64,000 bases of DNA, from IMG/VR virus record IMGVR_UViG_3300022744_000020, positions 1-64,000 of that record, one strand, 5' to 3'. This document shows, in pieces, positions 1 to 64,000 of the stretch (the first letter of the stretch is position 1; every line of letters starts with the position of its first letter). The notes under the pieces were generated by a model. The model had not been told where the DNA came from. It did not search any database and saw only the letters and a list, made by a program, of their open reading frames with translations. A program made the translations under genes and the position numbers.

Positions 1-1299
1 TTGCGGCGCAATACCGATGATGCAATAAAAATGAACTCTTCACAAACCGCAGCGTCTCAGATTCACGTCTTCTATCAGCCTGCTCCGTCGTTATATCACA
101 TTCAAAGATCAAGCCCTAATGCGAAGGCCCACCGCCCTGCTGCCGTTGAGAATTCGGCGGCCTACACACGGATGGAGATTCTGTATCAGAACTACACGGG
201 TCAGCCTGTAACCGTTGCTGACCGTCGCGGCTTGACAACTAGGATTCCAACTCAGTTATGCGCGGGTCGTAGTGACTTTGTAATCATCCTTCGCTACACG
301 TTTTACGGCGACTGCAGCAAATCACTCATGGAGCAAATCGCTCATGTAGACCACGACTCAAGCCTGGAGATGAAGCAGATCAAGAAAGAACTCCAGGATT
401 TACCTAAAGGACAACAGAAAGCAATCTCGGTAGATATCACGTACGTGATTGAAGTCAAGGATTTGTCAGCTCCGTGTTATCATAGCACGACCGACCTCTT
501 GCTGACCAGAGCGTCTTGCGGTAAGAGTCCAGCACACCCCTACTGCTCTCGGTACGTGGACGCTTCTTCTCTAACAAACTCTAACCAGATCATGGCGACC
601 CCAGATCAGGCAGTGTTTGTTCGCTACCACAGCCGATCAAAGAAAGTCCGCTACATCAACCTCTTCGGAAGAACACTACAGCTTATCCCTAATCCTCAGG
701 TCGAAGCACCTGAGGATAGAAGGGAGAAAAACTCAGACGGTGGGATGTACATTTACTACCCAAAGAGAAACGCAGTAGGTGATCCAATCCCTGACGACAA
801 TGTGGCGTGGATGTACTACACTCTCGAAGAAGCTCGGGAGAAATTCCACATCTACGAGAGCATCCACGATGCAATGCAAGGCGGTACTGAGATTGAATTA
901 GCTGCTCGAAAAGAAGCCGAAAAACAAAAAGCTCACGATGATCTCGTGAGAGAACTTAAACGAGACACTGAAATACTTAAGACCCAGAATGCAGTTCAGG
1001 ATCAAATCTATCGAGACAGAGATGCTGAGCGGGAAGAACACCTCGCTAGAATTAGACGTCTTGAGTCCGAGAGAGAGGATCAGAGAAAGAAACAACTGGA
1101 CGAAGAAAAGAGGCAAGCCGAACTAGAAGCAATGCGATTAAAGCAACAGCGCGAACATTACGAACACCTAGCCAAAATGGAAGAGATGAGAAGAAAAGAC
1201 AAGTCTGACTCAATTAAGTTCTTCGCCACCTTGGTGGTAGCTGGTATCACACTGGTTACGGCCATCGTCAAACTGGTGCCTTCTGGGGGAAAGCCATAA
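1..1299 (+). CDS. Hypothetical protein with long charged coiled coil and C-terminal transmembrane anchor (start uncertain, may be truncated by the window edge)
   Basis: Open frame from position 1. E/K/R/Q-rich heptad region in the last third, then hydrophobic FFATLVVAGITLVTAIVKLV at the C-terminus. Lies immediately upstream of the gp123-like gene. Confidence 0.75.
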   Translation: MRRNTDDAIKMNSSQTAASQIHVFYQPAPSLYHIQRSSPNAKAHRPAAVENSAAYTRMEILYQNYTGQPVTVADRRGLTTRIPTQLCAGRSDFVIILRYTFYGDCSKSLMEQIAHVDHDSSLEMKQIKKELQDLPKGQQKAISVDITYVIEVKDLSAPCYHSTTDLLLTRASCGKSPAHPYCSRYVDASSLTNSNQIMATPDQAVFVRYHSRSKKVRYINLFGRTLQLIPNPQVEAPEDRREKNSDGGMYIYYPKRNAVGDPIPDDNVAWMYYTLEEAREKFHIYESIHDAMQGGTEIELAARKEAEKQKAHDDLVRELKRDTEILKTQNAVQDQIYRDRDAEREEHLARIRRLESEREDQRKKQLDEEKRQAELEAMRLKQQREHYEHLAKMEEMRRKDKSDSIKFFATLVVAGITLVTAIVKLVPSGGKP

Positions 1300-1369
1300 T
1301 AAATATAAGTCTGTGCAACATGTTCTGCTGTATAAACCCTTCTCGGACTAACGGTAGATCCCCAACACC

Positions 1370-2983
1370 ATGATTGATCCATTCCTTGTTGCGAAGATTG
1401 AGGCCAACACGCCAAAGATTAACCCTGACATCGGTCGAGGGTTGGCGGTAGTTCAGATGAAAGGGGCATTTGCTCATCTGGACCGGATAATCCGAATAGC
1501 GGCACGAGATTTCCCGCCGGGATTCACCTACGACAAACTGGAGATCGTCTCTCCGGAGCGTGAGCTCAACGCAGTCGTGGTGAAAAAGCCAGGTCGTCGG
1601 ATACACGACGTGGCTCGTAAGAACATGCGAGTGCTTTCTGTGCAGATGAGTCTGCATGGTCAGCCCCTGCCTGAGCGATTCATTCAAGTACCCTTCGTCG
1701 AAGACGGCGGGCTTACCAACATCAACGGCAGTTACTACACCGTCTCTCCGGTTCTTTCTGATCCGATCGTCTCGATCTCGGAAGACCTGGTGTTTGTGAG
1801 GCTCCTCAAGGCCAAACTCACCTTCGAGAGAATGCCGTTTGCATACTTCATCAACGACCCAGTAAAAATCAGAAAGACTGAATCGGTACAGATCGTCCAC
1901 TCCAGCATCTACAACAAGAAAACTCCAACCACAGGAGAAACCATCAAGGCGCAATGTACCTTGATGCACTACTTGCTCTGTAAGTTTGGCTACACCCAGA
2001 CGTTCAAGCAGTATGCGGGCGTTGTCCCGATCATCGGCGGATCAGAAATTAACGACACCAACTATCCAATAGAAGAGTGGGTGATCGCTGAAGGAGCAGG
2101 AAACAAAAACCGAAGACCCGGAATGCCAGTCCCGGTGGTGCGCGTAGCAATTCGAAGAGCTGAGTACACCCCGGCTCTTCGATACTTCATAGGTGGTCTG
2201 TTTTACATCGTTGAGAAGTTTGCGACGAAGATTGATGTTGCCTACGTCGACGACACCAACATGTGGAAGAGATTCCTGGGGGAGATCATCTGGTCACCAG
2301 AAGTAGCAGCAGGCCGACTGATCAGTGATGTGAGGGAACACCTTGCATCACTAGACGAGTACGTGGACCCGGACACGCAGATCAAACTGCATGAGTCTGG
2401 ATTCATTTGCTCAAACCTGTACGATCTATTTGCCATCATCATCGTGGAGTTCGATACCCGAACCCTTGATTCTGATGACGCTGCAGCATCTTGCTATGGG
2501 AAAGTGTTGGACGTGATCAATTACGTCCTCTACGACATCACGGCGGGGTTCTTCAAATTGTACTTCAAGCTCAAAGCAAAAGGTGCAGAGATCACGTACC
2601 GGGAAGCAGAGGCTGCGATTGCAAGCACCGTTAGGACTGGTGCCGCTTTCCGACTTCACCGAACCCACGGAGAAGTTGCCACACACAGTTGCTCGAGTGC
2701 TGTGATGCCGTTCAAAGTCACGGCCATGATGGTCCCTCAGCAAAAGTCCACGAAGTCACCCTCCAGGGGAGGAGACCGTGGAGCAGATCAGGATCCGTCT
2801 TCACTTCGGCACGCCACCCTGCCAGTAGTTGGTCAGTTAGCTGGCCCCAAATCTGGCCCCAATGGACGACACCGAGTATCGCCCTTTCTTCGACTTACCC
2901 CTACTGGGAAGATCATTGAGAATCCTGAGATTGCGGATCTTCTCAAACGAACCCAAGACACGCTGACGAAAAAGATGACATGA
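1370..2983 (+). CDS. Non-virion RNA polymerase beta-like subunit, N-terminal part (phiKZ gp123 homologue)
   Basis: 537 aa. N-terminus MIDPFL..KIEANTPKINP..GLAV and INGSYYTVSPVLSD...KLTF match gp123 as recalled (MPDPFLIEKIRENTP..., INGAKYIGSPVLTD...KLTF). Confidence 0.88.
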   Translation: MIDPFLVAKIEANTPKINPDIGRGLAVVQMKGAFAHLDRIIRIAARDFPPGFTYDKLEIVSPERELNAVVVKKPGRRIHDVARKNMRVLSVQMSLHGQPLPERFIQVPFVEDGGLTNINGSYYTVSPVLSDPIVSISEDLVFVRLLKAKLTFERMPFAYFINDPVKIRKTESVQIVHSSIYNKKTPTTGETIKAQCTLMHYLLCKFGYTQTFKQYAGVVPIIGGSEINDTNYPIEEWVIAEGAGNKNRRPGMPVPVVRVAIRRAEYTPALRYFIGGLFYIVEKFATKIDVAYVDDTNMWKRFLGEIIWSPEVAAGRLISDVREHLASLDEYVDPDTQIKLHESGFICSNLYDLFAIIIVEFDTRTLDSDDAAASCYGKVLDVINYVLYDITAGFFKLYFKLKAKGAEITYREAEAAIASTVRTGAAFRLHRTHGEVATHSCSSAVMPFKVTAMMVPQQKSTKSPSRGGDRGADQDPSSLRHATLPVVGQLAGPKSGPNGRHRVSPFLRLTPTGKIIENPEIADLLKRTQDTLTKKMT

Positions 2984-5900
2984 CACCCATTTCCATCCCG
3001 AGTCCTCCCGTCGTTTTTGAGCCGACTGAATTATCGGCCGTATTCGGAGAAGGAGAGTATCGGTTTGGTAGCAAGGAAGAAGTGCAGCAACACAAGCCCT
3101 TCTTCCAGCAGGATAAAAATCGTCCGGTTAACCGCGATTTCCTGCAGCGTCTGGAAAACCGATACGACGTCGTCGGAGACAACGGCATGCGCACACCCGG
3201 TCTGCGACAATACGAACTCAACCCAATCAGTCAAGCTACAGGACACTACTTCCCCAGAATAAATCACATCAACACCAAAGACTTCTTGGACCCCGACTCC
3301 ATTGTTCCGGGATCCTATCTGGACATGTCTTTCCAGTGCAATGCGGTGCTGGAAGATGAAAACATCAACATTCGAGATCACTTACCGCAGTTCATACAAA
3401 CGGACCTGACCCAGCACCCGCTGATTCAGCTTGCTGCCCACTACTGCAGCCAATACACACAACAGGTAGATTACGACAAAATCGTTCTGGCGGACAACAT
3501 TGCAAAGCGATGGACCGCTAATTTTGCCACGGCAGTGACGCGCTCGGCAGTATCCCGGTGGATGCAAATCCCTGAGAACTTCTTGCTGTTCAACCAAGTG
3601 GCCTACTGGTGTAGTATTTATTACTGCACGAAAAACGGAAAAGGAGATTTCCTCGCCCATTGCGACGATGCTGCGCTGTGGACCTACAAGCTGTTCGAAA
3701 AGATATTCCTTCAACAAAGCCCCCAAGTCTGCGAAATAATTCTTCGTAAAGATTTGGTGTACTACATCCGCAACTTTCAGGATTCAGTTAACGAACTAGG
3801 AACAATTCTCACCCACCTCAGCAAAATAATCCCGGAGGCTAACCAAGCTTTAACAAACCCAATTGAAATAAAGGTCAGACCGCATCTTTGCCCGAAAGAC
3901 TACGATCCGCATATTTACAACATGCTGGAGATGGTCAAAGAAGGCACCGTTGAGAAATACATCTCCAGCGATGATTGGACCCCAAAGAACTCTCAAGCAC
4001 AACTCGTTACCGTCTTACAGCAAGCCTTGGATCAGCGATACCGCTATCCAATTCCTCTGGACTATTTGTACTGGAAAAGAAAACTAGACGAACAAGAAAG
4101 CAGCGCAGTACAGGAATCTTTCGTTTGCAAAAACATCGAACCTAAAGGAGATGTAGACCCAGCTCTTCGATTCATTCAAACCGAACAGAACAATCTCATC
4201 CCAGGATATCCGGAACCCACTACCGCGCCTGGAAACTTCTTTGGTCATTGGCTACCTTACAAAGGAACTTACTTTTACGATCGTCTGGCTAACGCCTACA
4301 ACCCGGCTAATTGCTATAGCATCGTCTCGAGCAACGGAAGGATTTTTGACAGACACGGAAATGAATTAGAGTTCCATCGGATCGCACCAGAGCACTATCT
4401 GGCACGACTCCTGAATGGACAAAATAAGTTTTTGCCCATCATCATCGGGGGAGGACACCCCAACGATGGACAGACCTGCGAAAAACCACATCTTCCAAAC
4501 TACATTCCTGAGGAAAACAGCATGCATGGACTCACGCCATTCCACAACGGCAGCAACGGCTCTGGTTTTGGGCTCGTTCAACGCCCCACCCATCAACCTC
4601 TGATCCAAGGCAATGGCTTTGGAGTAGGTTCGCAACAAATTCAACAGCAGCAACAACCTGCCGCTGCGATGATTTACGGTTACGACGTTTCCGGAAATCG
4701 TCAACCCATCTCGATTGCTGAGGCTGCCCACGTGTGGCGTACCTCGAATGGCCAAGCGCAGTTCTATCACGAGAACAACGAGCCTGTGTCTTTTGGATAC
4801 AATGCTCAAGGTCAGGTCGTGATGGCCCAACCAGTCGCACGGGTGCAAAGCACCGTCGGCTTCGGACGCCCGAATGCCGCTTCGACTGTGGGGTTTGGTA
4901 CGGCGGCGAGTTCCTCGTTTGGCACCGCCACTGCGTTCAATCGCAGCACAGTTTCGGCCGCGATTCCCAACCACACTTTCCAAGTCGCGCAGGAAGGTGA
5001 CGGTCTTGGCAGTCGCAGGCTGGATCCTTCGAACCCCGCAAGCTTTGCACTCACCATGGGTCGCCGAGCTGCTGCAGCACGTGCCGCTCAAACACAGGAA
5101 GCCACTCCGGCGGCAGCCCCTCAAGCAACTCAGCAACACCGACCGTTGCCCAATACGGCCTCACTCGTGAGCAGTCTGGTAGCACGTCACCCGACGACGG
5201 CACTGCCGGCCGCGACTCCTGCTCCAGCGCCCCAGCCGGCACCCAAGCCGGCTGCCCAGCCTGCAAAAGAGATCGACGTGATGGCCGATCTGGATCTGGA
5301 TCGTCAAGCTTTCTACGTCAATGAAAGCGCACTCTACCATCCGGTTCTGGACAAGTCGCGTTTTCGTCTGGGCATCAAGGTCAAAGCAGGCGTGGCCAAG
5401 AAGATCATGGCCTATCCGTTGGATGCAGATGAGCAGGCTGACTGGCAGATCGAACACCCGTGGCATCGTCGTGGGGCTGGTGACGCGATCGCAGATTCTC
5501 TTCGCAAGTCTGGCATCGTCGGACTTCCCGACAAGGTTGTGGATGGTGAAGGGGTTTCGGAAGATACACCAGACTACTCCGGTCCTGGGGAAGAAGAAGC
5601 GGAGAACCAGCGCCTGGCTGAGGAGAAGGATGTTTCGCGAGACACTTCGGGCGCTGTGCTGTCCCAGACCACCATCGGCTCTTCCATCGACGACGTGTTT
5701 GCTCGGCTTGATCACAAGCTCAGTCGTTCCGGAACTAAGGAAGCCGGATTCATCGGAGCCGTCGGCGAAGTGTTCGACAAAATCAAGCCGGTCCTGCTTC
5801 GCTCGCGTACGGAATCGGACCTCCTGGGCACGTGGGCTCTGGCCAAGGACCTGAATCAGCTCGCTCAGCATCTCATGGTCAGCCGCCTGCGAATGAAGGA

Positions 5901-6537
5901 CAAAGCACACTTCAGTCACACCCTGATCCAACTCATCACGACGGCCAATCAGGCCATGACCAAGGCAGTCAACGATCTGCTCAAGCGAATCAACAGCCCG
6001 ATCACCATCTCCGATTTCATGCTCGACATGCTGGACCTCACGGCCGCTGTTCGTCGAGATCATGGACAAGAGATTCTCGACCTGATGGAAGGACTTAGCC
6101 AAGAAACCATCGAGCGTGGTCTCGATCACATCAACACCCGTACGGATGAGCGTGCTGCAGCATACATCTCCAGCGTCGTGCCTGACCGCGCACATGACGA
6201 TCCTGAAAACCCCACGCAGGTGATCCTGCTGCGCGAACGCCAAGTGTGCGTTTCGGTGAACGCAACCTCTGAAGACCTGGGCATTCAAGACTGGGCCGAA
6301 AAGAGCGGCGGTGGCCACGCCGTTGGACGCACTCTGGACGTTAACGCCAAACTCGCCAGCGCTGGCCTGCGTGCCCTGGCTCGCGTTTACGGCAACTACG
6401 TCCATGACGTGGACGGCCGTCCCGGCATGCTGCTCAAGACCATCGATCAGCAATACTACAAACTCATTTCTGACAAGGATGACGAAGAAGGAAATCCGCG
6501 CTGGTATTCGATGTGGTGCGTGACGGGTCAGGTCTGA
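2980..6537 (+). CDS. Large hypothetical protein with central low-complexity Q/A/S/G region bearing FG motifs; possible internal start at 4522
   Basis: 1185-aa ORF with an ATGA overlap on the nvRNAP gene. GAGGA lies 7 nt before an in-frame ATG at 4522. Confidence 0.75.
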   Translation: MTPISIPSPPVVFEPTELSAVFGEGEYRFGSKEEVQQHKPFFQQDKNRPVNRDFLQRLENRYDVVGDNGMRTPGLRQYELNPISQATGHYFPRINHINTKDFLDPDSIVPGSYLDMSFQCNAVLEDENINIRDHLPQFIQTDLTQHPLIQLAAHYCSQYTQQVDYDKIVLADNIAKRWTANFATAVTRSAVSRWMQIPENFLLFNQVAYWCSIYYCTKNGKGDFLAHCDDAALWTYKLFEKIFLQQSPQVCEIILRKDLVYYIRNFQDSVNELGTILTHLSKIIPEANQALTNPIEIKVRPHLCPKDYDPHIYNMLEMVKEGTVEKYISSDDWTPKNSQAQLVTVLQQALDQRYRYPIPLDYLYWKRKLDEQESSAVQESFVCKNIEPKGDVDPALRFIQTEQNNLIPGYPEPTTAPGNFFGHWLPYKGTYFYDRLANAYNPANCYSIVSSNGRIFDRHGNELEFHRIAPEHYLARLLNGQNKFLPIIIGGGHPNDGQTCEKPHLPNYIPEENSMHGLTPFHNGSNGSGFGLVQRPTHQPLIQGNGFGVGSQQIQQQQQPAAAMIYGYDVSGNRQPISIAEAAHVWRTSNGQAQFYHENNEPVSFGYNAQGQVVMAQPVARVQSTVGFGRPNAASTVGFGTAASSSFGTATAFNRSTVSAAIPNHTFQVAQEGDGLGSRRLDPSNPASFALTMGRRAAAARAAQTQEATPAAAPQATQQHRPLPNTASLVSSLVARHPTTALPAATPAPAPQPAPKPAAQPAKEIDVMADLDLDRQAFYVNESALYHPVLDKSRFRLGIKVKAGVAKKIMAYPLDADEQADWQIEHPWHRRGAGDAIADSLRKSGIVGLPDKVVDGEGVSEDTPDYSGPGEEEAENQRLAEEKDVSRDTSGAVLSQTTIGSSIDDVFARLDHKLSRSGTKEAGFIGAVGEVFDKIKPVLLRSRTESDLLGTWALAKDLNQLAQHLMVSRLRMKDKAHFSHTLIQLITTANQAMTKAVNDLLKRINSPITISDFMLDMLDLTAAVRRDHGQEILDLMEGLSQETIERGLDHINTRTDERAAAYISSVVPDRAHDDPENPTQVILLRERQVCVSVNATSEDLGIQDWAEKSGGGHAVGRTLDVNAKLASAGLRALARVYGNYVHDVDGRPGMLLKTIDQQYYKLISDKDDEEGNPRWYSMWCVTGQV

Positions 6538-6582
6538 TCCTCCTCCTGCAATAATCCAGTTTCTTTAATCAACATAACAAAG

Positions 6583-6630
6583 AGGAAGGATCCCCGATGG
6601 GGATCCTTCCTGCTTCTTCTTTTTTTTTTT
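6583..6630. terminator. Bidirectional intrinsic terminator
   Basis: 13-bp stem AGGAAGGATCCCC/GGGGATCCTTCCT (6583-6611) followed by a T run to 6630, between convergent genes. Confidence 0.8.
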
Positions 6631-9373
6631 ATTTGTCAGGAACGGGCTCGGGCTCCAGTTCCGGCTCCCCATCGGGATTATCAGGATTCTCACCACCCGC
6701 AGCAGACTCGGGATTCTCACCCCCAGCATCGAGCGGGTCGGTACCGGTGAGGTCATCGCCACCACCCGCGTCCATCCCAAAATCTTCGCCACCACCGTCA
6801 CCGGTGTCGTCGGTAGTGGATGAGAAATCAGTTCCAGAATCAGAGGTGCCTCCATCAGCCCCCAGCTTTTCCAGATCCTTGTCAGCGGCGTTGGCCATGT
6901 CCTTGGTCTTCGAAATGATCTTCACACAAGAACGAATCACCGCCTCCAGATGTTCAGAGGTTTCATCGATCACGTTGATCATTGGTTGGCCATCATCATC
7001 CTTACTCGTCAGATCCGACAGTTCAGGAAGGATGCCCTTCTTGGCCATGTACCGGCGCATGTAGTACGCTTTGACCATTGCTCGAATGGTACCGACTTGG
7101 CCGGAGATGGTTCCGGCGTTCTCGCTCGTCGCCAACTGATCACTGATGTGATGATCAATACCAGCGTCCAGAAGATCCGAGTAATTGCGCAGTAGCTGCA
7201 ACTGATTTTCCAGAGTGACCGACGGCGGCCGGGGAAGTGCCACCTCCAAATTCCACAGGAATTCATTCAGTGACCGATTGACCAGCAGGATTTTTTTCGA
7301 CTCTTCCGGGAGTTGGGAATATTGCGGGAAGCTGGATTCGTCGATCTGAAGCTTGACCTGATCGATTTTCTCCAGGACCAAATCCTTTAAAGAATCCACG
7401 AACGACTGATCGTAGGCCATGACTTTGCGCATTCGATCAGACAACTGAGGACAAAACACATCTTGGTAACCCATGATGCGCTTGCCGTACATGATCGAGC
7501 GCGCCGCTACCGAAGTAGCAACCTCACCGGAAAAACCCTCCTTGATCTGCTCCGGACTCATCCCGAAGTTGTAAGCCGACATCTTCTCCAGATTCTCCGA
7601 CAACGAGGAGTCTGGTTTCGTGTAAGAAGAGTTTGTCTGCTCAAAGGTGTACTTGATGTCCGGAATGGCCGTGTTGCCACTGATCTCCCACTCATAACCC
7701 AGTCGCTGGATCATGTCCACAGCATCTTGAGGATGAGCGATGGATCTTGGCAGTGTGAAGTTTCGAGTACGGAAAATCTCATCGATGGATTCTTCGATGG
7801 TTTGCTCCGGATTCGGATCGTGCTCAGGCACGTTCATGCTGACTCGCGTCCGAGGCGTAGAGTTCTTAATCCCGGTCAGGAGATCATTGAACAGAACGAC
7901 CGAACGCATCATGTTCAGGGTGGAGATGTTGTCCACCAAGCTTTTGCCATTGCCGTCATCGTCGTATCGGAAGGCGATGTAGCTCAGATACTCCGCGGGA
8001 ATATAAAGAACTTGTGTGAACTTGTTCTCGTTGGCCCGCGCCATCATCACCTGATAAAAGTGCGAATTGCTCGAGATCTCGACACTTCCACCGTGCACGC
8101 CGTTCTTGATTCGATTGATCCAATCCTTTTCAATCAGATCTCCCCAAATCCGAGTGATGGTCTCCACCTGCATCCGATTACCCGGATTATACGTGCCGCC
8201 CATCCCTAAGTTTGCATGGATGCGAGCCATCACGTTGGTTTGATTTCCACCGCTCTGGTACGTTCCCAGCGTGTTTTGATTCAGGATGTCGTTGTTCTCG
8301 ATGCGGATCGGATAACCTTCAGCATCCAACAGAACAAAAGCACCCACGCGCTTTTGATAGTCCCCAGGACTATGAACCACCGTGATCGATTCAGAGGGTA
8401 GATCAAGCGTCATCGGCTTACCGATGAAGGATCTGCGCATCTCCGACTGCTTCTTGATGCTGACAACTGGCTCATTACCACGAGCCGTCCCAGTACGAAG
8501 ATGTTTTTCCACCAGTTCATCAGCCAGATCTGAGAAAGCCTCCAAACCCTGAGAGCGCATTTGTCTCATGGTGGCTTTTCGAACAGATTGCTGACGGATC
8601 TTATCGTGCACCTTCGGGATTTTCAACACCGAGATGTTGTCCGTCATGACGATGCAGTCCATGTACCAGGACTTACTGGAAGCAGTCTCCTCCCCCAGAT
8701 AAAGTCTTTTCTCCACACGCTCAGGATCGCTCACCGCGTGAAAAGCTTCGATCGACAAACCCCTGACTTTTTCCTTCTTCGAATCCGTCGGACTGCCAAG
8801 AACCCCAACGTTGCGCATGAGTCCTTTATCGTCCACAATAAAAGACAGCGATTCGTTCGAGATATACCGATCTCCATTGATCAAATCATCCACTGCGTTC
8901 TCAGGGATAATCGCCAATGCATCGCAACCTTTGTCGATCAGAGCCTTGCGAAGGATCTCCGGCAACATCGGCTTTATCTTGTAGTCGGTTTCGAAATACT
9001 CTGTGATTCGGTTAATCAAAGAAGCCGTCAGCTCGGAAGAGAAGACAGTTTTAGGTCCCGAATAAGTCAGCTCCGTGGTACCCATGTCCACTGGAGACAA
9101 AATAGAAGCGATTGTAGTGGCCGCCGCCATTTCCAAGTCGGGCAGCAACTCCATCGCCATCTTGGTGTTGGCGTTGCGGCTGGCACGACGTTCGGGTGCG
9201 GCTTTCAGCAAATTCGCATCGAACACCCCATTCTTGCGATTCCCGTGCTGGTCCCTCGTCGGGGGGCGTTTCGTCGACGCCGTAGCCTTAGAGACCAAAC
9301 TAGCCGTCAGGGGATCGGCCTTAACCAGGTCAAACACCTGGAAAGTTACCTTGTTTGCTGGTTTTAATTGCAT
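6629..9373 (-). CDS. Portal protein (phiKZ gp129 homologue)
   Basis: 914 aa with the MELLPDLEMA...ASILSP motif and an acidic Gly/Asp C-terminal tail. Divergent from a gp128-like gene. Confidence 0.75.
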   Translation of the reverse strand: MQLKPANKVTFQVFDLVKADPLTASLVSKATASTKRPPTRDQHGNRKNGVFDANLLKAAPERRASRNANTKMAMELLPDLEMAAATTIASILSPVDMGTTELTYSGPKTVFSSELTASLINRITEYFETDYKIKPMLPEILRKALIDKGCDALAIIPENAVDDLINGDRYISNESLSFIVDDKGLMRNVGVLGSPTDSKKEKVRGLSIEAFHAVSDPERVEKRLYLGEETASSKSWYMDCIVMTDNISVLKIPKVHDKIRQQSVRKATMRQMRSQGLEAFSDLADELVEKHLRTGTARGNEPVVSIKKQSEMRRSFIGKPMTLDLPSESITVVHSPGDYQKRVGAFVLLDAEGYPIRIENNDILNQNTLGTYQSGGNQTNVMARIHANLGMGGTYNPGNRMQVETITRIWGDLIEKDWINRIKNGVHGGSVEISSNSHFYQVMMARANENKFTQVLYIPAEYLSYIAFRYDDDGNGKSLVDNISTLNMMRSVVLFNDLLTGIKNSTPRTRVSMNVPEHDPNPEQTIEESIDEIFRTRNFTLPRSIAHPQDAVDMIQRLGYEWEISGNTAIPDIKYTFEQTNSSYTKPDSSLSENLEKMSAYNFGMSPEQIKEGFSGEVATSVAARSIMYGKRIMGYQDVFCPQLSDRMRKVMAYDQSFVDSLKDLVLEKIDQVKLQIDESSFPQYSQLPEESKKILLVNRSLNEFLWNLEVALPRPPSVTLENQLQLLRNYSDLLDAGIDHHISDQLATSENAGTISGQVGTIRAMVKAYYMRRYMAKKGILPELSDLTSKDDDGQPMINVIDETSEHLEAVIRSCVKIISKTKDMANAADKDLEKLGADGGTSDSGTDFSSTTDDTGDGGGEDFGMDAGGGDDLTGTDPLDAGGENPESAAGGENPDNPDGEPELEPEPVPDK

Positions 9374-9416
9374 TTGTTTCTCACTTGCCGCAGATGTGGA
9401 AGATGGAGCCTTTTAA

Positions 9417-11681
9417 ATGAATACTCGCTATCAGATCTATGTTCGAGACACGTTTCACCTGGTAGGCACCATGGGGATCTGTTTTGATCACTGCGCACTT
9501 GCAGTGAATAAGGGCATACAAATTCAAGACCCCAGCTACAGTATCCCGGACTCGTCCTTAGACGACCGGGCTAGCTGGAAGTATTATCAGAATATGGCCG
9601 GCCTACGTCATGAGACAGACCCGCTGATCACAATACCCTCACTCCAGACCGGGGAGTCAATTGAATTCTCAAAGAAATCTTTTCGAGATGATCCTGTAAC
9701 TAAGGCAGCCTACCGGCGAGGGACCATTCCGTATTACGAGCTCATCGGAGCTCACCCCGAAATGATTGAGTACATTCATGGGGTGATTTATGCGCCGGAT
9801 CCAAAATGGAGTTTCTTTACGACCCCCGATGGTGAGATCGTCGACACCACCGACTATTTAAGCTATCCGCTGGAGATCGTCAAAAAACCCAACGGGACGA
9901 TTCTGTATTTTGACTCAAACTACGTCGAAGAAAATGAATACCACTTGATTTTCGAGATGCAGAATTGGATTTACGATTATCTCCATCGTTGGGCTGTCTG
10001 GCCGTACGCCGTAGTTGATGATTTGTACGTGGCCGACGTTGTTGCGAAGCTGGCAATTTTGCTGGTTCCATACATCATCAATGCTCGACTGAGAAGATGC
10101 AAGACAAACGAAGTTCACAGCTTCCACATCAAACAGTACCTTGGATCGAAGGGTATCCCTGAAATCTATTTGGACGTGTTGGATAAGAAGCAGTCTCTTT
10201 TCCTGTATCGGAACCTGGATTACATTCGCACGCACGCAGGAAAGCGCGATGTGATGCTTTGGCTGATTGAAAACATCATGACCGCCAGAGGCTTACCGGT
10301 TTCTCAGTACGTCATCAAGCATCTGCTGACTGATTTCCGTTACGATGAAACACTGAAGGATCACGTCAGCCTGACGCCGACGCCATTCCTTCAGAAGAAA
10401 ACAATCGGAACCCCCGACGAAGTCTTTGTGAATGTGGGCTACACCCATCAGGCGATTCTGGAGAAGATGAACCAGAGAGCTCCTGGTAATCCCGGATTGC
10501 ACGTCAATGAGTTCGAAAAGCTCGACCGCGCTCTCTATGAATCGACAGCCAATACCCTGCAGACGAAGGTCTTGGAGTCTCGGTCCGACGACGTTCAAAC
10601 AACCACGCCGTATGGACTGGAAGAAGTGGCGATCAATGAGTGGTTGAGACTTTCAATTTCTGGGGAGTACAGCGTCAAGACCACGATTGCGATACCCAAC
10701 ATGAAAAATGAGGTATCACTCACGTCTAGAGAAGCAGCGTTTCTTTTTGGTTACTGCCTGATTAAACTCCACCAAGGATTCCAGTTAGATCCAGACGGAA
10801 AGATATACCCGTGGAGTAACTACTTTGACGTGAATGAGGATGGGACTCTGTGCGACCCGGCATTCCTTGTTTCCAGAGTGCTCAAGAAAGAAATCCCCAC
10901 TCTGGGATATTTGAAGACGCAAGTGCAAGAGAAGGTGCTGAGTGATTCGGAACTTGCCTTGAGCATTTCCGGGTACCCGATATTCACTTCGGCCAGAACA
11001 ACCCAAGAACTCATTGATTGGTCGAAGAAGGTGCACAACTTTGCCTGCAAGCAAAGACTGCTCGGGGCTCAGTTCTACACCCCGACAAGATACGGGATGT
11101 TTACTCTGGCGTGTACCAAATCGTGGAGGGATGAAATGATCTCCCTCCCAGGGTTTCATAGCTGGAGGGAAGACAGCGGCGTCAACCTAGAGAACTGCTC
11201 GGTAGAAACCCTTACAAACTTAGCTGCGTCTTTGGTGACTATTTTCGGGGGTTACAGCAACGATGAAGCTAACGAGATGAAGAAAGTGCAGAAGGCGATG
11301 ATCGCCATTATGCAGCGACTTCTGAGTTACTCGGTTCAGTTCATCTCAGACGAGGGGACGACGGACAACTTGGTCTTAGATCAAAGACCGCATCGTTACG
11401 GCACAGGCAAGTTGGACGCACAGCTCAGGTGTGGGGTTCCACTGAGTTTGGATGTGGTGGAGATCGCAACCACCGCAACCATTGATGCAAAGGCTGTCTG
11501 GAATAACTACACCCAGCATAAACCCGACTGCGTAACTCGCGCAACGATCTCGGTGGATTATGGGACGCTTCACCGTAGGGTTAGTGGTAAGGTAATTCAA
11601 ACCAATCCATCTAAATCGCCAAAGACAATTGTTATCCGATCGAGAATACCGCAAATCGAATTCACTGGGAATAATATTTAA
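9417..11681 (+). CDS. Virion structural protein (phiKZ gp128-like, probable baseplate component)
   Basis: 754 aa. Motifs WKYYQNMAG.RHETD, EVHSFHIKQYL and QSLFLYRNLDYI..HAGK are typical of this family; synteny agrees. Confidence 0.72.
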   Translation: MNTRYQIYVRDTFHLVGTMGICFDHCALAVNKGIQIQDPSYSIPDSSLDDRASWKYYQNMAGLRHETDPLITIPSLQTGESIEFSKKSFRDDPVTKAAYRRGTIPYYELIGAHPEMIEYIHGVIYAPDPKWSFFTTPDGEIVDTTDYLSYPLEIVKKPNGTILYFDSNYVEENEYHLIFEMQNWIYDYLHRWAVWPYAVVDDLYVADVVAKLAILLVPYIINARLRRCKTNEVHSFHIKQYLGSKGIPEIYLDVLDKKQSLFLYRNLDYIRTHAGKRDVMLWLIENIMTARGLPVSQYVIKHLLTDFRYDETLKDHVSLTPTPFLQKKTIGTPDEVFVNVGYTHQAILEKMNQRAPGNPGLHVNEFEKLDRALYESTANTLQTKVLESRSDDVQTTTPYGLEEVAINEWLRLSISGEYSVKTTIAIPNMKNEVSLTSREAAFLFGYCLIKLHQGFQLDPDGKIYPWSNYFDVNEDGTLCDPAFLVSRVLKKEIPTLGYLKTQVQEKVLSDSELALSISGYPIFTSARTTQELIDWSKKVHNFACKQRLLGAQFYTPTRYGMFTLACTKSWRDEMISLPGFHSWREDSGVNLENCSVETLTNLAASLVTIFGGYSNDEANEMKKVQKAMIAIMQRLLSYSVQFISDEGTTDNLVLDQRPHRYGTGKLDAQLRCGVPLSLDVVEIATTATIDAKAVWNNYTQHKPDCVTRATISVDYGTLHRRVSGKVIQTNPSKSPKTIVIRSRIPQIEFTGNNI

Positions 11682-11743
11682 TCTCAGGTGGGCTTTATCT
11701 TTTGATTAGGCCCACCCCTTCATTTCTTTTTGTTGAGACCGAC

Positions 11744-12595
11744 ATGGAAAATACCGTCCCTACCGACCTGCTGAGTGTCCTCATTGCGATGACGCTGTAC
11801 CGTCGGCCTTTCGTCGCACCTGCCTTCACCACGATCAATGAAAAGCTCGGCATCCAGTCGACCGCAGCACTTCCTCCGAACACGTACCCGGAGATCGGAT
11901 ATCTGATCATCGGTAACGGTGGACATCGCGCCGTTACCGGTACGAACGGCCTCAGCAAGAATTCTAATTATCAGCACGAGACTGAGAATTACGCACTGTT
12001 CAATCAGATCCCCTACGTTTTGCGTGATCCGGCGGATGATCTGACCCCGGAAGAGCGCCAACGCTTCCGACTGAGAAAGACCGTCGAAATCGATACCAAA
12101 TCCTACGTGGCCTACTATGGTCGCCGACTGGATCTGGCAAACTCCAACATCGTTCTCGAAAAACGAACCGTCAGCCCAGATGGGAAGGTGATCGACAAGA
12201 CCCCACTGGTGCCGCAGGCGAAGAATCTCTCCCCGACGCCGACAGTGCTCAGCAACACGGGTGTGAATGAGCTTGCCAACGTGATGCACTATTGCGGGAT
12301 TCGGATCACCATCTCTTTCACGGCGGCAGACGTTCAAGAGTTGATCAACGTCTCGAACATTCTCTACAAAGATCCTGGGTATGCCATCATCTCAGAAATG
12401 GGTCTGTGCTCAGGGATCGAGAAGGTTGTAACGGCTGCAACCCCCAGCGGCAACATCAACTACAACGAAGTCATCGGTTGCCAAATCATGACCCACATCA
12501 GCGGATCGACGCTGGACATGCAATCTTTCACTTCGGGCGGTTTCAACTTCGAACTCTACGGTGGTTCGGACAATCCGCAGTATCAGCTCGTCTGA
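11744..12595 (+). CDS. Virion structural protein (phiKZ gp127-like)
   Basis: YPEIGYLIIGNGGH, LFNQIPYVLR...DLTPEERQRFRLR and AIISEMGLCSG motifs. ATG 11744 preferred over TTG 11702. Confidence 0.72.
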   Translation: MENTVPTDLLSVLIAMTLYRRPFVAPAFTTINEKLGIQSTAALPPNTYPEIGYLIIGNGGHRAVTGTNGLSKNSNYQHETENYALFNQIPYVLRDPADDLTPEERQRFRLRKTVEIDTKSYVAYYGRRLDLANSNIVLEKRTVSPDGKVIDKTPLVPQAKNLSPTPTVLSNTGVNELANVMHYCGIRITISFTAADVQELINVSNILYKDPGYAIISEMGLCSGIEKVVTAATPSGNINYNEVIGCQIMTHISGSTLDMQSFTSGGFNFELYGGSDNPQYQLV

Positions 12596-12600
12596 TGAAA

Positions 12601-12629
12601 GAGAGCCGCCCCTTAAAAGGGCGGCTCTC
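12601..12629 (+). terminator. GC-rich hairpin, probable terminator
   Basis: 11-bp stem GAGAGCCGCCC/GGGCGGCTCTC just after the stop codon. Confidence 0.6.
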
Positions 12630-12646
12630 GAGTTTTAAGTGAGGAT

Positions 12647-13225
12647 ATGGAGATGACTCCAGAGCAAGAAGACCGGGCACTCCTGATCGTCGGAATAGAT
12701 CCAGGAAGAGCCAATACGGGGTACTGTAAGCTGTATTACGACGCTGAGACTTTGGACATCGTCGGGATCATTCCGCGCACGATTACCGAGAAGGATCTCT
12801 ACGTTCCGCAGTATGACGTTTTGAGGTTCGGTATCAGTCAAGCCACGATGTTTTCTCATCGCGAGAATTTTGTGAATTTATTCAAGATTGACAAACCGAG
12901 CTTTATTTGTTGTGAATCTCCGTTTTTCAATCGTGCCACGCCCTCGGCATTTCGGTCTTTGAGTTATTTCTTGGCGAACCTGTTTATCGCGGTCGAAAAG
13001 GCGTTGACTTCTACCCCTTTGGATCTGGTAGATCCTCCGACTGCAAAGAAAGCGATAGGGGCTAAAGGAAATGCCAAGAAAGAAGACGTGTTGAGAGCAA
13101 TGGAAAAGATACCAGAGCTGGTAGAAAATTGCGAGACGACCCTGAAGGATCTAGACGAACACTCTTTGGACTCGATGGCGATTGCCTATTACCGACTCCA
13201 GATGCTTCGCAACCCTTCCATTTAA
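12647..13225 (+). CDS. ruvC: RuvC-like Holliday junction resolvase
   Basis: IVGIDPG..NTG, CCESPFF, KKAIG..GNAKKEDV and DEHSLDSMAIA catalytic motifs. GAGGA ribosome-binding site upstream. Confidence 0.88.
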   Translation: MEMTPEQEDRALLIVGIDPGRANTGYCKLYYDAETLDIVGIIPRTITEKDLYVPQYDVLRFGISQATMFSHRENFVNLFKIDKPSFICCESPFFNRATPSAFRSLSYFLANLFIAVEKALTSTPLDLVDPPTAKKAIGAKGNAKKEDVLRAMEKIPELVENCETTLKDLDEHSLDSMAIAYYRLQMLRNPSI

Positions 13226-13262
13226 TCCACCCAAACAAAACCCATTTGAAAGCCTATTCATC

Positions 13263-13973
13263 ATGTTCAGCGAATTGCGCAAAAAGATAAGGCAGACTCA
13301 GATCGAAGTAGCTGCCCCGGTTCCGGATCTGGCTTTGCAGTATTTCGTCTGGGATGATGAGTATCACAGCAGCTCACGTCGTGGCCTGAAAGTGTTCCAT
13401 CAGGACTACGAACACGTTCTCAATTACTGCAATGGAGACACCCAAGACAAACTCCTCAGGCGAGTTATTCTTCGTGGTCGGTCTTTTCATTTCTCCAAAC
13501 TTCTGTCCAGTTATAGTTTCGACTGGCCTAACCTCATCCTTCTCATGATCTCCTCCATTTTCTTTTTCTTCCAGTGGCTCTTTGGCCTTCCCAAATCGTT
13601 CGCTCAAGAGGTTTCACTCATGAACAAAAACAGCGCCCCCCTCCTCTACGGCGCGTTGGTGACGGCGCTGTTTTGCAGCTTCTACCAATTCAAGATCGTG
13701 CAGTTCGAAGAGTCGAACCAAGTGCTGATGACCCAAATCAGTCAGATGCAGCACGAGAAACAAACCAGCGTCGTTGCTCCGCCCCCACCACCGGAGAACG
13801 TAGCCTTGGCGGCTTATGTGCAATCCCAGGGAAAGCGTGATGAAATTCTGATCGGTTCTCTGAACAAACTAACTCAGGCGGTAGAACAGATGGCCGAGCA
13901 ACAGCAAGCTCTTGCAGAAAGTCAGATTCGAGTCGAAGCACTACTGAAGAAGAGAAAGAAAGGTAAGGGGTAA
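13263..13973 (+). CDS. Membrane protein with C-terminal coiled coil (alternative start 13620)
   Basis: Two hydrophobic stretches, a poly-Pro linker and a coiled coil. GAGG precedes an in-frame ATG at 13620. Confidence 0.6.
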   Translation: MFSELRKKIRQTQIEVAAPVPDLALQYFVWDDEYHSSSRRGLKVFHQDYEHVLNYCNGDTQDKLLRRVILRGRSFHFSKLLSSYSFDWPNLILLMISSIFFFFQWLFGLPKSFAQEVSLMNKNSAPLLYGALVTALFCSFYQFKIVQFEESNQVLMTQISQMQHEKQTSVVAPPPPPENVALAAYVQSQGKRDEILIGSLNKLTQAVEQMAEQQQALAESQIRVEALLKKRKKGKG

Positions 13974-13976
13974 ATT

Positions 13977-14243
13977 TTGTTCCCAGATCCAAAGCTCAGA
14001 TCGAAAATGATCAATCAAGCCAAGACCGTGGAAGAAATGCAACAAGTTGATCGACATCTGTTAATCATGGCCGTCATTCGTTTGGGTGTGTGGTTGTTGT
14101 TCGGTTGTTTCTCGGTTGTTTTTGCTCTCTATGTTTTTCTGACCTATCGAAACGGTCAGGCACCCACTCTGCAAGACATTGGTGGTTTGTTCTCCAGTCT
14201 TGTTCAACTATTGGTTGCGGCAGTCACGCCGCCAGGAAATTGA
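13977..14243 (+). CDS. Small two-helix membrane protein (holin-like topology)
   Basis: 88 aa with hydrophobic LLIMAVIRLGVWLLFGCFSVVFALYVFL and IGGLFSSLVQLLVAAV segments. Confidence 0.6.
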   Translation: MFPDPKLRSKMINQAKTVEEMQQVDRHLLIMAVIRLGVWLLFGCFSVVFALYVFLTYRNGQAPTLQDIGGLFSSLVQLLVAAVTPPGN

Positions 14244-14245
14244 AA

Positions 14246-14923
14246 ATGAGAAACGGCATGATCAGCCTCCTTAGCCTTGCTCGTGAAGACGCTGCCATTT
14301 TAGGCCAAGCCCAGGTAGAAAACGAATACGTCTTCTTTGCCTATGCTTCGGATTTGCAGTCTGTAGTGAGTGAGTTGTCAAAAACGGCCACTCTGATTGA
14401 GTACCAGGAGCAGTACGGTATCGAGATTCAAACCCCTGAGAAATCAAAAACCCAGGATGCGTGGAGAAAAACCACGCTGAGGATTCGAAAGACGATCCCG
14501 GCGAGTGGTTTCCCCGATACGAAAAAACTCAAGAATCAAAAGGAGGCGACCTATGAGCAGGCCATCAAGGTTCCTCTTCCTTCTGATCATGGCGGTGTCA
14601 AGTCGAAAGAAATCCCCACGCAATCTTGTCACGATGCGTTCCTGGTGATTCAAGAAATCGCCACGATGGGGATGTGCAAGATTCGCTACACCCTACCGTC
14701 GGAGTTTCCGGGAAGATCCTACGAGTACGACCTGATGATCAATAAGGAAGGAGATCCCGTAGGCTTCTTCAAAATCGATCTGGAAATACCAGACAAGCTC
14801 CCATCTGCGCCAAAGCTGGTAGAGGGTTTTGACCGCGTTGTCTACCGTCAACGCTCAGAACGAACGTCGGAAGAAAACGAATTTATCGATAAATACTGGA
14901 AGACGGCCTGTCGGATTATCTGA
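14246..14923 (+). CDS. CYTH / triphosphate-tunnel-like protein
   Basis: ENEY (ExE-like) at the N-terminus, then LRIRK, KIRY, YEYD and IDLE motifs in CYTH order. ATG 14246 follows the upstream stop. Confidence 0.5.
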   Translation: MRNGMISLLSLAREDAAILGQAQVENEYVFFAYASDLQSVVSELSKTATLIEYQEQYGIEIQTPEKSKTQDAWRKTTLRIRKTIPASGFPDTKKLKNQKEATYEQAIKVPLPSDHGGVKSKEIPTQSCHDAFLVIQEIATMGMCKIRYTLPSEFPGRSYEYDLMINKEGDPVGFFKIDLEIPDKLPSAPKLVEGFDRVVYRQRSERTSEENEFIDKYWKTACRII

Positions 14924-14932
14924 ATAGAAAGC

Positions 14933-14982
14933 ATGACTACCACCGCCGGGATCGCCTGGCGGTGGTAGTCGTTGTTTATTTT
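14933..14982 (+). terminator. Intrinsic terminator
   Basis: Long stem ATGACTACCACCGCC.../...GGCGGTGGTAGTCGT followed by a T-rich tail. Confidence 0.7.
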
Positions 14983-15067
14983 GTGATCAGTCAAAACACC
15001 ACGCACCCGCTCTTTTATTTTGTAGCGGGTTATCTGCATACATTTCAATCAACGAGGTTAAAGAACT

Positions 15068-16510
15068 ATGTCCTACTCTTTGGATGTATTGGGCAAGACG
15101 CTCCAGAATAAAGTCATCGGGGAGAAACACACCCTCACCCCTAAGACGAATCCGGACGATACGCTTTGGATCATTTTAGAGAACTCCCCCTTCCACGAGT
15201 GGGAGTTCTCTATGAAGTACACGCCGAAGACCGGACCATCCCGAATTCTTCAGTATGGTCTTGACTTCGACTTCTGCTTCCAGTTCCTGAAGGCAAGTCA
15301 GTCCTGCAATTTGCCCATCTACGCAGGTGTGAAGTTTGTGGATGTCACCCTCGACGGTGAAGTCCTGGTGAACTATCAAGCATTCGGGTCCGACTACTCG
15401 CTCACCTCCGCGCAGAGAACTCAGGCTTACAGCACGATCAAAACCGATCCGAGTTACATGACCTGGGAGTCTGCGGTTAAGGCACTTGGGTTGACCATGG
15501 AATGGTCACTTGTGGTGGATCATCCGTGGTCAAGCGTGAATGTCGATGTTGTTCGTCGCGCTAAGGAAGAGCTGGAAAAAGCGGGTCTGGTGGTTCATCT
15601 GAGACCTGAGTTTCTCCCGACCCCGGAGCAAGCAAAATTCATTCCTTCCGCCGATGAATTGGGTTTGGGGTTGGTTGAAAATTACCCCATGGCCACAGTC
15701 GCTGAATCGGTTTTGGGTAATTCGGAAAAGCTCTACCTGAATCCCAAAGGGGCAAACGCATTGGTGGTGGACCGAGTGCGCACGACCTTGGCTGAAATGG
15801 GTTATCAACTACCTGTCAAGTTTGCGGCCGGAATCACCTTCAACGACACGAAAAAGACAGTCGTCTACGACGATGTGGTTTACGCTGCACGTCAATCACA
15901 AGTCCCTTTCGTTACCAACGGTTTGTTCGATGCGAAGAAGTTTGTCGCGATCAATTCCAATTCTCCTGCTCACTGGATCAACTTTCCGACCTTCAAAATC
16001 GGAGAATCTCCAGCGCGGAATGTGTTGAATCAGGTGGTTTTGGATATCCCTCAAGACTTCACTCACCGAGTACGCGCCCGAGCGATTCTCAACGACACCG
16101 AAGAGCTGGTGTATGGCATCGACTTCTTCATCGACAATCGCAAGCTCAGCGTCGAATATCCTCTGAGGTCCGGCGATCGGATTCGTTTGTCCGTCAAATC
16201 GACGGCATCAAAAACGGCTGATGATCGAAATTATTACAAAGTGTTCAAAGTCGCCAGTGGGGTCAAAGACTTCCAACTCAGCGACTTTTATTACCTCACG
16301 GTGGATGACCTTCGGGTCACTGTCAATGACTGGTACGTCCTGGATCCCGATCAGGACTACACCATCAACACTTCCGGGGTGATGAGCATTGTCTACCCGC
16401 TCGAGCTCGGAGACATCATTGAAGTGGAGTCTCTGGACAACATCCCCGAAATGGGTAAACAGCAAATGAGATCAATTTTGTTTGCCGTTGGCAGCACGAT
16501 TGTGGCCTAA
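15068..16510 (+). CDS. Virion structural protein, probable fibre/baseplate attachment (phiKZ gp130/gp139-family N-terminus)
   Basis: D..G....N.V.GE.H N-terminal motif, LGLGLVENYPMAT fibre motif, and two C-terminal repeats (YPLRSGDRI / YPLELGDII). Confidence 0.62.
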   Translation: MSYSLDVLGKTLQNKVIGEKHTLTPKTNPDDTLWIILENSPFHEWEFSMKYTPKTGPSRILQYGLDFDFCFQFLKASQSCNLPIYAGVKFVDVTLDGEVLVNYQAFGSDYSLTSAQRTQAYSTIKTDPSYMTWESAVKALGLTMEWSLVVDHPWSSVNVDVVRRAKEELEKAGLVVHLRPEFLPTPEQAKFIPSADELGLGLVENYPMATVAESVLGNSEKLYLNPKGANALVVDRVRTTLAEMGYQLPVKFAAGITFNDTKKTVVYDDVVYAARQSQVPFVTNGLFDAKKFVAINSNSPAHWINFPTFKIGESPARNVLNQVVLDIPQDFTHRVRARAILNDTEELVYGIDFFIDNRKLSVEYPLRSGDRIRLSVKSTASKTADDRNYYKVFKVASGVKDFQLSDFYYLTVDDLRVTVNDWYVLDPDQDYTINTSGVMSIVYPLELGDIIEVESLDNIPEMGKQQMRSILFAVGSTIVA

Positions 16511-16536
16511 TTTTGTTTTTATAGCAGGAAACGTTC

Positions 16537-19500
16537 ATGAACAATCTTCGTACCCGTAACGGGGAACCGAACAACTTCGAAGACGGCCTGGCCGTCCGGG
16601 GTATTTTGCTGGATGGCTCGGAGGGTGCCAAAGTCGTCGCCATGAAGATTCAGGAGACGGATCCCGTTCCGACCAGTCTCTTCGATTGGGTTCGAGCAAC
16701 CATGCTCTCCCTGAAGACGCTGTCTGACGCTGGTGGTGGTAAGGTCGCCGATCAGCCACTGACGGACAGCAGCGACAAGGCCGCCAACACGAAGTTCGTG
16801 CAATTGCTGGCGGCAGAGATGCTGCTGAAGATTGCCGGCGGCACCAACCTTCCGGTTGGGTTGGACAGCCTGGCCGAATTCGCCACCGCCATGGGGAACG
16901 ACCCCCAATTCCTCACGAAAATCAATGAAGCCTTGGCCACCAAGGTGAGTATTGAGGATCTGCGGTACACGACGGCTAACTCCTGCGTGGCCGGTGGTGG
17001 TCCGAACGCCATCTCTGGTGCGTTCATTCCTGCCATCAAAACGCTGGTGGGTGAGCCGGTCATCTATGTTCGATCGCTCGGCGCAAACACGGTCCCGGAT
17101 CCGACCTTCACTCCGAACCTCGGGGTGATCTCGGCTGATGTTATCGTCAAGAGCAACAACCAACCTCTTTTGCCTGGCGACATTCCTGGGGCTAACTACC
17201 CCATGATGCTGCGCCGGGATTCTTCGCTCCAGAAATGGGTGCTGATGAATCCTGCAGGTGCTTCGAATCTGCCTTGGGCGTCCAACGACGTCACCACGGC
17301 AGGTCTGTCCACCAGCACGGTTGTGACTCCGGCTTCGCTGAAGGCAACACTGGCCCAGGTTCTGGGAACGGCTCCGGACGTTCTGAATAGCTTTGCGGAA
17401 ATCGCAGCGGCACTGAAGAACGACCCCCATGCGATCGACACCATCCTGGCTAAGATCGCGACGCTGGCCCCTACGCAGTCTCCGGTTTTCACCGATTCTC
17501 CGAAGGCCCCGACCCAGCCGCTGACCTCGAACGACGCGACGCTGGCAACGACGGCATTCGTTTGGGCAGCCATCACGCAAGCACTCACGAACAACCTGAA
17601 AGCTTCGACCCAGACCATCTCCGGCATCGTTCGGCTGTGTACCAATCCCGAAGTCCTGGCGATGCTCAACGACACGGCGGCCGTCACGCCTGCCACGTTG
17701 CGCTACTGGTTTGACAATCTCCCAGCCGCCACCACGACTGAGCGCTCCATCGTTCGGTTTGCGAGTTCGGATGAGTCTTTTACTGGGCTGCTGGAGGACG
17801 TGGCGGTCAACCCGAAGGGAATGCGCTTCGCCATTGACCAAGCGCTTTCCCAGTTTGTTGGTGGCCTCACGGCACCGACCACACCGGCACTGACTGGTTC
17901 TTCCACGGTGGTGGTGGGTCTGAGCTACACGCTGACCCTGACGTCCCAACCAACCACTGGTGGGGCAACAGTCACGTCGTTTGACCTCACCCTGAACAAC
18001 GGCGCGGTACAAACACTTCCGGCTACTGCCGGATCTGCCACCTACACCTGGACGAGTTCTGGAACAGTCGGTCAGACGGTGACGTTCCGTGTCAAGGCCA
18101 AGGACTCCAACAACAAGGTGTCCGCAGAAGCCAGCAAAGTTGTCACGTTGTCCACGATCACGGTCAATCCGGTGGTGGTGGTTTCTCCGACTGCAGATCA
18201 GTTGGCCCGCCCGCTGGTCGGAACGTTCGTCGTCAACGCAATCTCCTTCTCGGGGGGAACGTCGGCTCATCTGAACACCGATTGGGATCTGCGTACGGCT
18301 GCTAACGGTGGCGGTACCTCAGTCTGGTCGTCACTGAACGATGCGGTCAACAAGACTTCGATCGCTTACAGTTTGGCATCGGTGGTCACCCCTGGGACCA
18401 AATATTACCTGCGAGTTCGCCAGAAGACGCAGAACTATGGGGACTCCGGCTGGACGGAAGTGGGCTTCACCTACATCGCTCGCCCTGGAGCTCCGACGCT
18501 CTCTGGAGCTGGATCGGTTATCTCCGGGCAGACCTACACCCTGGCGATGTCTTCGTCCAGTCTGGAAACGGGAGCCACGGCATCTCAATTCCTGATCAGC
18601 GTCAATGGTGGGGCCGAAGTGCAGATCACGGCCACTTCGAACTCGGGAACCTACACCTGGACGAGCAGCGGTGTCGCTGGAACCACGGCTTCCCTGGCTG
18701 TTCGCGTCAAGGACTCCAACGGACTCTACTCGGATCCTTCGACCAAGACCGTTTCCCTCACGACGGTCAGCATCAATACGCCGACGTTCATTTCTCCGGC
18801 CAATGGCGCCACCGGGGTGTCTGTTAGCCCCACGCTGACGGCTTCGAACATGGCCACCACGGGTGGTGCGGATACGTTCGCCAACGCAGACTGGGAAGCG
18901 CGCACGGCATCTGGTGGCGGAGGTACTCTGCTGTGGTCCTCTCCGGCGGACGCGGTCAACAAAACCACGATCACGATCCCGGTCGGCAAGCTCGGCTCGA
19001 ACGCGCTGGTTTACTTCCGAGTGCGCCATCGCGGTGCTGTGTACGGCGTATCTGACTGGGCTGAAATCTCGGTCACGACGATGGGTGCGCCAGGTGCTCC
19101 GGCGCTGTCTGGTGCTGCTGGTTTCCGCCCTGGCGACAACTACACGCTGACGATGTCGGCGAACCCGGTGTCGCCAGCCACTGCAATCACTTCGTTCTCG
19201 GTGGTGGTTGGTGCGGCTGCCCCAGTGGTTGTTCCGGCGGTGAGCAATTCGGCCAACTGGACTTACCTGGGGACTTCGAACTCTTCGATTGCTCCTGGGC
19301 AGACCGTGACGATCAGCGTGACGGCGCTGGATAACGCCAGCCTCGTTTCGGCTGCCGGCACGAAGACCCTCACGTCTTCGAAGCCCAACGTACCGACGTA
19401 CTCTGGAGCCACGACGGGACTATCCATCAGCCCGAGCTTTGCTGTCTCAGCTATGACGATGGCTGGTCTTGCCTCGACGCACTTGTCTTCGGATTGGGAG

Positions 19501-22500
19501 CTGAGAACGGCACCATCCGGGGCCGGAACGTTGGCGGCAAGCGTCTACGACTCCACCACGGCAAAGACAGCCTGGACTCCGACGGCTGCCTCGATGGCCA
19601 ACGGCACGACGTACTACCTGCGTAATCGTCAGAAGTCTCAGGACTTTGGCGCTTCCGACTGGATGGAAATTCCCGTCACGACCGCGGCAAAGCCCGCATC
19701 GGCCACGCTGTCTGGAGCCAACACCCACTACCTGGGTCAGCCCTACAGTCTGACGGTCACGGCCTCGGCGACCTCTCCGGCCACATCCATCGTCTCTTTC
19801 GATGTAGTTGTTGACGGCGGCGCGCCCACCACGATCCCGGCAACACTCAGTGCAGGGGTTTATACCGGTACCTACGTCTGGCCCGTCTCGGCCATGACCA
19901 ACAAGGTTGCTGGTCAGACGGCTGTTTTCAGTGTCACGCTGAAGGACAACACGGGTGCAGTCTCCAACCCAGCTTCGAAGTCCGTGGGAATTGCTTCGGC
20001 CGCGATTGCGACCCCGAGCTTCATTTACCCGAGTGCGTCACAGACGGGCCTGGGACTGACGTTCACCGCGACGGCCTCGGACTTCTCGATTTCTGGTGGC
20101 GGTGCTGTTCACGCAAGCACTGATTGGAAGATTGTCAAACAGTCCGACAACGTCACCACGATCGAAGAGTTGGGTCAAACCGGAACGAAGCTGAAGACCT
20201 ATTCAGTTCCTCCTGGTTTCCTGGCTCCGAACACGACGTACATTCTCCAGGTCAAATACAACTCGGATACCTCTGGCTCTTCGGCTTGGGGACAGGTCGT
20301 CTTCACGACGGCTCCAGCGGGTGCTCCTTCGATCGTTTCCCCGACGAACGGTCAAGTGGGGGTGATCTTGAACGTGGTGGCGTACTCGAGCACGTTCAGC
20401 TCGAGTGGTGGCAACACACACGCGAAGTCCTCGTGGGAGTTGCGCACAGCCGCTAACGGTGGCGGTGTTCTGGTGGCCTCCCTGGCCGATTCGGCAACTT
20501 CTCTGACTCAGTGGACGATCTCGGTTGGTCTGAGCCCGAGCATTCAGTATTACCTGCGAGTGAAGTACACCGGAAGCCTTTCGGGGGATTCGGCGTGGGG
20601 TGAATCGACCTTTGTTACGGGTACCGCTGAAGCGCCAGTGATCTCCACCCCGGCCAACAACGCCACCAAGGTGATCCTGACTCCGACGTTCACGATCGCT
20701 GATCTGGTAGCTCTGGTCAGTGGCGATACCCACCTGAAGACGGAGTGGGAAGTTCGCACTGCAGCCGCAGGAGCTGGTACGTTGGTGACCTCGGGAACGA
20801 CCACGGCAACCTCGCTCAAGTCGTGGACGACGCCAAACTTGACCTCGGTCAATACGGTATTCTACATGCGGGTTCGAATCCAGACCCAAATGTTCGGATA
20901 TTCGAACTGGACTGAAATCAAGTTCACGACTGGGTATATTGCCGCTCCGACGATTCAAGCCCCGACCTCGGGTGCCACGGGTTTGCTGCCCAAGACGCTG
21001 ACGATCTCACTGGCTCCGTTCTCGGCACAGGGCGTGGACACCCACGCGTCAACCACCTACGCCATTCACACGGCGGCCAATCAAGGTGGTTCCCTGGTGA
21101 AGGAATTTACCAGCCCGACGGCACTTCTTGGAACGACGCTGTCGAACTTTGACATCGGTGGGGTGATTGGCAATCTGGCCAACGGGACCACCTATTGGCT
21201 CAGTGTGGCCATGACGGGTGCGGTGTTCGGTAAAAGCGCCTGGACAAACATCGCTTTCACGACGGGCACTCCTTCGGATCTGACGTGGGTGAATCCTGCG
21301 ACTGATTTGATGACAAACTTCCCAACGATGGGTCCGTCTCAGGTTCAACCTCAGGCACCTAACGGGACAGCGGACACGGTAGACCTTTACGAGGTCACCT
21401 ACGGAATTCTGCCTCCGCGTGGTGGCACCCCATCGATCACCGTCACGGATACCAGTTTGCTGCCAAACTACACGCCGGCTGAAGGAGCAATCCAACAATC
21501 GCGCATGTATGAAATTCGGTACCGAGCAAAATACGCTCAGTACGGGTACACGAACTGGATCTCTCGGCAAGTGACCATGGCCAGCATCACACTGCCTGTG
21601 TTCAGCACTCCCACGGCTGGAACAATCAGCACGGCAACTCCGACGCTGTCCATTCCCGCAGGTGTATCGAGCTATCCGGGATCCACACACACGAAGACGG
21701 ATTGGGAAATCCGAACCCAAGCATCTGGAGCCGGATCGCCAATCTGGACTTCCCCGAACGATGCGGTCAACAAGACTTCGATCACGGTTCCTGCCGGTGT
21801 CATGGTGGATGGCACGCAATACTACATTCGCTCGAGAGTCTACATGACTTCGATGGGGTGGAGTGCGTGGGGTGAAGTGATTGTCACAACTTCACTGATT
21901 GCTGCAGGAGCAACGACGCAATGGTCTGGCGCTATTGCCGATGCCTCCCATGGGTTTTCCACCGCTTTGGATGATCTCGGGCAATACCTGCTCATGGGTG
22001 CACCCCATCAGGACGGAGTCACTGCAAACGAAGGCGCTGCGAAAATCACATATCGCGCCACCTTAGGGACCACTGGATTTTCCTTCCAGAAGGATTTTAC
22101 CAATCCCGGGGCTTCAGCCAATGGTGGTTTGTACGGAAGTTCAGTTGACCTCGATTCCACAGCTACGCGTGCCGTAATTGGTTGCCCGCTTGGGTTGGTG
22201 GTTTATGGGGCTGAGGGATTTGTTGAGGTTTGGGTGAGGTCGGGAACGGCCTGGACTAAAGAAGCCACTCTCAAAGCTTCGACACCCATGGGTTACGAAT
22301 ACTTCGGCAACGATGTTTCGATCTCAGCGGATGGTTCCGTGATCGCGGTTGGATGTCGTGCGTACAACCACACTTCGGACAACGTCGGGGCGGTCTATAT
22401 CTTCCAAAGAACCGGGACTTCTTGGGCACAAACGGCGTTGTTGATGGCTAGTGACTGGTCCAGCAATGCTGAATTCGGGATCTCGGTCGATTTGTCTGAC

Positions 22501-23070
22501 GACGGATCAGTTTTAGTTGTTGGCGCACATTTGGCCAACACCGCAAATGGTTGGGGCAGCGGTGCTGCGTACGTTTTCCGAAAGACTTCCGGATCTTGGG
22601 TTGAAGAGGCCAAAATCCTCCCAGCTACGGTGACGGGATCAAACTACACGGGATGCGACGTAACCATTTCCGGGAACGGAACCACCATTGCCATCGGGGC
22701 TTTCTATCAAGCAACCACGGGATCGGCATACGTTTACACCGTCAGCGGATCTACGTGGACTCAACAAGCCCGACTCGTCAGTGGCGCCAACGATGGGCAT
22801 TTTGGAAATTCGCTGAGCTTGTCGAATGACGGTAACGTTCTCGCCGTAGGTAACTCCACTGCAGGGGCAGCCCCAACGGTTGGCGCTGGGTACGTTTTCA
22901 AGAGAGCCGGAACAGTTTGGTCTCTTGACCGAACGATAAAGTATCCGACAAGTTCCTTGGATGCTGGATACTCTTGCAATCTGAGCGGCGATGGAAATTA
23001 CGTGGCTGTCGGATCCCCCAATCAAGGAACTGGTGGGCAATTTGGCATGATCCGTGTGGTCAAGACTTAA
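16537..23070 (+). CDS. Giant tail fibre / receptor-binding protein: fibre N-terminus, 13 Ig/FN3-like repeats and a C-terminal 7-blade FG-GAP-type beta-propeller
   Basis: N-terminal fibre motifs (LAEFATAMGNDPQF, FAEIAAALKNDP, SPVFTDSPKAPT). Repeats H..TDW..RT..GGG and YYLRVR...YG.S.W. Seven blades FG.sv.ls.DG..lavGA. Confidence 0.85.
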   Translation: MNNLRTRNGEPNNFEDGLAVRGILLDGSEGAKVVAMKIQETDPVPTSLFDWVRATMLSLKTLSDAGGGKVADQPLTDSSDKAANTKFVQLLAAEMLLKIAGGTNLPVGLDSLAEFATAMGNDPQFLTKINEALATKVSIEDLRYTTANSCVAGGGPNAISGAFIPAIKTLVGEPVIYVRSLGANTVPDPTFTPNLGVISADVIVKSNNQPLLPGDIPGANYPMMLRRDSSLQKWVLMNPAGASNLPWASNDVTTAGLSTSTVVTPASLKATLAQVLGTAPDVLNSFAEIAAALKNDPHAIDTILAKIATLAPTQSPVFTDSPKAPTQPLTSNDATLATTAFVWAAITQALTNNLKASTQTISGIVRLCTNPEVLAMLNDTAAVTPATLRYWFDNLPAATTTERSIVRFASSDESFTGLLEDVAVNPKGMRFAIDQALSQFVGGLTAPTTPALTGSSTVVVGLSYTLTLTSQPTTGGATVTSFDLTLNNGAVQTLPATAGSATYTWTSSGTVGQTVTFRVKAKDSNNKVSAEASKVVTLSTITVNPVVVVSPTADQLARPLVGTFVVNAISFSGGTSAHLNTDWDLRTAANGGGTSVWSSLNDAVNKTSIAYSLASVVTPGTKYYLRVRQKTQNYGDSGWTEVGFTYIARPGAPTLSGAGSVISGQTYTLAMSSSSLETGATASQFLISVNGGAEVQITATSNSGTYTWTSSGVAGTTASLAVRVKDSNGLYSDPSTKTVSLTTVSINTPTFISPANGATGVSVSPTLTASNMATTGGADTFANADWEARTASGGGGTLLWSSPADAVNKTTITIPVGKLGSNALVYFRVRHRGAVYGVSDWAEISVTTMGAPGAPALSGAAGFRPGDNYTLTMSANPVSPATAITSFSVVVGAAAPVVVPAVSNSANWTYLGTSNSSIAPGQTVTISVTALDNASLVSAAGTKTLTSSKPNVPTYSGATTGLSISPSFAVSAMTMAGLASTHLSSDWELRTAPSGAGTLAASVYDSTTAKTAWTPTAASMANGTTYYLRNRQKSQDFGASDWMEIPVTTAAKPASATLSGANTHYLGQPYSLTVTASATSPATSIVSFDVVVDGGAPTTIPATLSAGVYTGTYVWPVSAMTNKVAGQTAVFSVTLKDNTGAVSNPASKSVGIASAAIATPSFIYPSASQTGLGLTFTATASDFSISGGGAVHASTDWKIVKQSDNVTTIEELGQTGTKLKTYSVPPGFLAPNTTYILQVKYNSDTSGSSAWGQVVFTTAPAGAPSIVSPTNGQVGVILNVVAYSSTFSSSGGNTHAKSSWELRTAANGGGVLVASLADSATSLTQWTISVGLSPSIQYYLRVKYTGSLSGDSAWGESTFVTGTAEAPVISTPANNATKVILTPTFTIADLVALVSGDTHLKTEWEVRTAAAGAGTLVTSGTTTATSLKSWTTPNLTSVNTVFYMRVRIQTQMFGYSNWTEIKFTTGYIAAPTIQAPTSGATGLLPKTLTISLAPFSAQGVDTHASTTYAIHTAANQGGSLVKEFTSPTALLGTTLSNFDIGGVIGNLANGTTYWLSVAMTGAVFGKSAWTNIAFTTGTPSDLTWVNPATDLMTNFPTMGPSQVQPQAPNGTADTVDLYEVTYGILPPRGGTPSITVTDTSLLPNYTPAEGAIQQSRMYEIRYRAKYAQYGYTNWISRQVTMASITLPVFSTPTAGTISTATPTLSIPAGVSSYPGSTHTKTDWEIRTQASGAGSPIWTSPNDAVNKTSITVPAGVMVDGTQYYIRSRVYMTSMGWSAWGEVIVTTSLIAAGATTQWSGAIADASHGFSTALDDLGQYLLMGAPHQDGVTANEGAAKITYRATLGTTGFSFQKDFTNPGASANGGLYGSSVDLDSTATRAVIGCPLGLVVYGAEGFVEVWVRSGTAWTKEATLKASTPMGYEYFGNDVSISADGSVIAVGCRAYNHTSDNVGAVYIFQRTGTSWAQTALLMASDWSSNAEFGISVDLSDDGSVLVVGAHLANTANGWGSGAAYVFRKTSGSWVEEAKILPATVTGSNYTGCDVTISGNGTTIAIGAFYQATTGSAYVYTVSGSTWTQQARLVSGANDGHFGNSLSLSNDGNVLAVGNSTAGAAPTVGAGYVFKRAGTVWSLDRTIKYPTSSLDAGYSCNLSGDGNYVAVGSPNQGTGGQFGMIRVVKT
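18336..18363 (+). repeat. 28-nt perfect direct repeat, copy 1
   Basis: GAACGATGCGGTCAACAAGACTTCGATC, identical at 21756-21783. Confidence 0.85.
21756..21783 (+). repeat. 28-nt perfect direct repeat, copy 2
   Basis: Identical to 18336-18363; spacing 3420 nt (in frame). Confidence 0.85.
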
Positions 23071-23086
23071 TCGGTAAAGAGAAATC

Positions 23087-23674
23087 ATGGACACTCATGT
23101 TTACGCACGAGTGCTCGATGGGGAAGTCCGTGACTTCCCCATTTCAAAAGAGCACATTCAAACCCAGGTACTCCCCATGGAGTGGTTCAAGCTTTGTCAA
23201 ATCGACGAAGTTCCCACTCTTGAGATTGACGAGCGCTGCTCCCCGATCTTCATCGTTGAGGAAGACGTTGTGGTCGTACGGTGGAAAATTCAGCGTTTGA
23301 CCGATACTGAATTCGTTGGTCGAATCTGGATGAATCGATATCCGGAACTTCGGCAGGAAGCCAAACTTCCAACGGAGTACGAAGCTCACCGGCTTAAGCG
23401 GATCCTTCGCAGTCGAGTTCTTCGTGTCTTGGATGAAAAGGCCCGAGAAGAGGACTACGCGGATTTCATCGAAGTCATCAGTTTCTCGCGATCCAGCAAT
23501 CCGGATCGTGCAGCACTCGCCAAGAAATTCTACGAAGATCGAGACAAGTTGTTCGATTACGTGGACAAAATCCTGGTGGATTCCATGGTGACTGAGAAGA
23601 GAATTCTTCCTCGGAGTCCTCAAGAGTTCGATTCGTGGATTAAGCAAATGATCCAGACGGAGAGCGAAAAATGA
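23087..23674 (+). CDS. Hypothetical protein, probable tail fibre assembly/chaperone
   Basis: Directly downstream of the fibre gene. LDEKAREEDYADF...S motif resembles tail-fibre-associated proteins. Confidence 0.55.
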   Translation: MDTHVYARVLDGEVRDFPISKEHIQTQVLPMEWFKLCQIDEVPTLEIDERCSPIFIVEEDVVVVRWKIQRLTDTEFVGRIWMNRYPELRQEAKLPTEYEAHRLKRILRSRVLRVLDEKAREEDYADFIEVISFSRSSNPDRAALAKKFYEDRDKLFDYVDKILVDSMVTEKRILPRSPQEFDSWIKQMIQTESEK

Positions 23675-24120
23675 GTCTGAGCATCGCGGAGACCTGGAGA
23701 TACAAACTTCAGGAGGATTTTCATCACGAATACTCGAAGGACTTCCCGGAAATGGAAGTCAATCAGGATTGGTTGAAAATCAACGGTCGAAAGGTTTTCA
23801 TCCCCAAAGGCTATGCCTGGAACGGTTGTAATCCTTCGTATCGGATTCGATTCAGTCGACTTGGGATCGACTGGTGGATCGGCACGCCTGACGGTAGTCT
23901 GGATGAAACTGGACGACCGATCACGAGCAATGCCTCTGTTCTTCACGATGCACTATGTCAGTACCGAGAAGTGCTGACGAAAGTAACCAAGCGAATGTCT
24001 GTGGAGCTGTTTGCTGAACAACTCCGACTCAGTGGAGCACACCCGCTGATTTGTAAAAACTACCCCAAGGTGGTGAGCATGTTCGGCCCTCAAGACTGGT
24101 TGGGTGATCGCCAGAGCTGA
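23671..24120 (+). CDS. DUF1353-like protein
   Basis: IPKGYAWNG..P and ASVLHDALCQ motifs. ATGA overlap with the upstream gene. Confidence 0.6.
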   Translation: MSLSIAETWRYKLQEDFHHEYSKDFPEMEVNQDWLKINGRKVFIPKGYAWNGCNPSYRIRFSRLGIDWWIGTPDGSLDETGRPITSNASVLHDALCQYREVLTKVTKRMSVELFAEQLRLSGAHPLICKNYPKVVSMFGPQDWLGDRQS

Positions 24121-24128
24121 TGCATGAT

Positions 24129-24170
24129 AGACTAGGATGCCCCGCAAGGGGCATCCTAGTCTTGTTTTGT
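24129..24170. terminator. Bidirectional terminator
   Basis: 15-bp stem AGACTAGGATGCCCC-GCAA-GGGGCATCCTAGTCT between convergent genes. Confidence 0.78.
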
Positions 24171-24172
24171 TG

Positions 24173-25756
24173 TCAGAACTTTGCAGTCAGGCTTCTTACT
24201 TTTTCAGCCCCCGGACGCTCCACTTGAATCTGATCGGATCCCGCATCCACTCGACGAATGTCAAACGAATGAGAGAATGAAACAATGAAGTCTTTCTTGA
24301 TTTGCTCCACTGTTTTTCCATTCAAGCCGAAGATCAGATTCAGCTCCGTTCCTCGTGGCATCTGAAAACGAACACCCTTTCGGGAATTCACCGACGCAAT
24401 TCCAGTCACGTTGAAGTCCGCTCTCATGTCAAACAAGAAAGAACAAATTCTCTCGGAAGTTGCTTTCTTTTCGGTCGTGGTTTTACCAATCAGTACCGGA
24501 TCTTGATCCTCTCCCAACACTTGGTAATAAGTACCAGCCGGAGTGGTCGTGTAGTTGAGCACCTCCAACTCAGTAGAGGTAGCGTAAACCTCTTGAGGGG
24601 CCCGACTGGCAACTCCCAGGACCAAAGGCGATACCGTTACGAACGCATCAGAGCAGTAGCTTCCTTGCCCGTCTACTCGGGAATCCACCAGCATGAATCC
24701 CAGCCTGACTCCAGCATACCCACCCACCGGAGATTTGATGAGTTGAAGACGTGCGACGAAGGCGAAGTCGTGAATCCCTGCTGTTTCAAACTGGGTCCGC
24801 GTCAAGAACATCGACTGCCCGTTGTTTGTGACAACGTACGCGTCATAGTTGTCGACGCTGACAACTTGGTCTTTCCCAAACTGAAGCGTTTGATAGGGAG
24901 AGCCTTGGGCTGGGGTCGTGATGAATGCTGAAGACTGAGCCAAGACAGTCGTGTAGCCGCTCAGCAGTTGCTTGGCATCTTTCTCCGCATTGGTGTCGCG
25001 TGCCGAGATCGCTTCAAGCATGTACTGAAGTTTCTGCAGCTCTTCAATACCGTCACCTGAAGACTGATGCGCCTGGACCAACTTCAGCATGGCCTGCTCG
25101 GTGGCTCTTAGTGCGTTGGTTGCACGAACAAGAGCCACCTGAGACAGATCGCTTTGTTCGGTATCGACCATCGCCGTCAATTCAGAGAAGCGTTGATCGA
25201 TGTACCGATACAGAGCGTTGTGGCTGACTTGATCGCCCATCAGAATTGACTTTCGAAGCATCTCCAAGGAGGCGCAAAGAAATTCGTAACCGATGGTGTT
25301 GTCTTGGGTCTGGTAATGCGTGACCGGATCCACCTCGCTTGGGGGATTGGCGATGTTCTCCCAACTGATCGGCCGATCGTCCTGCAGCAGTTCATTCAGC
25401 AGCGTCTGAATGAAGGCATAGTTGTGCTCGTAGCCATCTCCCAAACACTGGTAACTCAAAATCACCCGAGAATTAACCCGAGGATTGATCACCACGATCG
25501 TGGAGCAAACGTCTTGCTCGCAAAGCATCGAAGGAATGGCAACCGTGTCGATACAAACGTAGTCAACGTCCTTGGTGAGTTCTTTCTGAGTCACCGCATC
25601 CATCATAGATACAGATTTTGAAAAGAACAAACCGTACTTAGGTGTAACCGATCGATATTTGCGGGATTCCAGGTCGTGGAATTCTCCTTCGACACGGTTG
25701 TTTTGATTTTTACCGGAAGTGTCGAGCAAGTAGCGATAAGGCTTTAACGGATTCAT
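24173..25756 (-). CDS. Virion structural protein (phiKZ gp130/gp139 family)
   Basis: LDTSGKNQNNRVEGEFH, PKYGLFF..S, YQCLG and WENIANPP...P..H motifs. Confidence 0.68.
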   Translation of the reverse strand: MNPLKPYRYLLDTSGKNQNNRVEGEFHDLESRKYRSVTPKYGLFFSKSVSMMDAVTQKELTKDVDYVCIDTVAIPSMLCEQDVCSTIVVINPRVNSRVILSYQCLGDGYEHNYAFIQTLLNELLQDDRPISWENIANPPSEVDPVTHYQTQDNTIGYEFLCASLEMLRKSILMGDQVSHNALYRYIDQRFSELTAMVDTEQSDLSQVALVRATNALRATEQAMLKLVQAHQSSGDGIEELQKLQYMLEAISARDTNAEKDAKQLLSGYTTVLAQSSAFITTPAQGSPYQTLQFGKDQVVSVDNYDAYVVTNNGQSMFLTRTQFETAGIHDFAFVARLQLIKSPVGGYAGVRLGFMLVDSRVDGQGSYCSDAFVTVSPLVLGVASRAPQEVYATSTELEVLNYTTTPAGTYYQVLGEDQDPVLIGKTTTEKKATSERICSFLFDMRADFNVTGIASVNSRKGVRFQMPRGTELNLIFGLNGKTVEQIKKDFIVSFSHSFDIRRVDAGSDQIQVERPGAEKVRSLTAKF

Positions 25757-25776
25757 GATTTCTCCAGTGGTTTATT

Positions 25777-27828
25777 TCAAGATTTCGGGTAGTGGAAGAT
25801 TTCAGCGTCGGCTTCACGCATGACGCGGATATAGTCGCAGCCGAATGAGCTGGAATTTAAGCATCTCAATTCCAACACTACCGTACTGCTATTCGCTTTG
25901 AAGGCGTACATCAGCACTTTGTTTGTTTCTCCTGCCTTGATGGAGTATTCCGGGCTGATTCTTTTCCCATTCATCAAGACAACCAAATCGGGTGCAGCAT
26001 CTGCTTTAAAATACAGAGCCGACTCCAATAAATAACTGGTCCCAGGAACCAGCTTGAGCGTGGCCTTCCAGAAATTCTTGTCCGGATTAGCGGCGGCATT
26101 GACTACCAGCAGATTTCCGTTCTTACTCACGTAAGAATTGATCACTTGAACGTTTGGAGTGATCCAGCCTTTTTGTTTTGGATCCGTTAGATACTTCAGA
26201 GTTTCTTTTCTGAGAGAAGCGATGCTGTTATCCTTCACACCTCTTGGATCTAGCTCGTATTCGGTTTCAAACTGGCTCAGTCTGGCATCAAAGTCTGGAT
26301 TGGCGTTCTCATAGACACGGACACCGCATTTTTGCTGAACGTACTGCATCACCAAATCCATCTCGTACAGAGACAGACGACGAGAATACGCCAGGATCAT
26401 CAGCAACCTCCCGGACTGGGTGGTCTGAGGATCACCTATTGAATTAAAGCGGTGACTCTTAGCTTCCAATTTAGCCGTGTGAACCAACCCGTTTTCAGCT
26501 TGATTCAGATTCTCACCGTAGTTGCATCGAGCATAACCACCCAATGCGCTGTTAACTGCCACCACGTTCACATGGACTGGCAAGTTGTCGGCGTTATTGG
26601 TGTAGTTGACCCAGTCAACCCACCCAGTCTTGGTTTCTTTCAACTCCATTCCAATCCGGTGATCCACATCCAGATCCACCCGGGATTCAGGGCCTCTCAG
26701 GACAGTGAGTTTTTCCGGGTTGTATCTTTCGTCACGACTGCAGACGCAGATCAGAGTGTATTCCTCACCCAGAATAACATCCTCCCCTTTACTCAGACCC
26801 AAATACCCTCCGGTGAGTTCAACGGAGTTGGCTCGAACATACGGGTTGATCTCGTATTTGGCAACAGGGGAGAAAAACTCTCGACCCTTTGGACTTTGAT
26901 CTCGAACCGATAGGCCGGTCCCTACTGGAATGCATGTCTTTTCGTTGGTAAAGTCCAGAAAAAGTTCGAGGTCAGTCAAAAAGAAAGGAGTCACAACCGG
27001 GGTCGGTGAAATTGTTTTTCGATACCGCGCGAGTTCAATGCCGGTGCAGCAGTACAGTGCATTGGCGTAGTTGATTTCTCGCTGATTCAAGTACGCTACC
27101 TGTTCTCTGGTTCTTTTGAGAACTTGAGCGGTCAGCTCTTTTGTCTTTGAGATCCCAGCATTGATGAACGCCAGTCTCCGATTTACTTCATCCGTGATTG
27201 CCGTGATCTGCGCTTCTCGGAAAGAACTCCGACTGCTCATCAAGGTGTGAAAACTCGATTCTTTGAAATTGATCGAGTTGAAAATTTCCAGGTGTTCGTT
27301 TGATTTGTCGATGCCAATCGCATCGGCAATTCTTTTCAAGCAGTCAAGCAGCGTCGAATCGATGAGGACTGTCGAGACGTGATGAGTATGTGCTTTAGGG
27401 ACATACTCCACCGGGTGATTCAGCGTTGCGTAATCTACCTGACCCGCACTGGCTGTTGCCCGAGCGTATTCCTCCAGGGTCTTTTCGACGTTCGGTCTTT
27501 CTGGCCCACCTACCGCTTGGTAGCGCGCAAACAACTTGTACGGCAAGCCAGAGTCCGACACCAGAAAAACATTGCAGACTTCTTGTTCGAGGTAATCGGT
27601 CAGATCAACATCCATTCCCCCGATGGTGAACTGGCTAGGCAGGAGATACGTCCTTACTCCTTCAGCGGTTTCCGTCCACAACTTCAAGGACTTGACAAAG
27701 AAGGTACCCCACTTCAGCATGCCCAGGCGTTGACCCATCGAATAGATTTGAACTTCTTCTTTTTCGATCAAATTGCTCGACGCCGTACCTGTCGGATCAA
27801 AGGGTAAATAGATAGAAACTTCTTCCAT
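25777..27828 (-). CDS. Virion structural protein (gp139-family N-terminus) with LamG/lectin-like and CBM-like C-terminal domains
   Basis: PFDPTGTASSNLIEKE, YQAVGG and P.EYVP..HTH motifs. C-terminal LELFLDF...RDQS...LAYSRRLS...QY pattern. ATG 27828 preferred. Confidence 0.62.
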   Translation of the reverse strand: MEEVSIYLPFDPTGTASSNLIEKEEVQIYSMGQRLGMLKWGTFFVKSLKLWTETAEGVRTYLLPSQFTIGGMDVDLTDYLEQEVCNVFLVSDSGLPYKLFARYQAVGGPERPNVEKTLEEYARATASAGQVDYATLNHPVEYVPKAHTHHVSTVLIDSTLLDCLKRIADAIGIDKSNEHLEIFNSINFKESSFHTLMSSRSSFREAQITAITDEVNRRLAFINAGISKTKELTAQVLKRTREQVAYLNQREINYANALYCCTGIELARYRKTISPTPVVTPFFLTDLELFLDFTNEKTCIPVGTGLSVRDQSPKGREFFSPVAKYEINPYVRANSVELTGGYLGLSKGEDVILGEEYTLICVCSRDERYNPEKLTVLRGPESRVDLDVDHRIGMELKETKTGWVDWVNYTNNADNLPVHVNVVAVNSALGGYARCNYGENLNQAENGLVHTAKLEAKSHRFNSIGDPQTTQSGRLLMILAYSRRLSLYEMDLVMQYVQQKCGVRVYENANPDFDARLSQFETEYELDPRGVKDNSIASLRKETLKYLTDPKQKGWITPNVQVINSYVSKNGNLLVVNAAANPDKNFWKATLKLVPGTSYLLESALYFKADAAPDLVVLMNGKRISPEYSIKAGETNKVLMYAFKANSSTVVLELRCLNSSSFGCDYIRVMREADAEIFHYPKS

Positions 27829-27890
27829 TTGGGACTCCAAAAATGATTATTAATGCTCGGCTGTCGCCTCAAACCATCTGAGATAAAAGC

Positions 27891-27935
27891 ATATCTGACT
27901 AAAGCTAGCCCCATCGGACAGCTTTAGTCAGATAT
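27891..27935 (-). terminator. Hairpin, probable terminator
   Basis: 16-bp stem ATATCTGACTAAAGCT/AGCTTTAGTCAGATAT; on the minus strand it runs into TATGCTTTTAT. Confidence 0.65.
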
Positions 27936-27942
27936 AGAGGAA

Positions 27943-28578
27943 TTATGCGGGCGGCAGAGCTGGAGGTAGCTTTTTCAAGATGTAGTCCTCCAGCGCTTTC
28001 ATCTGAGTTCTGAGCCTTTCGTTTTCCGTCGTTAAGTCCCGATTGGTCTGAAGCAGACTCGAACTCTTAGATAGATTTGCTCGTCTCTTCGCTTCAATCA
28101 GAGTGTGTTGCTCGTGCGTGAGAAGCACGTTCTCTGCATACTCCATTTCAGTCACAGTCGAATGTACACCCATTTTGGATTTCACTATTTCGGTGATTTC
28201 CTCTTTGAGTGGCGTGAGATCCATGCTGAGAGGGATGGCCTCCAAACTAATGGCTAAAGCGAACAAACCATAGATGATCCCGTCTGCATCTGGAAGCTCT
28301 AGGATGTAGCTGTTTGGGCACAGCACATTGTTTCCCAGAGAATCCTTTAGCGTGAGTATAACTGTGTCTTCTTCGAGATCTTGCTCGTAGAGTGCTTTAT
28401 CGACACCCAGAGGCTCGTAGATCTCTTCGTACACATCGTATCCTCGGCTAACCATGCCTTGGATGTTTTCGATGGCCAGTACCTGATAGACGACCTGGTT
28501 AGACACAACGGTGTCAAAGGGGGAGTTTACCTTGAAGCTCCCCGACATCCCCACTCGTGGGTAGAAGTTTGCTTCCAC
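27943..28578 (-). CDS. Conserved hypothetical jumbo-phage protein
   Basis: 211 aa, GTG start just after the gp157-like stop, C-terminal coiled coil. Confidence 0.75.
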   Translation of the reverse strand: MEANFYPRVGMSGSFKVNSPFDTVVSNQVVYQVLAIENIQGMVSRGYDVYEEIYEPLGVDKALYEQDLEEDTVILTLKDSLGNNVLCPNSYILELPDADGIIYGLFALAISLEAIPLSMDLTPLKEEITEIVKSKMGVHSTVTEMEYAENVLLTHEQHTLIEAKRRANLSKSSSLLQTNRDLTTENERLRTQMKALEDYILKKLPPALPPA

Positions 28579-28581
28579 GTT

Positions 28582-29886
28582 TTAAGCCTCCGGAGTCGTG
28601 GCCAGGGAACTCACCAGGAATCGAATACCCTGGTAGCTGACGGTGACAAAGGTGATGCCTGAGCGAACCGTTCTTTTGTAAGTCGTCCCCAGGTCGTTGT
28701 AGTTGGTCATCGTGCTGGCGATGTAGAGCATATTGGCCAAATGCGTCATGAACGCCTTCGTCTTGTCTTGCATGCGGTTGTGATCCAAACTCAACGAACT
28801 CACGCTGATCATGTCTGGGAACCAGTCGCTGATCAAACACTTGGCCAGTTTGTTGTTCGGGCTACCCAAGCTCAGAATCTGCAAAGAGCGATACGGGTGG
28901 GAGAACGCCTGAAGATTTTGTTCGATGTGCGTGTCTCCGTATTCAACACCCCACACTTTCTTGGCGTATGCGATTTCTTTACGCAGACTCAGAATAGGGG
29001 AATTGATCCCAGATTGGATCCCACTGATCTCAGGAAGGGCAATGTTGGCCCACTTCGGGAAAAAAACAAACTCAGTCTCCCGAAACAGATCCGGGAAAAT
29101 TTGCTTCCATTGATCAATTGGTTTCGCCGAATTCTTAACCAGGTAAGCAATGATCGCTTTCTTGATCAGATCCAGATCATTGCCCTTGATACCGTAAATC
29201 AAGAACCCCCACGTTGTGTTGATCGTCTGAGCGGTATTCGTCGGATTGATGTATGGGTAGTTTTCAGCGGCGATCGAAGTTTCTGGGTAGATACCCTTTG
29301 CGTCCTGGAGACCCATCAAATAGTCTTGGGGGTTCTTTGCCTCGATCGCCGCTTTGACGGCACTGAATCCGGAAAAGAAACTATCGATCGGCGTCAGTGG
29401 AGGAACCACCACAATCTCGTACTCATCGTAGAGTTGACGAAAAGAGTCATCACTGAACCAGATCAGGAACGAGTTGTCATCCTGAGTATAGCTCAGATCC
29501 TTCCAGGTCACCCAAGTCGGGTAAGACGCACCAGTCGGGAGGTTGACCATGTCTCCAATCTCGATGCTGGTGATCTTGTCGCCGAATTGTGCCGCCAGAA
29601 GCGATTTGAAAACCTGTCGGGTTTCAGGCTGCGTCGAAGTGGCTTGTCTTTCTTGGATCCAATCCAGAATGCTGACAGCTCTGGTCACCTGTGGACTCGG
29701 GGGAGTCACCGAGACATCATTGATCTTGCTGGAGAACTCCACCAGCGTCACCGCGGTTCCGGGATGCGTTTTGCAGTCTCGAGCATAGGTCTTTGCCTGA
29801 GTGCTCAGCTCCCCAATCACTGCAATTTTCCCGTCGGCGTTGTCGCGCAAGCTGGGGATAGAGCAAAATCCTTTGAACTGGTACAT
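28582..29886 (-). CDS. Virion structural protein (phiKZ gp157-like)
   Basis: MYQFKGF...GELST..KTY, IWFSDDSF...YDEYEIVVVPP and W..IFPDLF..TEF motifs. Confidence 0.72.
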   Translation of the reverse strand: MYQFKGFCSIPSLRDNADGKIAVIGELSTQAKTYARDCKTHPGTAVTLVEFSSKINDVSVTPPSPQVTRAVSILDWIQERQATSTQPETRQVFKSLLAAQFGDKITSIEIGDMVNLPTGASYPTWVTWKDLSYTQDDNSFLIWFSDDSFRQLYDEYEIVVVPPLTPIDSFFSGFSAVKAAIEAKNPQDYLMGLQDAKGIYPETSIAAENYPYINPTNTAQTINTTWGFLIYGIKGNDLDLIKKAIIAYLVKNSAKPIDQWKQIFPDLFRETEFVFFPKWANIALPEISGIQSGINSPILSLRKEIAYAKKVWGVEYGDTHIEQNLQAFSHPYRSLQILSLGSPNNKLAKCLISDWFPDMISVSSLSLDHNRMQDKTKAFMTHLANMLYIASTMTNYNDLGTTYKRTVRSGITFVTVSYQGIRFLVSSLATTPEA

Positions 29887-30080
29887 AGTCTTGTTTCCGA
29901 AGTGATGTGAAATGATCAGGTATAAAGCCGATCCGAATCTTCAGGATCATGCCTTAGCTATAGGATTTTCACCAGTTGACCAATAAAGACTAGACACCAG
30001 TGAAAATCATCTTTGATTTTTGTTATACTTGAATTACAAAGCACTAAAAACCTCAATCTAACTTAGGAGTTTTACACCCC

Positions 30081-30551
30081 ATGATTTCAATAGGTACACT
30101 CATCACAATCGGCAAGGGTCTTTATCCCTATCTCAAAGAAATCTTCCGTGACATCAATCGCGGTAAGAAAACCAAACAGAAAAAACCGGAGGTCCATTTC
30201 TTGCGAAGCGTCGTCATCGTTCTTGGATTGCTGATTTCTGGCGGGGGAATTTATTTGGCTGAGAAATATCATAGCCTAAGTAAAGAGCAGCAAAAGAAAA
30301 TCGAAGAGCTTTCAGCCAAAGCCCGTGCTACTCCAACGCCTCCGGCTGTGGCCTCTGCTTCTTCAGCCCCGGAGGTCTGCACTCCTCCAGTTCCGGATGG
30401 TCCTCCGAAACCGGTCGCGATCCCTGATACTCGCAGGGATGTTAGACCAAAGAGAAAACAACCAAAAACCGAACCCGCTCCGGAGCCGGATCCAAAAATT
30501 GTGGACGAGGTCATCAAAACCCTCGATCAATACCGTCCATCCAAGAACTAA
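30081..30551 (+). CDS. Putative inner-membrane spanin (Rz-like)
   Basis: One TM helix (VVIVLGLLISGGGIYLA), short coiled coil, Pro-rich tail with a Cys. Directly upstream of a lipoprotein gene. AGGAG ribosome-binding site. Confidence 0.5.
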   Translation: MISIGTLITIGKGLYPYLKEIFRDINRGKKTKQKKPEVHFLRSVVIVLGLLISGGGIYLAEKYHSLSKEQQKKIEELSAKARATPTPPAVASASSAPEVCTPPVPDGPPKPVAIPDTRRDVRPKRKQPKTEPAPEPDPKIVDEVIKTLDQYRPSKN

Positions 30552-30575
30552 AGCAGATTTGCTCAAACATACATC

Positions 30576-30908
30576 ATGAAGAAGCTACTCAAACTGATCG
30601 CCCTGAGCGCGCTCTTGTACGGTTGCTCGACCAACGACTTCGTTCCGGATAATCGGGTTTACAACATCCACAACACGACTACGATTCAGGCTCCGCCTAT
30701 GAACGCAGCCGAGAAAGGCAAAGTGACTGATTGTCTTTCTGAGGTAAACTTGGTGGAAGTACCCCTTCCTCCAACGGAGAGACTGAGGTCCATTAGAGGG
30801 CAGAGAGAGCAAGACGCTCAGGTCATTCGAATACTCGTCGATTACACACGACAACTCAACGAAGCCCTGGCCGAACAACAAAAGCTCGTACGGGCCGGGT
30901 GTCGTTGA
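30576..30908 (+). CDS. Lipoprotein, putative outer-membrane spanin (Rz1-like)
   Basis: Signal peptide MKKLLKLIALSALLYG|C lipobox, Pro-rich segment and additional Cys residues. Confidence 0.6.
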   Translation: MKKLLKLIALSALLYGCSTNDFVPDNRVYNIHNTTTIQAPPMNAAEKGKVTDCLSEVNLVEVPLPPTERLRSIRGQREQDAQVIRILVDYTRQLNEALAEQQKLVRAGCR

Positions 30909-30924
30909 AGTCATGCCTAAATTT

Positions 30925-30957
30925 ACTACGTTAGACCATGATCTGGTCTAACGTAGT
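30925..30957 (+). terminator. Hairpin, probable terminator
   Basis: 14-bp stem ACTACGTTAGACCA/TGGTCTAACGTAGT followed by CTTATGTTG. Confidence 0.6.
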
Positions 30958-30978
30958 CTTATGTTGAATGGAGCCAAA

Positions 30979-32541
30979 ATGGCAAAGAAAAAGAGTGCCT
31001 CTAAAGAAGTAGAAGCTTCCCCCTTAGAGGCGGTCTATTACACAGACGGTGGTTGTCGCCCGAGTAATCCCGGTTTTGCTGGGTGGGGTGTGCATGGATA
31101 CCATTACCGGAAGACGACCAATCCAAAAGGAACGGGACTTCCGAAATGGGGGTTCAATGCAGACGGGTACTACGACAAGACGGCTGAAAACAAACCCAAG
31201 ACTCTGGAGCCTTTGGAGATTGTCAACTACGTTGACGGCTGGGGAACCATTGACGGGCTGAGCACCAACAACGTTGCAGAAATACAAGCGGCAATCTCGG
31301 CCCTGCAGTATTCCCAAGACAAGAATCTCAAATCCATCAAGATCTACTCTGATTCCAAACAACTGGTCGAAGCTGCCAATGGTTGGATCAGCAAGTGGAG
31401 GAGTCGCGATTGGAAGCGGGCCGACGGGAATCCTGTTGCCAATCGGCAAAGCTGGGAAGTGTTGGATGGCTACCTTCAGAAATACAAGGACAACGAGATC
31501 CCAGTTAGTCTGACGTGGATTCGCTCTCACGACGGACACCTCGGTAATGAGGCTGCAGACACACTGGCTACGTTGGGTGTCTTCACGAACCAGAAGGGTC
31601 AGAGTAAGCAACAGTTCGACTTGAGTCCTGCTCAAGGCTACTGGAAGGTCGCGGGAGATAAGCCCGCACTGTTCACCCTCAACGAGATCGTCTTCATGCC
31701 CACGGAGCATTACTTTGCTCCTGGTCACCACCTCCTGGTCACGCCTCCCCCGTCTGCCAAGAAAGACAAGGACAAGGAAAATGCCAAGAAGAAAGACCCG
31801 GCGTATGGCAAGAGAGAGGTGGACTGTGCCTATGCCTACGTGGAGTTGAAAGAACCGGACGAACTCTTTGAGACGATCCTGAATTATCAGAAGCAAGTCA
31901 GCACTGGGAAATTCAGCGTCATGCGAGTTGATACCCGAGTGTTGTACCGGAAAACAGGGAAAGCCTCGATCCGGCAGTATGTTTCAAAGTTCGGATCGGA
32001 TTGCATGGCCGTTGCTCGAGACTGGTTGAGCGACATTTGTTTCATCGACAAGACCCCACTGACTCAAGAAATTCAGCCAGTGAAGCTTTCGATGAGAATG
32101 TTCGATGTCTCAACACATCTCTGCGCCATACTCAGGCAATCATTGAGGGTATTGCTTCCTGGGTCGTACCCAGATGCGGGAGCTGGTCTCAAACTGGCCT
32201 TCACAGACATCACGGATCGCATCTATAACGAACCAAAACAGGGCATAAGGAGCCTGAATGGATCATTTGCATCCGGACCTACGGAAGCGTTATTTAAAGC
32301 GAACGTAGCGGGTTTAAACGAGCCGGAGGAAATAAAACTCTACATCGATTTGGACATTCCTGATCGCGGGAGCTTGAAGAAATTAGGAGAACAAAATCCG
32401 AAGATCCACATCGTCACTTGGTTGGAGTCTGATCTGTGTTTTCGCTTTGCTGTGATTGTCATGGCCGACAGTGGTAATTTGATCCAGTGCACCTATTACG
32501 CCAACACGAAGTATCTGAAGACAAAATCCGAAGCACTGTAA
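30979..32541 (+). CDS. rnhA: Ribonuclease HI with C-terminal extension (phiKZ gp155-like)
   Basis: YTDGGCRPSNPG.AGWG, TNNVAE, IYSDS, W...G.PVAN and WIRSHDGHLGNEAADTLA motifs. Confidence 0.9.
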   Translation: MAKKKSASKEVEASPLEAVYYTDGGCRPSNPGFAGWGVHGYHYRKTTNPKGTGLPKWGFNADGYYDKTAENKPKTLEPLEIVNYVDGWGTIDGLSTNNVAEIQAAISALQYSQDKNLKSIKIYSDSKQLVEAANGWISKWRSRDWKRADGNPVANRQSWEVLDGYLQKYKDNEIPVSLTWIRSHDGHLGNEAADTLATLGVFTNQKGQSKQQFDLSPAQGYWKVAGDKPALFTLNEIVFMPTEHYFAPGHHLLVTPPPSAKKDKDKENAKKKDPAYGKREVDCAYAYVELKEPDELFETILNYQKQVSTGKFSVMRVDTRVLYRKTGKASIRQYVSKFGSDCMAVARDWLSDICFIDKTPLTQEIQPVKLSMRMFDVSTHLCAILRQSLRVLLPGSYPDAGAGLKLAFTDITDRIYNEPKQGIRSLNGSFASGPTEALFKANVAGLNEPEEIKLYIDLDIPDRGSLKKLGEQNPKIHIVTWLESDLCFRFAVIVMADSGNLIQCTYYANTKYLKTKSEAL

Positions 32542-32687
32542 TCCCATCCATTGAGACGGAATATTTGTCAGGACCCGTCTACAATGGTTACTTGAACTGA
32601 CACTTCCATCCAGCCTCCCCTTGTGGGCGGCTTGATGGATTATTTCGTTCAGTAGCTTTTATTTTGTTTCCTAAGGCGTTTAAACAT

Positions 32688-33107
32688 ATGAGCATCCTCA
32701 CATTCACCAGCAATCCGCTCGCGCTGTTCCTTCTGAGAATACAACCCCAGCCCGCTCGTCGGCGTGCGTTGCTTACTTCTTTTTTGGCCAGCGTCAAGCC
32801 GGGTGAGAAGAGCTTGGACGATGAAGTTTTGAGTCGACTGAATTCAGTTTTGAAGCTGGCAACTCAAGACCCCAATGGATTGAAGTCGCTTAAGGCCGCA
32901 GTCGCTGCAAGCCCCGTGGTGTGGAAGCACCAAGAGGCCACCCCTACCCAACCTGATACTTCTTTCCACTCTACCGACCCGGAGGAAATCCGTCAAGACG
33001 TGGAGCGAATCGTCAACGGAATTCCAAAATCGATCCTGTATGCAGAGCCTGCCGAGGTTTGCCGGGAGTTTTTCGAAGCCCTTGGAATCGAAAAAGAAGG
33101 ACTGTAA
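32688..33107 (+). CDS. Hypothetical protein
   Basis: 139-aa ORF from ATG 32688 filling the gap between two hairpins. Confidence 0.65.
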   Translation: MSILTFTSNPLALFLLRIQPQPARRRALLTSFLASVKPGEKSLDDEVLSRLNSVLKLATQDPNGLKSLKAAVAASPVVWKHQEATPTQPDTSFHSTDPEEIRQDVERIVNGIPKSILYAEPAEVCREFFEALGIEKEGL

Positions 33108-33124
33108 TACGCCACACACATCAA

Positions 33125-33165
33125 ACACTGAGTCGCAATGGGCATCTCCCATTGCGACTCAGTGT
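33125..33165. terminator. Bidirectional hairpin terminator
   Basis: 18-bp perfect stem ACACTGAGTCGCAATGGG/CCCATTGCGACTCAGTGT between convergent genes. Confidence 0.72.
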
Positions 33166-33172
33166 AGGTCTG

Positions 33173-34018
33173 TTAGCCCAGACTTTCTTCCACAGATTTC
33201 AGCGTGTGCTCAATCGTGCCCTTCATGGCGAGCACTCGGAAATACGTGGTTGAATAAAGCTCGAGTTCTTTCGCCACTGCATAAGCGTAGTTCGACAGAC
33301 GCTCGGAAGCTTCGACACTGGCCTTTCGATCCGCTCCCTTGCCGAAAGATTCGATGATCGCATCGATCAGATCGGTGCATGTTTTCACGCTGGATTTGAT
33401 CTGGTCAACCTTGACCGTTTCGATGTTCCCGATGCACAGATTGAGCTTGCTCAGAACGGCAGGCCAATCCGAGTTTCGGTCGATCACTTTGGAAATCTTG
33501 GTCTTCGAGACAATGGAGTTTCGGACAAAGCACTTACCCATTCGACCGTAGGCGTCTTCGCGAACCTTGTTGATTGCGTCGATCTTTTTCTTGTCCGTAT
33601 GGATGTCCGTCGAGAACGCTTTGTCGGACAGGAATCTCCCCAGGTAAGAGGCGTAAGGATCGAGCGTTTCCGATTGAATCTTCTTGCAGTGCTCGGTCAC
33701 CGGCAGCAGAATTTCCAGGTACTTCAGATAGGAAACTCCCAAACCTTCAGGGCAGAAAGCAGGCATGTCAGCCAGGGTCGTGAAGGGAACGCTGTTGGCG
33801 ACCTTCATGAACTTCGACTGATCTTTGGAGATTGCATGGATTCCCACGATCGCCGAGAGATCTTTGGACACACTGAAGTAGTCTCGGATCTTGAGTACCA
33901 GCGCTTTGAATTGTGCCGGAATCGCGGCAAAGTTGATTGCCTCCTGGCTGAGTTGGAGCTGAAGTGCTTGAGCTTCAGCTTGAATCGATTCCAAACTGAC
34001 TTGTACGGTTTGAGTCAT
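33173..34018 (-). CDS. Virion head protein (phiKZ gp153-like)
   Basis: ATG 34018. N-terminal S-x-E sites (SLE, SQE) and PEGL.VSYL.Y motif. Divergent from uvsX. Confidence 0.62.
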   Translation of the reverse strand: MTQTVQVSLESIQAEAQALQLQLSQEAINFAAIPAQFKALVLKIRDYFSVSKDLSAIVGIHAISKDQSKFMKVANSVPFTTLADMPAFCPEGLGVSYLKYLEILLPVTEHCKKIQSETLDPYASYLGRFLSDKAFSTDIHTDKKKIDAINKVREDAYGRMGKCFVRNSIVSKTKISKVIDRNSDWPAVLSKLNLCIGNIETVKVDQIKSSVKTCTDLIDAIIESFGKGADRKASVEASERLSNYAYAVAKELELYSTTYFRVLAMKGTIEHTLKSVEESLG

Positions 34019-34187
34019 GGGGTTTCCCAGAATAAAAACAAATGAATGTGTACTAAACACCCTCAAGTCATGGAGTTTTGCTCTGAAAAGATGGGGATTT
34101 TTATTAACCTGCAAGACTGATACTCTGTAAGACAATCTACAAAGGCTGTCTAGTGTCAACCATGATCATGCGAGAAAAGGATTTGAA

Positions 34188-35621
34188 ATGACCGTTATGC
34201 GAGTGAATATGGGCGGCGTTAAGACGATACCTCGAACCAAGATCAGCTACAACGTCGGCGCGTGCCTGGATGTTCCTAGCGGTAAGTTCAAGACTGGACT
34301 ACATGGTGAGTCCTATCTCAACGGCGGTATCGGCCTGATGGGTGGGGTGGCTGGTAAACCCAACACCTATAAGTCCTTGCTAATGGAGTTCATGCTACTC
34401 AGTTCGATGGAACGATATCGAACCCAAGGTATCATTTACGATACCGAACTCAACAAGCAGGCTGATCGACTGCATCAGTTGGCTAACCGATTCCCTGGTT
34501 TGAGGGGTCGGGATTTGTTTGATGAAGAGTCTCTGATCGTTTCCGATCGAACCAACTACTCGGCCAATGAGTGGTACGACTGGTTCAAGACCTTCATGGA
34601 TAGCAAGGTCAAGGATCGCTCAAAACTGATGCTGACGTCGCCGTTCCTGCATCCGACAACGAACGAGCCGATCCGGACGATTGTTCCGACATCCGTGTTG
34701 ATCGACTCTTTCACCAAGTTTGAGGCCGACGCCACTACCGAAAAACTCGACGAGAGCCTGGGCAGCAAAAAAGTGCTGACCATGTACATGCAACAGGGCC
34801 TGACCAAGGCTCACTTTTTGACGGACGTACCAAAACGTCTGGCAGAGTCGGGTTGCAATCTCTTCATGTCGGCGCACGTCGGACAGAACATCCCCATGGA
34901 TGGGGCCATGCATCCGTCCAAGCAGATGCAGTTTCTCTCTCAGCAAGACAAGATCAAGGGCGTCACCAACGACTGGTTGTACATGACGACGATCTTCTGG
35001 ATGTGTCTGAACTCCATGGTGATGAAGCATGACGGCACCAAAGGAGCAGAATACCCCAAGGAGAGTATCGACAATGAGCCGGGAAATTCTGACCTGAATT
35101 TGGTCACCCTGCAGTCGGTACGCAACAAGAATGGTCCGTCTGGTAAGATGGTGAAGGTGGTGGTTTCCCAGCGCGAAGGCGTGCTGAGCGGACTCACCGA
35201 ATTCGAATACATCAAATCCAACGACCGTTACGGGATGGGTGGTAACAACACGACCTACTTCCTGGATTTGTTGCCTGAAACCAAACTGATGCGCACCACT
35301 GTGCGTGGTAAGCTGGACACCGATCCCAAGCTTGCACGCGCGATGAATTTGACGAGCGAGATCTGTCAGCAAACCTACTCCGAAGCCGGGGAGGAAGATC
35401 TCTTCGTCCCAATGGCTCAGCTCTATGACGAGATCCGTACTCGCGGATATGACTGGGACGTCCTCCTCAACACACGAGGATGGTGGACCTTCCAAGAATA
35501 TGAGGACCAAGAACTTCCGTTCCTCTCGTCCAGAGACCTGCTGAACATTCGCCGCGGCTACCACCCGTACTGGTTGGCCGCAGACAAAAAAACCATCATT
35601 GCTAAAAAGAGCAAGCGATAA
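34188..35621 (+). CDS. uvsX: UvsX/RecA-like recombinase (phiKZ gp152 homologue)
   Basis: Walker A-like GKPNTYKS, YDTE, Walker B LIDSF and RNKNGPSG. Confidence 0.85.
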   Translation: MTVMRVNMGGVKTIPRTKISYNVGACLDVPSGKFKTGLHGESYLNGGIGLMGGVAGKPNTYKSLLMEFMLLSSMERYRTQGIIYDTELNKQADRLHQLANRFPGLRGRDLFDEESLIVSDRTNYSANEWYDWFKTFMDSKVKDRSKLMLTSPFLHPTTNEPIRTIVPTSVLIDSFTKFEADATTEKLDESLGSKKVLTMYMQQGLTKAHFLTDVPKRLAESGCNLFMSAHVGQNIPMDGAMHPSKQMQFLSQQDKIKGVTNDWLYMTTIFWMCLNSMVMKHDGTKGAEYPKESIDNEPGNSDLNLVTLQSVRNKNGPSGKMVKVVVSQREGVLSGLTEFEYIKSNDRYGMGGNNTTYFLDLLPETKLMRTTVRGKLDTDPKLARAMNLTSEICQQTYSEAGEEDLFVPMAQLYDEIRTRGYDWDVLLNTRGWWTFQEYEDQELPFLSSRDLLNIRRGYHPYWLAADKKTIIAKKSKR

Positions 35622-35642
35622 ACCCAATCGAGTTTCAAAAAC

Positions 35643-36047
35643 ATGCAACCAGCTATCACCCCTATCGATCCCGCTCAGTGGAACAGCGTCATGGCTTCGG
35701 CCAATGCGGTGCAGCGCGACCTCGGACAAGTGCCTCTGCGTGAGGCTCACGAACCCAACTACGTGGATCAGGTCGGCCAGCAGATCCAGGAAGCCGGGGG
35801 AGACGCCGGCCTGTGGGGTCAGGCTGTCGATATCTACGGTGTGGATATCTATCAGCCGGAATTCCAGCGTATGTGTATCAATCGCGATTTCCGCGGGCGT
35901 CTGATCCATGCTGCTCAAATTCTGAACAACCCCGACAGCTTCTTCGAGCTGCGGCTGAATCTCAACGACAAAGATCCGGCCCCGACGTGGTTGTTCAATC
36001 TCAAGGATCAAGTCATTCCTGCCTTGGTGAAACTTGAGGCGGTGTAA
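35643..36047 (+). CDS. Hypothetical protein
   Basis: 134-aa ORF with strongly biased codon usage, followed by a hairpin. Confidence 0.75.
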   Translation: MQPAITPIDPAQWNSVMASANAVQRDLGQVPLREAHEPNYVDQVGQQIQEAGGDAGLWGQAVDIYGVDIYQPEFQRMCINRDFRGRLIHAAQILNNPDSFFELRLNLNDKDPAPTWLFNLKDQVIPALVKLEAV

Positions 36048-36060
36048 ACCATCCCGGTAA

Positions 36061-36086
36061 GCCAGGAGGCCATTCGGCTTCCTGGC
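36061..36086 (+). terminator. Hairpin, probable terminator
   Basis: Stem GCCAGGAGGCC/GGCTTCCTGGC followed by CCCTATGCTCCTTT. Confidence 0.5.
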
Positions 36087-36114
36087 CCCTATGCTCCTTT
36101 ATAGAGAATCAATC

Positions 36115-36792
36115 ATGGCTAGTCGTAAAGAAGTAGAGAAATTCATCCTGGACGAAACCGAAATGTGTCTTCCGGGTAGTAAAAATCGTCAAATGTACGA
36201 GGAGTTTTTCAAGAAACTCAGCGACGACGAATTCCGAGAACTGATGCAAAAATGCAAGGACGGTTATATCCTGCCGATCGTTTGTCCTAACCTTACCGGG
36301 CAAGATCTGGACATGAAGCGCTGGATTGAACAGGCGCGTCGTCTGGGCTATGAGTTCTTCCAACGCATTTGGATGCCTCCCAGCAAAGGTAAGCGGGGCT
36401 ATCTCACGCCTCAGAAGTACATGGTGATGCACACCATCACGCGGCGTCAGTCTCAGCATTTGACCAAGAAGATGAGTGCATCAGACGACACCGATTCGGT
36501 TGACCTCTACACCAACCAAGTGACTGGCGATTCGAAATCCTCACGGCTGTCTTATCCGGAGCTGACCACTCTGCGCGCCATGGGTCTGAAGGCATCTCTG
36601 GTGGAGCAGACGAAATACCGAGGTGGTGACGAGCGTGGATTCAATGCGTTCAATACGTCGATTGATCGTACGGGTACTGTCAGCATGGACAGCATCGAGA
36701 AGTTCAGCTCCGGGGTGAAGGTAGCCCAAACACTGTACATGTTGCTCAATGCCGCTCACCTGCAAAACAACTTCAACGAACAAGGCCGATGA
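36115..36792 (+). CDS. Virion RNA polymerase beta-like subunit, C-terminal part (phiKZ gp149 homologue)
   Basis: RRQSQHLTKK, NQVTGDSKSSRLSYPE (equivalent to QP.GG..GQRFGEME) and KYRGGD motifs. Confidence 0.85.
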   Translation: MASRKEVEKFILDETEMCLPGSKNRQMYEEFFKKLSDDEFRELMQKCKDGYILPIVCPNLTGQDLDMKRWIEQARRLGYEFFQRIWMPPSKGKRGYLTPQKYMVMHTITRRQSQHLTKKMSASDDTDSVDLYTNQVTGDSKSSRLSYPELTTLRAMGLKASLVEQTKYRGGDERGFNAFNTSIDRTGTVSMDSIEKFSSGVKVAQTLYMLLNAAHLQNNFNEQGR

Positions 36793-37193
36793 AATTAGAG
36801 AAGTCAGACCCTTTGTTCTTACAGGCCCCGAGAAGATGCGTCATCTCGGGATCCAGGGATTGGGAAGAGTTTGATCATTTTTGTTCCAGAATGGATCTTT
36901 ACCATCAAAGGTGGAAAGACCGGGTAGTCTATATCAGCGGCCTTGCAAGAGGTCCAGATAAAATGCTGGTCGAGTGGGCCAAAGCCAGTGGTAAAGACTG
37001 GGTGGAATTTCCAGCCGACTGGGACAAGCACGGTAAGAAAGCCGGCTACTTGAGAAATCAAGAGATGGCTGATCACTCGACTCATGCCTTTGTGTTTTGG
37101 GACGGGAAGAGCCGAGGAACAAAGCACATGCTGGACATTTGTCTGCGTCAGAAAATCCACGTACTTCTAACTCTAGTTGGTAATCCAAAATGA
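36789..37193 (+). CDS. SLOG-family protein (YspA/DUF2493-like)
   Basis: ISGSRD, ISGLARGPD, FPADWDKHGKKAGYLRNQEM and FWDGKSRGTKHM motifs. Confidence 0.85.
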   Translation: MKLEKSDPLFLQAPRRCVISGSRDWEEFDHFCSRMDLYHQRWKDRVVYISGLARGPDKMLVEWAKASGKDWVEFPADWDKHGKKAGYLRNQEMADHSTHAFVFWDGKSRGTKHMLDICLRQKIHVLLTLVGNPK

Positions 37194-37933
37194 GTGAACG
37201 ATACAAAGAGAGTGCCATACTCATCGACATCGAATGCCTGGCGGATCTGCGCGCCGGAGTGATGATCACGCTGAGCCCAGAGTTTGCCTTTGAAGTCACC
37301 AATCGGCCAGACTACTACACCCGAGATTACGACTCCTTTCAAGTGGGCTCTGACCGGATCGATCTGGCGTTCATCGATAAGGTAATTGAGGCTGATCCGA
37401 TCAAGGTTTTTCTGAACTCTCCTGCGACTAAAGCCTTTTTGTTTTTGAGGAGTTGGTGCGCGGAGCGACTTGTGGCTGGGGCAACAAAGCGCCTGCATGA
37501 ATCGATTGAGATCATCGTCAATATGGGAAGGTTTCATCTCCCTCCAGAAATGGAAGAGGAGTACATCAAACGAATCGTGGCAGTAACCGGGGGACTTTAT
37601 TCGATTCGTTTGGTGAATTGGTCGATTCAGGACCTGACGCCTTCGTTGATCCGGTCGAACTTTGGTACCTGGCTTTGCTACAACCCACTGAAATGGTGGG
37701 AGGCGCACTCGTACATGTTCAGACAAAAACCCATGCTGACCGAACTTCAGCTCTACATCCCAAAGATGAACATGGGTCGGTCAATGACGGCGCAGGAGGT
37801 CAAGATGTTTTCCGACGAGAAGCAGGATCCTTACCTGAAGATTCGAAAAGCCTTCATGCCTCACTTTTTTCTGGAGTGGATTGAAGTGGATGTGGTCTGC
37901 ATGATCCATCCGAATTCCGTGCCTTCGGCATAA
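37190..37933 (+). CDS. Conserved hypothetical jumbo-phage protein
   Basis: 247 aa with an ATGA overlap. ILIDIECLADLR.G N-terminus. Confidence 0.75.
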   Translation: MSERYKESAILIDIECLADLRAGVMITLSPEFAFEVTNRPDYYTRDYDSFQVGSDRIDLAFIDKVIEADPIKVFLNSPATKAFLFLRSWCAERLVAGATKRLHESIEIIVNMGRFHLPPEMEEEYIKRIVAVTGGLYSIRLVNWSIQDLTPSLIRSNFGTWLCYNPLKWWEAHSYMFRQKPMLTELQLYIPKMNMGRSMTAQEVKMFSDEKQDPYLKIRKAFMPHFFLEWIEVDVVCMIHPNSVPSA

Positions 37934-37934
37934 G

Positions 37935-37973
37935 TACATCTCCACCACGCACAATCGTCGTGGTGGAGATGTA
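37935..37973. terminator. Bidirectional hairpin terminator
   Basis: 15-bp stem TACATCTCCACCACG/CGTGGTGGAGATGTA between convergent genes. Confidence 0.72.
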
Positions 37974-37977
37974 TCAT

Positions 37978-38391
37978 TTATTTCGTCTTCATCCCCATGC
38001 GCTGGGTGAAATCGTCATACGTCTCGGGTTTGGCCACGTTGTCCATTTCTCCAGGAACGATAACAATTCCAGAGCCATCAATCTCCAAAACAGGGAGCTC
38101 TTCTCGAACAGCGTTCGTATTCATTCCCATCTTCTTAAAGTTGATGTCCTTTTGATCGAAAAGAGAACTCATGATCGCCAGAGCTTGTTCAGCGTTCTTA
38201 CCGGCCCCTTCATCAACCTTGATCTTCATGCGCCCGAGAGTTGCTCGGTCCATGTCATTGAGAAGGTTACTCACCAAAACGATATCGTCGTCGTTCGTGG
38301 GAATCCCTTCAGTCCCTAGTTTCTTTGCGATTATCTTTTTACGCAAGTTTTGCGTAAAGTCAAGATCTTGTGCTTGCTCTTCATTAGACAT
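37978..38391 (-). CDS. Hypothetical protein
   Basis: 137-aa ORF with GGAG/AGGT ribosome-binding site upstream. Confidence 0.75.
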   Translation of the reverse strand: MSNEEQAQDLDFTQNLRKKIIAKKLGTEGIPTNDDDIVLVSNLLNDMDRATLGRMKIKVDEGAGKNAEQALAIMSSLFDQKDINFKKMGMNTNAVREELPVLEIDGSGIVIVPGEMDNVAKPETYDDFTQRMGMKTK

Positions 38392-38440
38392 TTCAACCTA
38401 CTCCGTGATAGAAAAGACATTCTCATACCTAATACATGTT

Positions 38441-38458
38441 TTTTAGGTCAGACATTAT
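38441..38458 (+). promoter_or_regulatory. Candidate phage early promoter
   Basis: TTTTAGGTCAGACATTAT in an AT-rich divergent gap resembles the phiKZ early motif (TTT.A....TATATTAC). Only one copy seen. Confidence 0.3.
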
Positions 38459-38579
38459 GTTCTTGGTATTGTCCCACTAACCTAAAACTTGGAGAAAGTT
38501 CAACCAAAAACTTCTGTAGATTGAGCTAAGCTGTGTGTCTAGCGGAGACCACAGTCATTCGACGTATCGGAGTAACACA

Positions 38580-38981
38580 ATGGCAAAACGAGAGATCGTG
38601 AATATCGTGCTCGAATCCCCAGACGGTGGGGTCAACGACACACTCGGAGTAGGCGGGATTCTGGCTTCTTTGCTCAGGTCCATTTACGCGGGATTGAACA
38701 TCAAACCGCATCGTTGGCACGCACTGCTGATGGTCTACGTTCGGCGTTACAACGCCGACGTGGCCAGCCGGGGCGGTGGCAAGACACTCAATGCAGGAAA
38801 TCTTCCAGGGATGATCTTTGCCCCACGAATGTCATGGGGTACCTTCTGGCGAGGTATCCGTATTCTCAATCCCATTAAAGTAGACATCCAAATTACGCTT
38901 TGGTGGGCTGGGGATAAAAAGCATGAGGCGAAATGGGAAGTCGTCATCGCCGACAAGGAGGATACCTTCTTTGAAGAGTAA
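38580..38981 (+). CDS. Hypothetical protein
   Basis: ATG 38580 with GGAG ribosome-binding site; 133 aa. Confidence 0.72.
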   Translation: MAKREIVNIVLESPDGGVNDTLGVGGILASLLRSIYAGLNIKPHRWHALLMVYVRRYNADVASRGGGKTLNAGNLPGMIFAPRMSWGTFWRGIRILNPIKVDIQITLWWAGDKKHEAKWEVVIADKEDTFFEE

Positions 38982-39031
38982 GAAAAAATAGAGTTTGAGT
39001 CCATAATAGGCAACAACATTGGGCTTAGACC

Positions 39032-39580
39032 ATGCTTTCCATTGACCAAGCAATTGAGCGATTGCGCTCCTTGTACCCCTCCCCCCGTAACGCGGAGGAA
39101 ATGGGGTACTACTTGGAGTTGCACGAGGTGGACTTTGCTGGAGTGCTGCTGATCCACAACTGGACAGCGGTCATGAACGCAATGACCAACGACTCAAAGA
39201 AGATCGAATACTTCAGCCTTATGTGGGCCAGGATGCATGGCTCAGATGAGTTCAATGAAGATCATTTGATCGACAAAATTTCCAAAGCCCTGTGCTTCAC
39301 GGCTTTCGAGCCGGGGGCTGGCCGATACCTCAGCGGATCAGTGACTGAGTGCAATGCACAAATCGTTCAGACTGCGCAGTACGAAATGAGTCTGGAAGGT
39401 CAAATCAAAGATCCGTGGTGGTCGAAGCTGCTGAAGCGTGAGAAAGAAGGCGACGACGATGTGTATCGCACGATCCGAGTGATCTTGAAGAACAATCGTT
39501 ACCTGACGTTGTGGTATCTGATCAAAATAGGTCAGATTGGAATCATCCCCCAAGAATCGAAAGACGGAGAAACTCCATGA
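39032..39580 (+). CDS. Hypothetical protein
   Basis: 182-aa ORF with an ATGA overlap on the next gene. Confidence 0.72.
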   Translation: MLSIDQAIERLRSLYPSPRNAEEMGYYLELHEVDFAGVLLIHNWTAVMNAMTNDSKKIEYFSLMWARMHGSDEFNEDHLIDKISKALCFTAFEPGAGRYLSGSVTECNAQIVQTAQYEMSLEGQIKDPWWSKLLKREKEGDDDVYRTIRVILKNNRYLTLWYLIKIGQIGIIPQESKDGETP

Positions 39581-40341
39581 GCGAAGAACTGAACACCCCC
39601 AACGAAGAAGTCATCCCCCTGGACATCACGGAGGTCTACATCCAACCAACCCCGGCAGAGGTACAAGCCCTGGATCAAGACGCTGGCGTCCAGGAGGAAG
39701 GGGTGCAGATGAACGCCCTGCTGGCCTATCAGGAAGGTCAAGGTCAGCGTTATATTGCGCGCTTCCTGGCTGCTCGCCAAGAAGAGGTCTACACCCCCGA
39801 GACCGACGGCAAGAACCACCTGAACATCGGCCCGTCGGCCCGCACCGAACTCGGTCAGTTCCTCTGGCAGCAAGCCTACTCGCCGTTCGAGCACGCTGGC
39901 TTCCGCACGCAGTTTGCGTCCATCACAGCCATGCGTGCCTGGATGATGGGAAGCGGCCCCAGTCGCGACTCTCTGCGATACATCCATGGCGAGAACGCCG
40001 TTCGCATCTTCCGTGGAATGGTGGCGACCAAGGTCGACGGCTACATCCAGATCCTGGGGGATGCATCCTTCCAGAAAATCTGCGCCAACTCCAAGCGGGC
40101 CAGTGAGCTGGTGGGGTTGACGGACCAGTACGAGGGCGACCTGCCTATCTTCTCGTATGAGATGCGCGCGGTGGAAAACGGCGGTCCTCTGGTGCCGGTG
40201 GAAACACAGTACCAGTGGCCTGTCGAGATGTGGGCCATGATTCGCAGCACGCTGCAAGAACGAGTGAAGACTGGTCGAATCGACATCATCCCGAACTTCG
40301 AAGGTCTGCGGGCCGACCAACGATCGCGTCGTCGTGACTGA
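39577..40341 (+). CDS. Conserved phage protein (DG.nHlNi....TELG..L family, possibly NADAR-related)
   Basis: ATG 39577 with GGAG ribosome-binding site. DGKNHLNIGPSARTELGQFL...PF....FAS motif. Confidence 0.65.
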   Translation: MSEELNTPNEEVIPLDITEVYIQPTPAEVQALDQDAGVQEEGVQMNALLAYQEGQGQRYIARFLAARQEEVYTPETDGKNHLNIGPSARTELGQFLWQQAYSPFEHAGFRTQFASITAMRAWMMGSGPSRDSLRYIHGENAVRIFRGMVATKVDGYIQILGDASFQKICANSKRASELVGLTDQYEGDLPIFSYEMRAVENGGPLVPVETQYQWPVEMWAMIRSTLQERVKTGRIDIIPNFEGLRADQRSRRRD

Positions 40342-40366
40342 TGATTTTGTGATCTGAACCAACACA

Positions 40367-40413
40367 GTAAGCCACTGCGGGTAACACCGCAGTGGCTTAC
40401 GTGCTTATTTTTT
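40367..40413 (+). terminator. Intrinsic terminator
   Basis: 14-bp stem GTAAGCCACTGCGG/CCGCAGTGGCTTAC with a T-rich tail. Confidence 0.72.
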
Positions 40414-40446
40414 GATTCTATTCTCTTACCGGCAAGTCAAACCAGC

Positions 40447-41883
40447 ATGTCAAACGAATTAAGCCCAACAACTTTTTCCGTCGGCGCCAATGAAACGTTG
40501 GCGGCGGTGGACGTTTATACACAGCAAGGCACTGAGGTTATCAATGGCGTCAAGGCCCTGAATGCATCGGCCTTCGGTAACCTCAATCCATTCAAGGTTA
40601 TTCCGCTCAAGACCAAGATTCCAATTGTAGGGAGCTCTATTTACTCCCTGACGTCCACCGCCGCCGTAACGCCCGGACTCCCAACTTTTGTTGCCACTAA
40701 TCCATTTCTCTCCGCCGGGGTTGCTAAGCTTGGGCCAACTTCCCCACTGAAGGCTGCGCTCAATAAAGGGATGGACCTCAAATCCACGGTTCTGGCAACC
40801 GTAGGAAATGTCAGCTCCGTCATCCAAAACGCCAACCTTGGAACGATCTCCGGCATTACCGACATGGTAAAGGGGCTGACTGGCTCAGCTCTTCCGATTG
40901 CACTGAAGGATGTTACAGGTTTAGGAAAGGTGGGAGTCGGGCTAGTCAAAGAAGCAGCAGCTCAGGGTTTGGGTGGGGTATTCACCGCGATCGCTAACTC
41001 TCCGAATTTTGGTTCTCCTTTGGTTAATGGGATTGCGCTCTCTTTGGTCCCTTCTCTGGTAGCAAAAACCAATATTCCTCTTCTAAAGGAAATTGCGGGA
41101 TCTTCGGCGGCCCCATACGTGAAGATGTACAACCCCAACTTAGCTCTTCAAATGGCTAAGAATTTCAAGAAAGACGCAGTAGCCCTCAAGAAAGAGATCA
41201 AGTCTCTACCTTCTCAGCTTGTCGCCCAGAAGAACGCACTGAAAAATGAATGGGGTTCTTTTCAAGATTCCATGCGAGCGGGGCTCGATCCCAAGTTTGC
41301 CAAATCTTTGAAGTCCGGAGCAATAAAAACAAGAATTGCTGCCACGGCATCTCCTCAGGCGCGACAAGCTATGGCGCTGTCTCGCGGGGTAAACGTTCCA
41401 AATCTGGCATCAGCCATCACGACGGGGAAGCTGGTATCTGAAGCGGTCAATCTGGATTCTTTTTTTAATCTCACGACAAAGATGATTATCCAGAACGGAC
41501 CCAAAAAGGCCCCGTCTTGGGCAATGAGCGTGCGAAACGCCTTAAGCCCAGGCGACCAGGTTCCTACCGATCCAATAGACGCCCAAGTCCAGGCAGCTAT
41601 AAGCAATCCGGGATCGGTACAACGGTCGGAAATTCCGCCACCAAGCACCGCTGAGGTTCTGCAAACGGCAAATCCGGTTGTTGTTCCCACCCCGATTGAG
41701 CAGATGCAAACAGACGCAGCGTCACTCAGCGCCGGGGATTGGCGCCAAGCCGCAGTGCTCAAAGAAGTAGAGCGGCTTGAGCAGGAAAGACTGATGCAAA
41801 TAGCAGTAGCCGCTCCCGTTACGGGTGGGTGGCAAGCTGGAAACTTAGTCATTAATGAAGATGGAACTACCCGTTCTAACTAA
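40447..41883 (+). CDS. Probable virion (tail/baseplate) protein
   Basis: 478 aa, LAAVDVY N-terminal motif, Gly/Ala/Leu-rich. Upstream of the gp182-like gene. Confidence 0.55.
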   Translation: MSNELSPTTFSVGANETLAAVDVYTQQGTEVINGVKALNASAFGNLNPFKVIPLKTKIPIVGSSIYSLTSTAAVTPGLPTFVATNPFLSAGVAKLGPTSPLKAALNKGMDLKSTVLATVGNVSSVIQNANLGTISGITDMVKGLTGSALPIALKDVTGLGKVGVGLVKEAAAQGLGGVFTAIANSPNFGSPLVNGIALSLVPSLVAKTNIPLLKEIAGSSAAPYVKMYNPNLALQMAKNFKKDAVALKKEIKSLPSQLVAQKNALKNEWGSFQDSMRAGLDPKFAKSLKSGAIKTRIAATASPQARQAMALSRGVNVPNLASAITTGKLVSEAVNLDSFFNLTTKMIIQNGPKKAPSWAMSVRNALSPGDQVPTDPIDAQVQAAISNPGSVQRSEIPPPSTAEVLQTANPVVVPTPIEQMQTDAASLSAGDWRQAAVLKEVERLEQERLMQIAVAAPVTGGWQAGNLVINEDGTTRSN

Positions 41884-41927
41884 CTGGGTTTGGTTCGACA
41901 AATAACCCCTTACCCCAGAGATCACAA

Positions 41928-44033
41928 ATGCCTGACTATATTAACGGTCAAATCTTCATGGAAGCGGAGAAGATGTTCCGCGATAAAGTAGACCGATATC
42001 AAGACGCGGTCGCCATGAGAGATAACCAGTGGCTTCGTCACTCCTTTGCAGTATTGCCGAACTCCAATACGGTCAATGCCCCTAGTCCTTTGGCGGATGT
42101 CGACATCAAGAACAGGTCGTTTAACACGGCGATCTTTAAGTATTCAGATTCGTCATTAGGGGGAAATGCTTGCATCAATCCCCCTCCTCAATTTACGCCA
42201 TATGCTGACATTCCAAACCCTGGGATTTTACCCGGCGCCACCGACATCACGCTGGAGTTTCAAAGAGCACCCACGGGAATGGGAGAGATGTATTCGGAAG
42301 TGTTTGACGACAATAATCAAATCGTCCATTTCCAGTTTGGAGTGCCTCAATTTAACTCCCTGACTCAGTTCTTCACGGGGTTCTACAACGACTCTCTGGC
42401 GGGCTTGGCACGAACGGCACGCTTCGATGACTCATTCATTACGAAGTTCCTGAACTTTGGTTTGGACATCATTCGTGTTGCGATCATCCCCCTGACAATC
42501 CTTCCGATCATTTTCATGCAGGCCGGCAATGCGATTCGGTTCTTCCTGAAGATGCCGTCCTCGAAGTTCTGCTATCTGAAGCCAGCGATGCCGCTGTACT
42601 GGAACGCGGTGTCGAGCATGGTGAACCAGATCGGGGTGAACATGGGCATCATCAGCTACATGTCTTCGACGATGGCCAATAAGTTCCTGAACACGACACT
42701 GCCGCCGATATCTGAGCAAACCTCGATCTTTTCTTCAATCTTTCCGGAGTTTTCTAAAGACGGTGTTCTAGACGTTTACGCCGTAGCCAATCGGTATGCC
42801 CGACTGGAAGCGAGGCATCGTCGGGAGCTCGTCAAACGAATCGAGGGGACTGGAACAGAGCAAAGTTTCTACGACGCTATACGTCAGACGGTTTATTCGA
42901 GTACCGGTCTGCAGATGCCGGGTAAGGCCGAAACTTCTCCGTTTTCCTTGGAGAAGTATTGGGATAAATACAAAGACGCCGATACGCTATCTAAGAGCGA
43001 TTCCTCTTTGGTGGAGAAAGACATTCGGAGAATCAAAGACGTTTCTGGGATGGATCAGAAGCAGGCCGAAGAAGTCCTCAAGGGGGATTACGCTCCAGAG
43101 GTAGAGCAATCCGCTATGGAGAAGGTAATCGAATACTTCATGGCCAATGCCTCGGATGGTAGTGAATACGCTTCTTTCCGAGTAAATTACAACAAGTCGG
43201 TACAAGAATCGTTCTCCAATCAGTCTGCACCGAATGGTCTGGCCCAGCAACTCAACGCAGCCAGCTCCTCCGCCAGAGAAAAGAGAATGTCTTTTGCTGA
43301 CGGCAAAGTGATGGATGTCCCCATCATCTCTGAGATTTTCCAGGCTGTCGGCACGGTGATCTCTGGTGGGCTGGACATGCTCAAATTGGGAGGCATCATG
43401 GCCTTCGGGGGAAATGCCTTTGTTGATATCCCGGAAAACTGGATGTCTTCCCAGGCCAATCTTCCCAAGGGATCGTACACGATTGATTTGGTGACTCCCT
43501 ACGGCAATCCGATTTCTAGGTTCATGGATATCTATGTCCCTTTGGCAATGATTCTTTGCGGCACGCTTCCGATTGCCACCGGCAAGCAGTCGTATCAGAG
43601 TCCGTTCTATTGTTCTTTGTTTGATCGTGGTCGGGTGATTTCCAGATTCTGTCTGATTGAAAACGTAACCGTGGAGCGCGGGATTCACAATCTCAGCTTC
43701 AACGATCAAGAACAAGCCATGGGTATTCGAGTCACGATTGACGTCAAAGATCTTTCTTCGGTCATGACCTTGCCGATTCAACAGGGTGCTGGTTCAATGC
43801 CGTTGTCTGGTATTTTCGACGGGGAAAACTCCCAGGGAGATTACATGATGACCTTGGGCGGTTTGGCTCTTCGGGAAGTCACGGATCGTTGGCCGATCTT
43901 CACTCGCCAGCTCTCGCTCAAGCGCGCTGAATTCTCCAGCTTCTTCTCAGCCTCGCACTTGGCTTCTTGGTTGGGTGGTGGTCTAACTGGAACGATGGCC
44001 AGTGTACTGATGCAAGGAACCAACAAAACGTAA
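41928..44033 (+). CDS. Tail/baseplate hub protein (phiKZ gp182 homologue)
   Basis: SSLGGN.CINPPPQFT.YADI, GMG.MYSE, FGVPQFNSL..FF and YQSPFYC.LFDRGR motifs. Convergent with the gp181-like gene. Confidence 0.75.
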   Translation: MPDYINGQIFMEAEKMFRDKVDRYQDAVAMRDNQWLRHSFAVLPNSNTVNAPSPLADVDIKNRSFNTAIFKYSDSSLGGNACINPPPQFTPYADIPNPGILPGATDITLEFQRAPTGMGEMYSEVFDDNNQIVHFQFGVPQFNSLTQFFTGFYNDSLAGLARTARFDDSFITKFLNFGLDIIRVAIIPLTILPIIFMQAGNAIRFFLKMPSSKFCYLKPAMPLYWNAVSSMVNQIGVNMGIISYMSSTMANKFLNTTLPPISEQTSIFSSIFPEFSKDGVLDVYAVANRYARLEARHRRELVKRIEGTGTEQSFYDAIRQTVYSSTGLQMPGKAETSPFSLEKYWDKYKDADTLSKSDSSLVEKDIRRIKDVSGMDQKQAEEVLKGDYAPEVEQSAMEKVIEYFMANASDGSEYASFRVNYNKSVQESFSNQSAPNGLAQQLNAASSSAREKRMSFADGKVMDVPIISEIFQAVGTVISGGLDMLKLGGIMAFGGNAFVDIPENWMSSQANLPKGSYTIDLVTPYGNPISRFMDIYVPLAMILCGTLPIATGKQSYQSPFYCSLFDRGRVISRFCLIENVTVERGIHNLSFNDQEQAMGIRVTIDVKDLSSVMTLPIQQGAGSMPLSGIFDGENSQGDYMMTLGGLALREVTDRWPIFTRQLSLKRAEFSSFFSASHLASWLGGGLTGTMASVLMQGTNKT

Positions 44034-44066
44034 TAAGTGCAAGGGGCGCGAGCCCCTTGCACTTAT
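44033..44066. terminator. Bidirectional hairpin terminator
   Basis: 15-bp stem ATAAGTGCAAGGGGC-GCGA-GCCCCTTGCACTTAT between convergent genes. Confidence 0.75.
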
Positions 44067-44074
44067 GTTGTCAA

Positions 44075-47000
44075 TCAGTAATTCCGACGCATGCTGACGG
44101 GTGCAGCAGCGCGATAGACCGTTTGACTTGGCAGTCCTCCATTTTCAAACTGCGGTGCCGCCCTTTGGGGCGTTTGCTTTCTTTGCTCCGACTCATCCGG
44201 AACCGAGATAGGCTGTGCTGCTGTAGCCGGGGCTTGTTTTTCAGCACGACTATCTCGGTCTTGAACATACTTCATATACTCGGTAACCTTTTGCAAGATT
44301 TTCTTTTCCGTCTCTACCGAGTCTCTGAGCAGATTGGAGATCGGCTCAAGACTAGCTTGTGCCAAAGCAATCTGAGGATTCTCCGGTCTTTGCGCGTTTT
44401 TACCACCTTCAAAGGAAGCATTTCCGAAACCAAATTCCGGGAACGAGTTGGGTGCCGGAATCCTTTTCCTTCTATCTTCCCTGGGAGGCGCGTCCCCGAA
44501 CGACATGGTCGGATACCCGTCAGCCCTCTCTTTACTAGATTCTACTGGCCCGGATGAGCTAGAAGTCCTAGGGGGTTGCGGAATCTCCGCAGGAGTATAT
44601 GCCGTCTGTGCCGTCTCAGGGACCGTCGGAGCTAGGGTCGCCACCGACGATGCTCCAGCATCTCTCCACGGCCTGCTAGAAGCCTTCTCTGCCGCTTTTG
44701 AGGGCTCTTTTCTGGGAACGATCGCCGGTACCGAAGTCGCGCTCGGCGCGGCGTTTGTCGGAGTCGTCGACTCCTTACTTGTCGCGGGTCCCGCCGATTC
44801 AGAACCTGAAGACTTACCCTCAGATTTAGGAGCCGACGGAATGCTTGAAGTCACCGCCGCGACGTTTACCCCGTGTGCTGCTGCCTTGGTTTTGAGCTTC
44901 TCTCCAAATTCGTTGTAGATTTCTCTCAACGTTTTTGTTTCCCCGTTCTTCTTGAAGAACACACTGGAGTTACCAGGCTTCTGGGAAGGTCCAGGGAAAA
45001 TCCGAGCCCCAGAGAGGGTGTCGTTCGTCTTCAGATTCTTCAGGAACTTTTCAGCTCCGTACGGTCCGAAGAAGTGACCCAGGTGAATATCGGTTGGCGT
45101 CGGGTTCGGGACGATCTGTTTGATTCTGGCTTCCGCATCCTTAACGTAGTGGGCACCCATCAAGGCGTTAGCCGGACCGTCCTTGGGATCGTTGAATGAC
45201 ATTCCCTTGTATTTGCTACCGTACTTCTCCACCGTTTCGGCCCAAGTACCGGGCATGAACTGGTTCAGTCCCAACCCTGTCACACCTTGGACACCTGCTT
45301 TTGGATCAAAGCCGGATTCGACAGCCACCGTAGCAACAGCCAAATCTACAGGAGCACCCACCATCTTAGCAGCCGAAGCTACCATGGAAGCCACTTCTTG
45401 CTTACTTCCGGTCTTAAGAGGGGGAAGTGTTCCAGGGTTTGGATTGGTGTCTGGTGGAGACATCGCCATGATCGGCTTAACTCCAGGCGCTGCACCACCG
45501 TTTCCAGCAGTTTCGACCTTGGACTTCAACGGAGTAGATCCTCCGGACATCGCCTCTGGCTTTTTCTCACCTTCAGCTTTGCTAGCCGGAGCCGCGCCAT
45601 CCAGGTTAATCGTTTCAAACCTGGATTTACTCGCCGGAGCCGAAGGAGTGCCTGGAGCTGTTTTAGCAACTTGCGCCAGCGCAGCCATCGGTTTGGCTGC
45701 TCCCTTTTCCCCCACGCTGCCAGGAACGCTAGATCCCCCAGGAGAAGAGATCAAGCTCGATGGCTTCGAGGGTCCAGGAGCTCCGGCCGCTTGGGCCGCA
45801 GGAGTAGCCGCTGCCGCTGTGCTTGGCGATGCCGCTGACGGATCGACCGGCTTAGTGGTGACGTTGGGTGTAGCAGGTGCCTGAAGAATCTTGGTTGCCA
45901 TTTCCAAGTTTCTGGACCCCAAAGGAGTGCCACGGACAGAGCCCCAACCACCCCCACCTCTTCCGACGCCGGACGCGATTGCTGCATCCGCCAGATCAGG
46001 CCGGTCTTTGTACTTACTGATCCCAAGCTGGATACCAACAGGCTCCAGATGCCAGTCTTCCCCACCCACCGGTCTGGTCAAACCGTACTTCTTGAGAAGT
46101 CCCAGCTTATCCATTTCGGTTAAGTCAGGGCCGTGAGCATCCACAGCAAACCCAAAGCCGTGTAAGCTTTCTCCCGGTACCGCCGCACCCTTACCGTAGA
46201 GTTGTCTCAGGCGAACTTGCTCAGCGTGTGTGCGCGTCGCTTCATTCACTCTGAGCTTCTTCCCAGTGAGTTGCTTGTACTCTTCCGCTGCCCCGCTGAG
46301 TAGTTTCACGAACGTGGGATTCATACCCTCCATGATGACCTTTGGTCCCATCACCATCGAGGAGAAGCCATTGCGTCCATCAGACAACGCCCCACCGGCC
46401 ATATTCAGAGTACCAACGGAAGCCCCGGATACCCCAGGAGTCGAGGGTCCAGATCCACCTCCACCTCCCGTAGAGGTTGGCTTTGCCTCGCCGTCAGATG
46501 CTGCGGCTGCGGTTTGCGTTCTCTCCGCACTGATCTCAGCAAACGTTCTTTGCTTCGCTCCGGTAGTTCCTGCCAGCTTGTCTTTGATTGCCCTGGAAGC
46601 TTCTGCGGTATCCTTAGGCCCTGCAGGAGGCGTTGCTTTTCTGGCATCCTCCATCAACTTAACTTTCTTGACAATTTCTTCCAAGAAGGTCAGGTTGTTT
46701 TTCGTACTGGTCGGATCCGTGTTCAGTCGATAATTCGGGAACGGAGAAGCCGTGACTTCCCAGCAATCAGACATGGCTGCCAACTGCTTTGCGGTGTCGT
46801 ACTGCTGATCTGGTTTCAGATCCGACACGTTCCCCGAGTAATTATTCTTCCCAGTGTGTTGGACATACAAGCTGTGGAACTTCAGCCAGATGGGAAGGAA
46901 TCTCTTCTGGAACCACTTCTTCCAATCGTCTCCCTCAGTGTAGTAGGTGTCGACGATGCCGAACAAGCCGGCAAACTTCTCCACCAACACTTCAGGATTT

Positions 47001-50000
47001 CCATTCCAAGAGGAACTTCCGGCTTTGGAAATAGTACCTTCCGAAATCGCCGCTTCCAACTCCTTGAGAATTCGTACCTTTTCAGCCGTCAGCTCTGTCA
47101 AGCCATACGCCTTGAACTTAACTGCGTCAAGCGCTCCGAGGTGCCCCTCTTGCTTGATGGCCGAGTAACTCGCAACAGCCGCCTCTACGGTGATTTTGGA
47201 TCCAGCAAAAGCCACGTCAGTCTTAACGGTTTCTCCGGCAGACTCCTTCGAGGGTTTTCCGTCAGGCGCCAGGTTGGGATCTACGGGTCTTTCGGCGTTG
47301 ATCTTAACAGGCTCTAGTGGTGTCGCGGACTTACGCTTCACCTTATCCAAACCCAACTCTTGCATGACTTGTCGGATGATCGCTTGGACGTGACCACCGG
47401 AAGAAATGCCGAACTTGTAATCCAGATACGGACTCAGCGCCAAATGGTACGGACCATCTGGGAACTTCGCCAGATCAATGTACTGAAGGATTTTCTCCTT
47501 GTCCAGGGAAGAGATCTTATCCGTCGAATAACTACCAGCGATTTGCTTCATCGCTCCGGCAGTCATCAAGTACACTGGTTTGAAGCGTCTCTGATACCAG
47601 TCGAAGAAATGTTGAGCTTGTTGGGGATCAGTGTGATCCAGACCGAACAACCCCATGATTTCCTTCGATGGGAATTTCGATTCGTCGATCTTCACTCCGT
47701 CACCGGAAGAACCAACCAAAGGCTCAAGGTATCTCTCCATCGACAAGATGGCTTTGTATCCATCCTTGTCGTCCTTGTTGAGACCGTATTGAACCAGACG
47801 AATCTTGTCTTGAACCGTGAGTTGGTACTTGAAGTGCTGGTAGAGTTTGTAGCCACCGTAAGCGGCCAAACCCACACCCACTGCGGCAATCGTGACGGGG
47901 TTCGTCAGCAGCGCCAGCAGAGCGCTTCCACCCCCTGCTGCTGCGGCACCACCAGCTACGGTAGCTGCTCCTCCGGCTGCTGCCGCACCCGCCGTGGCGG
48001 CACCTGCGGCAGCAGCGCCAGCGGCTGCAGTACCCGCCGCTCCGACAGCCCCAGTAGCAGCAGCGGCCGCTCCGGTTCCCATTAAGCCACTGGCAACACC
48101 GCCAAACCCTGCGAGCCTTGCAGCCATTCCAAGAAGCTTCGTAAACCCAGTGAGTTTACTGAGTCCTTTAATTGCACCCAACACCCCCTTGCCCATGTCC
48201 ATGATTCCACGGATCCCGGCAAGCATGTCACCAATGCCTTCAAACAAGCTTTTCTTCTTGTCGTCGACTTTGTCTTTGACCTTTTGAATACCGCCCTTGA
48301 TCCGGTCTTTGAGAGATTTCTTTCCCTCAGCAGCCGCATTGGCGCGCTGGTCTTGCCAGGAACCATCACGGTCTCCGTCACCATCCTTGTCGTTCTTGGA
48401 TTTCGGAGCACCACCAGGAAGCCTCGTGTCGATCAGGTTGTAGATGTCAGTCAGAATGTCATTGGTCTTCTGGCTGGACATACCCAGACCCAGCAGAGGC
48501 CCTTCCCCAAAAATCTTTTCCCATCCACCCTTAGCGACACGTCCAGCAGCCCCACCAATCGCGGAGAGAACCTTCTTGCCTCCACGCCACATGGCCCCAG
48601 TGAGCTTTTTGGTCACGCCCCAAGCTGCAACGTGGGTTTTCCACAAAGCTTTACCCACGGCCGTGAGTGGCGACATCAGCTTCTGCAGAGGCGTCTTGAT
48701 CTTCTTTCCGTTTTCATCCACCAGACCTTGCTGGAGCATGTCGTGCGTTAAGATTTCATTGCCTTCCAAATCCATGACCGCGCCGTCGATTTGACTCGGT
48801 TTGAGAATTGGCTTCTGACTTACCTTGCTGATGTAGCCTCCGGCCTTCATGACGGCTGCGATCAATACTGGATTGGGTAAGCCCTTGACGTAAATGTCTT
48901 TGGGTTTATCCAAGAGTCCGTAGGCCCCTTTGGCAATCGTCCAGGGCAGTTTAACGGCTTTACCAACCATCTTGGTTTGCCACATGAGCATTCCAGGGGT
49001 GGCTTTTGCAATCGCCCCTACGACTTTACCCACTCCTTTGGTCAGAGCCCCAAGGGTGGCGGTTGCGCCATTCAGAAGCTTTTTGACCACACCCTCTTGA
49101 TAGTACAGCCTGGGGATTTCGTCCTCTTTGAGCAAGACATTGCCCTTGAAATCTTTGACCTCGCCCTTGATATCCTTGTGGGAACTCAGGGGTTTTCCAG
49201 ATTGTGCATCGTAGTAGAGTTTCTTCTTGAATCCGTCAGACGTGAGTTTAGGTTCGTCATCTTCCCCGTGGAGATAAACGTCTCGTGGTCCCAATCCCAA
49301 AGCCTTCTTGCCCAACCAGCCGATGCCTTGGAATTGTTTCTTTGTTGCCCACCATGCAGCCTTATTGATGCCAAGGACCGTAGATCCAGCCATGCCTAAA
49401 CCACGGCGAATCAAACCCTTCTTGGGAGATCCAGGAGTCGGTTCGAATTCCGGACCTTGTTCCTCTTCTTGTGCAGCTCCTGGCTTCTTGCGACGAAGGA
49501 GATTTCCAATCCAAGAGGATTTCTTTGAAGCGCCCTTGTTGCCACTTTGCAGCAGCTTCTCGATAGCTGTGAGTTTCTCCAGCGCTTTCTTCTGAATACC
49601 AACCAGGGCCGGATCAGCGCTTGACGCATCTTCCGAAAAAACACCAGGGCTACCGATAGATTCGGATTTCCCTGACCGTGCAGGCTGTTTGGGTTCAGTT
49701 CGAGTTGTCGCGGCTTGACCAGCGGGCCCAGTTTGTGAAGGCTGCGCCACGCTCGACACTCTCGGAGAGGCTACCGGATCCGCAAACGTTCGATTGGATT
49801 CAGAAGAACTCATTCCGAGCGTAGCCAACGCATTGTCTCTGACCTCTCTCGTCGTGCTTTGGAAGTCCTTGAGCTTTTGCTTGGTTTCGTCAGACTCGAC
49901 ATAACGACGAACATCCGAAGAAACTTCCGAAACTGAAGAGCTGACAGAGTCCATCAGCACTCGAGTGCCGGATTTCGGATTGCTGAGTTCTTCCGATGCT

Positions 50001-53000
50001 TTTTGAGCAGCCTTAATACCAGCCTCGGTAGCCGTCTTAGCAGCAGAGGACAAAGTCTTGAACAAAGATCCAGCCAGGGAGGATATTTCCTTCTTGGTTT
50101 TCTCCACTTGATCTTGGGTCTTCTGGGATGTCAGGGTTTTAGAAACCGCTTTCCCAGAACGTTGAGCAGCCTCAACGCCAGCCCGCACAGCTTGACCAGC
50201 AGAATCCGCTGCCTTTTGAGTTTTCGATTTCGGGACCTCGGTCTGACGGACTGTGCCCTCATCCGTAACTGAAGACTGAGGAGCGGCGACATCCGTTTGA
50301 GTCTGAACCATACCTTCAGCCGCAGGGCTTGGGGTGGGTGCCAAGCTTTGCATCGCTTGGTCTTTAATCTTACTTGCCCCACTTACTGCGTCTTGGTAGC
50401 TCTGGGCGGCCGCGTGCTGAACCTGATCAACGACCTGAGAAGCTCTTGAAACAATTGAAGCCGGTGGGTTAGGCAAAGGAGTCGAAGCGGGCAGCGGAGC
50501 GGGGGCTGAAACAACCGAAGCTGCGACAGCCGCACTTGCCGGATCACTCAAACCACGAACCACTTCGGCCGCAAATGTCTGCAGACTTTCCTGTACCGAT
50601 GTAGCAATCTTGCTAGAGATCTCTTTGGCTTGTTCGGCTTTACTCTCGACCAAATTACGGGCTGAATCCACTCGTTCCGAAACAGTCTCCGGAACGTTAT
50701 TTGGTACGTCCGTGATCGAACTCACCGAATCGGTCGATGTCGGGAGGTTATCCGGGCGTTTCGGACCCATCAACTCCTGCTGGAAATGCCGACGATAAGC
50801 CTGCATGATGACCCCAGCATCTTTATTGATGCCGTTTTCTTTTGCAGCTCTTGCCGCATCGCGGATCTTCTGGAGATCAAATCGACCATCGGTCTTGTAC
50901 GGGGCAAATTTATCCGGCTCAGAATCCTTGGGTGCGGAAGGTGGAGACTTCGGCTCGTTATTTGCCTGTAGGTCTTGAAGTCCTTGGGGAATTTCTTGGG
51001 TCTCTTGAGGGGTTGGGTCAGAATGCTCAGAGGTTTCTTTCGGCTGCCTTCTGAGTTTGGCTTTTTGCTCCTCCACCCAAGACTGACGACGAGTCGCACC
51101 ATCGATACTCGGCAGGTCCGCTCGATCTCCTGCTTTGCCTCGCGCCTTTGCTCCCTTGGAGGCTAATTGCGTCAACTCGTAAAAGGCTCGGGGATCGTGC
51201 CATTTGTTCTCTTTGATATACGCTTGGATCAGCTTGAAGACTTCTTCGGTCTTCAGTCCTTCCATTGCCTTGTCTTTGATCAGCGCGACGATCTTTTGCT
51301 TGTCCAATAAACCGTCCGTTCTCCAGGCGTCGAATCCATCATTGACCTTTTGAGTCAAGTTATCGATGTGGGAGCCGACCGTCGAGGTCACCGACTGCGT
51401 CGCTGTGGCAATGTTTTCACGAAGACCGGGAGTCCGCGTGTCGCCATTTTGATCCGCGCTACTTCCAGGCATTCTGATCGAAGAGATGCGACTCAGCAAA
51501 TCAGATCCGGCTGAGCCAACCTTCTCGGCAATCGCATTGATCTTGTCAATGATTAGCTCACCAATGCTGAGTTTGCCAACGTGCAACGAGTCTAACTTCC
51601 ATTGGGTGGGAAGGGTTGCTGCATTTCCCGACGGTTCTTGATTCGGTACAGGACCAGCACCCGTCGGGATATCCGCACTGGAGCCCGGCCCAACGTTGAG
51701 ATCTCCGATTGGAGCAACCTCCGAAATATCTCGGCGAAGCTGATCGCCAAAATGACTCGTGCTAGGACGAGCGTTGGGGAGCGTCGGCTTTTGCTTTTCC
51801 TGAGCGGACTGCATCAGTTCGGCCGTTCCCGTTTTACGAATCGTCAGGTCGATGATTTTCTGAGGATCGAGCTGCCCCCGCTCATCCATAAGTCCCAAAT
51901 CAATCAGGTCTCGACCATGTCCGAGCTTGTTGAGCTCTTCCATGATTTTTCGGGGATCCTTGATGGCCTCCCGCAATTTGAAGTATCCCGATTGAACCTC
52001 ATTAAGTTTCTTTTGATCCCCCTCCAGCTCATCGAAACGCCCCGACATGTGGGAGGTGATTTCCTGGCGAGTTTCGTGATCGGTTCCCCAATACTGATCT
52101 TCCTCAGCGTAGTTTTCACGATTGAAATGCTTATCGTTGATCGACCCATTCATCAATTTTTCTTTGAGTGCCACTTTGGCCTTCTCAGAAAGCTTGCCTT
52201 CAGGGTCGATCTTGGCAAACATCTCCTTGAACTTGTAATCGCTTCCTCTTTTCTCGCGCTCGCCCACCACGGTTTCAGCAAGGCGCTTGAGTTTTTCCGA
52301 TCGGTCAATGAGCTTCCCCGTCGACTGATCCACTTCGGTAAGCTCTATCGATTCATCGCCCGTGCGAAAGATCTGGACTTCTCTCAGAATTCGAGCCAGA
52401 TACCCTGGAATGATTTCATTGATCGAGCGTTCAGTTCTCTTGGTCATGCCAGCAGTAGGCATATCCAACTTGTCGGTAGAGCGGTCAGCGACCCTGGTGT
52501 CTACCCCAGAGCTTGGGATAAAATCAGCGAGCTCTTGCTTGACCATCCCCATCATCGTGGGGTCCCATTCATTCTGAGCGTCCTCTTTGAACTTTCTCAG
52601 ATCCGCACCAGCGTTGTTGCGTTTATTGATCAGCCATTCACTACCAGCGTTGATTTTCTGGGAGCCGTAGTCCAAACCGGCGTTGAGTTTGTCATTGAGC
52701 CAGCCGGATTTGGTATTGACTTTACGGTCCCGAGTGACGGCGTATTCTCTGATTCTTTTGCCAACCTTCTTACCCAGCCATTGGGTGCCGAAGCTGCCTG
52801 CGGCTTTGGCCGTTTCGACCTTGCCATCCAAAGGCATGCCGGCTTCTTCAGCCATCGCGGCGGCGTCCTTGGCCTGCTCGTGCATGTCGGCAGCGTCACG
52901 AACACCATCCTTGAATCCGCTGACGAGTCCATTAACCTTTTGAGTCGCCTTTTCTTTCAGATCTTTCAGTGCGGTCTCAATGAAAGCGTTGGCTCCTCCG

Positions 53001-53881
53001 AAGAGATTGTCCCCGATGGTCTGGACGATCTTTTGTTTGTTGTACTCTTTGAGGAATTCGACGTTGGTTTGTTTGACGAATTCAGGAAGGCCCGTGTTCT
53101 TGACGATCTTGGGGAAAGAGTCCAGTGTCATCTTCCCCGTAGAGTCACCAATCTTGACCAAGTCTTGAACAGCAAACAAAGTACGGTACGCTGCTTCAAG
53201 CTGCTTCTTTTGCAACTCAAGAGAAACGTTTCTACCCAACTGCTCCATCTTGGAAGTATCGACCTGGATTTGGCTGACCAGGGTCAGCATGTCCGTGTGT
53301 CGCTTCTGCTGGATGCCTTTCTCGATATCGCTCTGGGCTTCTTCCCTTTCTCGGGCCCATTCATCTCGCTGAATGTTGGCCTTCATCACCGAAGCGATTT
53401 GAGATTCAATGAAATTGTTTTGAATCTCCCCCTTGGAAGGGGCTCGATATACCGATTCCTCTTCGTTGGGTTCGCTTTTCCATTTATTCATCAAGTCTTT
53501 GACGGACTTGGGAACGTACTTGGATTCGGCCGGGATGATCTGGGTTGTGAGCTTCTTGAACTCTTTGATTGCGGGCTTGACCTCCTTGACGGCATCCCCG
53601 TAGAGGACTTGAGCGCTTCTGGAAACGCTCTTAGCCATGTCGTACGTTTCACCGTAGCCAGAAGGCAGAACATCCTTGAAGAGATTCTCCAAGAAGTTCG
53701 AGTCTTTCAGGCCGCTTTCAATGCCCGTCATCATGCCGTCGAGCACCTTCATCGAAGGGCTTCGATCGTCCGGAGGAGGCTCTGCATCAAACTCAAACGG
53801 ATCGCTGTCCAACTCCTTATCGAAATCAAAATCGTCCGGCGTCGCTTCTTGATGCTTAGGGGAGCGTGTGAAAATACTCAT
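44075..53881 (-). CDS. Tape-measure / tail-associated lysin (phiKZ gp181 homologue) with M15 peptidase and lytic transglycosylase domains
   Basis: IVKNTGLPEFVK and SINEIIPGYLARI motifs, Gly/Ala-rich TM region, M15 motifs (R...EQ..L, SLHGFG.AVD, EDWHLE) and SLT motifs (VESGF, GLNQF..GTW). Confidence 0.85.
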   Translation of the reverse strand: MSIFTRSPKHQEATPDDFDFDKELDSDPFEFDAEPPPDDRSPSMKVLDGMMTGIESGLKDSNFLENLFKDVLPSGYGETYDMAKSVSRSAQVLYGDAVKEVKPAIKEFKKLTTQIIPAESKYVPKSVKDLMNKWKSEPNEEESVYRAPSKGEIQNNFIESQIASVMKANIQRDEWAREREEAQSDIEKGIQQKRHTDMLTLVSQIQVDTSKMEQLGRNVSLELQKKQLEAAYRTLFAVQDLVKIGDSTGKMTLDSFPKIVKNTGLPEFVKQTNVEFLKEYNKQKIVQTIGDNLFGGANAFIETALKDLKEKATQKVNGLVSGFKDGVRDAADMHEQAKDAAAMAEEAGMPLDGKVETAKAAGSFGTQWLGKKVGKRIREYAVTRDRKVNTKSGWLNDKLNAGLDYGSQKINAGSEWLINKRNNAGADLRKFKEDAQNEWDPTMMGMVKQELADFIPSSGVDTRVADRSTDKLDMPTAGMTKRTERSINEIIPGYLARILREVQIFRTGDESIELTEVDQSTGKLIDRSEKLKRLAETVVGEREKRGSDYKFKEMFAKIDPEGKLSEKAKVALKEKLMNGSINDKHFNRENYAEEDQYWGTDHETRQEITSHMSGRFDELEGDQKKLNEVQSGYFKLREAIKDPRKIMEELNKLGHGRDLIDLGLMDERGQLDPQKIIDLTIRKTGTAELMQSAQEKQKPTLPNARPSTSHFGDQLRRDISEVAPIGDLNVGPGSSADIPTGAGPVPNQEPSGNAATLPTQWKLDSLHVGKLSIGELIIDKINAIAEKVGSAGSDLLSRISSIRMPGSSADQNGDTRTPGLRENIATATQSVTSTVGSHIDNLTQKVNDGFDAWRTDGLLDKQKIVALIKDKAMEGLKTEEVFKLIQAYIKENKWHDPRAFYELTQLASKGAKARGKAGDRADLPSIDGATRRQSWVEEQKAKLRRQPKETSEHSDPTPQETQEIPQGLQDLQANNEPKSPPSAPKDSEPDKFAPYKTDGRFDLQKIRDAARAAKENGINKDAGVIMQAYRRHFQQELMGPKRPDNLPTSTDSVSSITDVPNNVPETVSERVDSARNLVESKAEQAKEISSKIATSVQESLQTFAAEVVRGLSDPASAAVAASVVSAPAPLPASTPLPNPPASIVSRASQVVDQVQHAAAQSYQDAVSGASKIKDQAMQSLAPTPSPAAEGMVQTQTDVAAPQSSVTDEGTVRQTEVPKSKTQKAADSAGQAVRAGVEAAQRSGKAVSKTLTSQKTQDQVEKTKKEISSLAGSLFKTLSSAAKTATEAGIKAAQKASEELSNPKSGTRVLMDSVSSSVSEVSSDVRRYVESDETKQKLKDFQSTTREVRDNALATLGMSSSESNRTFADPVASPRVSSVAQPSQTGPAGQAATTRTEPKQPARSGKSESIGSPGVFSEDASSADPALVGIQKKALEKLTAIEKLLQSGNKGASKKSSWIGNLLRRKKPGAAQEEEQGPEFEPTPGSPKKGLIRRGLGMAGSTVLGINKAAWWATKKQFQGIGWLGKKALGLGPRDVYLHGEDDEPKLTSDGFKKKLYYDAQSGKPLSSHKDIKGEVKDFKGNVLLKEDEIPRLYYQEGVVKKLLNGATATLGALTKGVGKVVGAIAKATPGMLMWQTKMVGKAVKLPWTIAKGAYGLLDKPKDIYVKGLPNPVLIAAVMKAGGYISKVSQKPILKPSQIDGAVMDLEGNEILTHDMLQQGLVDENGKKIKTPLQKLMSPLTAVGKALWKTHVAAWGVTKKLTGAMWRGGKKVLSAIGGAAGRVAKGGWEKIFGEGPLLGLGMSSQKTNDILTDIYNLIDTRLPGGAPKSKNDKDGDGDRDGSWQDQRANAAAEGKKSLKDRIKGGIQKVKDKVDDKKKSLFEGIGDMLAGIRGIMDMGKGVLGAIKGLSKLTGFTKLLGMAARLAGFGGVASGLMGTGAAAAATGAVGAAGTAAAGAAAAGAATAGAAAAGGAATVAGGAAAAGGGSALLALLTNPVTIAAVGVGLAAYGGYKLYQHFKYQLTVQDKIRLVQYGLNKDDKDGYKAILSMERYLEPLVGSSGDGVKIDESKFPSKEIMGLFGLDHTDPQQAQHFFDWYQRRFKPVYLMTAGAMKQIAGSYSTDKISSLDKEKILQYIDLAKFPDGPYHLALSPYLDYKFGISSGGHVQAIIRQVMQELGLDKVKRKSATPLEPVKINAERPVDPNLAPDGKPSKESAGETVKTDVAFAGSKITVEAAVASYSAIKQEGHLGALDAVKFKAYGLTELTAEKVRILKELEAAISEGTISKAGSSSWNGNPEVLVEKFAGLFGIVDTYYTEGDDWKKWFQKRFLPIWLKFHSLYVQHTGKNNYSGNVSDLKPDQQYDTAKQLAAMSDCWEVTASPFPNYRLNTDPTSTKNNLTFLEEIVKKVKLMEDARKATPPAGPKDTAEASRAIKDKLAGTTGAKQRTFAEISAERTQTAAAASDGEAKPTSTGGGGGSGPSTPGVSGASVGTLNMAGGALSDGRNGFSSMVMGPKVIMEGMNPTFVKLLSGAAEEYKQLTGKKLRVNEATRTHAEQVRLRQLYGKGAAVPGESLHGFGFAVDAHGPDLTEMDKLGLLKKYGLTRPVGGEDWHLEPVGIQLGISKYKDRPDLADAAIASGVGRGGGGWGSVRGTPLGSRNLEMATKILQAPATPNVTTKPVDPSAASPSTAAAATPAAQAAGAPGPSKPSSLISSPGGSSVPGSVGEKGAAKPMAALAQVAKTAPGTPSAPASKSRFETINLDGAAPASKAEGEKKPEAMSGGSTPLKSKVETAGNGGAAPGVKPIMAMSPPDTNPNPGTLPPLKTGSKQEVASMVASAAKMVGAPVDLAVATVAVESGFDPKAGVQGVTGLGLNQFMPGTWAETVEKYGSKYKGMSFNDPKDGPANALMGAHYVKDAEARIKQIVPNPTPTDIHLGHFFGPYGAEKFLKNLKTNDTLSGARIFPGPSQKPGNSSVFFKKNGETKTLREIYNEFGEKLKTKAAAHGVNVAAVTSSIPSAPKSEGKSSGSESAGPATSKESTTPTNAAPSATSVPAIVPRKEPSKAAEKASSRPWRDAGASSVATLAPTVPETAQTAYTPAEIPQPPRTSSSSGPVESSKERADGYPTMSFGDAPPREDRRKRIPAPNSFPEFGFGNASFEGGKNAQRPENPQIALAQASLEPISNLLRDSVETEKKILQKVTEYMKYVQDRDSRAEKQAPATAAQPISVPDESEQRKQTPQRAAPQFENGGLPSQTVYRAAAPVSMRRNY

Positions 53882-53910
53882 GATTTTTGATTTGATTAAT
53901 TGAAGATGAG

Positions 53911-53960
53911 AAGATTCTTTTACTGTAGTGGGCTTAGGCTGTCCACAGTAAAAGAATCTT
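53911..53960. promoter_or_regulatory. AT-rich 16-bp inverted repeat in a divergent intergenic region
   Basis: AAGATTCTTTTACTGT (53911-53926) and ACAGTAAAAGAATCTT (53945-53960). Confidence 0.55.
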
Positions 53961-54063
53961 TTTGGTTCTTATTGGCTGCTCGTGAGCCAAGGGCGATATC
54001 GCCCGTCATGTCATGTGGCGCCCGCGCCGCAGTCAATGTCTTTTATCTCTGCTGGAGTAGCGC

Positions 54064-55698
54064 ATGCGTTTTAAACAATTCACCCCATTGAACTTGGGGA
54101 TTTTGATCATCGAAGACCGTATCGCCAAAGTGACCAAGCCTGTCACCAGTTTGGATGACTTCGATGGGATGACAAAGAATTTTCACAAAGACGGTTTGTT
54201 CTCCCAAGAAATTTTTGGATTGGTCGGCTCGGACATGCGATTCAAGAAGTATTCTTGGATCAACATGAAGGTTGGGGTTCTTCACCCTGAGGCTCATTCA
54301 TGTTTGGTAGCTTTGAAAGGACTCTACGGCGGAATTCTCCGGGGGTCCGATTACGCCATTTGGGACGAAGAGAAGAAGGACTTTTTCAAAAGCAATGCGC
54401 TGGAGGGTCAGACCGGATACCAGTTCTTCATTGACCACTGGAAGGACATCGTCTTTGAGCGGAACAAGTCGGTTCAGCGATCAGAAATGATTGACTTCTT
54501 GGAGAAGTACAAAAACCGATTGGTGTTGGATCGTCTGTTTGTCTTCGCCGCCGGCTACCGCGATCTGGAGACTGACGACACGGGTCGTGCTACTTCGGAT
54601 GACGTGAACAAACTCTACAAGAAGGTTCTGGCGATCTCGAATACCGTGGACCCCACGACTCTGGAGTACACGCCAAACGCCTACAACACTCAGCGCTTCT
54701 CGCTTCAATTGGCACTGAACGAGATTTACGAATACGTTTTCAACATTCTGGACGGTAAGAACGGAATGTTCATGGGCAAGTACGCTTCGCGTGCTCTGTC
54801 TTATGGCACACGAAACGTGATCACATCGCTGAAGTTGGACAACTCCAGGTTGGGGGCCAAGGGTAATGTTCGTGCCAACCATGCCGGCATCGGTATTTAC
54901 CAGTTGGCAAAGGCAATTGAGCCAGTTGCTATCTTCCATCTGAAGAACGGCTTCCTCTCCAAGGTCTTCACGTCGCAGACGAGTCCAGCGCTGCTTTGCA
55001 ATCCCAACACGATGCGCTCTGAGAGAGCCATGGTGGAGACGAAGGATTTTGATCGTTGGATGACCCGTCCTGGTTTGTCGGATGTTATCAACTACTACGC
55101 CAACCCTGGGGTTCGAAACAAGCCCATCATGGTGGGAAGTTATTACCTGGGTTTGATCTACCGGGGTCCGGATAAGACTTTCAAGTTACTCAGTGGCATT
55201 GACGAGCTGCCACGAGGGAGAAATCCGGAAGACTGTAGTCCCATCACCTACACGGATCTTCTCTACATCGCCTTGTACCGAAGAGCTGAGAAATACCCGC
55301 TCTTCGTGACTCGGTATCCGATTGACTCGGATCGCTCTACATTCCCAGCCAAGCCGTATCTTTTCTCCACCATTGAAACGGAAGTAAGAAAAGAGCTGGA
55401 TGATCAGTGGCAAGAACAGCCTCCTGAATTCACCGCATACCAGTTTCCAGTTTCGACCAGCGATACGTTCGGCTCGCTGGCTCCTCACCCTGGACGACTG
55501 GCAAAAATGAAAGCGGACTTTGACGGGGACATGTCCTCGGCAAATTCCGTAATGGCTGAAGAATCTATCGAGGATGTGGATTCTTTAATGAATAACAAAC
55601 GTTTCTACGTCGGGGCTGATGGGCAGTTTGTGATCAACTGCGCTACCGACACTGTGAAATATGTCCTGATGGCCATGACCCGAAAGGTTTCCCAATGA
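54064..55698 (+). CDS. Virion RNA polymerase beta-prime-like catalytic subunit (phiKZ gp180 homologue)
   Basis: ADFDGD catalytic motif, plus DGLFSQEIFG, GTRNVIT and TRYP. Confidence 0.92.
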   Translation: MRFKQFTPLNLGILIIEDRIAKVTKPVTSLDDFDGMTKNFHKDGLFSQEIFGLVGSDMRFKKYSWINMKVGVLHPEAHSCLVALKGLYGGILRGSDYAIWDEEKKDFFKSNALEGQTGYQFFIDHWKDIVFERNKSVQRSEMIDFLEKYKNRLVLDRLFVFAAGYRDLETDDTGRATSDDVNKLYKKVLAISNTVDPTTLEYTPNAYNTQRFSLQLALNEIYEYVFNILDGKNGMFMGKYASRALSYGTRNVITSLKLDNSRLGAKGNVRANHAGIGIYQLAKAIEPVAIFHLKNGFLSKVFTSQTSPALLCNPNTMRSERAMVETKDFDRWMTRPGLSDVINYYANPGVRNKPIMVGSYYLGLIYRGPDKTFKLLSGIDELPRGRNPEDCSPITYTDLLYIALYRRAEKYPLFVTRYPIDSDRSTFPAKPYLFSTIETEVRKELDDQWQEQPPEFTAYQFPVSTSDTFGSLAPHPGRLAKMKADFDGDMSSANSVMAEESIEDVDSLMNNKRFYVGADGQFVINCATDTVKYVLMAMTRKVSQ

Positions 55699-58600
55699 GC
55701 ATGAATTTTGACATCTGGCTGCGCAAGTTTGCAGCCCATGAACTCTCTCAGGTCGTTACCCCGAAGCTGAGAACCCTCAACGATTGGGAGTTCCCGCAAT
55801 CGTCGGTTTATCACTATCAGCTTGCGGATGGAATCGAGATGGGTCCAGGACCTGACGATATCTACGTCCGAAAGATTGAGCGCGCCATCCTCTTCCAGAA
55901 CGTCACGAAGCTCAGTCGTCTGGAAGGTAATCCGAGATTCAGTGCCGGGTTGGAAACCAACATCATCAAGGCTTATCGCGCCAGTAATAAACGCGTGAGA
56001 CCTTTGGCTACTTTGGCTTCTGCGGTATCCGACACCCAGTCTCTGCTGCTGATTAACTACGCGCCGCTGGGGAAAACCTATCGGTACGTGAAGAATGTTT
56101 TCACCGTTTATCACAAGTGGCTGAACTCTTTCTCCACCACGGTGGATGAAATCGTTAAAGCCTGCGAGGTGTTGCCGCATCATGCGCATTTCCTCTTTGC
56201 TGGAACGCCAACGCTGATCCCCAGCGTTTCTCAGTACGAAAGTGCTGAGAAGAATTTCGTGCAGAACGATCTGAAGTTCTTCATCGGTCGAGATGCGTTC
56301 TTGTCGCTGGAATTCTGGAAGTGGCTGTCATCGAATCGTCAGGCAAGCATTCTGGCGAAGATCCCCAAGAATCACCTGAAGAAAGTGAACATCGTCTACC
56401 AAGAAACGGGTAAATGGGTTTGCTTGAACCTGGGTTATCTGGACAGTTTCCGGAATCCTCAAGCAAACGATCCATGGGCTGGGATGGAGTCGGGAGTTGC
56501 CAAGCCTGATAGCAGCCTTTCCCCGGAGCAGATTCAAAAGCGCTATCTTCGTTTCCTGATGACTCTCATGCAAGAGAGAACGGTCACGGCCAACACCGAA
56601 GACGAAGACGATAAAGCCGATGATGCACGCATCGGGCAAATCGAGAAAGGCGCACCTGAAATCAAGAAAGAGGATCAGCAAGCTGACGGTGGTGATGACG
56701 TTGGTCTTACGCCGGAACAAGTGGCTGCAAAGATCCAGGCTGAGGATGCAGAGATCGATCACGACTTGGCTCAGCTCAACGAAATACTCTCGAAAAATTA
56801 CAACAAGCAAACGGAGAGTGTTGCCGAGATCCTACAGGCACCAATGTCGGAGATAGAAGCCAACACGATCGACAGATGCCAACGACTGGCGGAAGATGGT
56901 CTGCTGACCGCCAAGGAGATGGCGCGCTTCAAGAAACTCTCCACGTCATACAAGTCTTTACCGAGCCCTTATGGTGACGGCACCATTGAGCAAAGCATCG
57001 ATTTGTCGGATCCTGAGCTGACTAAGCTCAAAGTGCAGGAGATCATCAAGACTCCCACGGTTCACGACGAGTCGATGCTGAAATCCAGTCTGACGACATT
57101 CGATCTGGATTATCAAAAGAAAACGCTCAACAAGCACACCGTTGCCTGCGTGATGGCCGCTCAACGAGCAGGTGGTGCGATCACCGCCTACGAAGTTGAT
57201 AAGGTCGAAAACATCCTTGGCGCTTACGAAGTACACAGCGTCAAGTACGTTCCGATCGAAGGAGCCCCGAGCACTTGGAAATTCAAACGACCTGTTCTGA
57301 ATGATGATGGCACGTTCACTTCGAATGGAACTCGGTATCGCTTGAGAAAGCAGCGTATCGATCTTCCGATTCGCAAAATTTCACCGAAGGAAGTTTTGCT
57401 GACAAGCTATTTCGGTAAAGTCAAGGTACTCAGATCGCGCAAGCGACAACACGACTTTGGCGAATGGCTGGCTGATCGTGTCATGAATGACGCGATGACC
57501 AAACGCAATCCGCTCATCACCAGTGTGTCGATGAGCGACAGCTTTGATTCAGAGCTGAAGGCGCCTCGAGCCTACACCAGCCTGTCCATGAATTATCGGT
57601 TCATTGACACGCCTCAATGGAGGCTGATGTTTGACCAGGAAGAAGTTCTCAAAGCAGTGGATCCTGCTGTGACGAACGCGGCACGGTCCTTGGGGAATTT
57701 GGTCATCTCCTACAGAGAAGATGGCGGGTACCTCATGCTTGACTCGCATGGTGCCGTGCATGAAGTCCTTCCGGACCAACCAGTCAAGGTACTCACGAGT
57801 CTGGAGGAGTTTCTCGGAATCCCGGTACATGAAGCTCCGATTGATTTTGCTGAGGTGAAGATCTACGGCAAAGAAATCCCGGTGGGTCTGATCCTGTCTT
57901 ATTACAAGGGACTGAGCAATCTGCTGAACATTCTGGGCATTCAGTACCGAAGAGAGCAAACGGGCACACGAACGACGGCGAATCTGGGCGAGTGGGCCCT
58001 CACCTTTGCAGATGAGCGCCTTGTCTTCTCCAGAGACGATAAGTTTGCTTGTCTGGTTTTGGGTGGGTTCCGAGATTACCAAAAGATCCTCACGCTTTAT
58101 TCGGTCTACTCTTTCGATCAGCGGGGAGTCTACCTGAATGTGCTGGAATCGGCAAAGCTGGGCGTTCGCTATCTGAGGGAGATGGGTTTGATGAACGACA
58201 TGTTCGTTGATCCCATCACGCTTGAGATCCTGAAGAAGATGAAGGAGCCCCAGAAGTTTGAAGGGCTCCTGCTGCGCGCATGTGAACTTCTCCTCAGCGA
58301 CAGCCACCCGAAGGAAATCGATCCTGACTTCATGCGCATTCGAGGGAACGAACGATTCGCTGGTGTCATCTACACCGAAATCGTGGCCAGCCTTCGTGCG
58401 CACAACGCTCAGATTGGGAAGTCTGGCAAGCGCGTAGAAATGCATCCGTTTGCTATCGATAAGCGAATCAGTGAAGATTCGTCTAAGATGCAATGCGACG
58501 AGCTGAATCCCATTCAAGCGCTGAAAGAAATCGAAGCTGTTACCTACACGGGTGAGGGTGGTAGATCTATCCGCTCGATGACGAAGAAGACCCGAGGCTA

Positions 58601-58799
58601 CCACAAGAACGATCGGGATCTGATTTCTGAAGCGACGGTGGATAGCTCGATGGTGGCTATCAATGTCTATACCAGTGCGAATCCAAAGCTGGAAGACCTC
58701 AGCGGAAATGCCGAGAAACGAGTAGGCACTGAGAAATCGACACCGGGATCCATGCTTTCTACGTCGGCTCTACTCGCACCCGCGTGTGACCGTGACGAT
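55695..58799 (+). CDS. Virion RNA polymerase beta-like subunit (phiKZ gp178 homologue), exon 1
   Basis: DLPIRKI, TYTGEGGRS and ISEATVDS motifs. Ends STSALLAPACDRDD, where an intron begins; unspliced, it stops at TAA 58800-58802. Confidence 0.88.
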
Positions 58800-59185
58800 T
58801 AAGTCGTACTGAATAGGTGCGATATGGTCACCCTTGACGGTAACGTCTCGTGGTAATCCTCTTGAACTGCGGGGACCCCCTTAGAGCCTTGTGTACCAAG
58901 TGCGGTCCGTAATGATCGCATGGCCGTTCTAACCAAACGGGTATGGTAAAAAGCACAAGGATTGGGAAATCGCGCATCCAAGCTTCCCACTTACCGATGA
59001 GTCGGTAAAGGAAGAAGGTTCAACGACTAGGGCCTTGTCAGCCCGTACCTACCAAGCGGTGGGGAAGTAGGAGGCTCCAGAAGAGATTCTGGATGCAGAT
59101 ATAGTCTGTTCTGCATCGAAAGGTGCAGCAGTCCAGCTAAACGTAAGCTGGACGGTCTGGATTAGCGTCCCAGATGAACATAAAG
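58800..59185 (+). ncRNA. Group I self-splicing intron (IA-like, 386 nt, no homing endonuclease ORF)
   Basis: 5' exon ends in U. P1 is ACGAU|UAA-GUCGU with a U-G wobble at the splice site. P7 is GACUA (59025-29) / UAGUC (59102-06), with P7.1 and P7.2 stems, GNRA-capped P8 and P9, and a terminal G. Removal restores DRDD-PKRINF in frame. Confidence 0.9.
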
Positions 59186-60304
59186 CCAAAGCGAATAAAT
59201 TTTATTTCAATCCAACAAGGCCATACCGTTCCCTGTGCTGGATACCATGCACCGGTGATGAGAACTGGTTATGAAGCGGTCATCGCTCATCGTACCACGG
59301 ATACCTTTGCCTATACGGCTAAAAAACCTGGAAAGGTCTTGAAGGTAAATCCGAAGGGGATCATCATCGAGTACGAAGACGGTGAGCGCGTTGGGTTGCG
59401 CTTGGGTAGACGGTTCGGTCTGGCCTCTGGCATGACGGTTCCGCACGATGTCGTCACGTTCCAAAAAGAAGGTGCGACTTTCCAAGTCGGAGATTGCATC
59501 TCTTACAACGAAGGATTTTTCGAGCGAGACATCTTCAGCCCGAATTGCGTGGTGATGAAGAACTCCCTGGTGTGTCGTGCGGTGATCATGGAGTCTTCGG
59601 ATACGCTGGAAGACTCCTCAACCATCTCCCCTAAGTTGGCAAAGAAGTTGTCGACAAAGGTGACGCACACCATCACCAAGGTGGTCCGGTTCGATCAAAC
59701 AGTCACCAACGTTCTGGAAGAAGGTCAAGCGGTTAGTTTTGACACGGTGCTGTGCTATATCCAGTCCGACGCCTCGGCAAACTCGGCTGCGTTCTCTGAC
59801 GAAACACTGGAAACGCTTGAGGCCCTGGATACTGGAACCCCGAGGGCTCGGGTAGATGGGGTGGTGGATGCCGTCGAGGTTTACTACCATGGCGAGCTGT
59901 TGGATATGAATGAGTCGCTTCAGATCCTGGCAAAGCAAAGCAACGAGAGACTCAAGAAAAAAGCCGAACAATCGGAAACCACAGCATTCACAGGACAAGT
60001 GGATGGAGGCTTCCGCATTCAAGGCACGCCAATGCCGATTGAGAACGTGGCGATTCGCTTCTACATCACCAGCGACACCCCCGCCGGTGTCGGGGATAAG
60101 GGTGTGGTTGCGAACCAGATGAAGACAGTCCACGGAGCGATAATGGATGGGGTTTACAGAAGCGAAGACGGTCAAGAAATTGATTTGATTTTCGGCGCTC
60201 AATCGTTCGATGCTCGGATTGTGAATTCGCCGTACATCCTCGGTATGGTCACCACGGTGCGCCAACTCACCTCCAAGAGAGCCGCAGAGATGTATTTCTC
60301 ATGA
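59186..60304 (+). CDS. Virion RNA polymerase beta-like subunit (gp178 homologue), exon 2
   Basis: PKRINFISIQQGH (equivalent to RpoB NRALM..MQRQ), RTGYE, EDSS.IS and GDKGVVANQMKTV motifs. Confidence 0.88.
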   Translation, partial: PKRINFISIQQGHTVPCAGYHAPVMRTGYEAVIAHRTTDTFAYTAKKPGKVLKVNPKGIIIEYEDGERVGLRLGRRFGLASGMTVPHDVVTFQKEGATFQVGDCISYNEGFFERDIFSPNCVVMKNSLVCRAVIMESSDTLEDSSTISPKLAKKLSTKVTHTITKVVRFDQTVTNVLEEGQAVSFDTVLCYIQSDASANSAAFSDETLETLEALDTGTPRARVDGVVDAVEVYYHGELLDMNESLQILAKQSNERLKKKAEQSETTAFTGQVDGGFRIQGTPMPIENVAIRFYITSDTPAGVGDKGVVANQMKTVHGAIMDGVYRSEDGQEIDLIFGAQSFDARIVNSPYILGMVTTVRQLTSKRAAEMYFS

Positions 60305-60368
60305 AGTGAGTCCTTGATCCTCAGAAAAGCTCTCAAGCGGGCTTTATGAGGGTACCCAACACCTCGGA

Positions 60369-60405
60369 GGGGATTAGGCCAAATCAGCCTAATCCCTCTC
60401 TTTTT
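60369..60405 (+). terminator. Intrinsic terminator
   Basis: GGGATTAGGC/GCCTAATCCC stem followed by TCTCTTTTT. Confidence 0.6.
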
Positions 60406-60432
60406 CAGTTTATTTCTTTACCTACCACGATC

Positions 60433-60627
60433 ATGGTCAAAACCGAATCGAATCAAACAGCGCTGGTTTCTGGTGCGTTGATCACTCTGGGAACCCGAAT
60501 CCTCGAAGAATCACAAGACGGCACCACGGCGGAGACCATCAACGGTCGTGACGCTGATCGCAAGAACCTCGCACAACTGGTGGCCGCACTGATGCATCGC
60601 AAGCTGCTCGAGAAGCGCCGGTCCTGA
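60433..60627 (+). CDS. Small hypothetical protein (64 aa)
   Basis: ATG 60433, typical codon usage, upstream of the gp177-like gene. Confidence 0.6.
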   Translation: MVKTESNQTALVSGALITLGTRILEESQDGTTAETINGRDADRKNLAQLVAALMHRKLLEKRRS

Positions 60628-60671
60628 TCTTCAGCCCACCAAACAAACCAAAAACCTAAGAGGCACCTGCC

Positions 60672-62126
60672 ATGATTTTTGAAACTGCTGCCAAATGCGC
60701 TGTCGAGATCGCCGACGATCTGGAGGCTTCTGGTCTTTACGCTCGTGCGAAGCCGTCTACTCCGATGGCGGCCGTGGTGAACGCCGTCACCATTCCTGGT
60801 CCCGCGCTGCCTCAGTCTGAGCCGGTCATTTATGACTACGGCCTGCTGATGGGAATGACGGACAACTTCGGTGCACGCGATCGCGGAGAAACTCCGGTGT
60901 TTGAGCTGGAAATGGCAGCACTGGCCAGCCAGATCGGCAAAGCAGTGTCGGACCATTTCATGTTCGCCCGAACGGTGGCCAAGCCACTCATCATGGAACT
61001 GGCCACGGCGATCGTGGCCGACATGGGTCAACTCGAAGTCAATCCGCACTCGGATGTTCAAGTGGTGGAGTTCGACATTCCGGATTTCCTCAAAGACGCC
61101 GGCATGCTCGAGGAAATCAAGCGCGTTCAATCGGACAAGTTCAGCCTACAGGCTCTTCCGATGATGTCGGCTCCGGACCTCACGATCTATGAGATCGTGA
61201 CTCAAATCGGACAGTTCGGCGCCGGGAACAAAGAGATCGCTCTCTGGCTGAATGGTCTGACTCCTGAGTTCCTGGAAGGTGCTTGGAAGGGCGTGTTCCA
61301 GTCCGACGTAGGTGGGATCGGTTTCCACAACACGGAAGTCGGCAAGAAACAAGTCGACCTGTGCATCTTCACGTACGCTCTGTCGTTCACGCTGGCCGCC
61401 GACATCCCTGACGGCGTCACGGTGAGTCTGGGTCAATGGAAGTCGGATCTGACCGTTCTGCGTCAACAATCTGCACGACTGCTGGCGCTGGCCATCGACG
61501 AGTTCGAAGTCCAAAAAGAAACCAAGACGGTGCACATTCGCCGAGCTGGCAAAGACATCGTGGTCAATGCTGCTGTTCTGCGCGAGTTCGAAGAACAAGG
61601 ACTCACCCGCGCTGTGTTGATTGCCAACGCAATGCAGGAGCGACCCTACGTTTATGCTTCGGCCATCGTGAAGAACATCTCGGCACTGCAGGCAATGTGG
61701 GATTCTTTTGTCGGGCGTGAAAAGCTGCGACTCGAGAATGATCGTCTGCGCCTGTTCGTGGATTCGGCTCGACGCCAATCCCTGAAGCTGGTCACGGACA
61801 ATTTCGAGAAGGTCTATGAGCACCTGGGTGAGAATGCGGTGAACAACCGGGACAATCCTGCGTACCTGGCATTCCTCGAAGCCATGCGTGCCTACACGGG
61901 TAGCCTCAAGCTCAAGGCCGTGGAGAACGTGAATGATGTCGCACACGTGATCATCTGCAACTGCCTGTTCCCACATACGGCCTGCGATCAGATTCTGGAC
62001 GGGATCAGCGAGGCCATGAGTCAGAATCAAGGTGCCAACATGGACGTGAAGGAAGCGGCGCTGTATTCCAAGGCTTCCTACATCGTGGACTTCCTGCTGG
62101 ATCAAGTCGAACTCGTGAGCATCTAA
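60672..62126 (+). CDS. Conserved hypothetical protein (phiKZ gp177-like by synteny)
   Basis: 484 aa with GAGG ribosome-binding site, between the gp178- and gp176-like genes. Confidence 0.72.
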   Translation: MIFETAAKCAVEIADDLEASGLYARAKPSTPMAAVVNAVTIPGPALPQSEPVIYDYGLLMGMTDNFGARDRGETPVFELEMAALASQIGKAVSDHFMFARTVAKPLIMELATAIVADMGQLEVNPHSDVQVVEFDIPDFLKDAGMLEEIKRVQSDKFSLQALPMMSAPDLTIYEIVTQIGQFGAGNKEIALWLNGLTPEFLEGAWKGVFQSDVGGIGFHNTEVGKKQVDLCIFTYALSFTLAADIPDGVTVSLGQWKSDLTVLRQQSARLLALAIDEFEVQKETKTVHIRRAGKDIVVNAAVLREFEEQGLTRAVLIANAMQERPYVYASAIVKNISALQAMWDSFVGREKLRLENDRLRLFVDSARRQSLKLVTDNFEKVYEHLGENAVNNRDNPAYLAFLEAMRAYTGSLKLKAVENVNDVAHVIICNCLFPHTACDQILDGISEAMSQNQGANMDVKEAALYSKASYIVDFLLDQVELVSI

Positions 62127-62849
62127 ATGCAATCCACCTCCTACGTCAGAAACCGGCAAGCAGTTCTGGATGATCTGGTTTTGGGGGAGGACTCGCGGAT
62201 GATCACCAAGCAAGGTTGCAAAATCCACATACCCACCCGGTATGTGGAGTACAAGCTGGGTCAAATCGGCTTGACCAACCTGATCCTTGGTATCCATGCA
62301 ATCATCGTCGGGAATCAGTACGCTGTACGCATCGTGGATGCCATGATGCGGATCCGTCCAACGACCACGACGAAGATCAAGGTGGATGACGAAGATTACT
62401 ACGAGTTCGATTTCCCTCCTGGCTCTGTGGTTTACGAGTCGACCGATCTCGTGAAGACGCCAACCCTGGTGTACTTCATTCAGACTCCGTTCTTTACCCG
62501 AGGAAAAACTCCTTGGTTCATGAACTATCTGGATCGGGCTGAAATCTTCAGCACTGCTCAAAAGCACGCCGGTGCTGCGATTGGTCTGAACCGGGAAATT
62601 CCGGAGTTTCTGGTCTCTCTGACCTCTCGAGACGCCCAGGATCAATCAGTCGAATATCGTCACGCGATCAAGAGCATTGATGACGTCTACCGCCGGCCTG
62701 CGATGACAGTCCCGGTTCGTAACGTTTCGACTTCGGCCAGTGGCACCTTCAGCAAGCTTGGAGGCGCCTACATGCGTCAAGGGGTGGTGTCGGCCCTGGT
62801 CAAGCCCAGTGAGCGCTCTAGCGACATTGAGACGATTCTGAGACAGTAA
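62127..62849 (+). CDS. Conserved hypothetical protein (phiKZ gp176-like)
   Basis: GCKIHIP.RY, GKTPWFMNY and KLGGAY...G..SAL..P....IE.ILR motifs; synteny agrees. Confidence 0.72.
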   Translation: MQSTSYVRNRQAVLDDLVLGEDSRMITKQGCKIHIPTRYVEYKLGQIGLTNLILGIHAIIVGNQYAVRIVDAMMRIRPTTTTKIKVDDEDYYEFDFPPGSVVYESTDLVKTPTLVYFIQTPFFTRGKTPWFMNYLDRAEIFSTAQKHAGAAIGLNREIPEFLVSLTSRDAQDQSVEYRHAIKSIDDVYRRPAMTVPVRNVSTSASGTFSKLGGAYMRQGVVSALVKPSERSSDIETILRQ

Positions 62850-62863
62850 TCCAATCACCGTTC

Positions 62864-62916
62864 ATACGCTACCTGCACGGTAAACCCGTGCAGGTAGCGT
62901 ATTGTGATTTTATTTT
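62864..62916 (+). terminator. Hairpin terminator
   Basis: 17-bp stem ATACGCTACCTGCACGG/CCGTGCAGGTAGCGTAT with a T-rich tail. Confidence 0.7.
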
Positions 62917-62963
62917 ATAGACTGCGCTCTCTTCGACTCTTTTCTTTTAAGGACCTTTATCAC

Positions 62964-63761
62964 ATGGTAATAACAAGGCCACTTGGTGCTGCGAAGCCCC
63001 AGAAAACCTTATTCTCTTGCACGGCACTACCGGCAAACAAAGCCGGTATTCTCAAAAAGGACGAGTTCGGTTATTTCGAGATTCCCATCGGGGGATTGAA
63101 TTGCTTTAATTCTGCGGGTCATTGGTACACCGCCGATCAAACTGCTGAGCTGTTCGCTAAGAGCTCCCACCTGAATCGAAGAATCGAAGACGGCAGACTC
63201 TTTGCAGAGGCGGGCCATCCGAAGCGCCTTCCCGGTCAGTCTGAAGACGACTATATCCAGCGCATCCTCACCATTGAGGAATCTATGGTGGCTGGACATT
63301 GGGCCAGCATCCGATTGGACTATGACTCCATCAAGGATGAAAGAGGCCGTCCGGTTGTGGCCATGATCGGCAAGGTCAAAGGTGAGGGGAAATTCGGTCC
63401 GGCACTTGAAAGTAGTTTGCTCAATCCCAAGATCAACACCGCGTTTTCGATTCGGTCTTTCACTGAGGACAGTTTTGTCGCAGGTGTTAGAAACCGAATT
63501 ATCCGTCAGATCATCACGTGGGACTGGGTCATCGAGCCGGGTATCTCGTTTGCGGGCAAATACAACAGCCCGTCTCTGGAGGGTCGCCGACTGGCGGTCG
63601 ATCTGGAGTCTGCTGAAATGACCCGTGAGGTCATTCAGCGAGCCATGCGCAAGCCTGTGTTGGCTGGCATGGAGTCCTGCCGTCTGATGGGCGTGGAGCT
63701 GTTCCAGCAGCTTGGTTGGAACATGGACGTGGGCGATCTTCCAAGTTACGCCAAGTGGTGA
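62964..63761 (+). CDS. Prohead (head maturation) protease (phiKZ gp175 homologue)
   Basis: G.LFAEAGHP (catalytic His), AFSIRS (catalytic Ser) and TWDWVIEPGI. AAGGA ribosome-binding site before ATG 62964. Confidence 0.85.
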   Translation: MVITRPLGAAKPQKTLFSCTALPANKAGILKKDEFGYFEIPIGGLNCFNSAGHWYTADQTAELFAKSSHLNRRIEDGRLFAEAGHPKRLPGQSEDDYIQRILTIEESMVAGHWASIRLDYDSIKDERGRPVVAMIGKVKGEGKFGPALESSLLNPKINTAFSIRSFTEDSFVAGVRNRIIRQIITWDWVIEPGISFAGKYNSPSLEGRRLAVDLESAEMTREVIQRAMRKPVLAGMESCRLMGVELFQQLGWNMDVGDLPSYAKW

Positions 63762-63780
63762 TGGCCAAAAAATAAACCAG

Positions 63781-63815
63781 AGGTATCTGGCTCCCACAAA
63801 GGGAGCCAGATACCT
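63781..63815. terminator. Bidirectional hairpin terminator
   Basis: 15-bp stem AGGTATCTGGCTCCC/GGGAGCCAGATACCT. Confidence 0.72.
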
Positions 63816-64000
63816 TACTTTGATCGTCCGGTGCTTACGCGCTCCCATGGACCAGAGCTGCTTTTGTTGGTGAACCAAATGCAAAATCCGATGACAAGCG
63901 AAGCCACACCAATTAAGACCAGAAGAAGAAAAACCAAATAAATCTCAAGTTCGTTCAATGGCTGCACAGTCGACTCCAGGTAGAGAAAATAAAGAACTAA
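63815..64000 (-). CDS. 3' end of a small membrane protein (partial, start outside the window)
   Basis: Open frame on the minus strand reading ...IYLVFLLLVLIGVASLVIGFCIWF...GRSK*, ending at the hairpin. Not in the supplied ORF track. Confidence 0.55.
   Translation of the reverse strand, partial: LVLYFLYLESTVQPLNELEIYLVFLLLVLIGVASLVIGFCIWFTNKSSSGPWERVSTGRSK

What the first reader, a model, noticed from the sequence alone, without database searches (positions are those of the whole stretch)
4522..5280. FG-repeat low-complexity domain in a probable nucleus-forming phage
Seen: six FG dipeptides within about 120 aa (SGFG, NGFG, VSFG, VGFG, VGFG, SSFG; 4561-4923). The spacers are low in charge and rich in Q/S/G/N/A/T, with a QQIQQQQQP tract, and an Ala/Pro-rich linker follows. 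The gene is translationally coupled to the nvRNAP subunit. Established: FG repeats in such spacers form the phase-separating permeability barrier of nucleoporins, and phiKZ-like phages build a selective protein nucleus. Inference (speculative): a condensate-forming or FG-Nup-like component involved in phage nucleus transport or transcription.
Basis: partly seen in the sequence, partly recalled or inferred. Interest (0 to 1): 0.62.

Follow-up and report, generated by a model that had tools for sequence, protein, structure and literature searches.

The report
FG-rich linker of a divergent JADA
The FG-rich stretch is real, but it is the flexible middle part of a very divergent copy of JADA, an essential early protein that nucleus-forming jumbo phages encode right after an RNA-polymerase subunit; low-complexity linkers of other flavours occur across that family, and nothing found here ties this one to nucleoporin-like transport.

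Summary
Six FG dipeptides lie in 119 residues; 6 of the 7 Phe there are followed by Gly (shuffles give a mean of 0.94, p<5e-5). This is the densest FG cluster in the 270-kb phage genome.

The stretch is not a gene. It is residues 515-767 of an 1185-aa ORF (window 2980-6537, +) that overlaps the nvRNAP beta-subunit gene (phiKZ gp123 homologue) by ATGA.

Synteny, profile-profile comparison (98.1%, E 6.5e-14) and fold comparison (PDB 9RP3, Z 14.1 over 109 residues) identify the C-terminal domain as JADA (phiKZ gp124). JADA is an essential, abundant early protein. It forms foci at the early infection vesicle, activates the Avs5 defence, and its knock-down perturbs phage transcription.

The FG region sits where published JADA has its disordered inter-domain linker. 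In 14 other JADA-position proteins that linker is also low-complexity, but in other flavours: GW, Q/Y, YG/RG, RD/RG, G/P/Q. FG is specific to this clade.

The 510-aa N-terminal domain has no detectable relative outside the four-member clade.

A nucleoporin-like role is not supported. A role as a sticker-bearing tether or condensation element is plausible but untested.

The parts
1370..2983 (+). Non-virion RNA polymerase split beta subunit (phiKZ gp123 homologue), upstream gene
   Evidence: phrog_2943 'polymerase', E 8.2e-122. BLASTP to phiKZ gp123: 28% identity over the full length, E 2e-69. tblastn finds 208 jumbo-phage records, all under 60% identity (best 34.8%).
2980..6537 (+). 1185-aa ORF (P0001): divergent JADA (phiKZ gp124) orthologue that contains the FG region; ATGA overlap with the upstream gene
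   Evidence: ORF and translation. The same position as gp124 / RP12 ORF091 / FLC9 gp89, directly downstream of the gp123 homologue. Full-length homologues P0005 (97%), P0006 (76%) and P0008 (28%) sit in the same synteny. dN/dS against P0006 is about 0.1-0.15 where dS is not saturated.
2980..4509 (+). N-terminal domain, residues 1-510: clade-specific, no detectable relative
   Evidence: No Pfam or PHROG hit. No tblastn hit in phages at E<=1. hhalign against 14 JADA N-domains gives probability 0.1%. No usable hit in the protein atlas. 86% identical to P0006 and 29% to P0008.
4510..4665 (+). FG block 1, residues 511-562: SGFG, NGFG and the QQIQQQQQP tract
   Evidence: Sequence entropy falls to 3.3 bits and hydrophobic residues to 22-24%.
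4666..4854 (+). Embedded, better conserved segment, residues 563-625 (holds VSFG at 603-606); possibly a small folded element or binding motif
   Evidence: 73% identical to P0006, against 58% for the FG blocks. Its pLDDT is 41-45 against 20-24 in the flanks, with strand-strand-helix-strand-strand, in an otherwise failed model. This is weak evidence.
4855..5046 (+). FG block 2, residues 626-689: VGFG, VGFG, SSFG plus further Phe at 653, 667 and 689
   Evidence: All three FG and all six Phe are kept in P0006; F628, F639 and F689 also align to Phe in P0008.
5047..5280 (+). Ala/Pro-rich linker, residues 690-767; prone to insertions and deletions
   Evidence: 30% Ala and 17% Pro. A 12-nt x 3 repeat lies at 5230-5265. 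P0005 lacks two residues here. One metagenome contig has a 6-nt deletion at 5215 and another replaces 121 nt at 5103-5225.
5281..6534 (+). C-terminal domain, residues 768-1185: homologous to the JADA C-terminal (dimer-forming, Avs5-activating) domain
   Evidence: hhalign: probability 98.1%, E 6.5e-14, residues 901-1167 against gp124 481-709. phrog_15010 (gp124 family), E 5.6e-4. BLASTP to RP12 ORF091, E 2e-4. Foldseek: 9rp3_A/B are the only significant PDB hits, E 1.2e-5, but TM 0.20. VIA-align: 9rp3_B Z 14.1, rmsd 3.0 A, 109 residues; next best Z 6.0.

Best explanation
The ORF at window 2980-6537 is a very divergent orthologue of JADA (phiKZ gp124). JADA is the essential, abundant early protein that Chimalliviridae encode directly downstream of the gp123-type nvRNAP beta subunit.

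The FG region is this protein's inter-domain linker. It takes the place of the segment that in published JADA is predicted disordered and, like the N-terminal domain, gave no density in cryo-EM. Here it is 2-3 times longer (about 257 residues against about 100-160). It joins a clade-specific 510-aa N-terminal domain to the conserved C-terminal domain, which in JADA forms a ring-like dimer.

Proposed mechanism (inferred). The linker is a low-charge, flexible 'sticker and spacer' tether. Its Phe residues, mostly as GFG/SFG, are the stickers and are kept under selection. If the protein dimerises like JADA, each particle carries two such linkers. Weak multivalent Phe-mediated contacts could then help it concentrate into the foci that JADA forms at the early infection vesicle or nascent nucleus, where early and nvRNAP-dependent transcription is set up.

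Shown here: the sequence feature, the gene structure, the synteny, the homology of the C-domain, and the low-complexity nature of the linker in every family member examined.
Taken from the literature on the family: disorder of the linker, dimerisation, foci, essentiality, effect on transcription.
Inferred only: that the Phe residues mediate self- or partner association.
For: Identity.
- The gene lies directly downstream of, and co-oriented with, the gp123 homologue (ATGA overlap). The neighbourhood matches phiKZ, RP12, FLC9 and six other jumbo phages.
- The JADA paper states that this position is invariant.
- C-domain homology: hhalign 98.1%, E 6.5e-14; phrog_15010 E 5.6e-4; Foldseek 9RP3 E 1.2e-5 with the next hit at 0.5; VIA-align Z 14.1 against 6.0 for the next.
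- Chimallin and PicA homologues are in the same genome.

Linker.
- Published JADA is N-domain 1-170, disordered linker, C-domain 270-721. The FG region lies between the last N-domain block and the first C-domain block (alignment A8).
- All 14 other JADA-position proteins surveyed carry a low-complexity linker of about 100-160 residues at that place.

Selection on Phe.
- 6 of 7 Phe are followed by Gly, against a proteome P(G|F) of 0.074.
- 10 of 11 Phe in residues 511-700 are kept in P0006, while spacer identity is 58%. My hand binomial gives p of about 0.02.
- No DNA tandem repeat explains the motifs.

Foci and transcription.
- JADA forms foci at EPI vesicles (PMC12931631).
- Knock-down of phiKZ124 alters phage transcript levels (PMC12571901).
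Against: - Disorder of this particular linker is not shown. The whole-protein model failed everywhere (mean pLDDT 31), so its low confidence in the FG blocks does not discriminate. My crude scales show only low complexity and few hydrophobic residues.
- The middle 63 residues may fold.
- Only four members of the long clade are known, so conservation statistics are thin. dS is saturated in the linker.
- FG is not the recurrent motif outside the clade, so a specific FG function is not a family property.
- The C-domain model was built with JADA-family rows in its alignment, has mean pLDDT 49, and its global TM to 9RP3 is only 0.20.
- The dimer could not be tested (one search gave no verdict).
- The function of JADA itself is still described as unknown (PMC13282480).
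Confidence: 0.55

Rival explanations
1. Passive entropic spacer. The region only sets the distance and freedom between the N- and C-domains. Its composition drifts freely and the FG dipeptides have no function of their own.
For: - Linker composition differs wildly between clades: FG, GW, Q/Y, YG/RG, RD/RG, G/P/Q.
- The linker is the least conserved part of the protein (58-67% against 80-86% identity to P0006).
- The Ala/Pro part carries insertions and deletions in natural populations.
- The JADA C-domain alone is enough to activate Avs5.
Against: - Phe is kept (10 of 11) far better than its surroundings, and is almost always followed by Gly.
- Most clades keep 5-12% aromatic residues in an otherwise polar linker, or else dense Arg/Gly. 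Both are typical of associative low-complexity domains rather than inert Gly/Ser/Pro spacers.
Confidence: 0.25
2. Short linear docking motifs. The GFG/SFG elements and the conserved segment at residues 563-625 bind hydrophobic pockets of a defined partner (nvRNAP subunits, chimallin, the import factor PicA, or a host protein) rather than acting by weak multivalent cohesion.
For: - The embedded segment is better conserved than the flanks (73% against 58%) and shows some predicted secondary structure.
- In the same genome the chimallin homologue has Phe/Gly-bearing tails. The gp70 homologue next to PicA ends in a tail with two GFG motifs joined by a Gly run, followed by NPFSF. That Phe/Gly-bearing tails are a docking currency in this phage is my speculation.
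Against: No partner is identified. The motifs are not positionally conserved in P0008 apart from F628, F639 and F689, and that alignment is uncertain. No complex test was possible with these shallow alignments.
Confidence: 0.1
3. One reading: an FG-nucleoporin-like domain that forms or lines a selective permeability barrier for transport through the phage nuclear shell.
For: - FG density (about 1 per 20 residues) and low-charge, Q/S/G/N-rich spacers resemble cohesive FG domains (comparison from general knowledge).
- The phage is nucleus-forming.
Against: - Six motifs in two short blocks, against tens in nucleoporins (general knowledge).
- No Pfam match above noise for the linker even at E<=10, so none to a nucleoporin FG-repeat model.
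- FG is not the recurrent motif in the wider JADA family.
- JADA is reported at early infection vesicles and linked to gene expression, not to shell pores.
- Import in these phages is attributed to PicA/Imp factors.
Confidence: 0.05

Closest known systems
JADA (Jumbophage AVAST5 Defense Activator; phiKZ gp124, Pa36 gp316; PDB 9RP3; Mol Cell 2026, PMC12931631)
   Same: The gene position is the same: directly downstream of, and co-oriented with, the gp123-type nvRNAP subunit. The C-terminal domain is homologous (hhalign 98.1%; 9RP3 is the only significant PDB match). The plan is the same: N-domain, low-complexity linker, C-domain. The genome background is Chimalliviridae-like.
   Different: The protein has 1185 residues against about 650-820. 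The N-domain is three times larger and has no detectable similarity to the JADA N-domain. The linker is about 257 residues against about 100-160, is FG/Q/S/G-rich, has an embedded conserved segment and is followed by an Ala/Pro-rich tract. Sequence identity in the C-domain is only about 16-21%. Dimerisation, foci, essentiality and Avs5 activation are untested for this protein.
FG-repeat domains of nucleoporins (cohesive, GLFG-type)
   Same: FG dipeptides at about 1 per 20 residues in low-charge, Q/S/G/N/T-rich spacers.
   Different: There are only six motifs in two blocks of about 50-65 residues. There is no profile match, no evidence of anchoring at a pore, and the motif is not the recurrent one among homologues outside a four-member clade.
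ChmC (phiPA3 gp61), the phage-nucleus-associated RNA-binding protein reported to form condensates (NAR 2024, PMC11077065)
   Same: A Chimalliviridae protein for which condensate formation has been reported; it is the precedent for such behaviour in these phages.
   Different: It is an unrelated protein at an unrelated locus. I found no sequence or positional relation, and it was identified only from the paper's title and abstract.
Aromatic-sticker and RGG low-complexity domains of eukaryotic RNA-binding proteins (FUS-like SYGG/RGG, Q/Y-rich prion-like, GW repeats)
   Same: Taken together, JADA linkers show these flavours. FLC9 clade: 5-8 GW/WG. LucasX: 35% Gly with YG and RG. Eowyn: 34% Q+N with 15 Tyr. 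Xoo-sp14, RSL2 and Centimanus: 23-34% Arg with 20-24% Asp+Glu.
   Different: This is a resemblance of composition only, judged from general knowledge. No homology is implied and no behaviour was tested.

Membership tests
JADA (phiKZ gp124 family, phrog_15010 and relatives) | [quoted passage not shown] | tested here: met
   ATGA overlap at 2980-2983 with the gp123 homologue. The same order is seen in phiKZ, RP12, FLC9, Xoo-sp14, pEa_SNUABM_54, Eowyn, LucasX, Centimanus, PA7 and RSL2.
JADA (phiKZ gp124 family, phrog_15010 and relatives) | C-terminal domain homologous to the JADA C-domain (fold of PDB 9RP3) | tested here: met
   hhalign 98.1%, E 6.5e-14 over 236 columns. phrog_15010, E 5.6e-4. 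Foldseek 9rp3, E 1.2e-5, the only significant hit. VIA-align Z 14.1, rmsd 3.0 A, 109 residues. Caveats: the model has mean pLDDT 49, global TM 0.20, and JADA-family rows were in its alignment.
JADA (phiKZ gp124 family, phrog_15010 and relatives) | N-terminal domain of about 170 residues homologous to the JADA N-domain | tested here: not met
   hhalign of residues 1-515 (4 sequences) against 14 JADA N-domains: probability 0.1%. No PHROG, Pfam or tblastn hit. The domain is either replaced or diverged beyond detection. The paper notes that few residues are conserved across JADA.
JADA (phiKZ gp124 family, phrog_15010 and relatives) | Long disordered or flexible linker between the two domains | tested here: inconclusive
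   A low-complexity, low-charge segment lies at the right place. Disorder itself could not be established because the whole-protein model failed.
JADA (phiKZ gp124 family, phrog_15010 and relatives) | C-domain forms a ring-like homodimer | tested here: inconclusive
   The complex prediction of two C-domain copies gave no verdict. It is not evidence either way.
JADA (phiKZ gp124 family, phrog_15010 and relatives) | Genome is of the nucleus-forming (Chimalliviridae-like) kind | tested here: met
   Chimallin homologue (E 2.3e-8; phrog_4795, 8.6e-55) and PicA/gp69 homologue (E 3.6e-19; phrog_3141, 4.7e-57). A phiKZ-type major capsid protein is in the relative's locus.
JADA (phiKZ gp124 family, phrog_15010 and relatives) | Early, abundant, essential; foci at EPI vesicles; activates Avs5 | not testable with these tools
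   Experimental properties of Pa36/phiKZ JADA. The host of this phage is unknown.
FG-nucleoporin-like FG-repeat domain | Many FG motifs (tens) spread over a long disordered domain | tested here: not met
   Six FG in 119 residues, split into blocks of 2, 1 and 3. The criterion is from general knowledge.
FG-nucleoporin-like FG-repeat domain | Match to a nucleoporin FG-repeat profile | tested here: not met
   hmmscan of residues 511-770, and of the linkers of four relatives, against Pfam at E<=10 gave no nucleoporin family.
FG-nucleoporin-like FG-repeat domain | FG motifs conserved or enriched in homologues | tested here: inconclusive
   Kept in the clade: 4 of 6 in P0006 and 3 FG in P0008. Among 14 wider family members FG counts are 0-3, and other motifs dominate.
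FG-nucleoporin-like FG-repeat domain | Anchored at a transport channel of the compartment boundary | not testable with these tools
   Localisation would have to be measured. Published JADA localises to EPI vesicles.

The most novel reading that the evidence does not exclude
JADA linkers are not mere spacers. They are a rapidly diversifying, family-wide set of eukaryote-like associative low-complexity domains: FG here, GW in the FLC9 clade, Q/Y in Eowyn, YG/RG in LucasX, RD/RG in RSL2, Xoo-sp14 and Centimanus. On this reading they drive the condensation of JADA into the foci seen at the early infection vesicle. That would create a transcription or assembly hub for the co-encoded nvRNAP before and during nucleus formation, a phage counterpart of transcriptional condensates. 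The window's protein, with its doubled linker and extra N-domain, would be an extreme form.
Probability: 0.2. Interest if true: 0.75.

Novelty: new variant of a known kind. Interest (0 to 1): 0.42.

Why it matters
JADA is essential, early and abundant. It is the trigger of the Avs5 anti-jumbo-phage defence, yet a 2026 review still lists its function as unknown.

The published work describes the linker only as 'disordered or flexible'. A text search of that paper for 'condensate', 'phase separ' and 'low-complexity' found nothing.

Three points follow from this window and the small survey made here:
- The family reaches into very divergent freshwater and wastewater phages.
- The N-domain can be exchanged or enlarged while position and C-domain stay.
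- The linker is always a low-complexity domain of a kind that, in eukaryotes, mediates weak multivalent association or RNA binding.

That gives a concrete, testable idea for how JADA forms foci and why it sits beside an RNA-polymerase gene. It does not give evidence for a nucleoporin-like barrier.

Tried and rejected
- tblastn of the whole protein, its N-part and its C-part against 50,697 phage records: no match, even at E<=1 for the parts.
- IMG/VR scans with the protein and with the clade alignment: no relatives. A scan with classical JADA sequences returned only four FLC9-clade loci.
- Word-indexed searches found only P0005, P0006 and P0008 itself. The exhaustive representative search added only P0008; its other hit, P0009, is an unrelated repeat protein matching 60 residues at E 4.9e-4, which I discarded.
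- Sequence search of the PDB with P0001: only Ala/Pro-rich noise.
- Whole-protein AlphaFold2 with 4 sequences: mean pLDDT 31. It is unusable and I do not cite it as evidence of disorder.
- Protein atlas with the N-domain: no usable hit.
- hhalign of the N-domain against JADA N-domains: nothing.
- Complex prediction of two C-domain copies: no verdict. It counts neither for nor against dimerisation.
- BLASTP of the ORF upstream of the polymerase gene (window 1-1299) against phiKZ gp122: no similarity (E 0.53). I therefore call it only the positional equivalent.
- The charge-hydropathy plot is uninformative for this low-charge Ala/Gly-rich sequence.
- One wastewater run labelled RNA-Seq holds near-identical contigs. 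The label is a guess and contigs cannot show transcription, so I make no claim of expression.
- Internal start at 4522: a GAGGA lies 7 nt upstream, but this phage's real starts show no consistent Shine-Dalgarno motif, and 2 of 19 internal ATGs have one by chance. I did not pursue it.
- Long antisense ORFs at 4366-5139 and 5161-6453 (-): taken as spurious. The + frame is conserved in three homologues with dN/dS of about 0.1.
Full report
**What is at the coordinates**

The window is the first 64 kb of a 270,383-bp virus record that is estimated 98% complete. The interval 4522-5280 lies inside one long + strand ORF, 2980-6537, of 1185 residues (P0001). Its ATG overlaps the stop of the preceding gene by ATGA.

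The flagged stretch is residues 515-767, and 4522 is an internal Met codon.

- Six of the seven Phe in residues 525-650 are followed by Gly. Shuffling gives a mean of 0.94 FG and never six in 20,000 trials.
- Across about 265 ORFs of the whole genome this is the densest FG cluster (the next has four). Phe is followed by Gly only 7.4% of the time in the proteome.
- Charge is low (7% DEKR). The Gln tract (residues 552-560) and the Ala/Pro-rich stretch (residues 690-765; 30% Ala, 17% Pro) are as described.
- No DNA tandem repeat underlies the FG motifs. The only one is 12 nt x 3 at 5230-5265, in the Ala/Pro part.

The stretch is a segment of a large protein, not a gene. The FG tract is interrupted by a better conserved 63-residue piece (residues 563-625).

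**The phage**

The upstream gene (1370-2983) is the gp123-type split beta subunit of the non-virion RNA polymerase:
- phrog_2943, E 8.2e-122;
- 28% identity to phiKZ gp123 over the full length, E 2e-69;
- 208 jumbo-phage records hit, none above 35% identity.

The genome also encodes a chimallin homologue and a PicA/Imp1 (gp69) homologue. It is therefore a distant nucleus-forming (Chimalliviridae-like) phage. Near-identical and related contigs occur in freshwater and wastewater metagenomes from 19 studies.

**What the protein is**

P0001 has no Pfam family and no tblastn match among 50,697 phage records. Only three full-length relatives exist in the large protein collections: P0005 (97% identity), P0006 (76%) and P0008 (28%, 1219 aa). 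P0006 and P0008 sit in the same gene order.

The neighbourhood is major capsid protein, one or more genes, gp123 homologue, this gene, then homologues of phiKZ gp129, gp128 and gp127. The same order appears in RP12, FLC9, phiKZ and six further jumbo phages. In all of them the gene after the polymerase subunit encodes a 687-816-residue protein.

In phiKZ that protein is gp124. It belongs to the JADA family, which was named after its orthologue gp316 of phage Pa36; the solved chain of PDB 9RP3 ('Gp316/JADA') matches phiKZ gp124 over its full 721 residues at 1666 bits.

The paper on JADA (Mol Cell 2026, PMC12931631) reports the following:
- It is essential, early and abundant.
- It forms foci at early infection (EPI) vesicles.
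- It activates Avs5 through its C-terminal domain.

Separately, antisense knock-down of phiKZ124 strongly affects phage transcript levels (PMC12571901).

**Homology, beyond position**

- The C-terminal part of P0001 hits the gp124 PHROG (phrog_15010, E 5.6e-4) and RP12 ORF091 (BLASTP, E 2e-4) at the same conserved helices.
- A profile of the four long proteins against a profile of 14 JADA-position proteins gives hhalign probability 98.1%, E 6.5e-14. It aligns residues 901-1167 with gp124 residues 481-709.
- I made an AlphaFold2 model of residues 768-1185 with a 19-row alignment that includes FLC9-clade JADA proteins. It is poor overall (mean pLDDT 49) but reaches 66-79 for residues 947-1057.
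- Foldseek finds 9RP3 chains as the only significant hits among 350,542 PDB chains (E 1.2e-5; the next is 0.5), although the global TM is only 0.20.
- Re-alignment gives Z 14.1, rmsd 3.0 A over 109 residues at 21% identity. The next entry has Z 6.0.

The model is not independent of the family alignment, so I treat it as consistent with the profile result rather than as separate proof.

The N-terminal 510 residues show no relation to the JADA N-domain (hhalign 0.1%) or to anything else.

I therefore file the protein as a divergent JADA orthologue with a replaced or unrecognisably diverged, enlarged N-domain.

**What the FG region is within that protein**

It occupies the place of the JADA linker, between the last conserved N-domain block (ending about residue 510) and the first C-domain block (from about residue 775; alignment).

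I measured the segment aligned to gp124 residues 166-270 in 14 JADA-position proteins. Every one has a low-complexity linker of about 97-160 residues, but the flavour changes by clade:

| Clade or phage | Linker composition |
|---|---|
| FLC9 clade | 24-34% Gly, with 5-8 GW/WG |
| P0023 | Gly-rich, with 3 FG and 2 GW |
| Eowyn | 34% Gln+Asn, with 15 Tyr |
| LucasX | 35% Gly, with YG and RG repeats |
| phiKZ | Gly/Pro/Gln/Met-rich, with Tyr |
| Xoo-sp14, RSL2, Centimanus | 23-34% Arg with 20-24% Asp+Glu, and many RG |

The long clade has a linker of 257-291 residues, with 10-12 Phe and 3-6 FG.

So a low-complexity linker is a family property, and FG is this clade's version of it.

Within the clade, Phe is kept better than its surroundings. 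Ten of 11 Phe are conserved in P0006, while the FG blocks are 58% identical. P0006 retains 4 of the 6 FG. P0008 has three FG. F628, F639 and F689 align to Phe there, though an alignment in such sequence is uncertain.

The Ala/Pro part is the most plastic:
- P0005 has a two-residue deletion there.
- One metagenome contig has a 6-nt deletion at 5215.
- Another contig replaces a 121-nt stretch.

**How it most likely works**

Shown: the architecture and its conservation.
Taken from the literature on the family: linker disorder, C-domain dimer, foci at EPI vesicles, essentiality, an effect on transcription.
Inferred: the linker is a flexible sticker-and-spacer tether whose Phe residues give weak, multivalent contacts. 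If the protein dimerises like JADA, it carries two linkers, and such contacts could help it concentrate at the infection vesicle or nascent nucleus alongside the co-expressed polymerase subunit.

I rate the identity (a JADA orthologue, with the FG region as its linker) at about 0.85. I rate the associative role of the Phe residues at about 0.3-0.35. The combined statement gets 0.55.

Rivals:
- a passive spacer (0.25);
- specific docking motifs, including the conserved 563-625 segment (0.1);

The nucleoporin-like reading fails on the number of motifs, on the absence of any Pfam match above noise even at E<=10, on conservation outside the clade, and on the reported localisation of JADA.

**Limits**

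- I could not run a disorder predictor. The whole-protein model failed everywhere (mean pLDDT 31) and cannot be used as evidence of disorder. Crude scales show only low complexity and few hydrophobic residues.
- The dimer test returned no verdict.
- dS between P0001 and P0006 is saturated in the linker, so dN/dS there is unreliable.
- The clade has four members.

**Novelty**

The family is known (2025-2026), and the linker has been called disordered. A text search of that paper found none of 'condensate', 'phase separ' or 'low-complexity'.

What is new here:
- a very divergent, enlarged member from uncultured freshwater and wastewater phages;
- an orphan N-domain;
- an FG-type linker twice the usual length;
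- the survey result that JADA linkers as a set resemble the associative low-complexity domains of eukaryotic RNA-binding proteins.

I class it as a new variant of a known kind, of moderate interest.

**Housekeeping**

- Read laying was given 3,558 letters.
- Only genetic code 11 was used.

Noticed in passing
G000:C1:113201-114904 (+) = L023:12702-14402, outside the window: The gene next to the PicA/Imp1 homologue encodes a 567-aa homologue of phiKZ gp70 (BLASTP E 9e-14; phrog_3520). It has a Pro/Gln-rich linker. Its C-terminal tail holds two GFG motifs joined by a Gly run, followed by NPFSF. This is a second Phe/Gly low-complexity element in a nucleus-associated protein of the same phage; phiKZ gp70 is listed among nuclear proteins in bioRxiv 10.1101/2024.03.27.586873.
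   Followed up: partly
G000:C1:101585-103576 (+) = L023:1134-3074, outside the window: The chimallin homologue (phrog_4795, E 8.6e-55) has low-complexity N- and C-terminal tails that carry Phe next to Gly (for example PGF, TGF, GGF). Chimallin tails are known to mediate lattice contacts (my own knowledge). Whether they relate to the JADA linker is unknown.
   Followed up: no
window 5103-5265: The Ala/Pro-rich part of the linker varies in length in nature. There is a 12-nt x 3 repeat at 5230-5265, and P0005 has a 2-residue deletion. One freshwater contig has a 6-nt deletion at 5215, and another replaces 121 nt with 106 other letters.
   Followed up: partly
A product starting there would have 671 residues, close to the size of classical JADA. 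This phage's genuine starts show no consistent Shine-Dalgarno motif, and 2 of 19 internal ATGs have one, so this is probably chance.
   Followed up: partly
window 44075-53881 (-): A 3268-aa ORF that holds an extreme Ala/Gly low-complexity tract (92% G/Q/N/S/P/T/A over 60 residues, near residue 1927). It was not identified.
   Followed up: no
window 16537-23070 (+): A 2177-aa ORF with a short tail-fibre-like match (phrog_23820). It lies in a stretch of raised G+C (0.57-0.61 against about 0.50 elsewhere), which may mean a recently acquired or fast-evolving host-recognition gene.
   Followed up: no
window 15068-16510 (+), 24173-25756 (-), 25777-27840 (-): Three proteins share an N-terminal module of phrog_2163 (virion structural protein) with different C-terminal parts. 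This looks like a paralogous family of structural proteins.
   Followed up: no
window 6629-12595: The block homologous to phiKZ gp129, gp128 and gp127 (phrog_3004, phrog_3222, phrog_3315) is inverted relative to phiKZ, and no gp125 equivalent lies between it and the JADA gene. RP12 and the P0008 phage share the window's arrangement.
   Followed up: partly
window 4366-5139 (-) and 5161-6453 (-): Long antisense ORFs (257 and 430 aa) lie opposite the linker and the C-domain, in the G+C-richer part of the gene. They are probably spurious, because the + frame is conserved in homologues.
   Followed up: partly
window 30961-32541 (+): A homologue of the phiKZ-type RNase H-like ribonuclease (phrog_3265, E 2e-90). 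A 2026 preprint calls a Chimalliviridae RNase H protein 'Rhc' and links it to replication and transcription (seen only in the search listing).
   Followed up: no

What the first reader, a model, noticed from the sequence alone, without database searches (positions are those of the whole stretch)
58800..59185. Endonuclease-free group I intron splitting the virion RNAP beta gene
Seen: a complete ribozyme core comprising P1 with a U-G pair, a GUAA-capped P2, P3, a branched P5 extension, P7 GACUA/UAGUC, P7.1 and P7.2, P8 (GAGA loop), P9 (GAAA loop), P9.1, P9.2 and a terminal G. Excision joins 1035 + 372 aa into a 1407-aa subunit at DRDD|PKRINF. There is no ORF inside, and no free-standing nuclease gene between the overlapping gp180- and gp178-like genes. 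Established: phiPA3 carries an intron with endonuclease gp210 in its gp178 homologue, and gp210 cuts the intronless phiKZ gene. Inference: this minimal intron may sit at the same site, giving immunity to competitors' endonucleases or being mobilised in trans. ORF callers would wrongly report two genes.
Basis: partly seen in the sequence, partly recalled or inferred. Interest (0 to 1): 0.8.

Follow-up and report, generated by a model that had tools for sequence, protein, structure and literature searches.

The report
Self-splicing intron in phage polymerase gene
A 386-base self-splicing (group I) intron with no endonuclease gene interrupts the virion RNA polymerase beta gene of an uncultured phiKZ-like jumbo phage, at the same codon boundary as the "weaponised" PhiPA3 gp210 intron; it is real, but it is one ordinary member of a large intron family that commonly occupies this site.

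Summary
Rfam's group I model matches 58798-59128 (57.9 bits, E 4e-12), the only RNA-family match in the window. Removing 58800-59185 joins 1035 and 372 residues with no gap against the phiKZ gp178 family profile (profile positions 1050|1051). The site, directly after the second conserved Asp, is the same as that of the PhiPA3 gp210 intron and of the already annotated ORF-less intron of 201phi2-1 gp273/274.

Of 80 related IMG/VR loci, 26 carry an intron here or 12 nt downstream. About half of these have a gp210-like HNH gene and half have none. The ribozymes are homologous and show strong covariation.

In relatives that carry the endonuclease, the ORF lies in the loop of an extended P1. In this intron that loop is five bases.

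One public library assembled as RNA-seq holds a contig of a 96% relative that skips exactly 58800-59185. This is either spliced RNA or an intron-less DNA allele. Two metatranscriptomes hold intron-only contigs.

Immunity to endonucleases and mobilisation in trans remain untested. No gp210-like gene was detected in this genome.

Verdict: new member of a known kind, modest interest.

The parts
54064..55698 (+). phiKZ gp180-like virion RNAP subunit gene. It overlaps the next gene by 4 nt.
   Evidence: PHROG 2986, E 1e-180; ORF list.
55695..58799 (+). Exon 1 of the gp178-like virion RNAP beta gene (1035 codons, ending ...LSTSALLAPACDRDD).
   Evidence: PHROG 3148 positions 5-1050, E 2e-286; alignment with phiKZ, PhiPA3 and RP12.
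58800..59185 (+). Group I intron, 386 nt, with no endonuclease ORF. It begins with the in-frame stop UAA and ends with the terminal G at 59185.
   Evidence: Rfam RF00028, 57.9 bits; a contig in run X2 skips exactly this stretch; no ORF inside.
58797..58829 (+). Extended P1 hairpin. Exon bases G-A-U (58797-99) pair with G-U-C (58827-29), with U58799.G58827 at the splice site. The helix continues as 58800-58810 paired with 58816-58826. Loop L1 is GAAUA (58811-58815), the position where relatives carry the HNH ORF.
   Evidence: Pairs checked. The same helix is found with unrelated sequences in L050, L080, L036, L031, L082, L027 and L088.
58830..58854 (+). P2 hairpin capped by a GUAA tetraloop (58840-58843).
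   Evidence: GNRA-capped P2 is seen in family members (alignment A2).
58858..58863 (+). P3 5' strand (pairs with 59069-59074).
   Evidence: All 6 pairs covary across the 14 introns.
58868..58976 (+). P4 (58868-73 / 58970-76) and P5 (58878-80 / 58964-66), enclosing a branched P5abc-like extension. The extension has P5a (58887-98 / 58944-60) with an AAAAA bulge at 58948-52, P5b (58901-07 / 58914-20) and P5c (58924-28 / 58936-40).
   Evidence: Rfam alignment, MFE fold, RNAalifold covariation. The extension is shared with L050, L080, L031, L082, L036, L088 and L051.
58978..59018 (+). P6, P6a and P6b (58978-79/59017-18; 58983-87/59010-14; 58991-97/59002-08, with a UGAG loop).
59023..59029 (+). P7 5' strand (A, bulged C, then GACUA). 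It pairs with 59102-59107 (UAGUCU) and forms the guanosine-binding helix.
   Evidence: Invariant in all 14 aligned introns; Rfam alignment.
59030..59063 (+). P7.1 (59030-33/59041-44) and P7.2 (59048-53/59058-63).
   Evidence: Every P7.1 pair shows compensatory changes in 6-8 of the 14 introns.
59069..59074 (+). P3 3' strand.
59076..59093 (+). P8, 7 bp with a GAGA loop.
59102..59107 (+). P7 3' strand.
59111..59175 (+). P9 (59111-17/59122-28, GAAA loop), P9.1 (59133-38/59146-51) and P9.2 (59155-60/59170-75).
   Evidence: family alignment.
59186..60304 (+). Exon 2 (372 codons plus stop, beginning PKRINFISIQQ). ORF callers start it at the in-frame ATG at 59174, which lies inside the intron.
   Evidence: PHROG 3148 positions 1051-1420, E 1e-136.

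Best explanation
The stretch 58800-59185 is a functional, self-splicing group I intron of the IA type, which has P7.1 and P7.2. It sits in the essential virion RNA polymerase beta gene (phiKZ gp178 homologue) of an uncultured phiKZ-like jumbo phage, IMG/VR contig 3300022744_000020 (270 kb, freshwater). The primary transcript folds so that the last three exon bases (GAU) pair with GUC in a long P1. Guanosine bound in P7 attacks after U58799, and the freed exon then attacks after G59185. This joins GAC GAT to CCA AAG and restores a 1407-aa subunit. The intron belongs to the same homologous family as the PhiPA3 gp210 intron and occupies the same site, but it has no HNH homing endonuclease. In its relatives that gene lies in the loop of P1. 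Here the loop is 5 nt, which fits the endonuclease-lost stage of the usual homing cycle of invasion, fixation, endonuclease decay and eventual intron loss. Because it splits the sequence that gp210 recognises, it probably also makes this allele a poor substrate for gp210-type nickases. That would be a by-product and is not shown. Shown here: sequence, structure, covariation, exact site, family membership, and the existence of the precisely intron-less form. Inferred: catalysis in vivo, past loss of the ORF, and immunity.
For: - Rfam full-length hit above the gathering score.
- Exact seam on PHROG 3148 at positions 1050|1051.
- Intron-less homologues such as RP12 are contiguous at this point.
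- Same site as PhiPA3 gp211/gp209 and phiKZ D1072 (PMC11620839).
- Same site as the annotated ORF-less intron of 201phi2-1, for which splicing reads and proteomic support are reported (PMC11512511).
- In a 14-intron alignment, the P7 strands and the J8/7 linker (the segment between P8 and the P7 3' strand) are invariant, and 35 of 47 predicted pairs show compensatory double changes.
- The extended P1 keeps its pairing with unrelated sequences in 8 introns, and the HNH ORFs lie inside its loop.
- MFE z-score -5.27.
- Run X2 holds an 812-nt contig of a ~96% relative lying on 58233-58799 and then 59186-59430, with a joint skipping exactly 386 nt and no ambiguity in its position.
- Metatranscriptome X14 holds a 348-nt contig lying wholly inside the intron at depth 91, with exon depth 0. 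X23 holds a 184-nt intron-only contig.
- The 7 substitutions listed for the X14 variant are all neutral to the structure: G.U to A-U, C-G to U.G and A-U to G.U in stems, and 4 in loops (with the helices).
Against: - Splicing of this particular intron has not been observed. The X2 library may contain DNA, and a sister library from the same study is flagged as probably DNA. The exact joint may therefore be an intron-less DNA allele rather than spliced RNA.
- Only 3 exon bases pair in P1, and no convincing P10 was found (1 bp). This is short, although other small group I introns manage with as little (my own knowledge, not tested here).
- The Rfam score (57.9) is lower than for some relatives (87 for 201phi2-1). 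This is largely because of the 100-nt P5 insertion.
- Loss of an ORF, as opposed to never having had one, cannot be told from one sequence.
Confidence: 0.9

Rival explanations
1. The ORF-less intron is kept by selection as an immunity allele. By occupying the Asp-Asp site it protects the essential vRNAP gene from gp210-type nicking endonucleases of co-infecting jumbo phages.
For: - gp210 nicks intron-less PhiPA3 and phiKZ alleles, and phiKZ escape mutations lie 2-3 nt upstream of the insertion point. Recognition therefore spans the site that the intron splits (PMC11620839).
- gp210-like HNH genes are common at this site in relatives: 13 HNH-carrying introns among 80 loci (10 at this site, 3 at the site 12 nt downstream), 27-63% identical to one another.
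- ORF-less introns are about as frequent as ORF-bearing ones.
Against: - No cleavage test has been done on any allele that contains an intron.
- The same pattern is expected from the neutral homing cycle.
- Occupancy is scattered on the gene tree almost as randomly as shuffled labels (19 changes against a shuffled mean of 21.9). This indicates rapid turnover, not stable retention.
- For related I-HmuI-type nickases, recognition lies largely in the downstream exon and intron-bearing alleles can still be cut (my recollection of the SPO1/SP82 literature, not checked here).
Confidence: 0.25
2. The intron never carried an endonuclease in this lineage. It arrived, and can still move, through an endonuclease supplied in trans, either by a co-infecting phage or from elsewhere in the genome. 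Plain recombination with an occupied allele would also do.
For: - Run X2 holds a contig identical to 58817-59030 whose upstream 66 nt are unlike the window. The break falls exactly at the L1 / P1 3'-strand boundary, where relatives hold the ORF. A variant of this very intron with an insert in L1 may therefore circulate.
- The natural pair L046 and L047 shows recent homing at this site, with a one-sided co-conversion gradient.
Against: - No gp210-like gene was found in the 64-kb window (best tblastn E 0.004) or on the source contig in a pattern-limited IMG/VR scan.
- The loose-end sequence was not found in IMG/VR or in the window.
- The closest ribozyme relatives include both ORF-bearing and ORF-less introns at about 75% identity, so the direction of change cannot be resolved.
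Confidence: 0.15
3. The element is a dead intron relic. The gene is really expressed as two polypeptides, 1035 aa and 376 aa (from the ATG at 59174), as some jumbo-phage RNAP subunits are naturally split.
For: - An in-frame ATG lies 12 nt before exon 2.
- Jumbo-phage RNAP genes are split in several places (PMC7598289).
Against: - All core positions that are invariant in the family are intact, and all helices pair.
- The split would fall inside a contiguous conserved motif...DD|PKRINFISIQQ, that is unbroken in 54 of 80 relatives.
- No Shine-Dalgarno-like sequence precedes 59174.
- Natural variants of the intron conserve its structure.
Confidence: 0.04

Closest known systems
Group I intron of Pseudomonas phage 201phi2-1 gp273/274 (virion RNAP beta)
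   Same: - Same gene.
- Same insertion point, after the second conserved Asp (...AHDD|MKRIGF).
- No ORF (336 nt).
- Homologous ribozyme with P7.1/P7.2, P9.1 and P9.2.
- Splicing is supported by proteomics and by two long reads (PMC11512511).
   Different: - 201phi2-1 lacks the whole P5 extension.
- Its core is only about 58% matched to ours.
- Its exon 2 starts with ATG instead of CCA.
- The host genes are about 39% identical.
PhiPA3 gp210 mobile intron in gp211/gp209 (Birkholz et al. 2024, Science; PMC11620839)
   Same: Same gene, same phase-0 site and the same ribozyme family.
   Different: - PhiPA3 carries a 330-aa HNH/NUMOD nicking endonuclease in the P1 loop (1352 nt in all).
- It has a shorter P5 extension.
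- Ours has a 5-nt loop there and no endonuclease.
Uncultured chimallivirus introns at the same site (IMG/VR loci L050, L080, L031, L082, L036, L088, L051)
   Same: - Closest ribozymes, about 75% identity over aligned core columns.
- Same branched P5abc-like extension.
- Same extended P1.
- Same conserved 3' tail, GAACAUAAAG-like.
   Different: L031, L082, L036, L088 and L051 carry gp210-like HNH genes. L050 keeps about 40 nt of extra L1. None is a close relative; the exons are 45-49% identical at the protein level.
Other jumbo-phage RNAP introns: phiKZ gp179 intron in gp180, and the five introns of Bacillus phage AR9 g189
   Same: Group I introns in virion RNAP genes. One AR9 intron gave the best nucleotide match in the isolate collection, about 70% over 175 nt.
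   Different: They sit at different sites. The nearest AR9 intron is about 10 codons downstream of the Asp-Asp site, and the phiKZ one is in the neighbouring gene.

Membership tests
Group I catalytic intron (Rfam RF00028) | Full-length covariance-model match at or above the curated gathering score. | tested here: met
   57.9 bits against GA 50, model positions 1-253, E 4.2e-12.
Group I catalytic intron (Rfam RF00028) | The 5' splice site follows a U that forms a U.G wobble in P1 with the internal guide sequence. | tested here: met
   U58799.G58827 lies within G-A-U / G-U-C, and the helix is extended by 10 further pairs. The same arrangement is kept with different sequences in 7 other introns.
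Group I catalytic intron (Rfam RF00028) | The intron ends in G (omega G), and its removal restores the reading frame. | tested here: met
   G59185. The junction GAC GAT|CCA AAG matches phiKZ ...HDD|PKRINF and PHROG 3148 positions 1050|1051.
Group I catalytic intron (Rfam RF00028) | Conserved core of P3-P8 with the P3/P7 pseudoknot and the guanosine-binding P7. | tested here: met
   P3, P4, P5, P6, P7 and P8 were located and pair correctly. The P7 strands are invariant in the family alignment. 35 of 47 predicted pairs are compensatory.
Group I catalytic intron (Rfam RF00028) | Guanosine-dependent self-splicing. | not testable with these tools
   Needs in vitro transcription and a GTP/Mg2+ assay.
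Group I catalytic intron (Rfam RF00028) | The spliced junction is present in RNA. | tested here: inconclusive
   An exact 386-nt skip is seen in one contig of run X2, which is labelled RNA-seq, but the library may hold DNA. Intron-only contigs occur in two true metatranscriptomes.
Subgroup IA architecture | Extra helices P7.1 and P7.2 between P7 and P3'. | tested here: met
   59030-44 and 59048-63, with covariation at every P7.1 pair. The assignment of this feature to subgroup IA rests on my knowledge of the Michel-Westhof classification.
gp210-type mobile intron of chimallivirus vRNAP beta | Insertion directly after the second conserved Asp codon of the gp178 homologue. | tested here: met
   PMC11620839.
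gp210-type mobile intron of chimallivirus vRNAP beta | Ribozyme homologous to that of the PhiPA3 intron. | tested here: met
   It aligns throughout with PhiPA3 and 12 others, sharing P7.1/7.2, P9.1/9.2 and the 3' tail. 190 of 272 aligned columns are identical to PhiPA3.
gp210-type mobile intron of chimallivirus vRNAP beta | Encodes an HNH (HNH_3 + NUMOD) homing endonuclease. | tested here: not met
   No + strand ORF longer than 21 aa in the intron. No tblastn match of 13 family endonucleases in the window. This is therefore an endonuclease-less relative, not a complete mobile intron.

The most novel reading that the evidence does not exclude
The Asp-Asp site of the virion RNAP beta gene may be a battleground across the whole family. 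Two insertion points 12 nt apart are hit repeatedly by gp210-type endonuclease introns, and ORF-less introns such as this one persist because they 'vaccinate' the essential gene against those nickases, not merely as decaying relics. Under this reading the PhiPA3/phiKZ interference competition would be a general feature of nucleus-forming phages, and this freshwater phage would carry a defensive allele.
Probability: 0.2. Interest if true: 0.6.

Novelty: new member of a known kind. Interest (0 to 1): 0.3.

Why it matters
For annotation, the two ORFs (1035 aa and 376 aa) should be merged into one 1407-aa vRNAP beta subunit.

For biology, the single case adds little. An ORF-less intron at this exact site has been annotated in 201phi2-1 since that genome was published, and the endonuclease-bearing version in PhiPA3 has been studied in depth.

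The survey prompted by the finding is more useful.
- About a third of the sampled chimallivirus loci have this hotspot occupied.
- Versions with and without the endonuclease are about equally common.
- The endonuclease gene always lies in the P1 loop.
- There are tandem introns separated by a 12-nt micro-exon.
- A natural pair of near-identical phages differs by the intron and shows a co-conversion-like gradient.

Together these suggest that the intron-mediated competition shown for PhiPA3 and phiKZ is widespread in nature, and they supply material to test it.

Tried and rejected
- **Close relatives in the isolate-phage collection.** Megablast of the locus found nothing. blastn of the intron found only partial matches of about 70% to other group I introns.
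- **AR9 intron at the same site.** I suspected that the best nucleotide match, an AR9 g189 intron, sat at the same site. Rejected: the AR9 sequence ...HADPPRVGMQTTQQ is unbroken at the Asp site, and its nearest intron lies about 10 codons downstream.
- **First P1 model.** My first model paired the exon bases ACGAU with GUCGU (58803-07), leaving a 3-nt loop. Rejected: the other family members have no such guide. The extended P1 with GAU/GUC fits all of them.
- **P10.** Only one possible pair with exon 2 was found, so I make no claim for it.
- **Exact 35-mer of the intron.** It was found in IMG/VR and in JGI metagenomes only on the source contig.
- **Foreign upstream flank in run X2.** Its 30-nt consensus was not found in IMG/VR or in the window.
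- **gp210-like endonuclease genes.** None in the window, and none on the source contig in a pattern-limited scan. A weak hit at 63690-63878 (E 0.004) crosses a stop codon and was dismissed.
- **Analyses left out.** I did not run the count of structure pairs with a hand-written pseudoknotted structure, because that needs a 475-character string typed into the call. I did not build a covariance model, because alignment A2 exceeds the 400-column limit. The covariation evidence therefore rests on RNAalifold and on duplex folding of P1.

Full report
**What is at the coordinates.**
The ORF at 55695-58802 (1035 aa) ends in TAA. A second ORF, 59174-60304 (376 aa), follows in another frame. Rfam's group I intron model matches 58798-59128 over its full length at 57.9 bits (gathering score 50, E 4e-12). 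It is the only RNA-family match in the window, even at E<=1. The 1035-aa piece matches PHROG 3148 (RNAP beta, 1424 positions) over positions 5-1050. The piece translated from 59186 matches positions 1051-1420. Removing 58800-59185 therefore joins ...CDRDD to PKRINFISIQQ... with no residue lost or gained and gives a 1407-aa protein. The upstream gene (54064-55698) is the gp180-like subunit (PHROG 2986) and overlaps exon 1 by 4 nt. The downstream genes have no nuclease signature. Inside the intron no + strand ORF exceeds 21 aa. The window is the first 64 kb of IMG/VR contig 3300022744_000020, a 270-kb freshwater contig. Its closest cultured relatives are Ralstonia jumbo phages such as RP12, at about 51% protein identity. 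In those phages the gene is contiguous across this point.

**Structure.**
- P2 is capped by GUAA.
- P3 is 58858-63 / 59069-74, and P4, P5 and P6/6a/6b are all in place.
- The P5 extension is branched and resembles P5abc, with a five-A bulge.
- P7 is GACUA/UAGUC with a bulged C.
- P7.1 and P7.2 are present.
- P8 has a GAGA loop and P9 a GAAA loop.
- P9.1, P9.2 and the terminal G59185 complete the structure.

The MFE of the whole element is 5.3 standard deviations below that of shuffles. My first reading of P1, a 5-bp guide three bases into the intron, did not hold in the relatives. The model that fits every family member is a long P1. In it the last three exon bases (GAU) pair with GUC at 58827-29, with U58799.G58827 at the cleavage site. 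The helix then continues into the intron (58800-10 paired with 58816-26) and closes on the pentaloop GAAUA. I found no convincing P10.

**The insertion site.**
phiKZ gp178 reads ...TEHDD(1072)|PKRINFISIQQ. PhiPA3 gp211 ends ...SMNDD, followed by the intron that carries gp210, and exon 2 (gp209) begins MKRVGFISIQQ. Birkholz et al. state that the PhiPA3 intron lies immediately after the two conserved aspartates. They also report that phiKZ escape mutations fall in the D1072 codon, 2-3 nt upstream of the site (PMC11620839). The 201phi2-1 homologue gp273/274 is already annotated as a joined CDS 'interrupted by a mobile...' element. Its insertion is a 336-nt ORF-less group I intron (Rfam 87 bits) at ...AHDD|MKRIGF. 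A 2024 transcriptome paper reports two reads spliced exactly there, together with earlier proteomic support (PMC11512511). An endonuclease-free intron at this site is therefore not new.

**How common the site is.**
I aligned seven exon-2 homologues (A1) and fetched 80 IMG/VR loci with the alignment. I then located the exon-1 tail and the exon-2 head in each.
- 54 loci are contiguous across the site.
- 26 loci (about 22 distinct sequences) carry an insertion.
- 17 of the 26 have it directly after the Asp-Asp codons (site A). Of these, 6 including ours are ORF-less (336-400 nt), 10 are 1.1-1.5 kb with an ORF of 249-345 aa, and 1 (L060, 666 nt) is the tandem pair of introns described below.
- 9 of the 26 have it 12 nt further on, after PKRV (site B). 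These also occur with and without an ORF.

Rfam confirms a group I intron in 13 of 19 insertion loci tested, in addition to ours, PhiPA3 and 201phi2-1. The ORFs are mutually homologous to PhiPA3 gp210 (27-63% identity) and match Pfam HNH_3 with NUMOD-type DNA-binding modules. On a tree of the flanking exon protein, occupancy needs at least 19 changes, 15 of them forced by well-supported branches. Label shuffling gives a mean of 21.9, so the intron is scattered almost at random. This was a FastTree run and our row has a long branch, so I use the tree only for the count.

**Homology and covariation.**
The 3' cores of 14 site-A introns align throughout (A2). Shared features are an invariant GUUCAACGACUA ... 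AGAUAUAGUCU, P7.1/P7.2, P9.1/P9.2 and a conserved 3' tail. RNAalifold finds 47 pairs, and 35 of them show compensatory double changes. Our core is closest to L050 (ORF-less) and to L031 and L082 (both with HNH), at about 75% identity over aligned columns. It shares the branched P5 extension with them. PhiPA3 has a shorter extension and 201phi2-1 has none.

Duplex folding of the first 14 intron bases against the region before P2 recovers the extended P1 in L050, L080, L036, L031, L082, L027 and L088. The sequences are entirely different but the pairing is kept. In the HNH-bearing introns the 3' strand of P1 lies at or just after the end of the ORF. In L036, for example, the ORF spans nt 68-1069 and the 3' strand spans nt 1070-1088. 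The endonuclease gene is therefore a passenger in loop L1, and ours has that loop reduced to five bases.

**Evidence from public reads.**
- **Run X2.** This is a wastewater library labelled RNA-seq cDNA. One 812-nt contig, about 96% identical to the window, lies on 58233-58799 and continues at 59186-59430. The joint skips exactly 386 nt, with 245 nt on the shorter side and no positional ambiguity. This proves that the precisely intron-less form exists. It does not show whether that form is spliced RNA or the DNA of an intron-less relative, because the library may contain DNA and a sister run is flagged as probably DNA.
- **Run X14.** This is a true freshwater metatranscriptome. It holds one 348-nt contig, at depth 91, that lies entirely inside the intron (58826-59173). 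Exon depth is 0.
- **Run X23.** It holds a 184-nt intron-only contig identical to the window.

The intron-only contigs fit accumulation of excised intron RNA. Related introns in other genomes could contribute as well. The seven substitutions listed for the X14 variant are three in stems that keep pairing (58905, 58907, 59051) and four in loops (58998, 58999, 59001, 59054).

**Function.**
The best-supported reading is an ordinary self-splicing intron at the endonuclease-lost stage of the homing cycle. gp210 recognition evidently spans the insertion point, so an occupied site should be a poor substrate. No intron-containing allele has been tested, however, and the near-random phylogenetic scatter indicates turnover, not stable retention. 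For mobilisation in trans I found no gp210-like gene in the window or on the source contig (a pattern-limited scan). One lead remains. Run X2 holds a contig identical to 58817-59030 whose preceding 66 nt differ from the window, and the break falls exactly at the edge of L1. That could be a version of this same intron with an insert in L1. I could not recover it.

**Verdict.**
The observation and the main interpretation are correct. The element is a new member of a known and, as it turns out, common kind. Recent reviews of these phages discuss the PhiPA3 case and do not report a survey of this site. The survey is the modestly new part.

Noticed in passing
L060:1823-2498: Both insertion points are occupied in tandem. 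The order is ...GAT GAT | intron A (about 338 nt) | the 12-nt micro-exon CCAAAACGAGTA (PKRV) | intron B (about 326 nt) | AAT TTT.... Rfam finds two separate group I hits (1822-2113 and 2161-2447). L076 shows the same pattern, with an HNH-bearing first intron.
   Followed up: partly
L046 vs L047 (IMG/VR 3300024312_000005 and 3300024282_000001): These two phage contigs are near-identical and differ by a 1306-nt HNH-bearing intron at the Asp-Asp site. The 3610 nt downstream are 100% identical. The 1194 nt upstream have 8 mismatches, at -4, -7, -30, -48, -70, -109, -377 and -517, which become denser towards the site. This looks like a one-sided co-conversion tract from a recent homing event.
   Followed up: partly
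window:58817-59030 (run X2, record 12): A contig is identical to this part of the intron, but the 66 nt upstream of 58817 are unlike the window. The break coincides with the L1 / P1 3'-strand boundary, where relatives carry the endonuclease ORF. The foreign flank was not found in IMG/VR or in the window.
   Followed up: partly
window:59097-59131: The P7 3' strand plus the P9 hairpin is covered at depth 89-281 in runs X2 and X12 by contigs with unrelated flanks on both sides. Other abundant group I introns in those samples probably share this conserved segment.
   Followed up: no
L060, L080, L082, L083 at about 3350-3720: A further group I intron (Rfam 57-102 bits) lies about 300 codons into the exon-2 region in several relatives. 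This is a third intron site in the same gene, and it is empty in our phage.
   Followed up: no
L004:36170-36718 (phiKZ NC_004629): phiKZ gp180 is split by a group I intron that carries gp179. Residues 486-544 of our gp180-like protein match 36170-36346, downstream of the Rfam hit at 36397-36718, yet the RefSeq record annotates gp180 as ending before gp179. The literature already mentions introns at gp179 and gp180 (PMC11512511, citing Ceyssens 2014).
   Followed up: partly
L001:5950-6255 (PhiPA3 HQ630627 about 74.6-74.9 kb): PhiPA3 has a second group I intron (Rfam 71.7 bits) between gp085 and gp084, the phiKZ gp082 homologue. The record annotates it as 'none'. It gave one of the best nucleotide matches to our intron core (72% over 127 nt).
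   Followed up: no
L002 (Bacillus phage AR9 g189): The AR9 virion RNAP beta gene is annotated as six joined pieces, and five group I hits fall within it. None is at the Asp-Asp site; the nearest starts about 10 codons downstream.
   Followed up: partly
window:58799-58990 (- strand): A 63-aa GTG ORF and three shorter ORFs lie antisense to the intron. They overlap the ribozyme core and are most likely chance ORFs.
   Followed up: no
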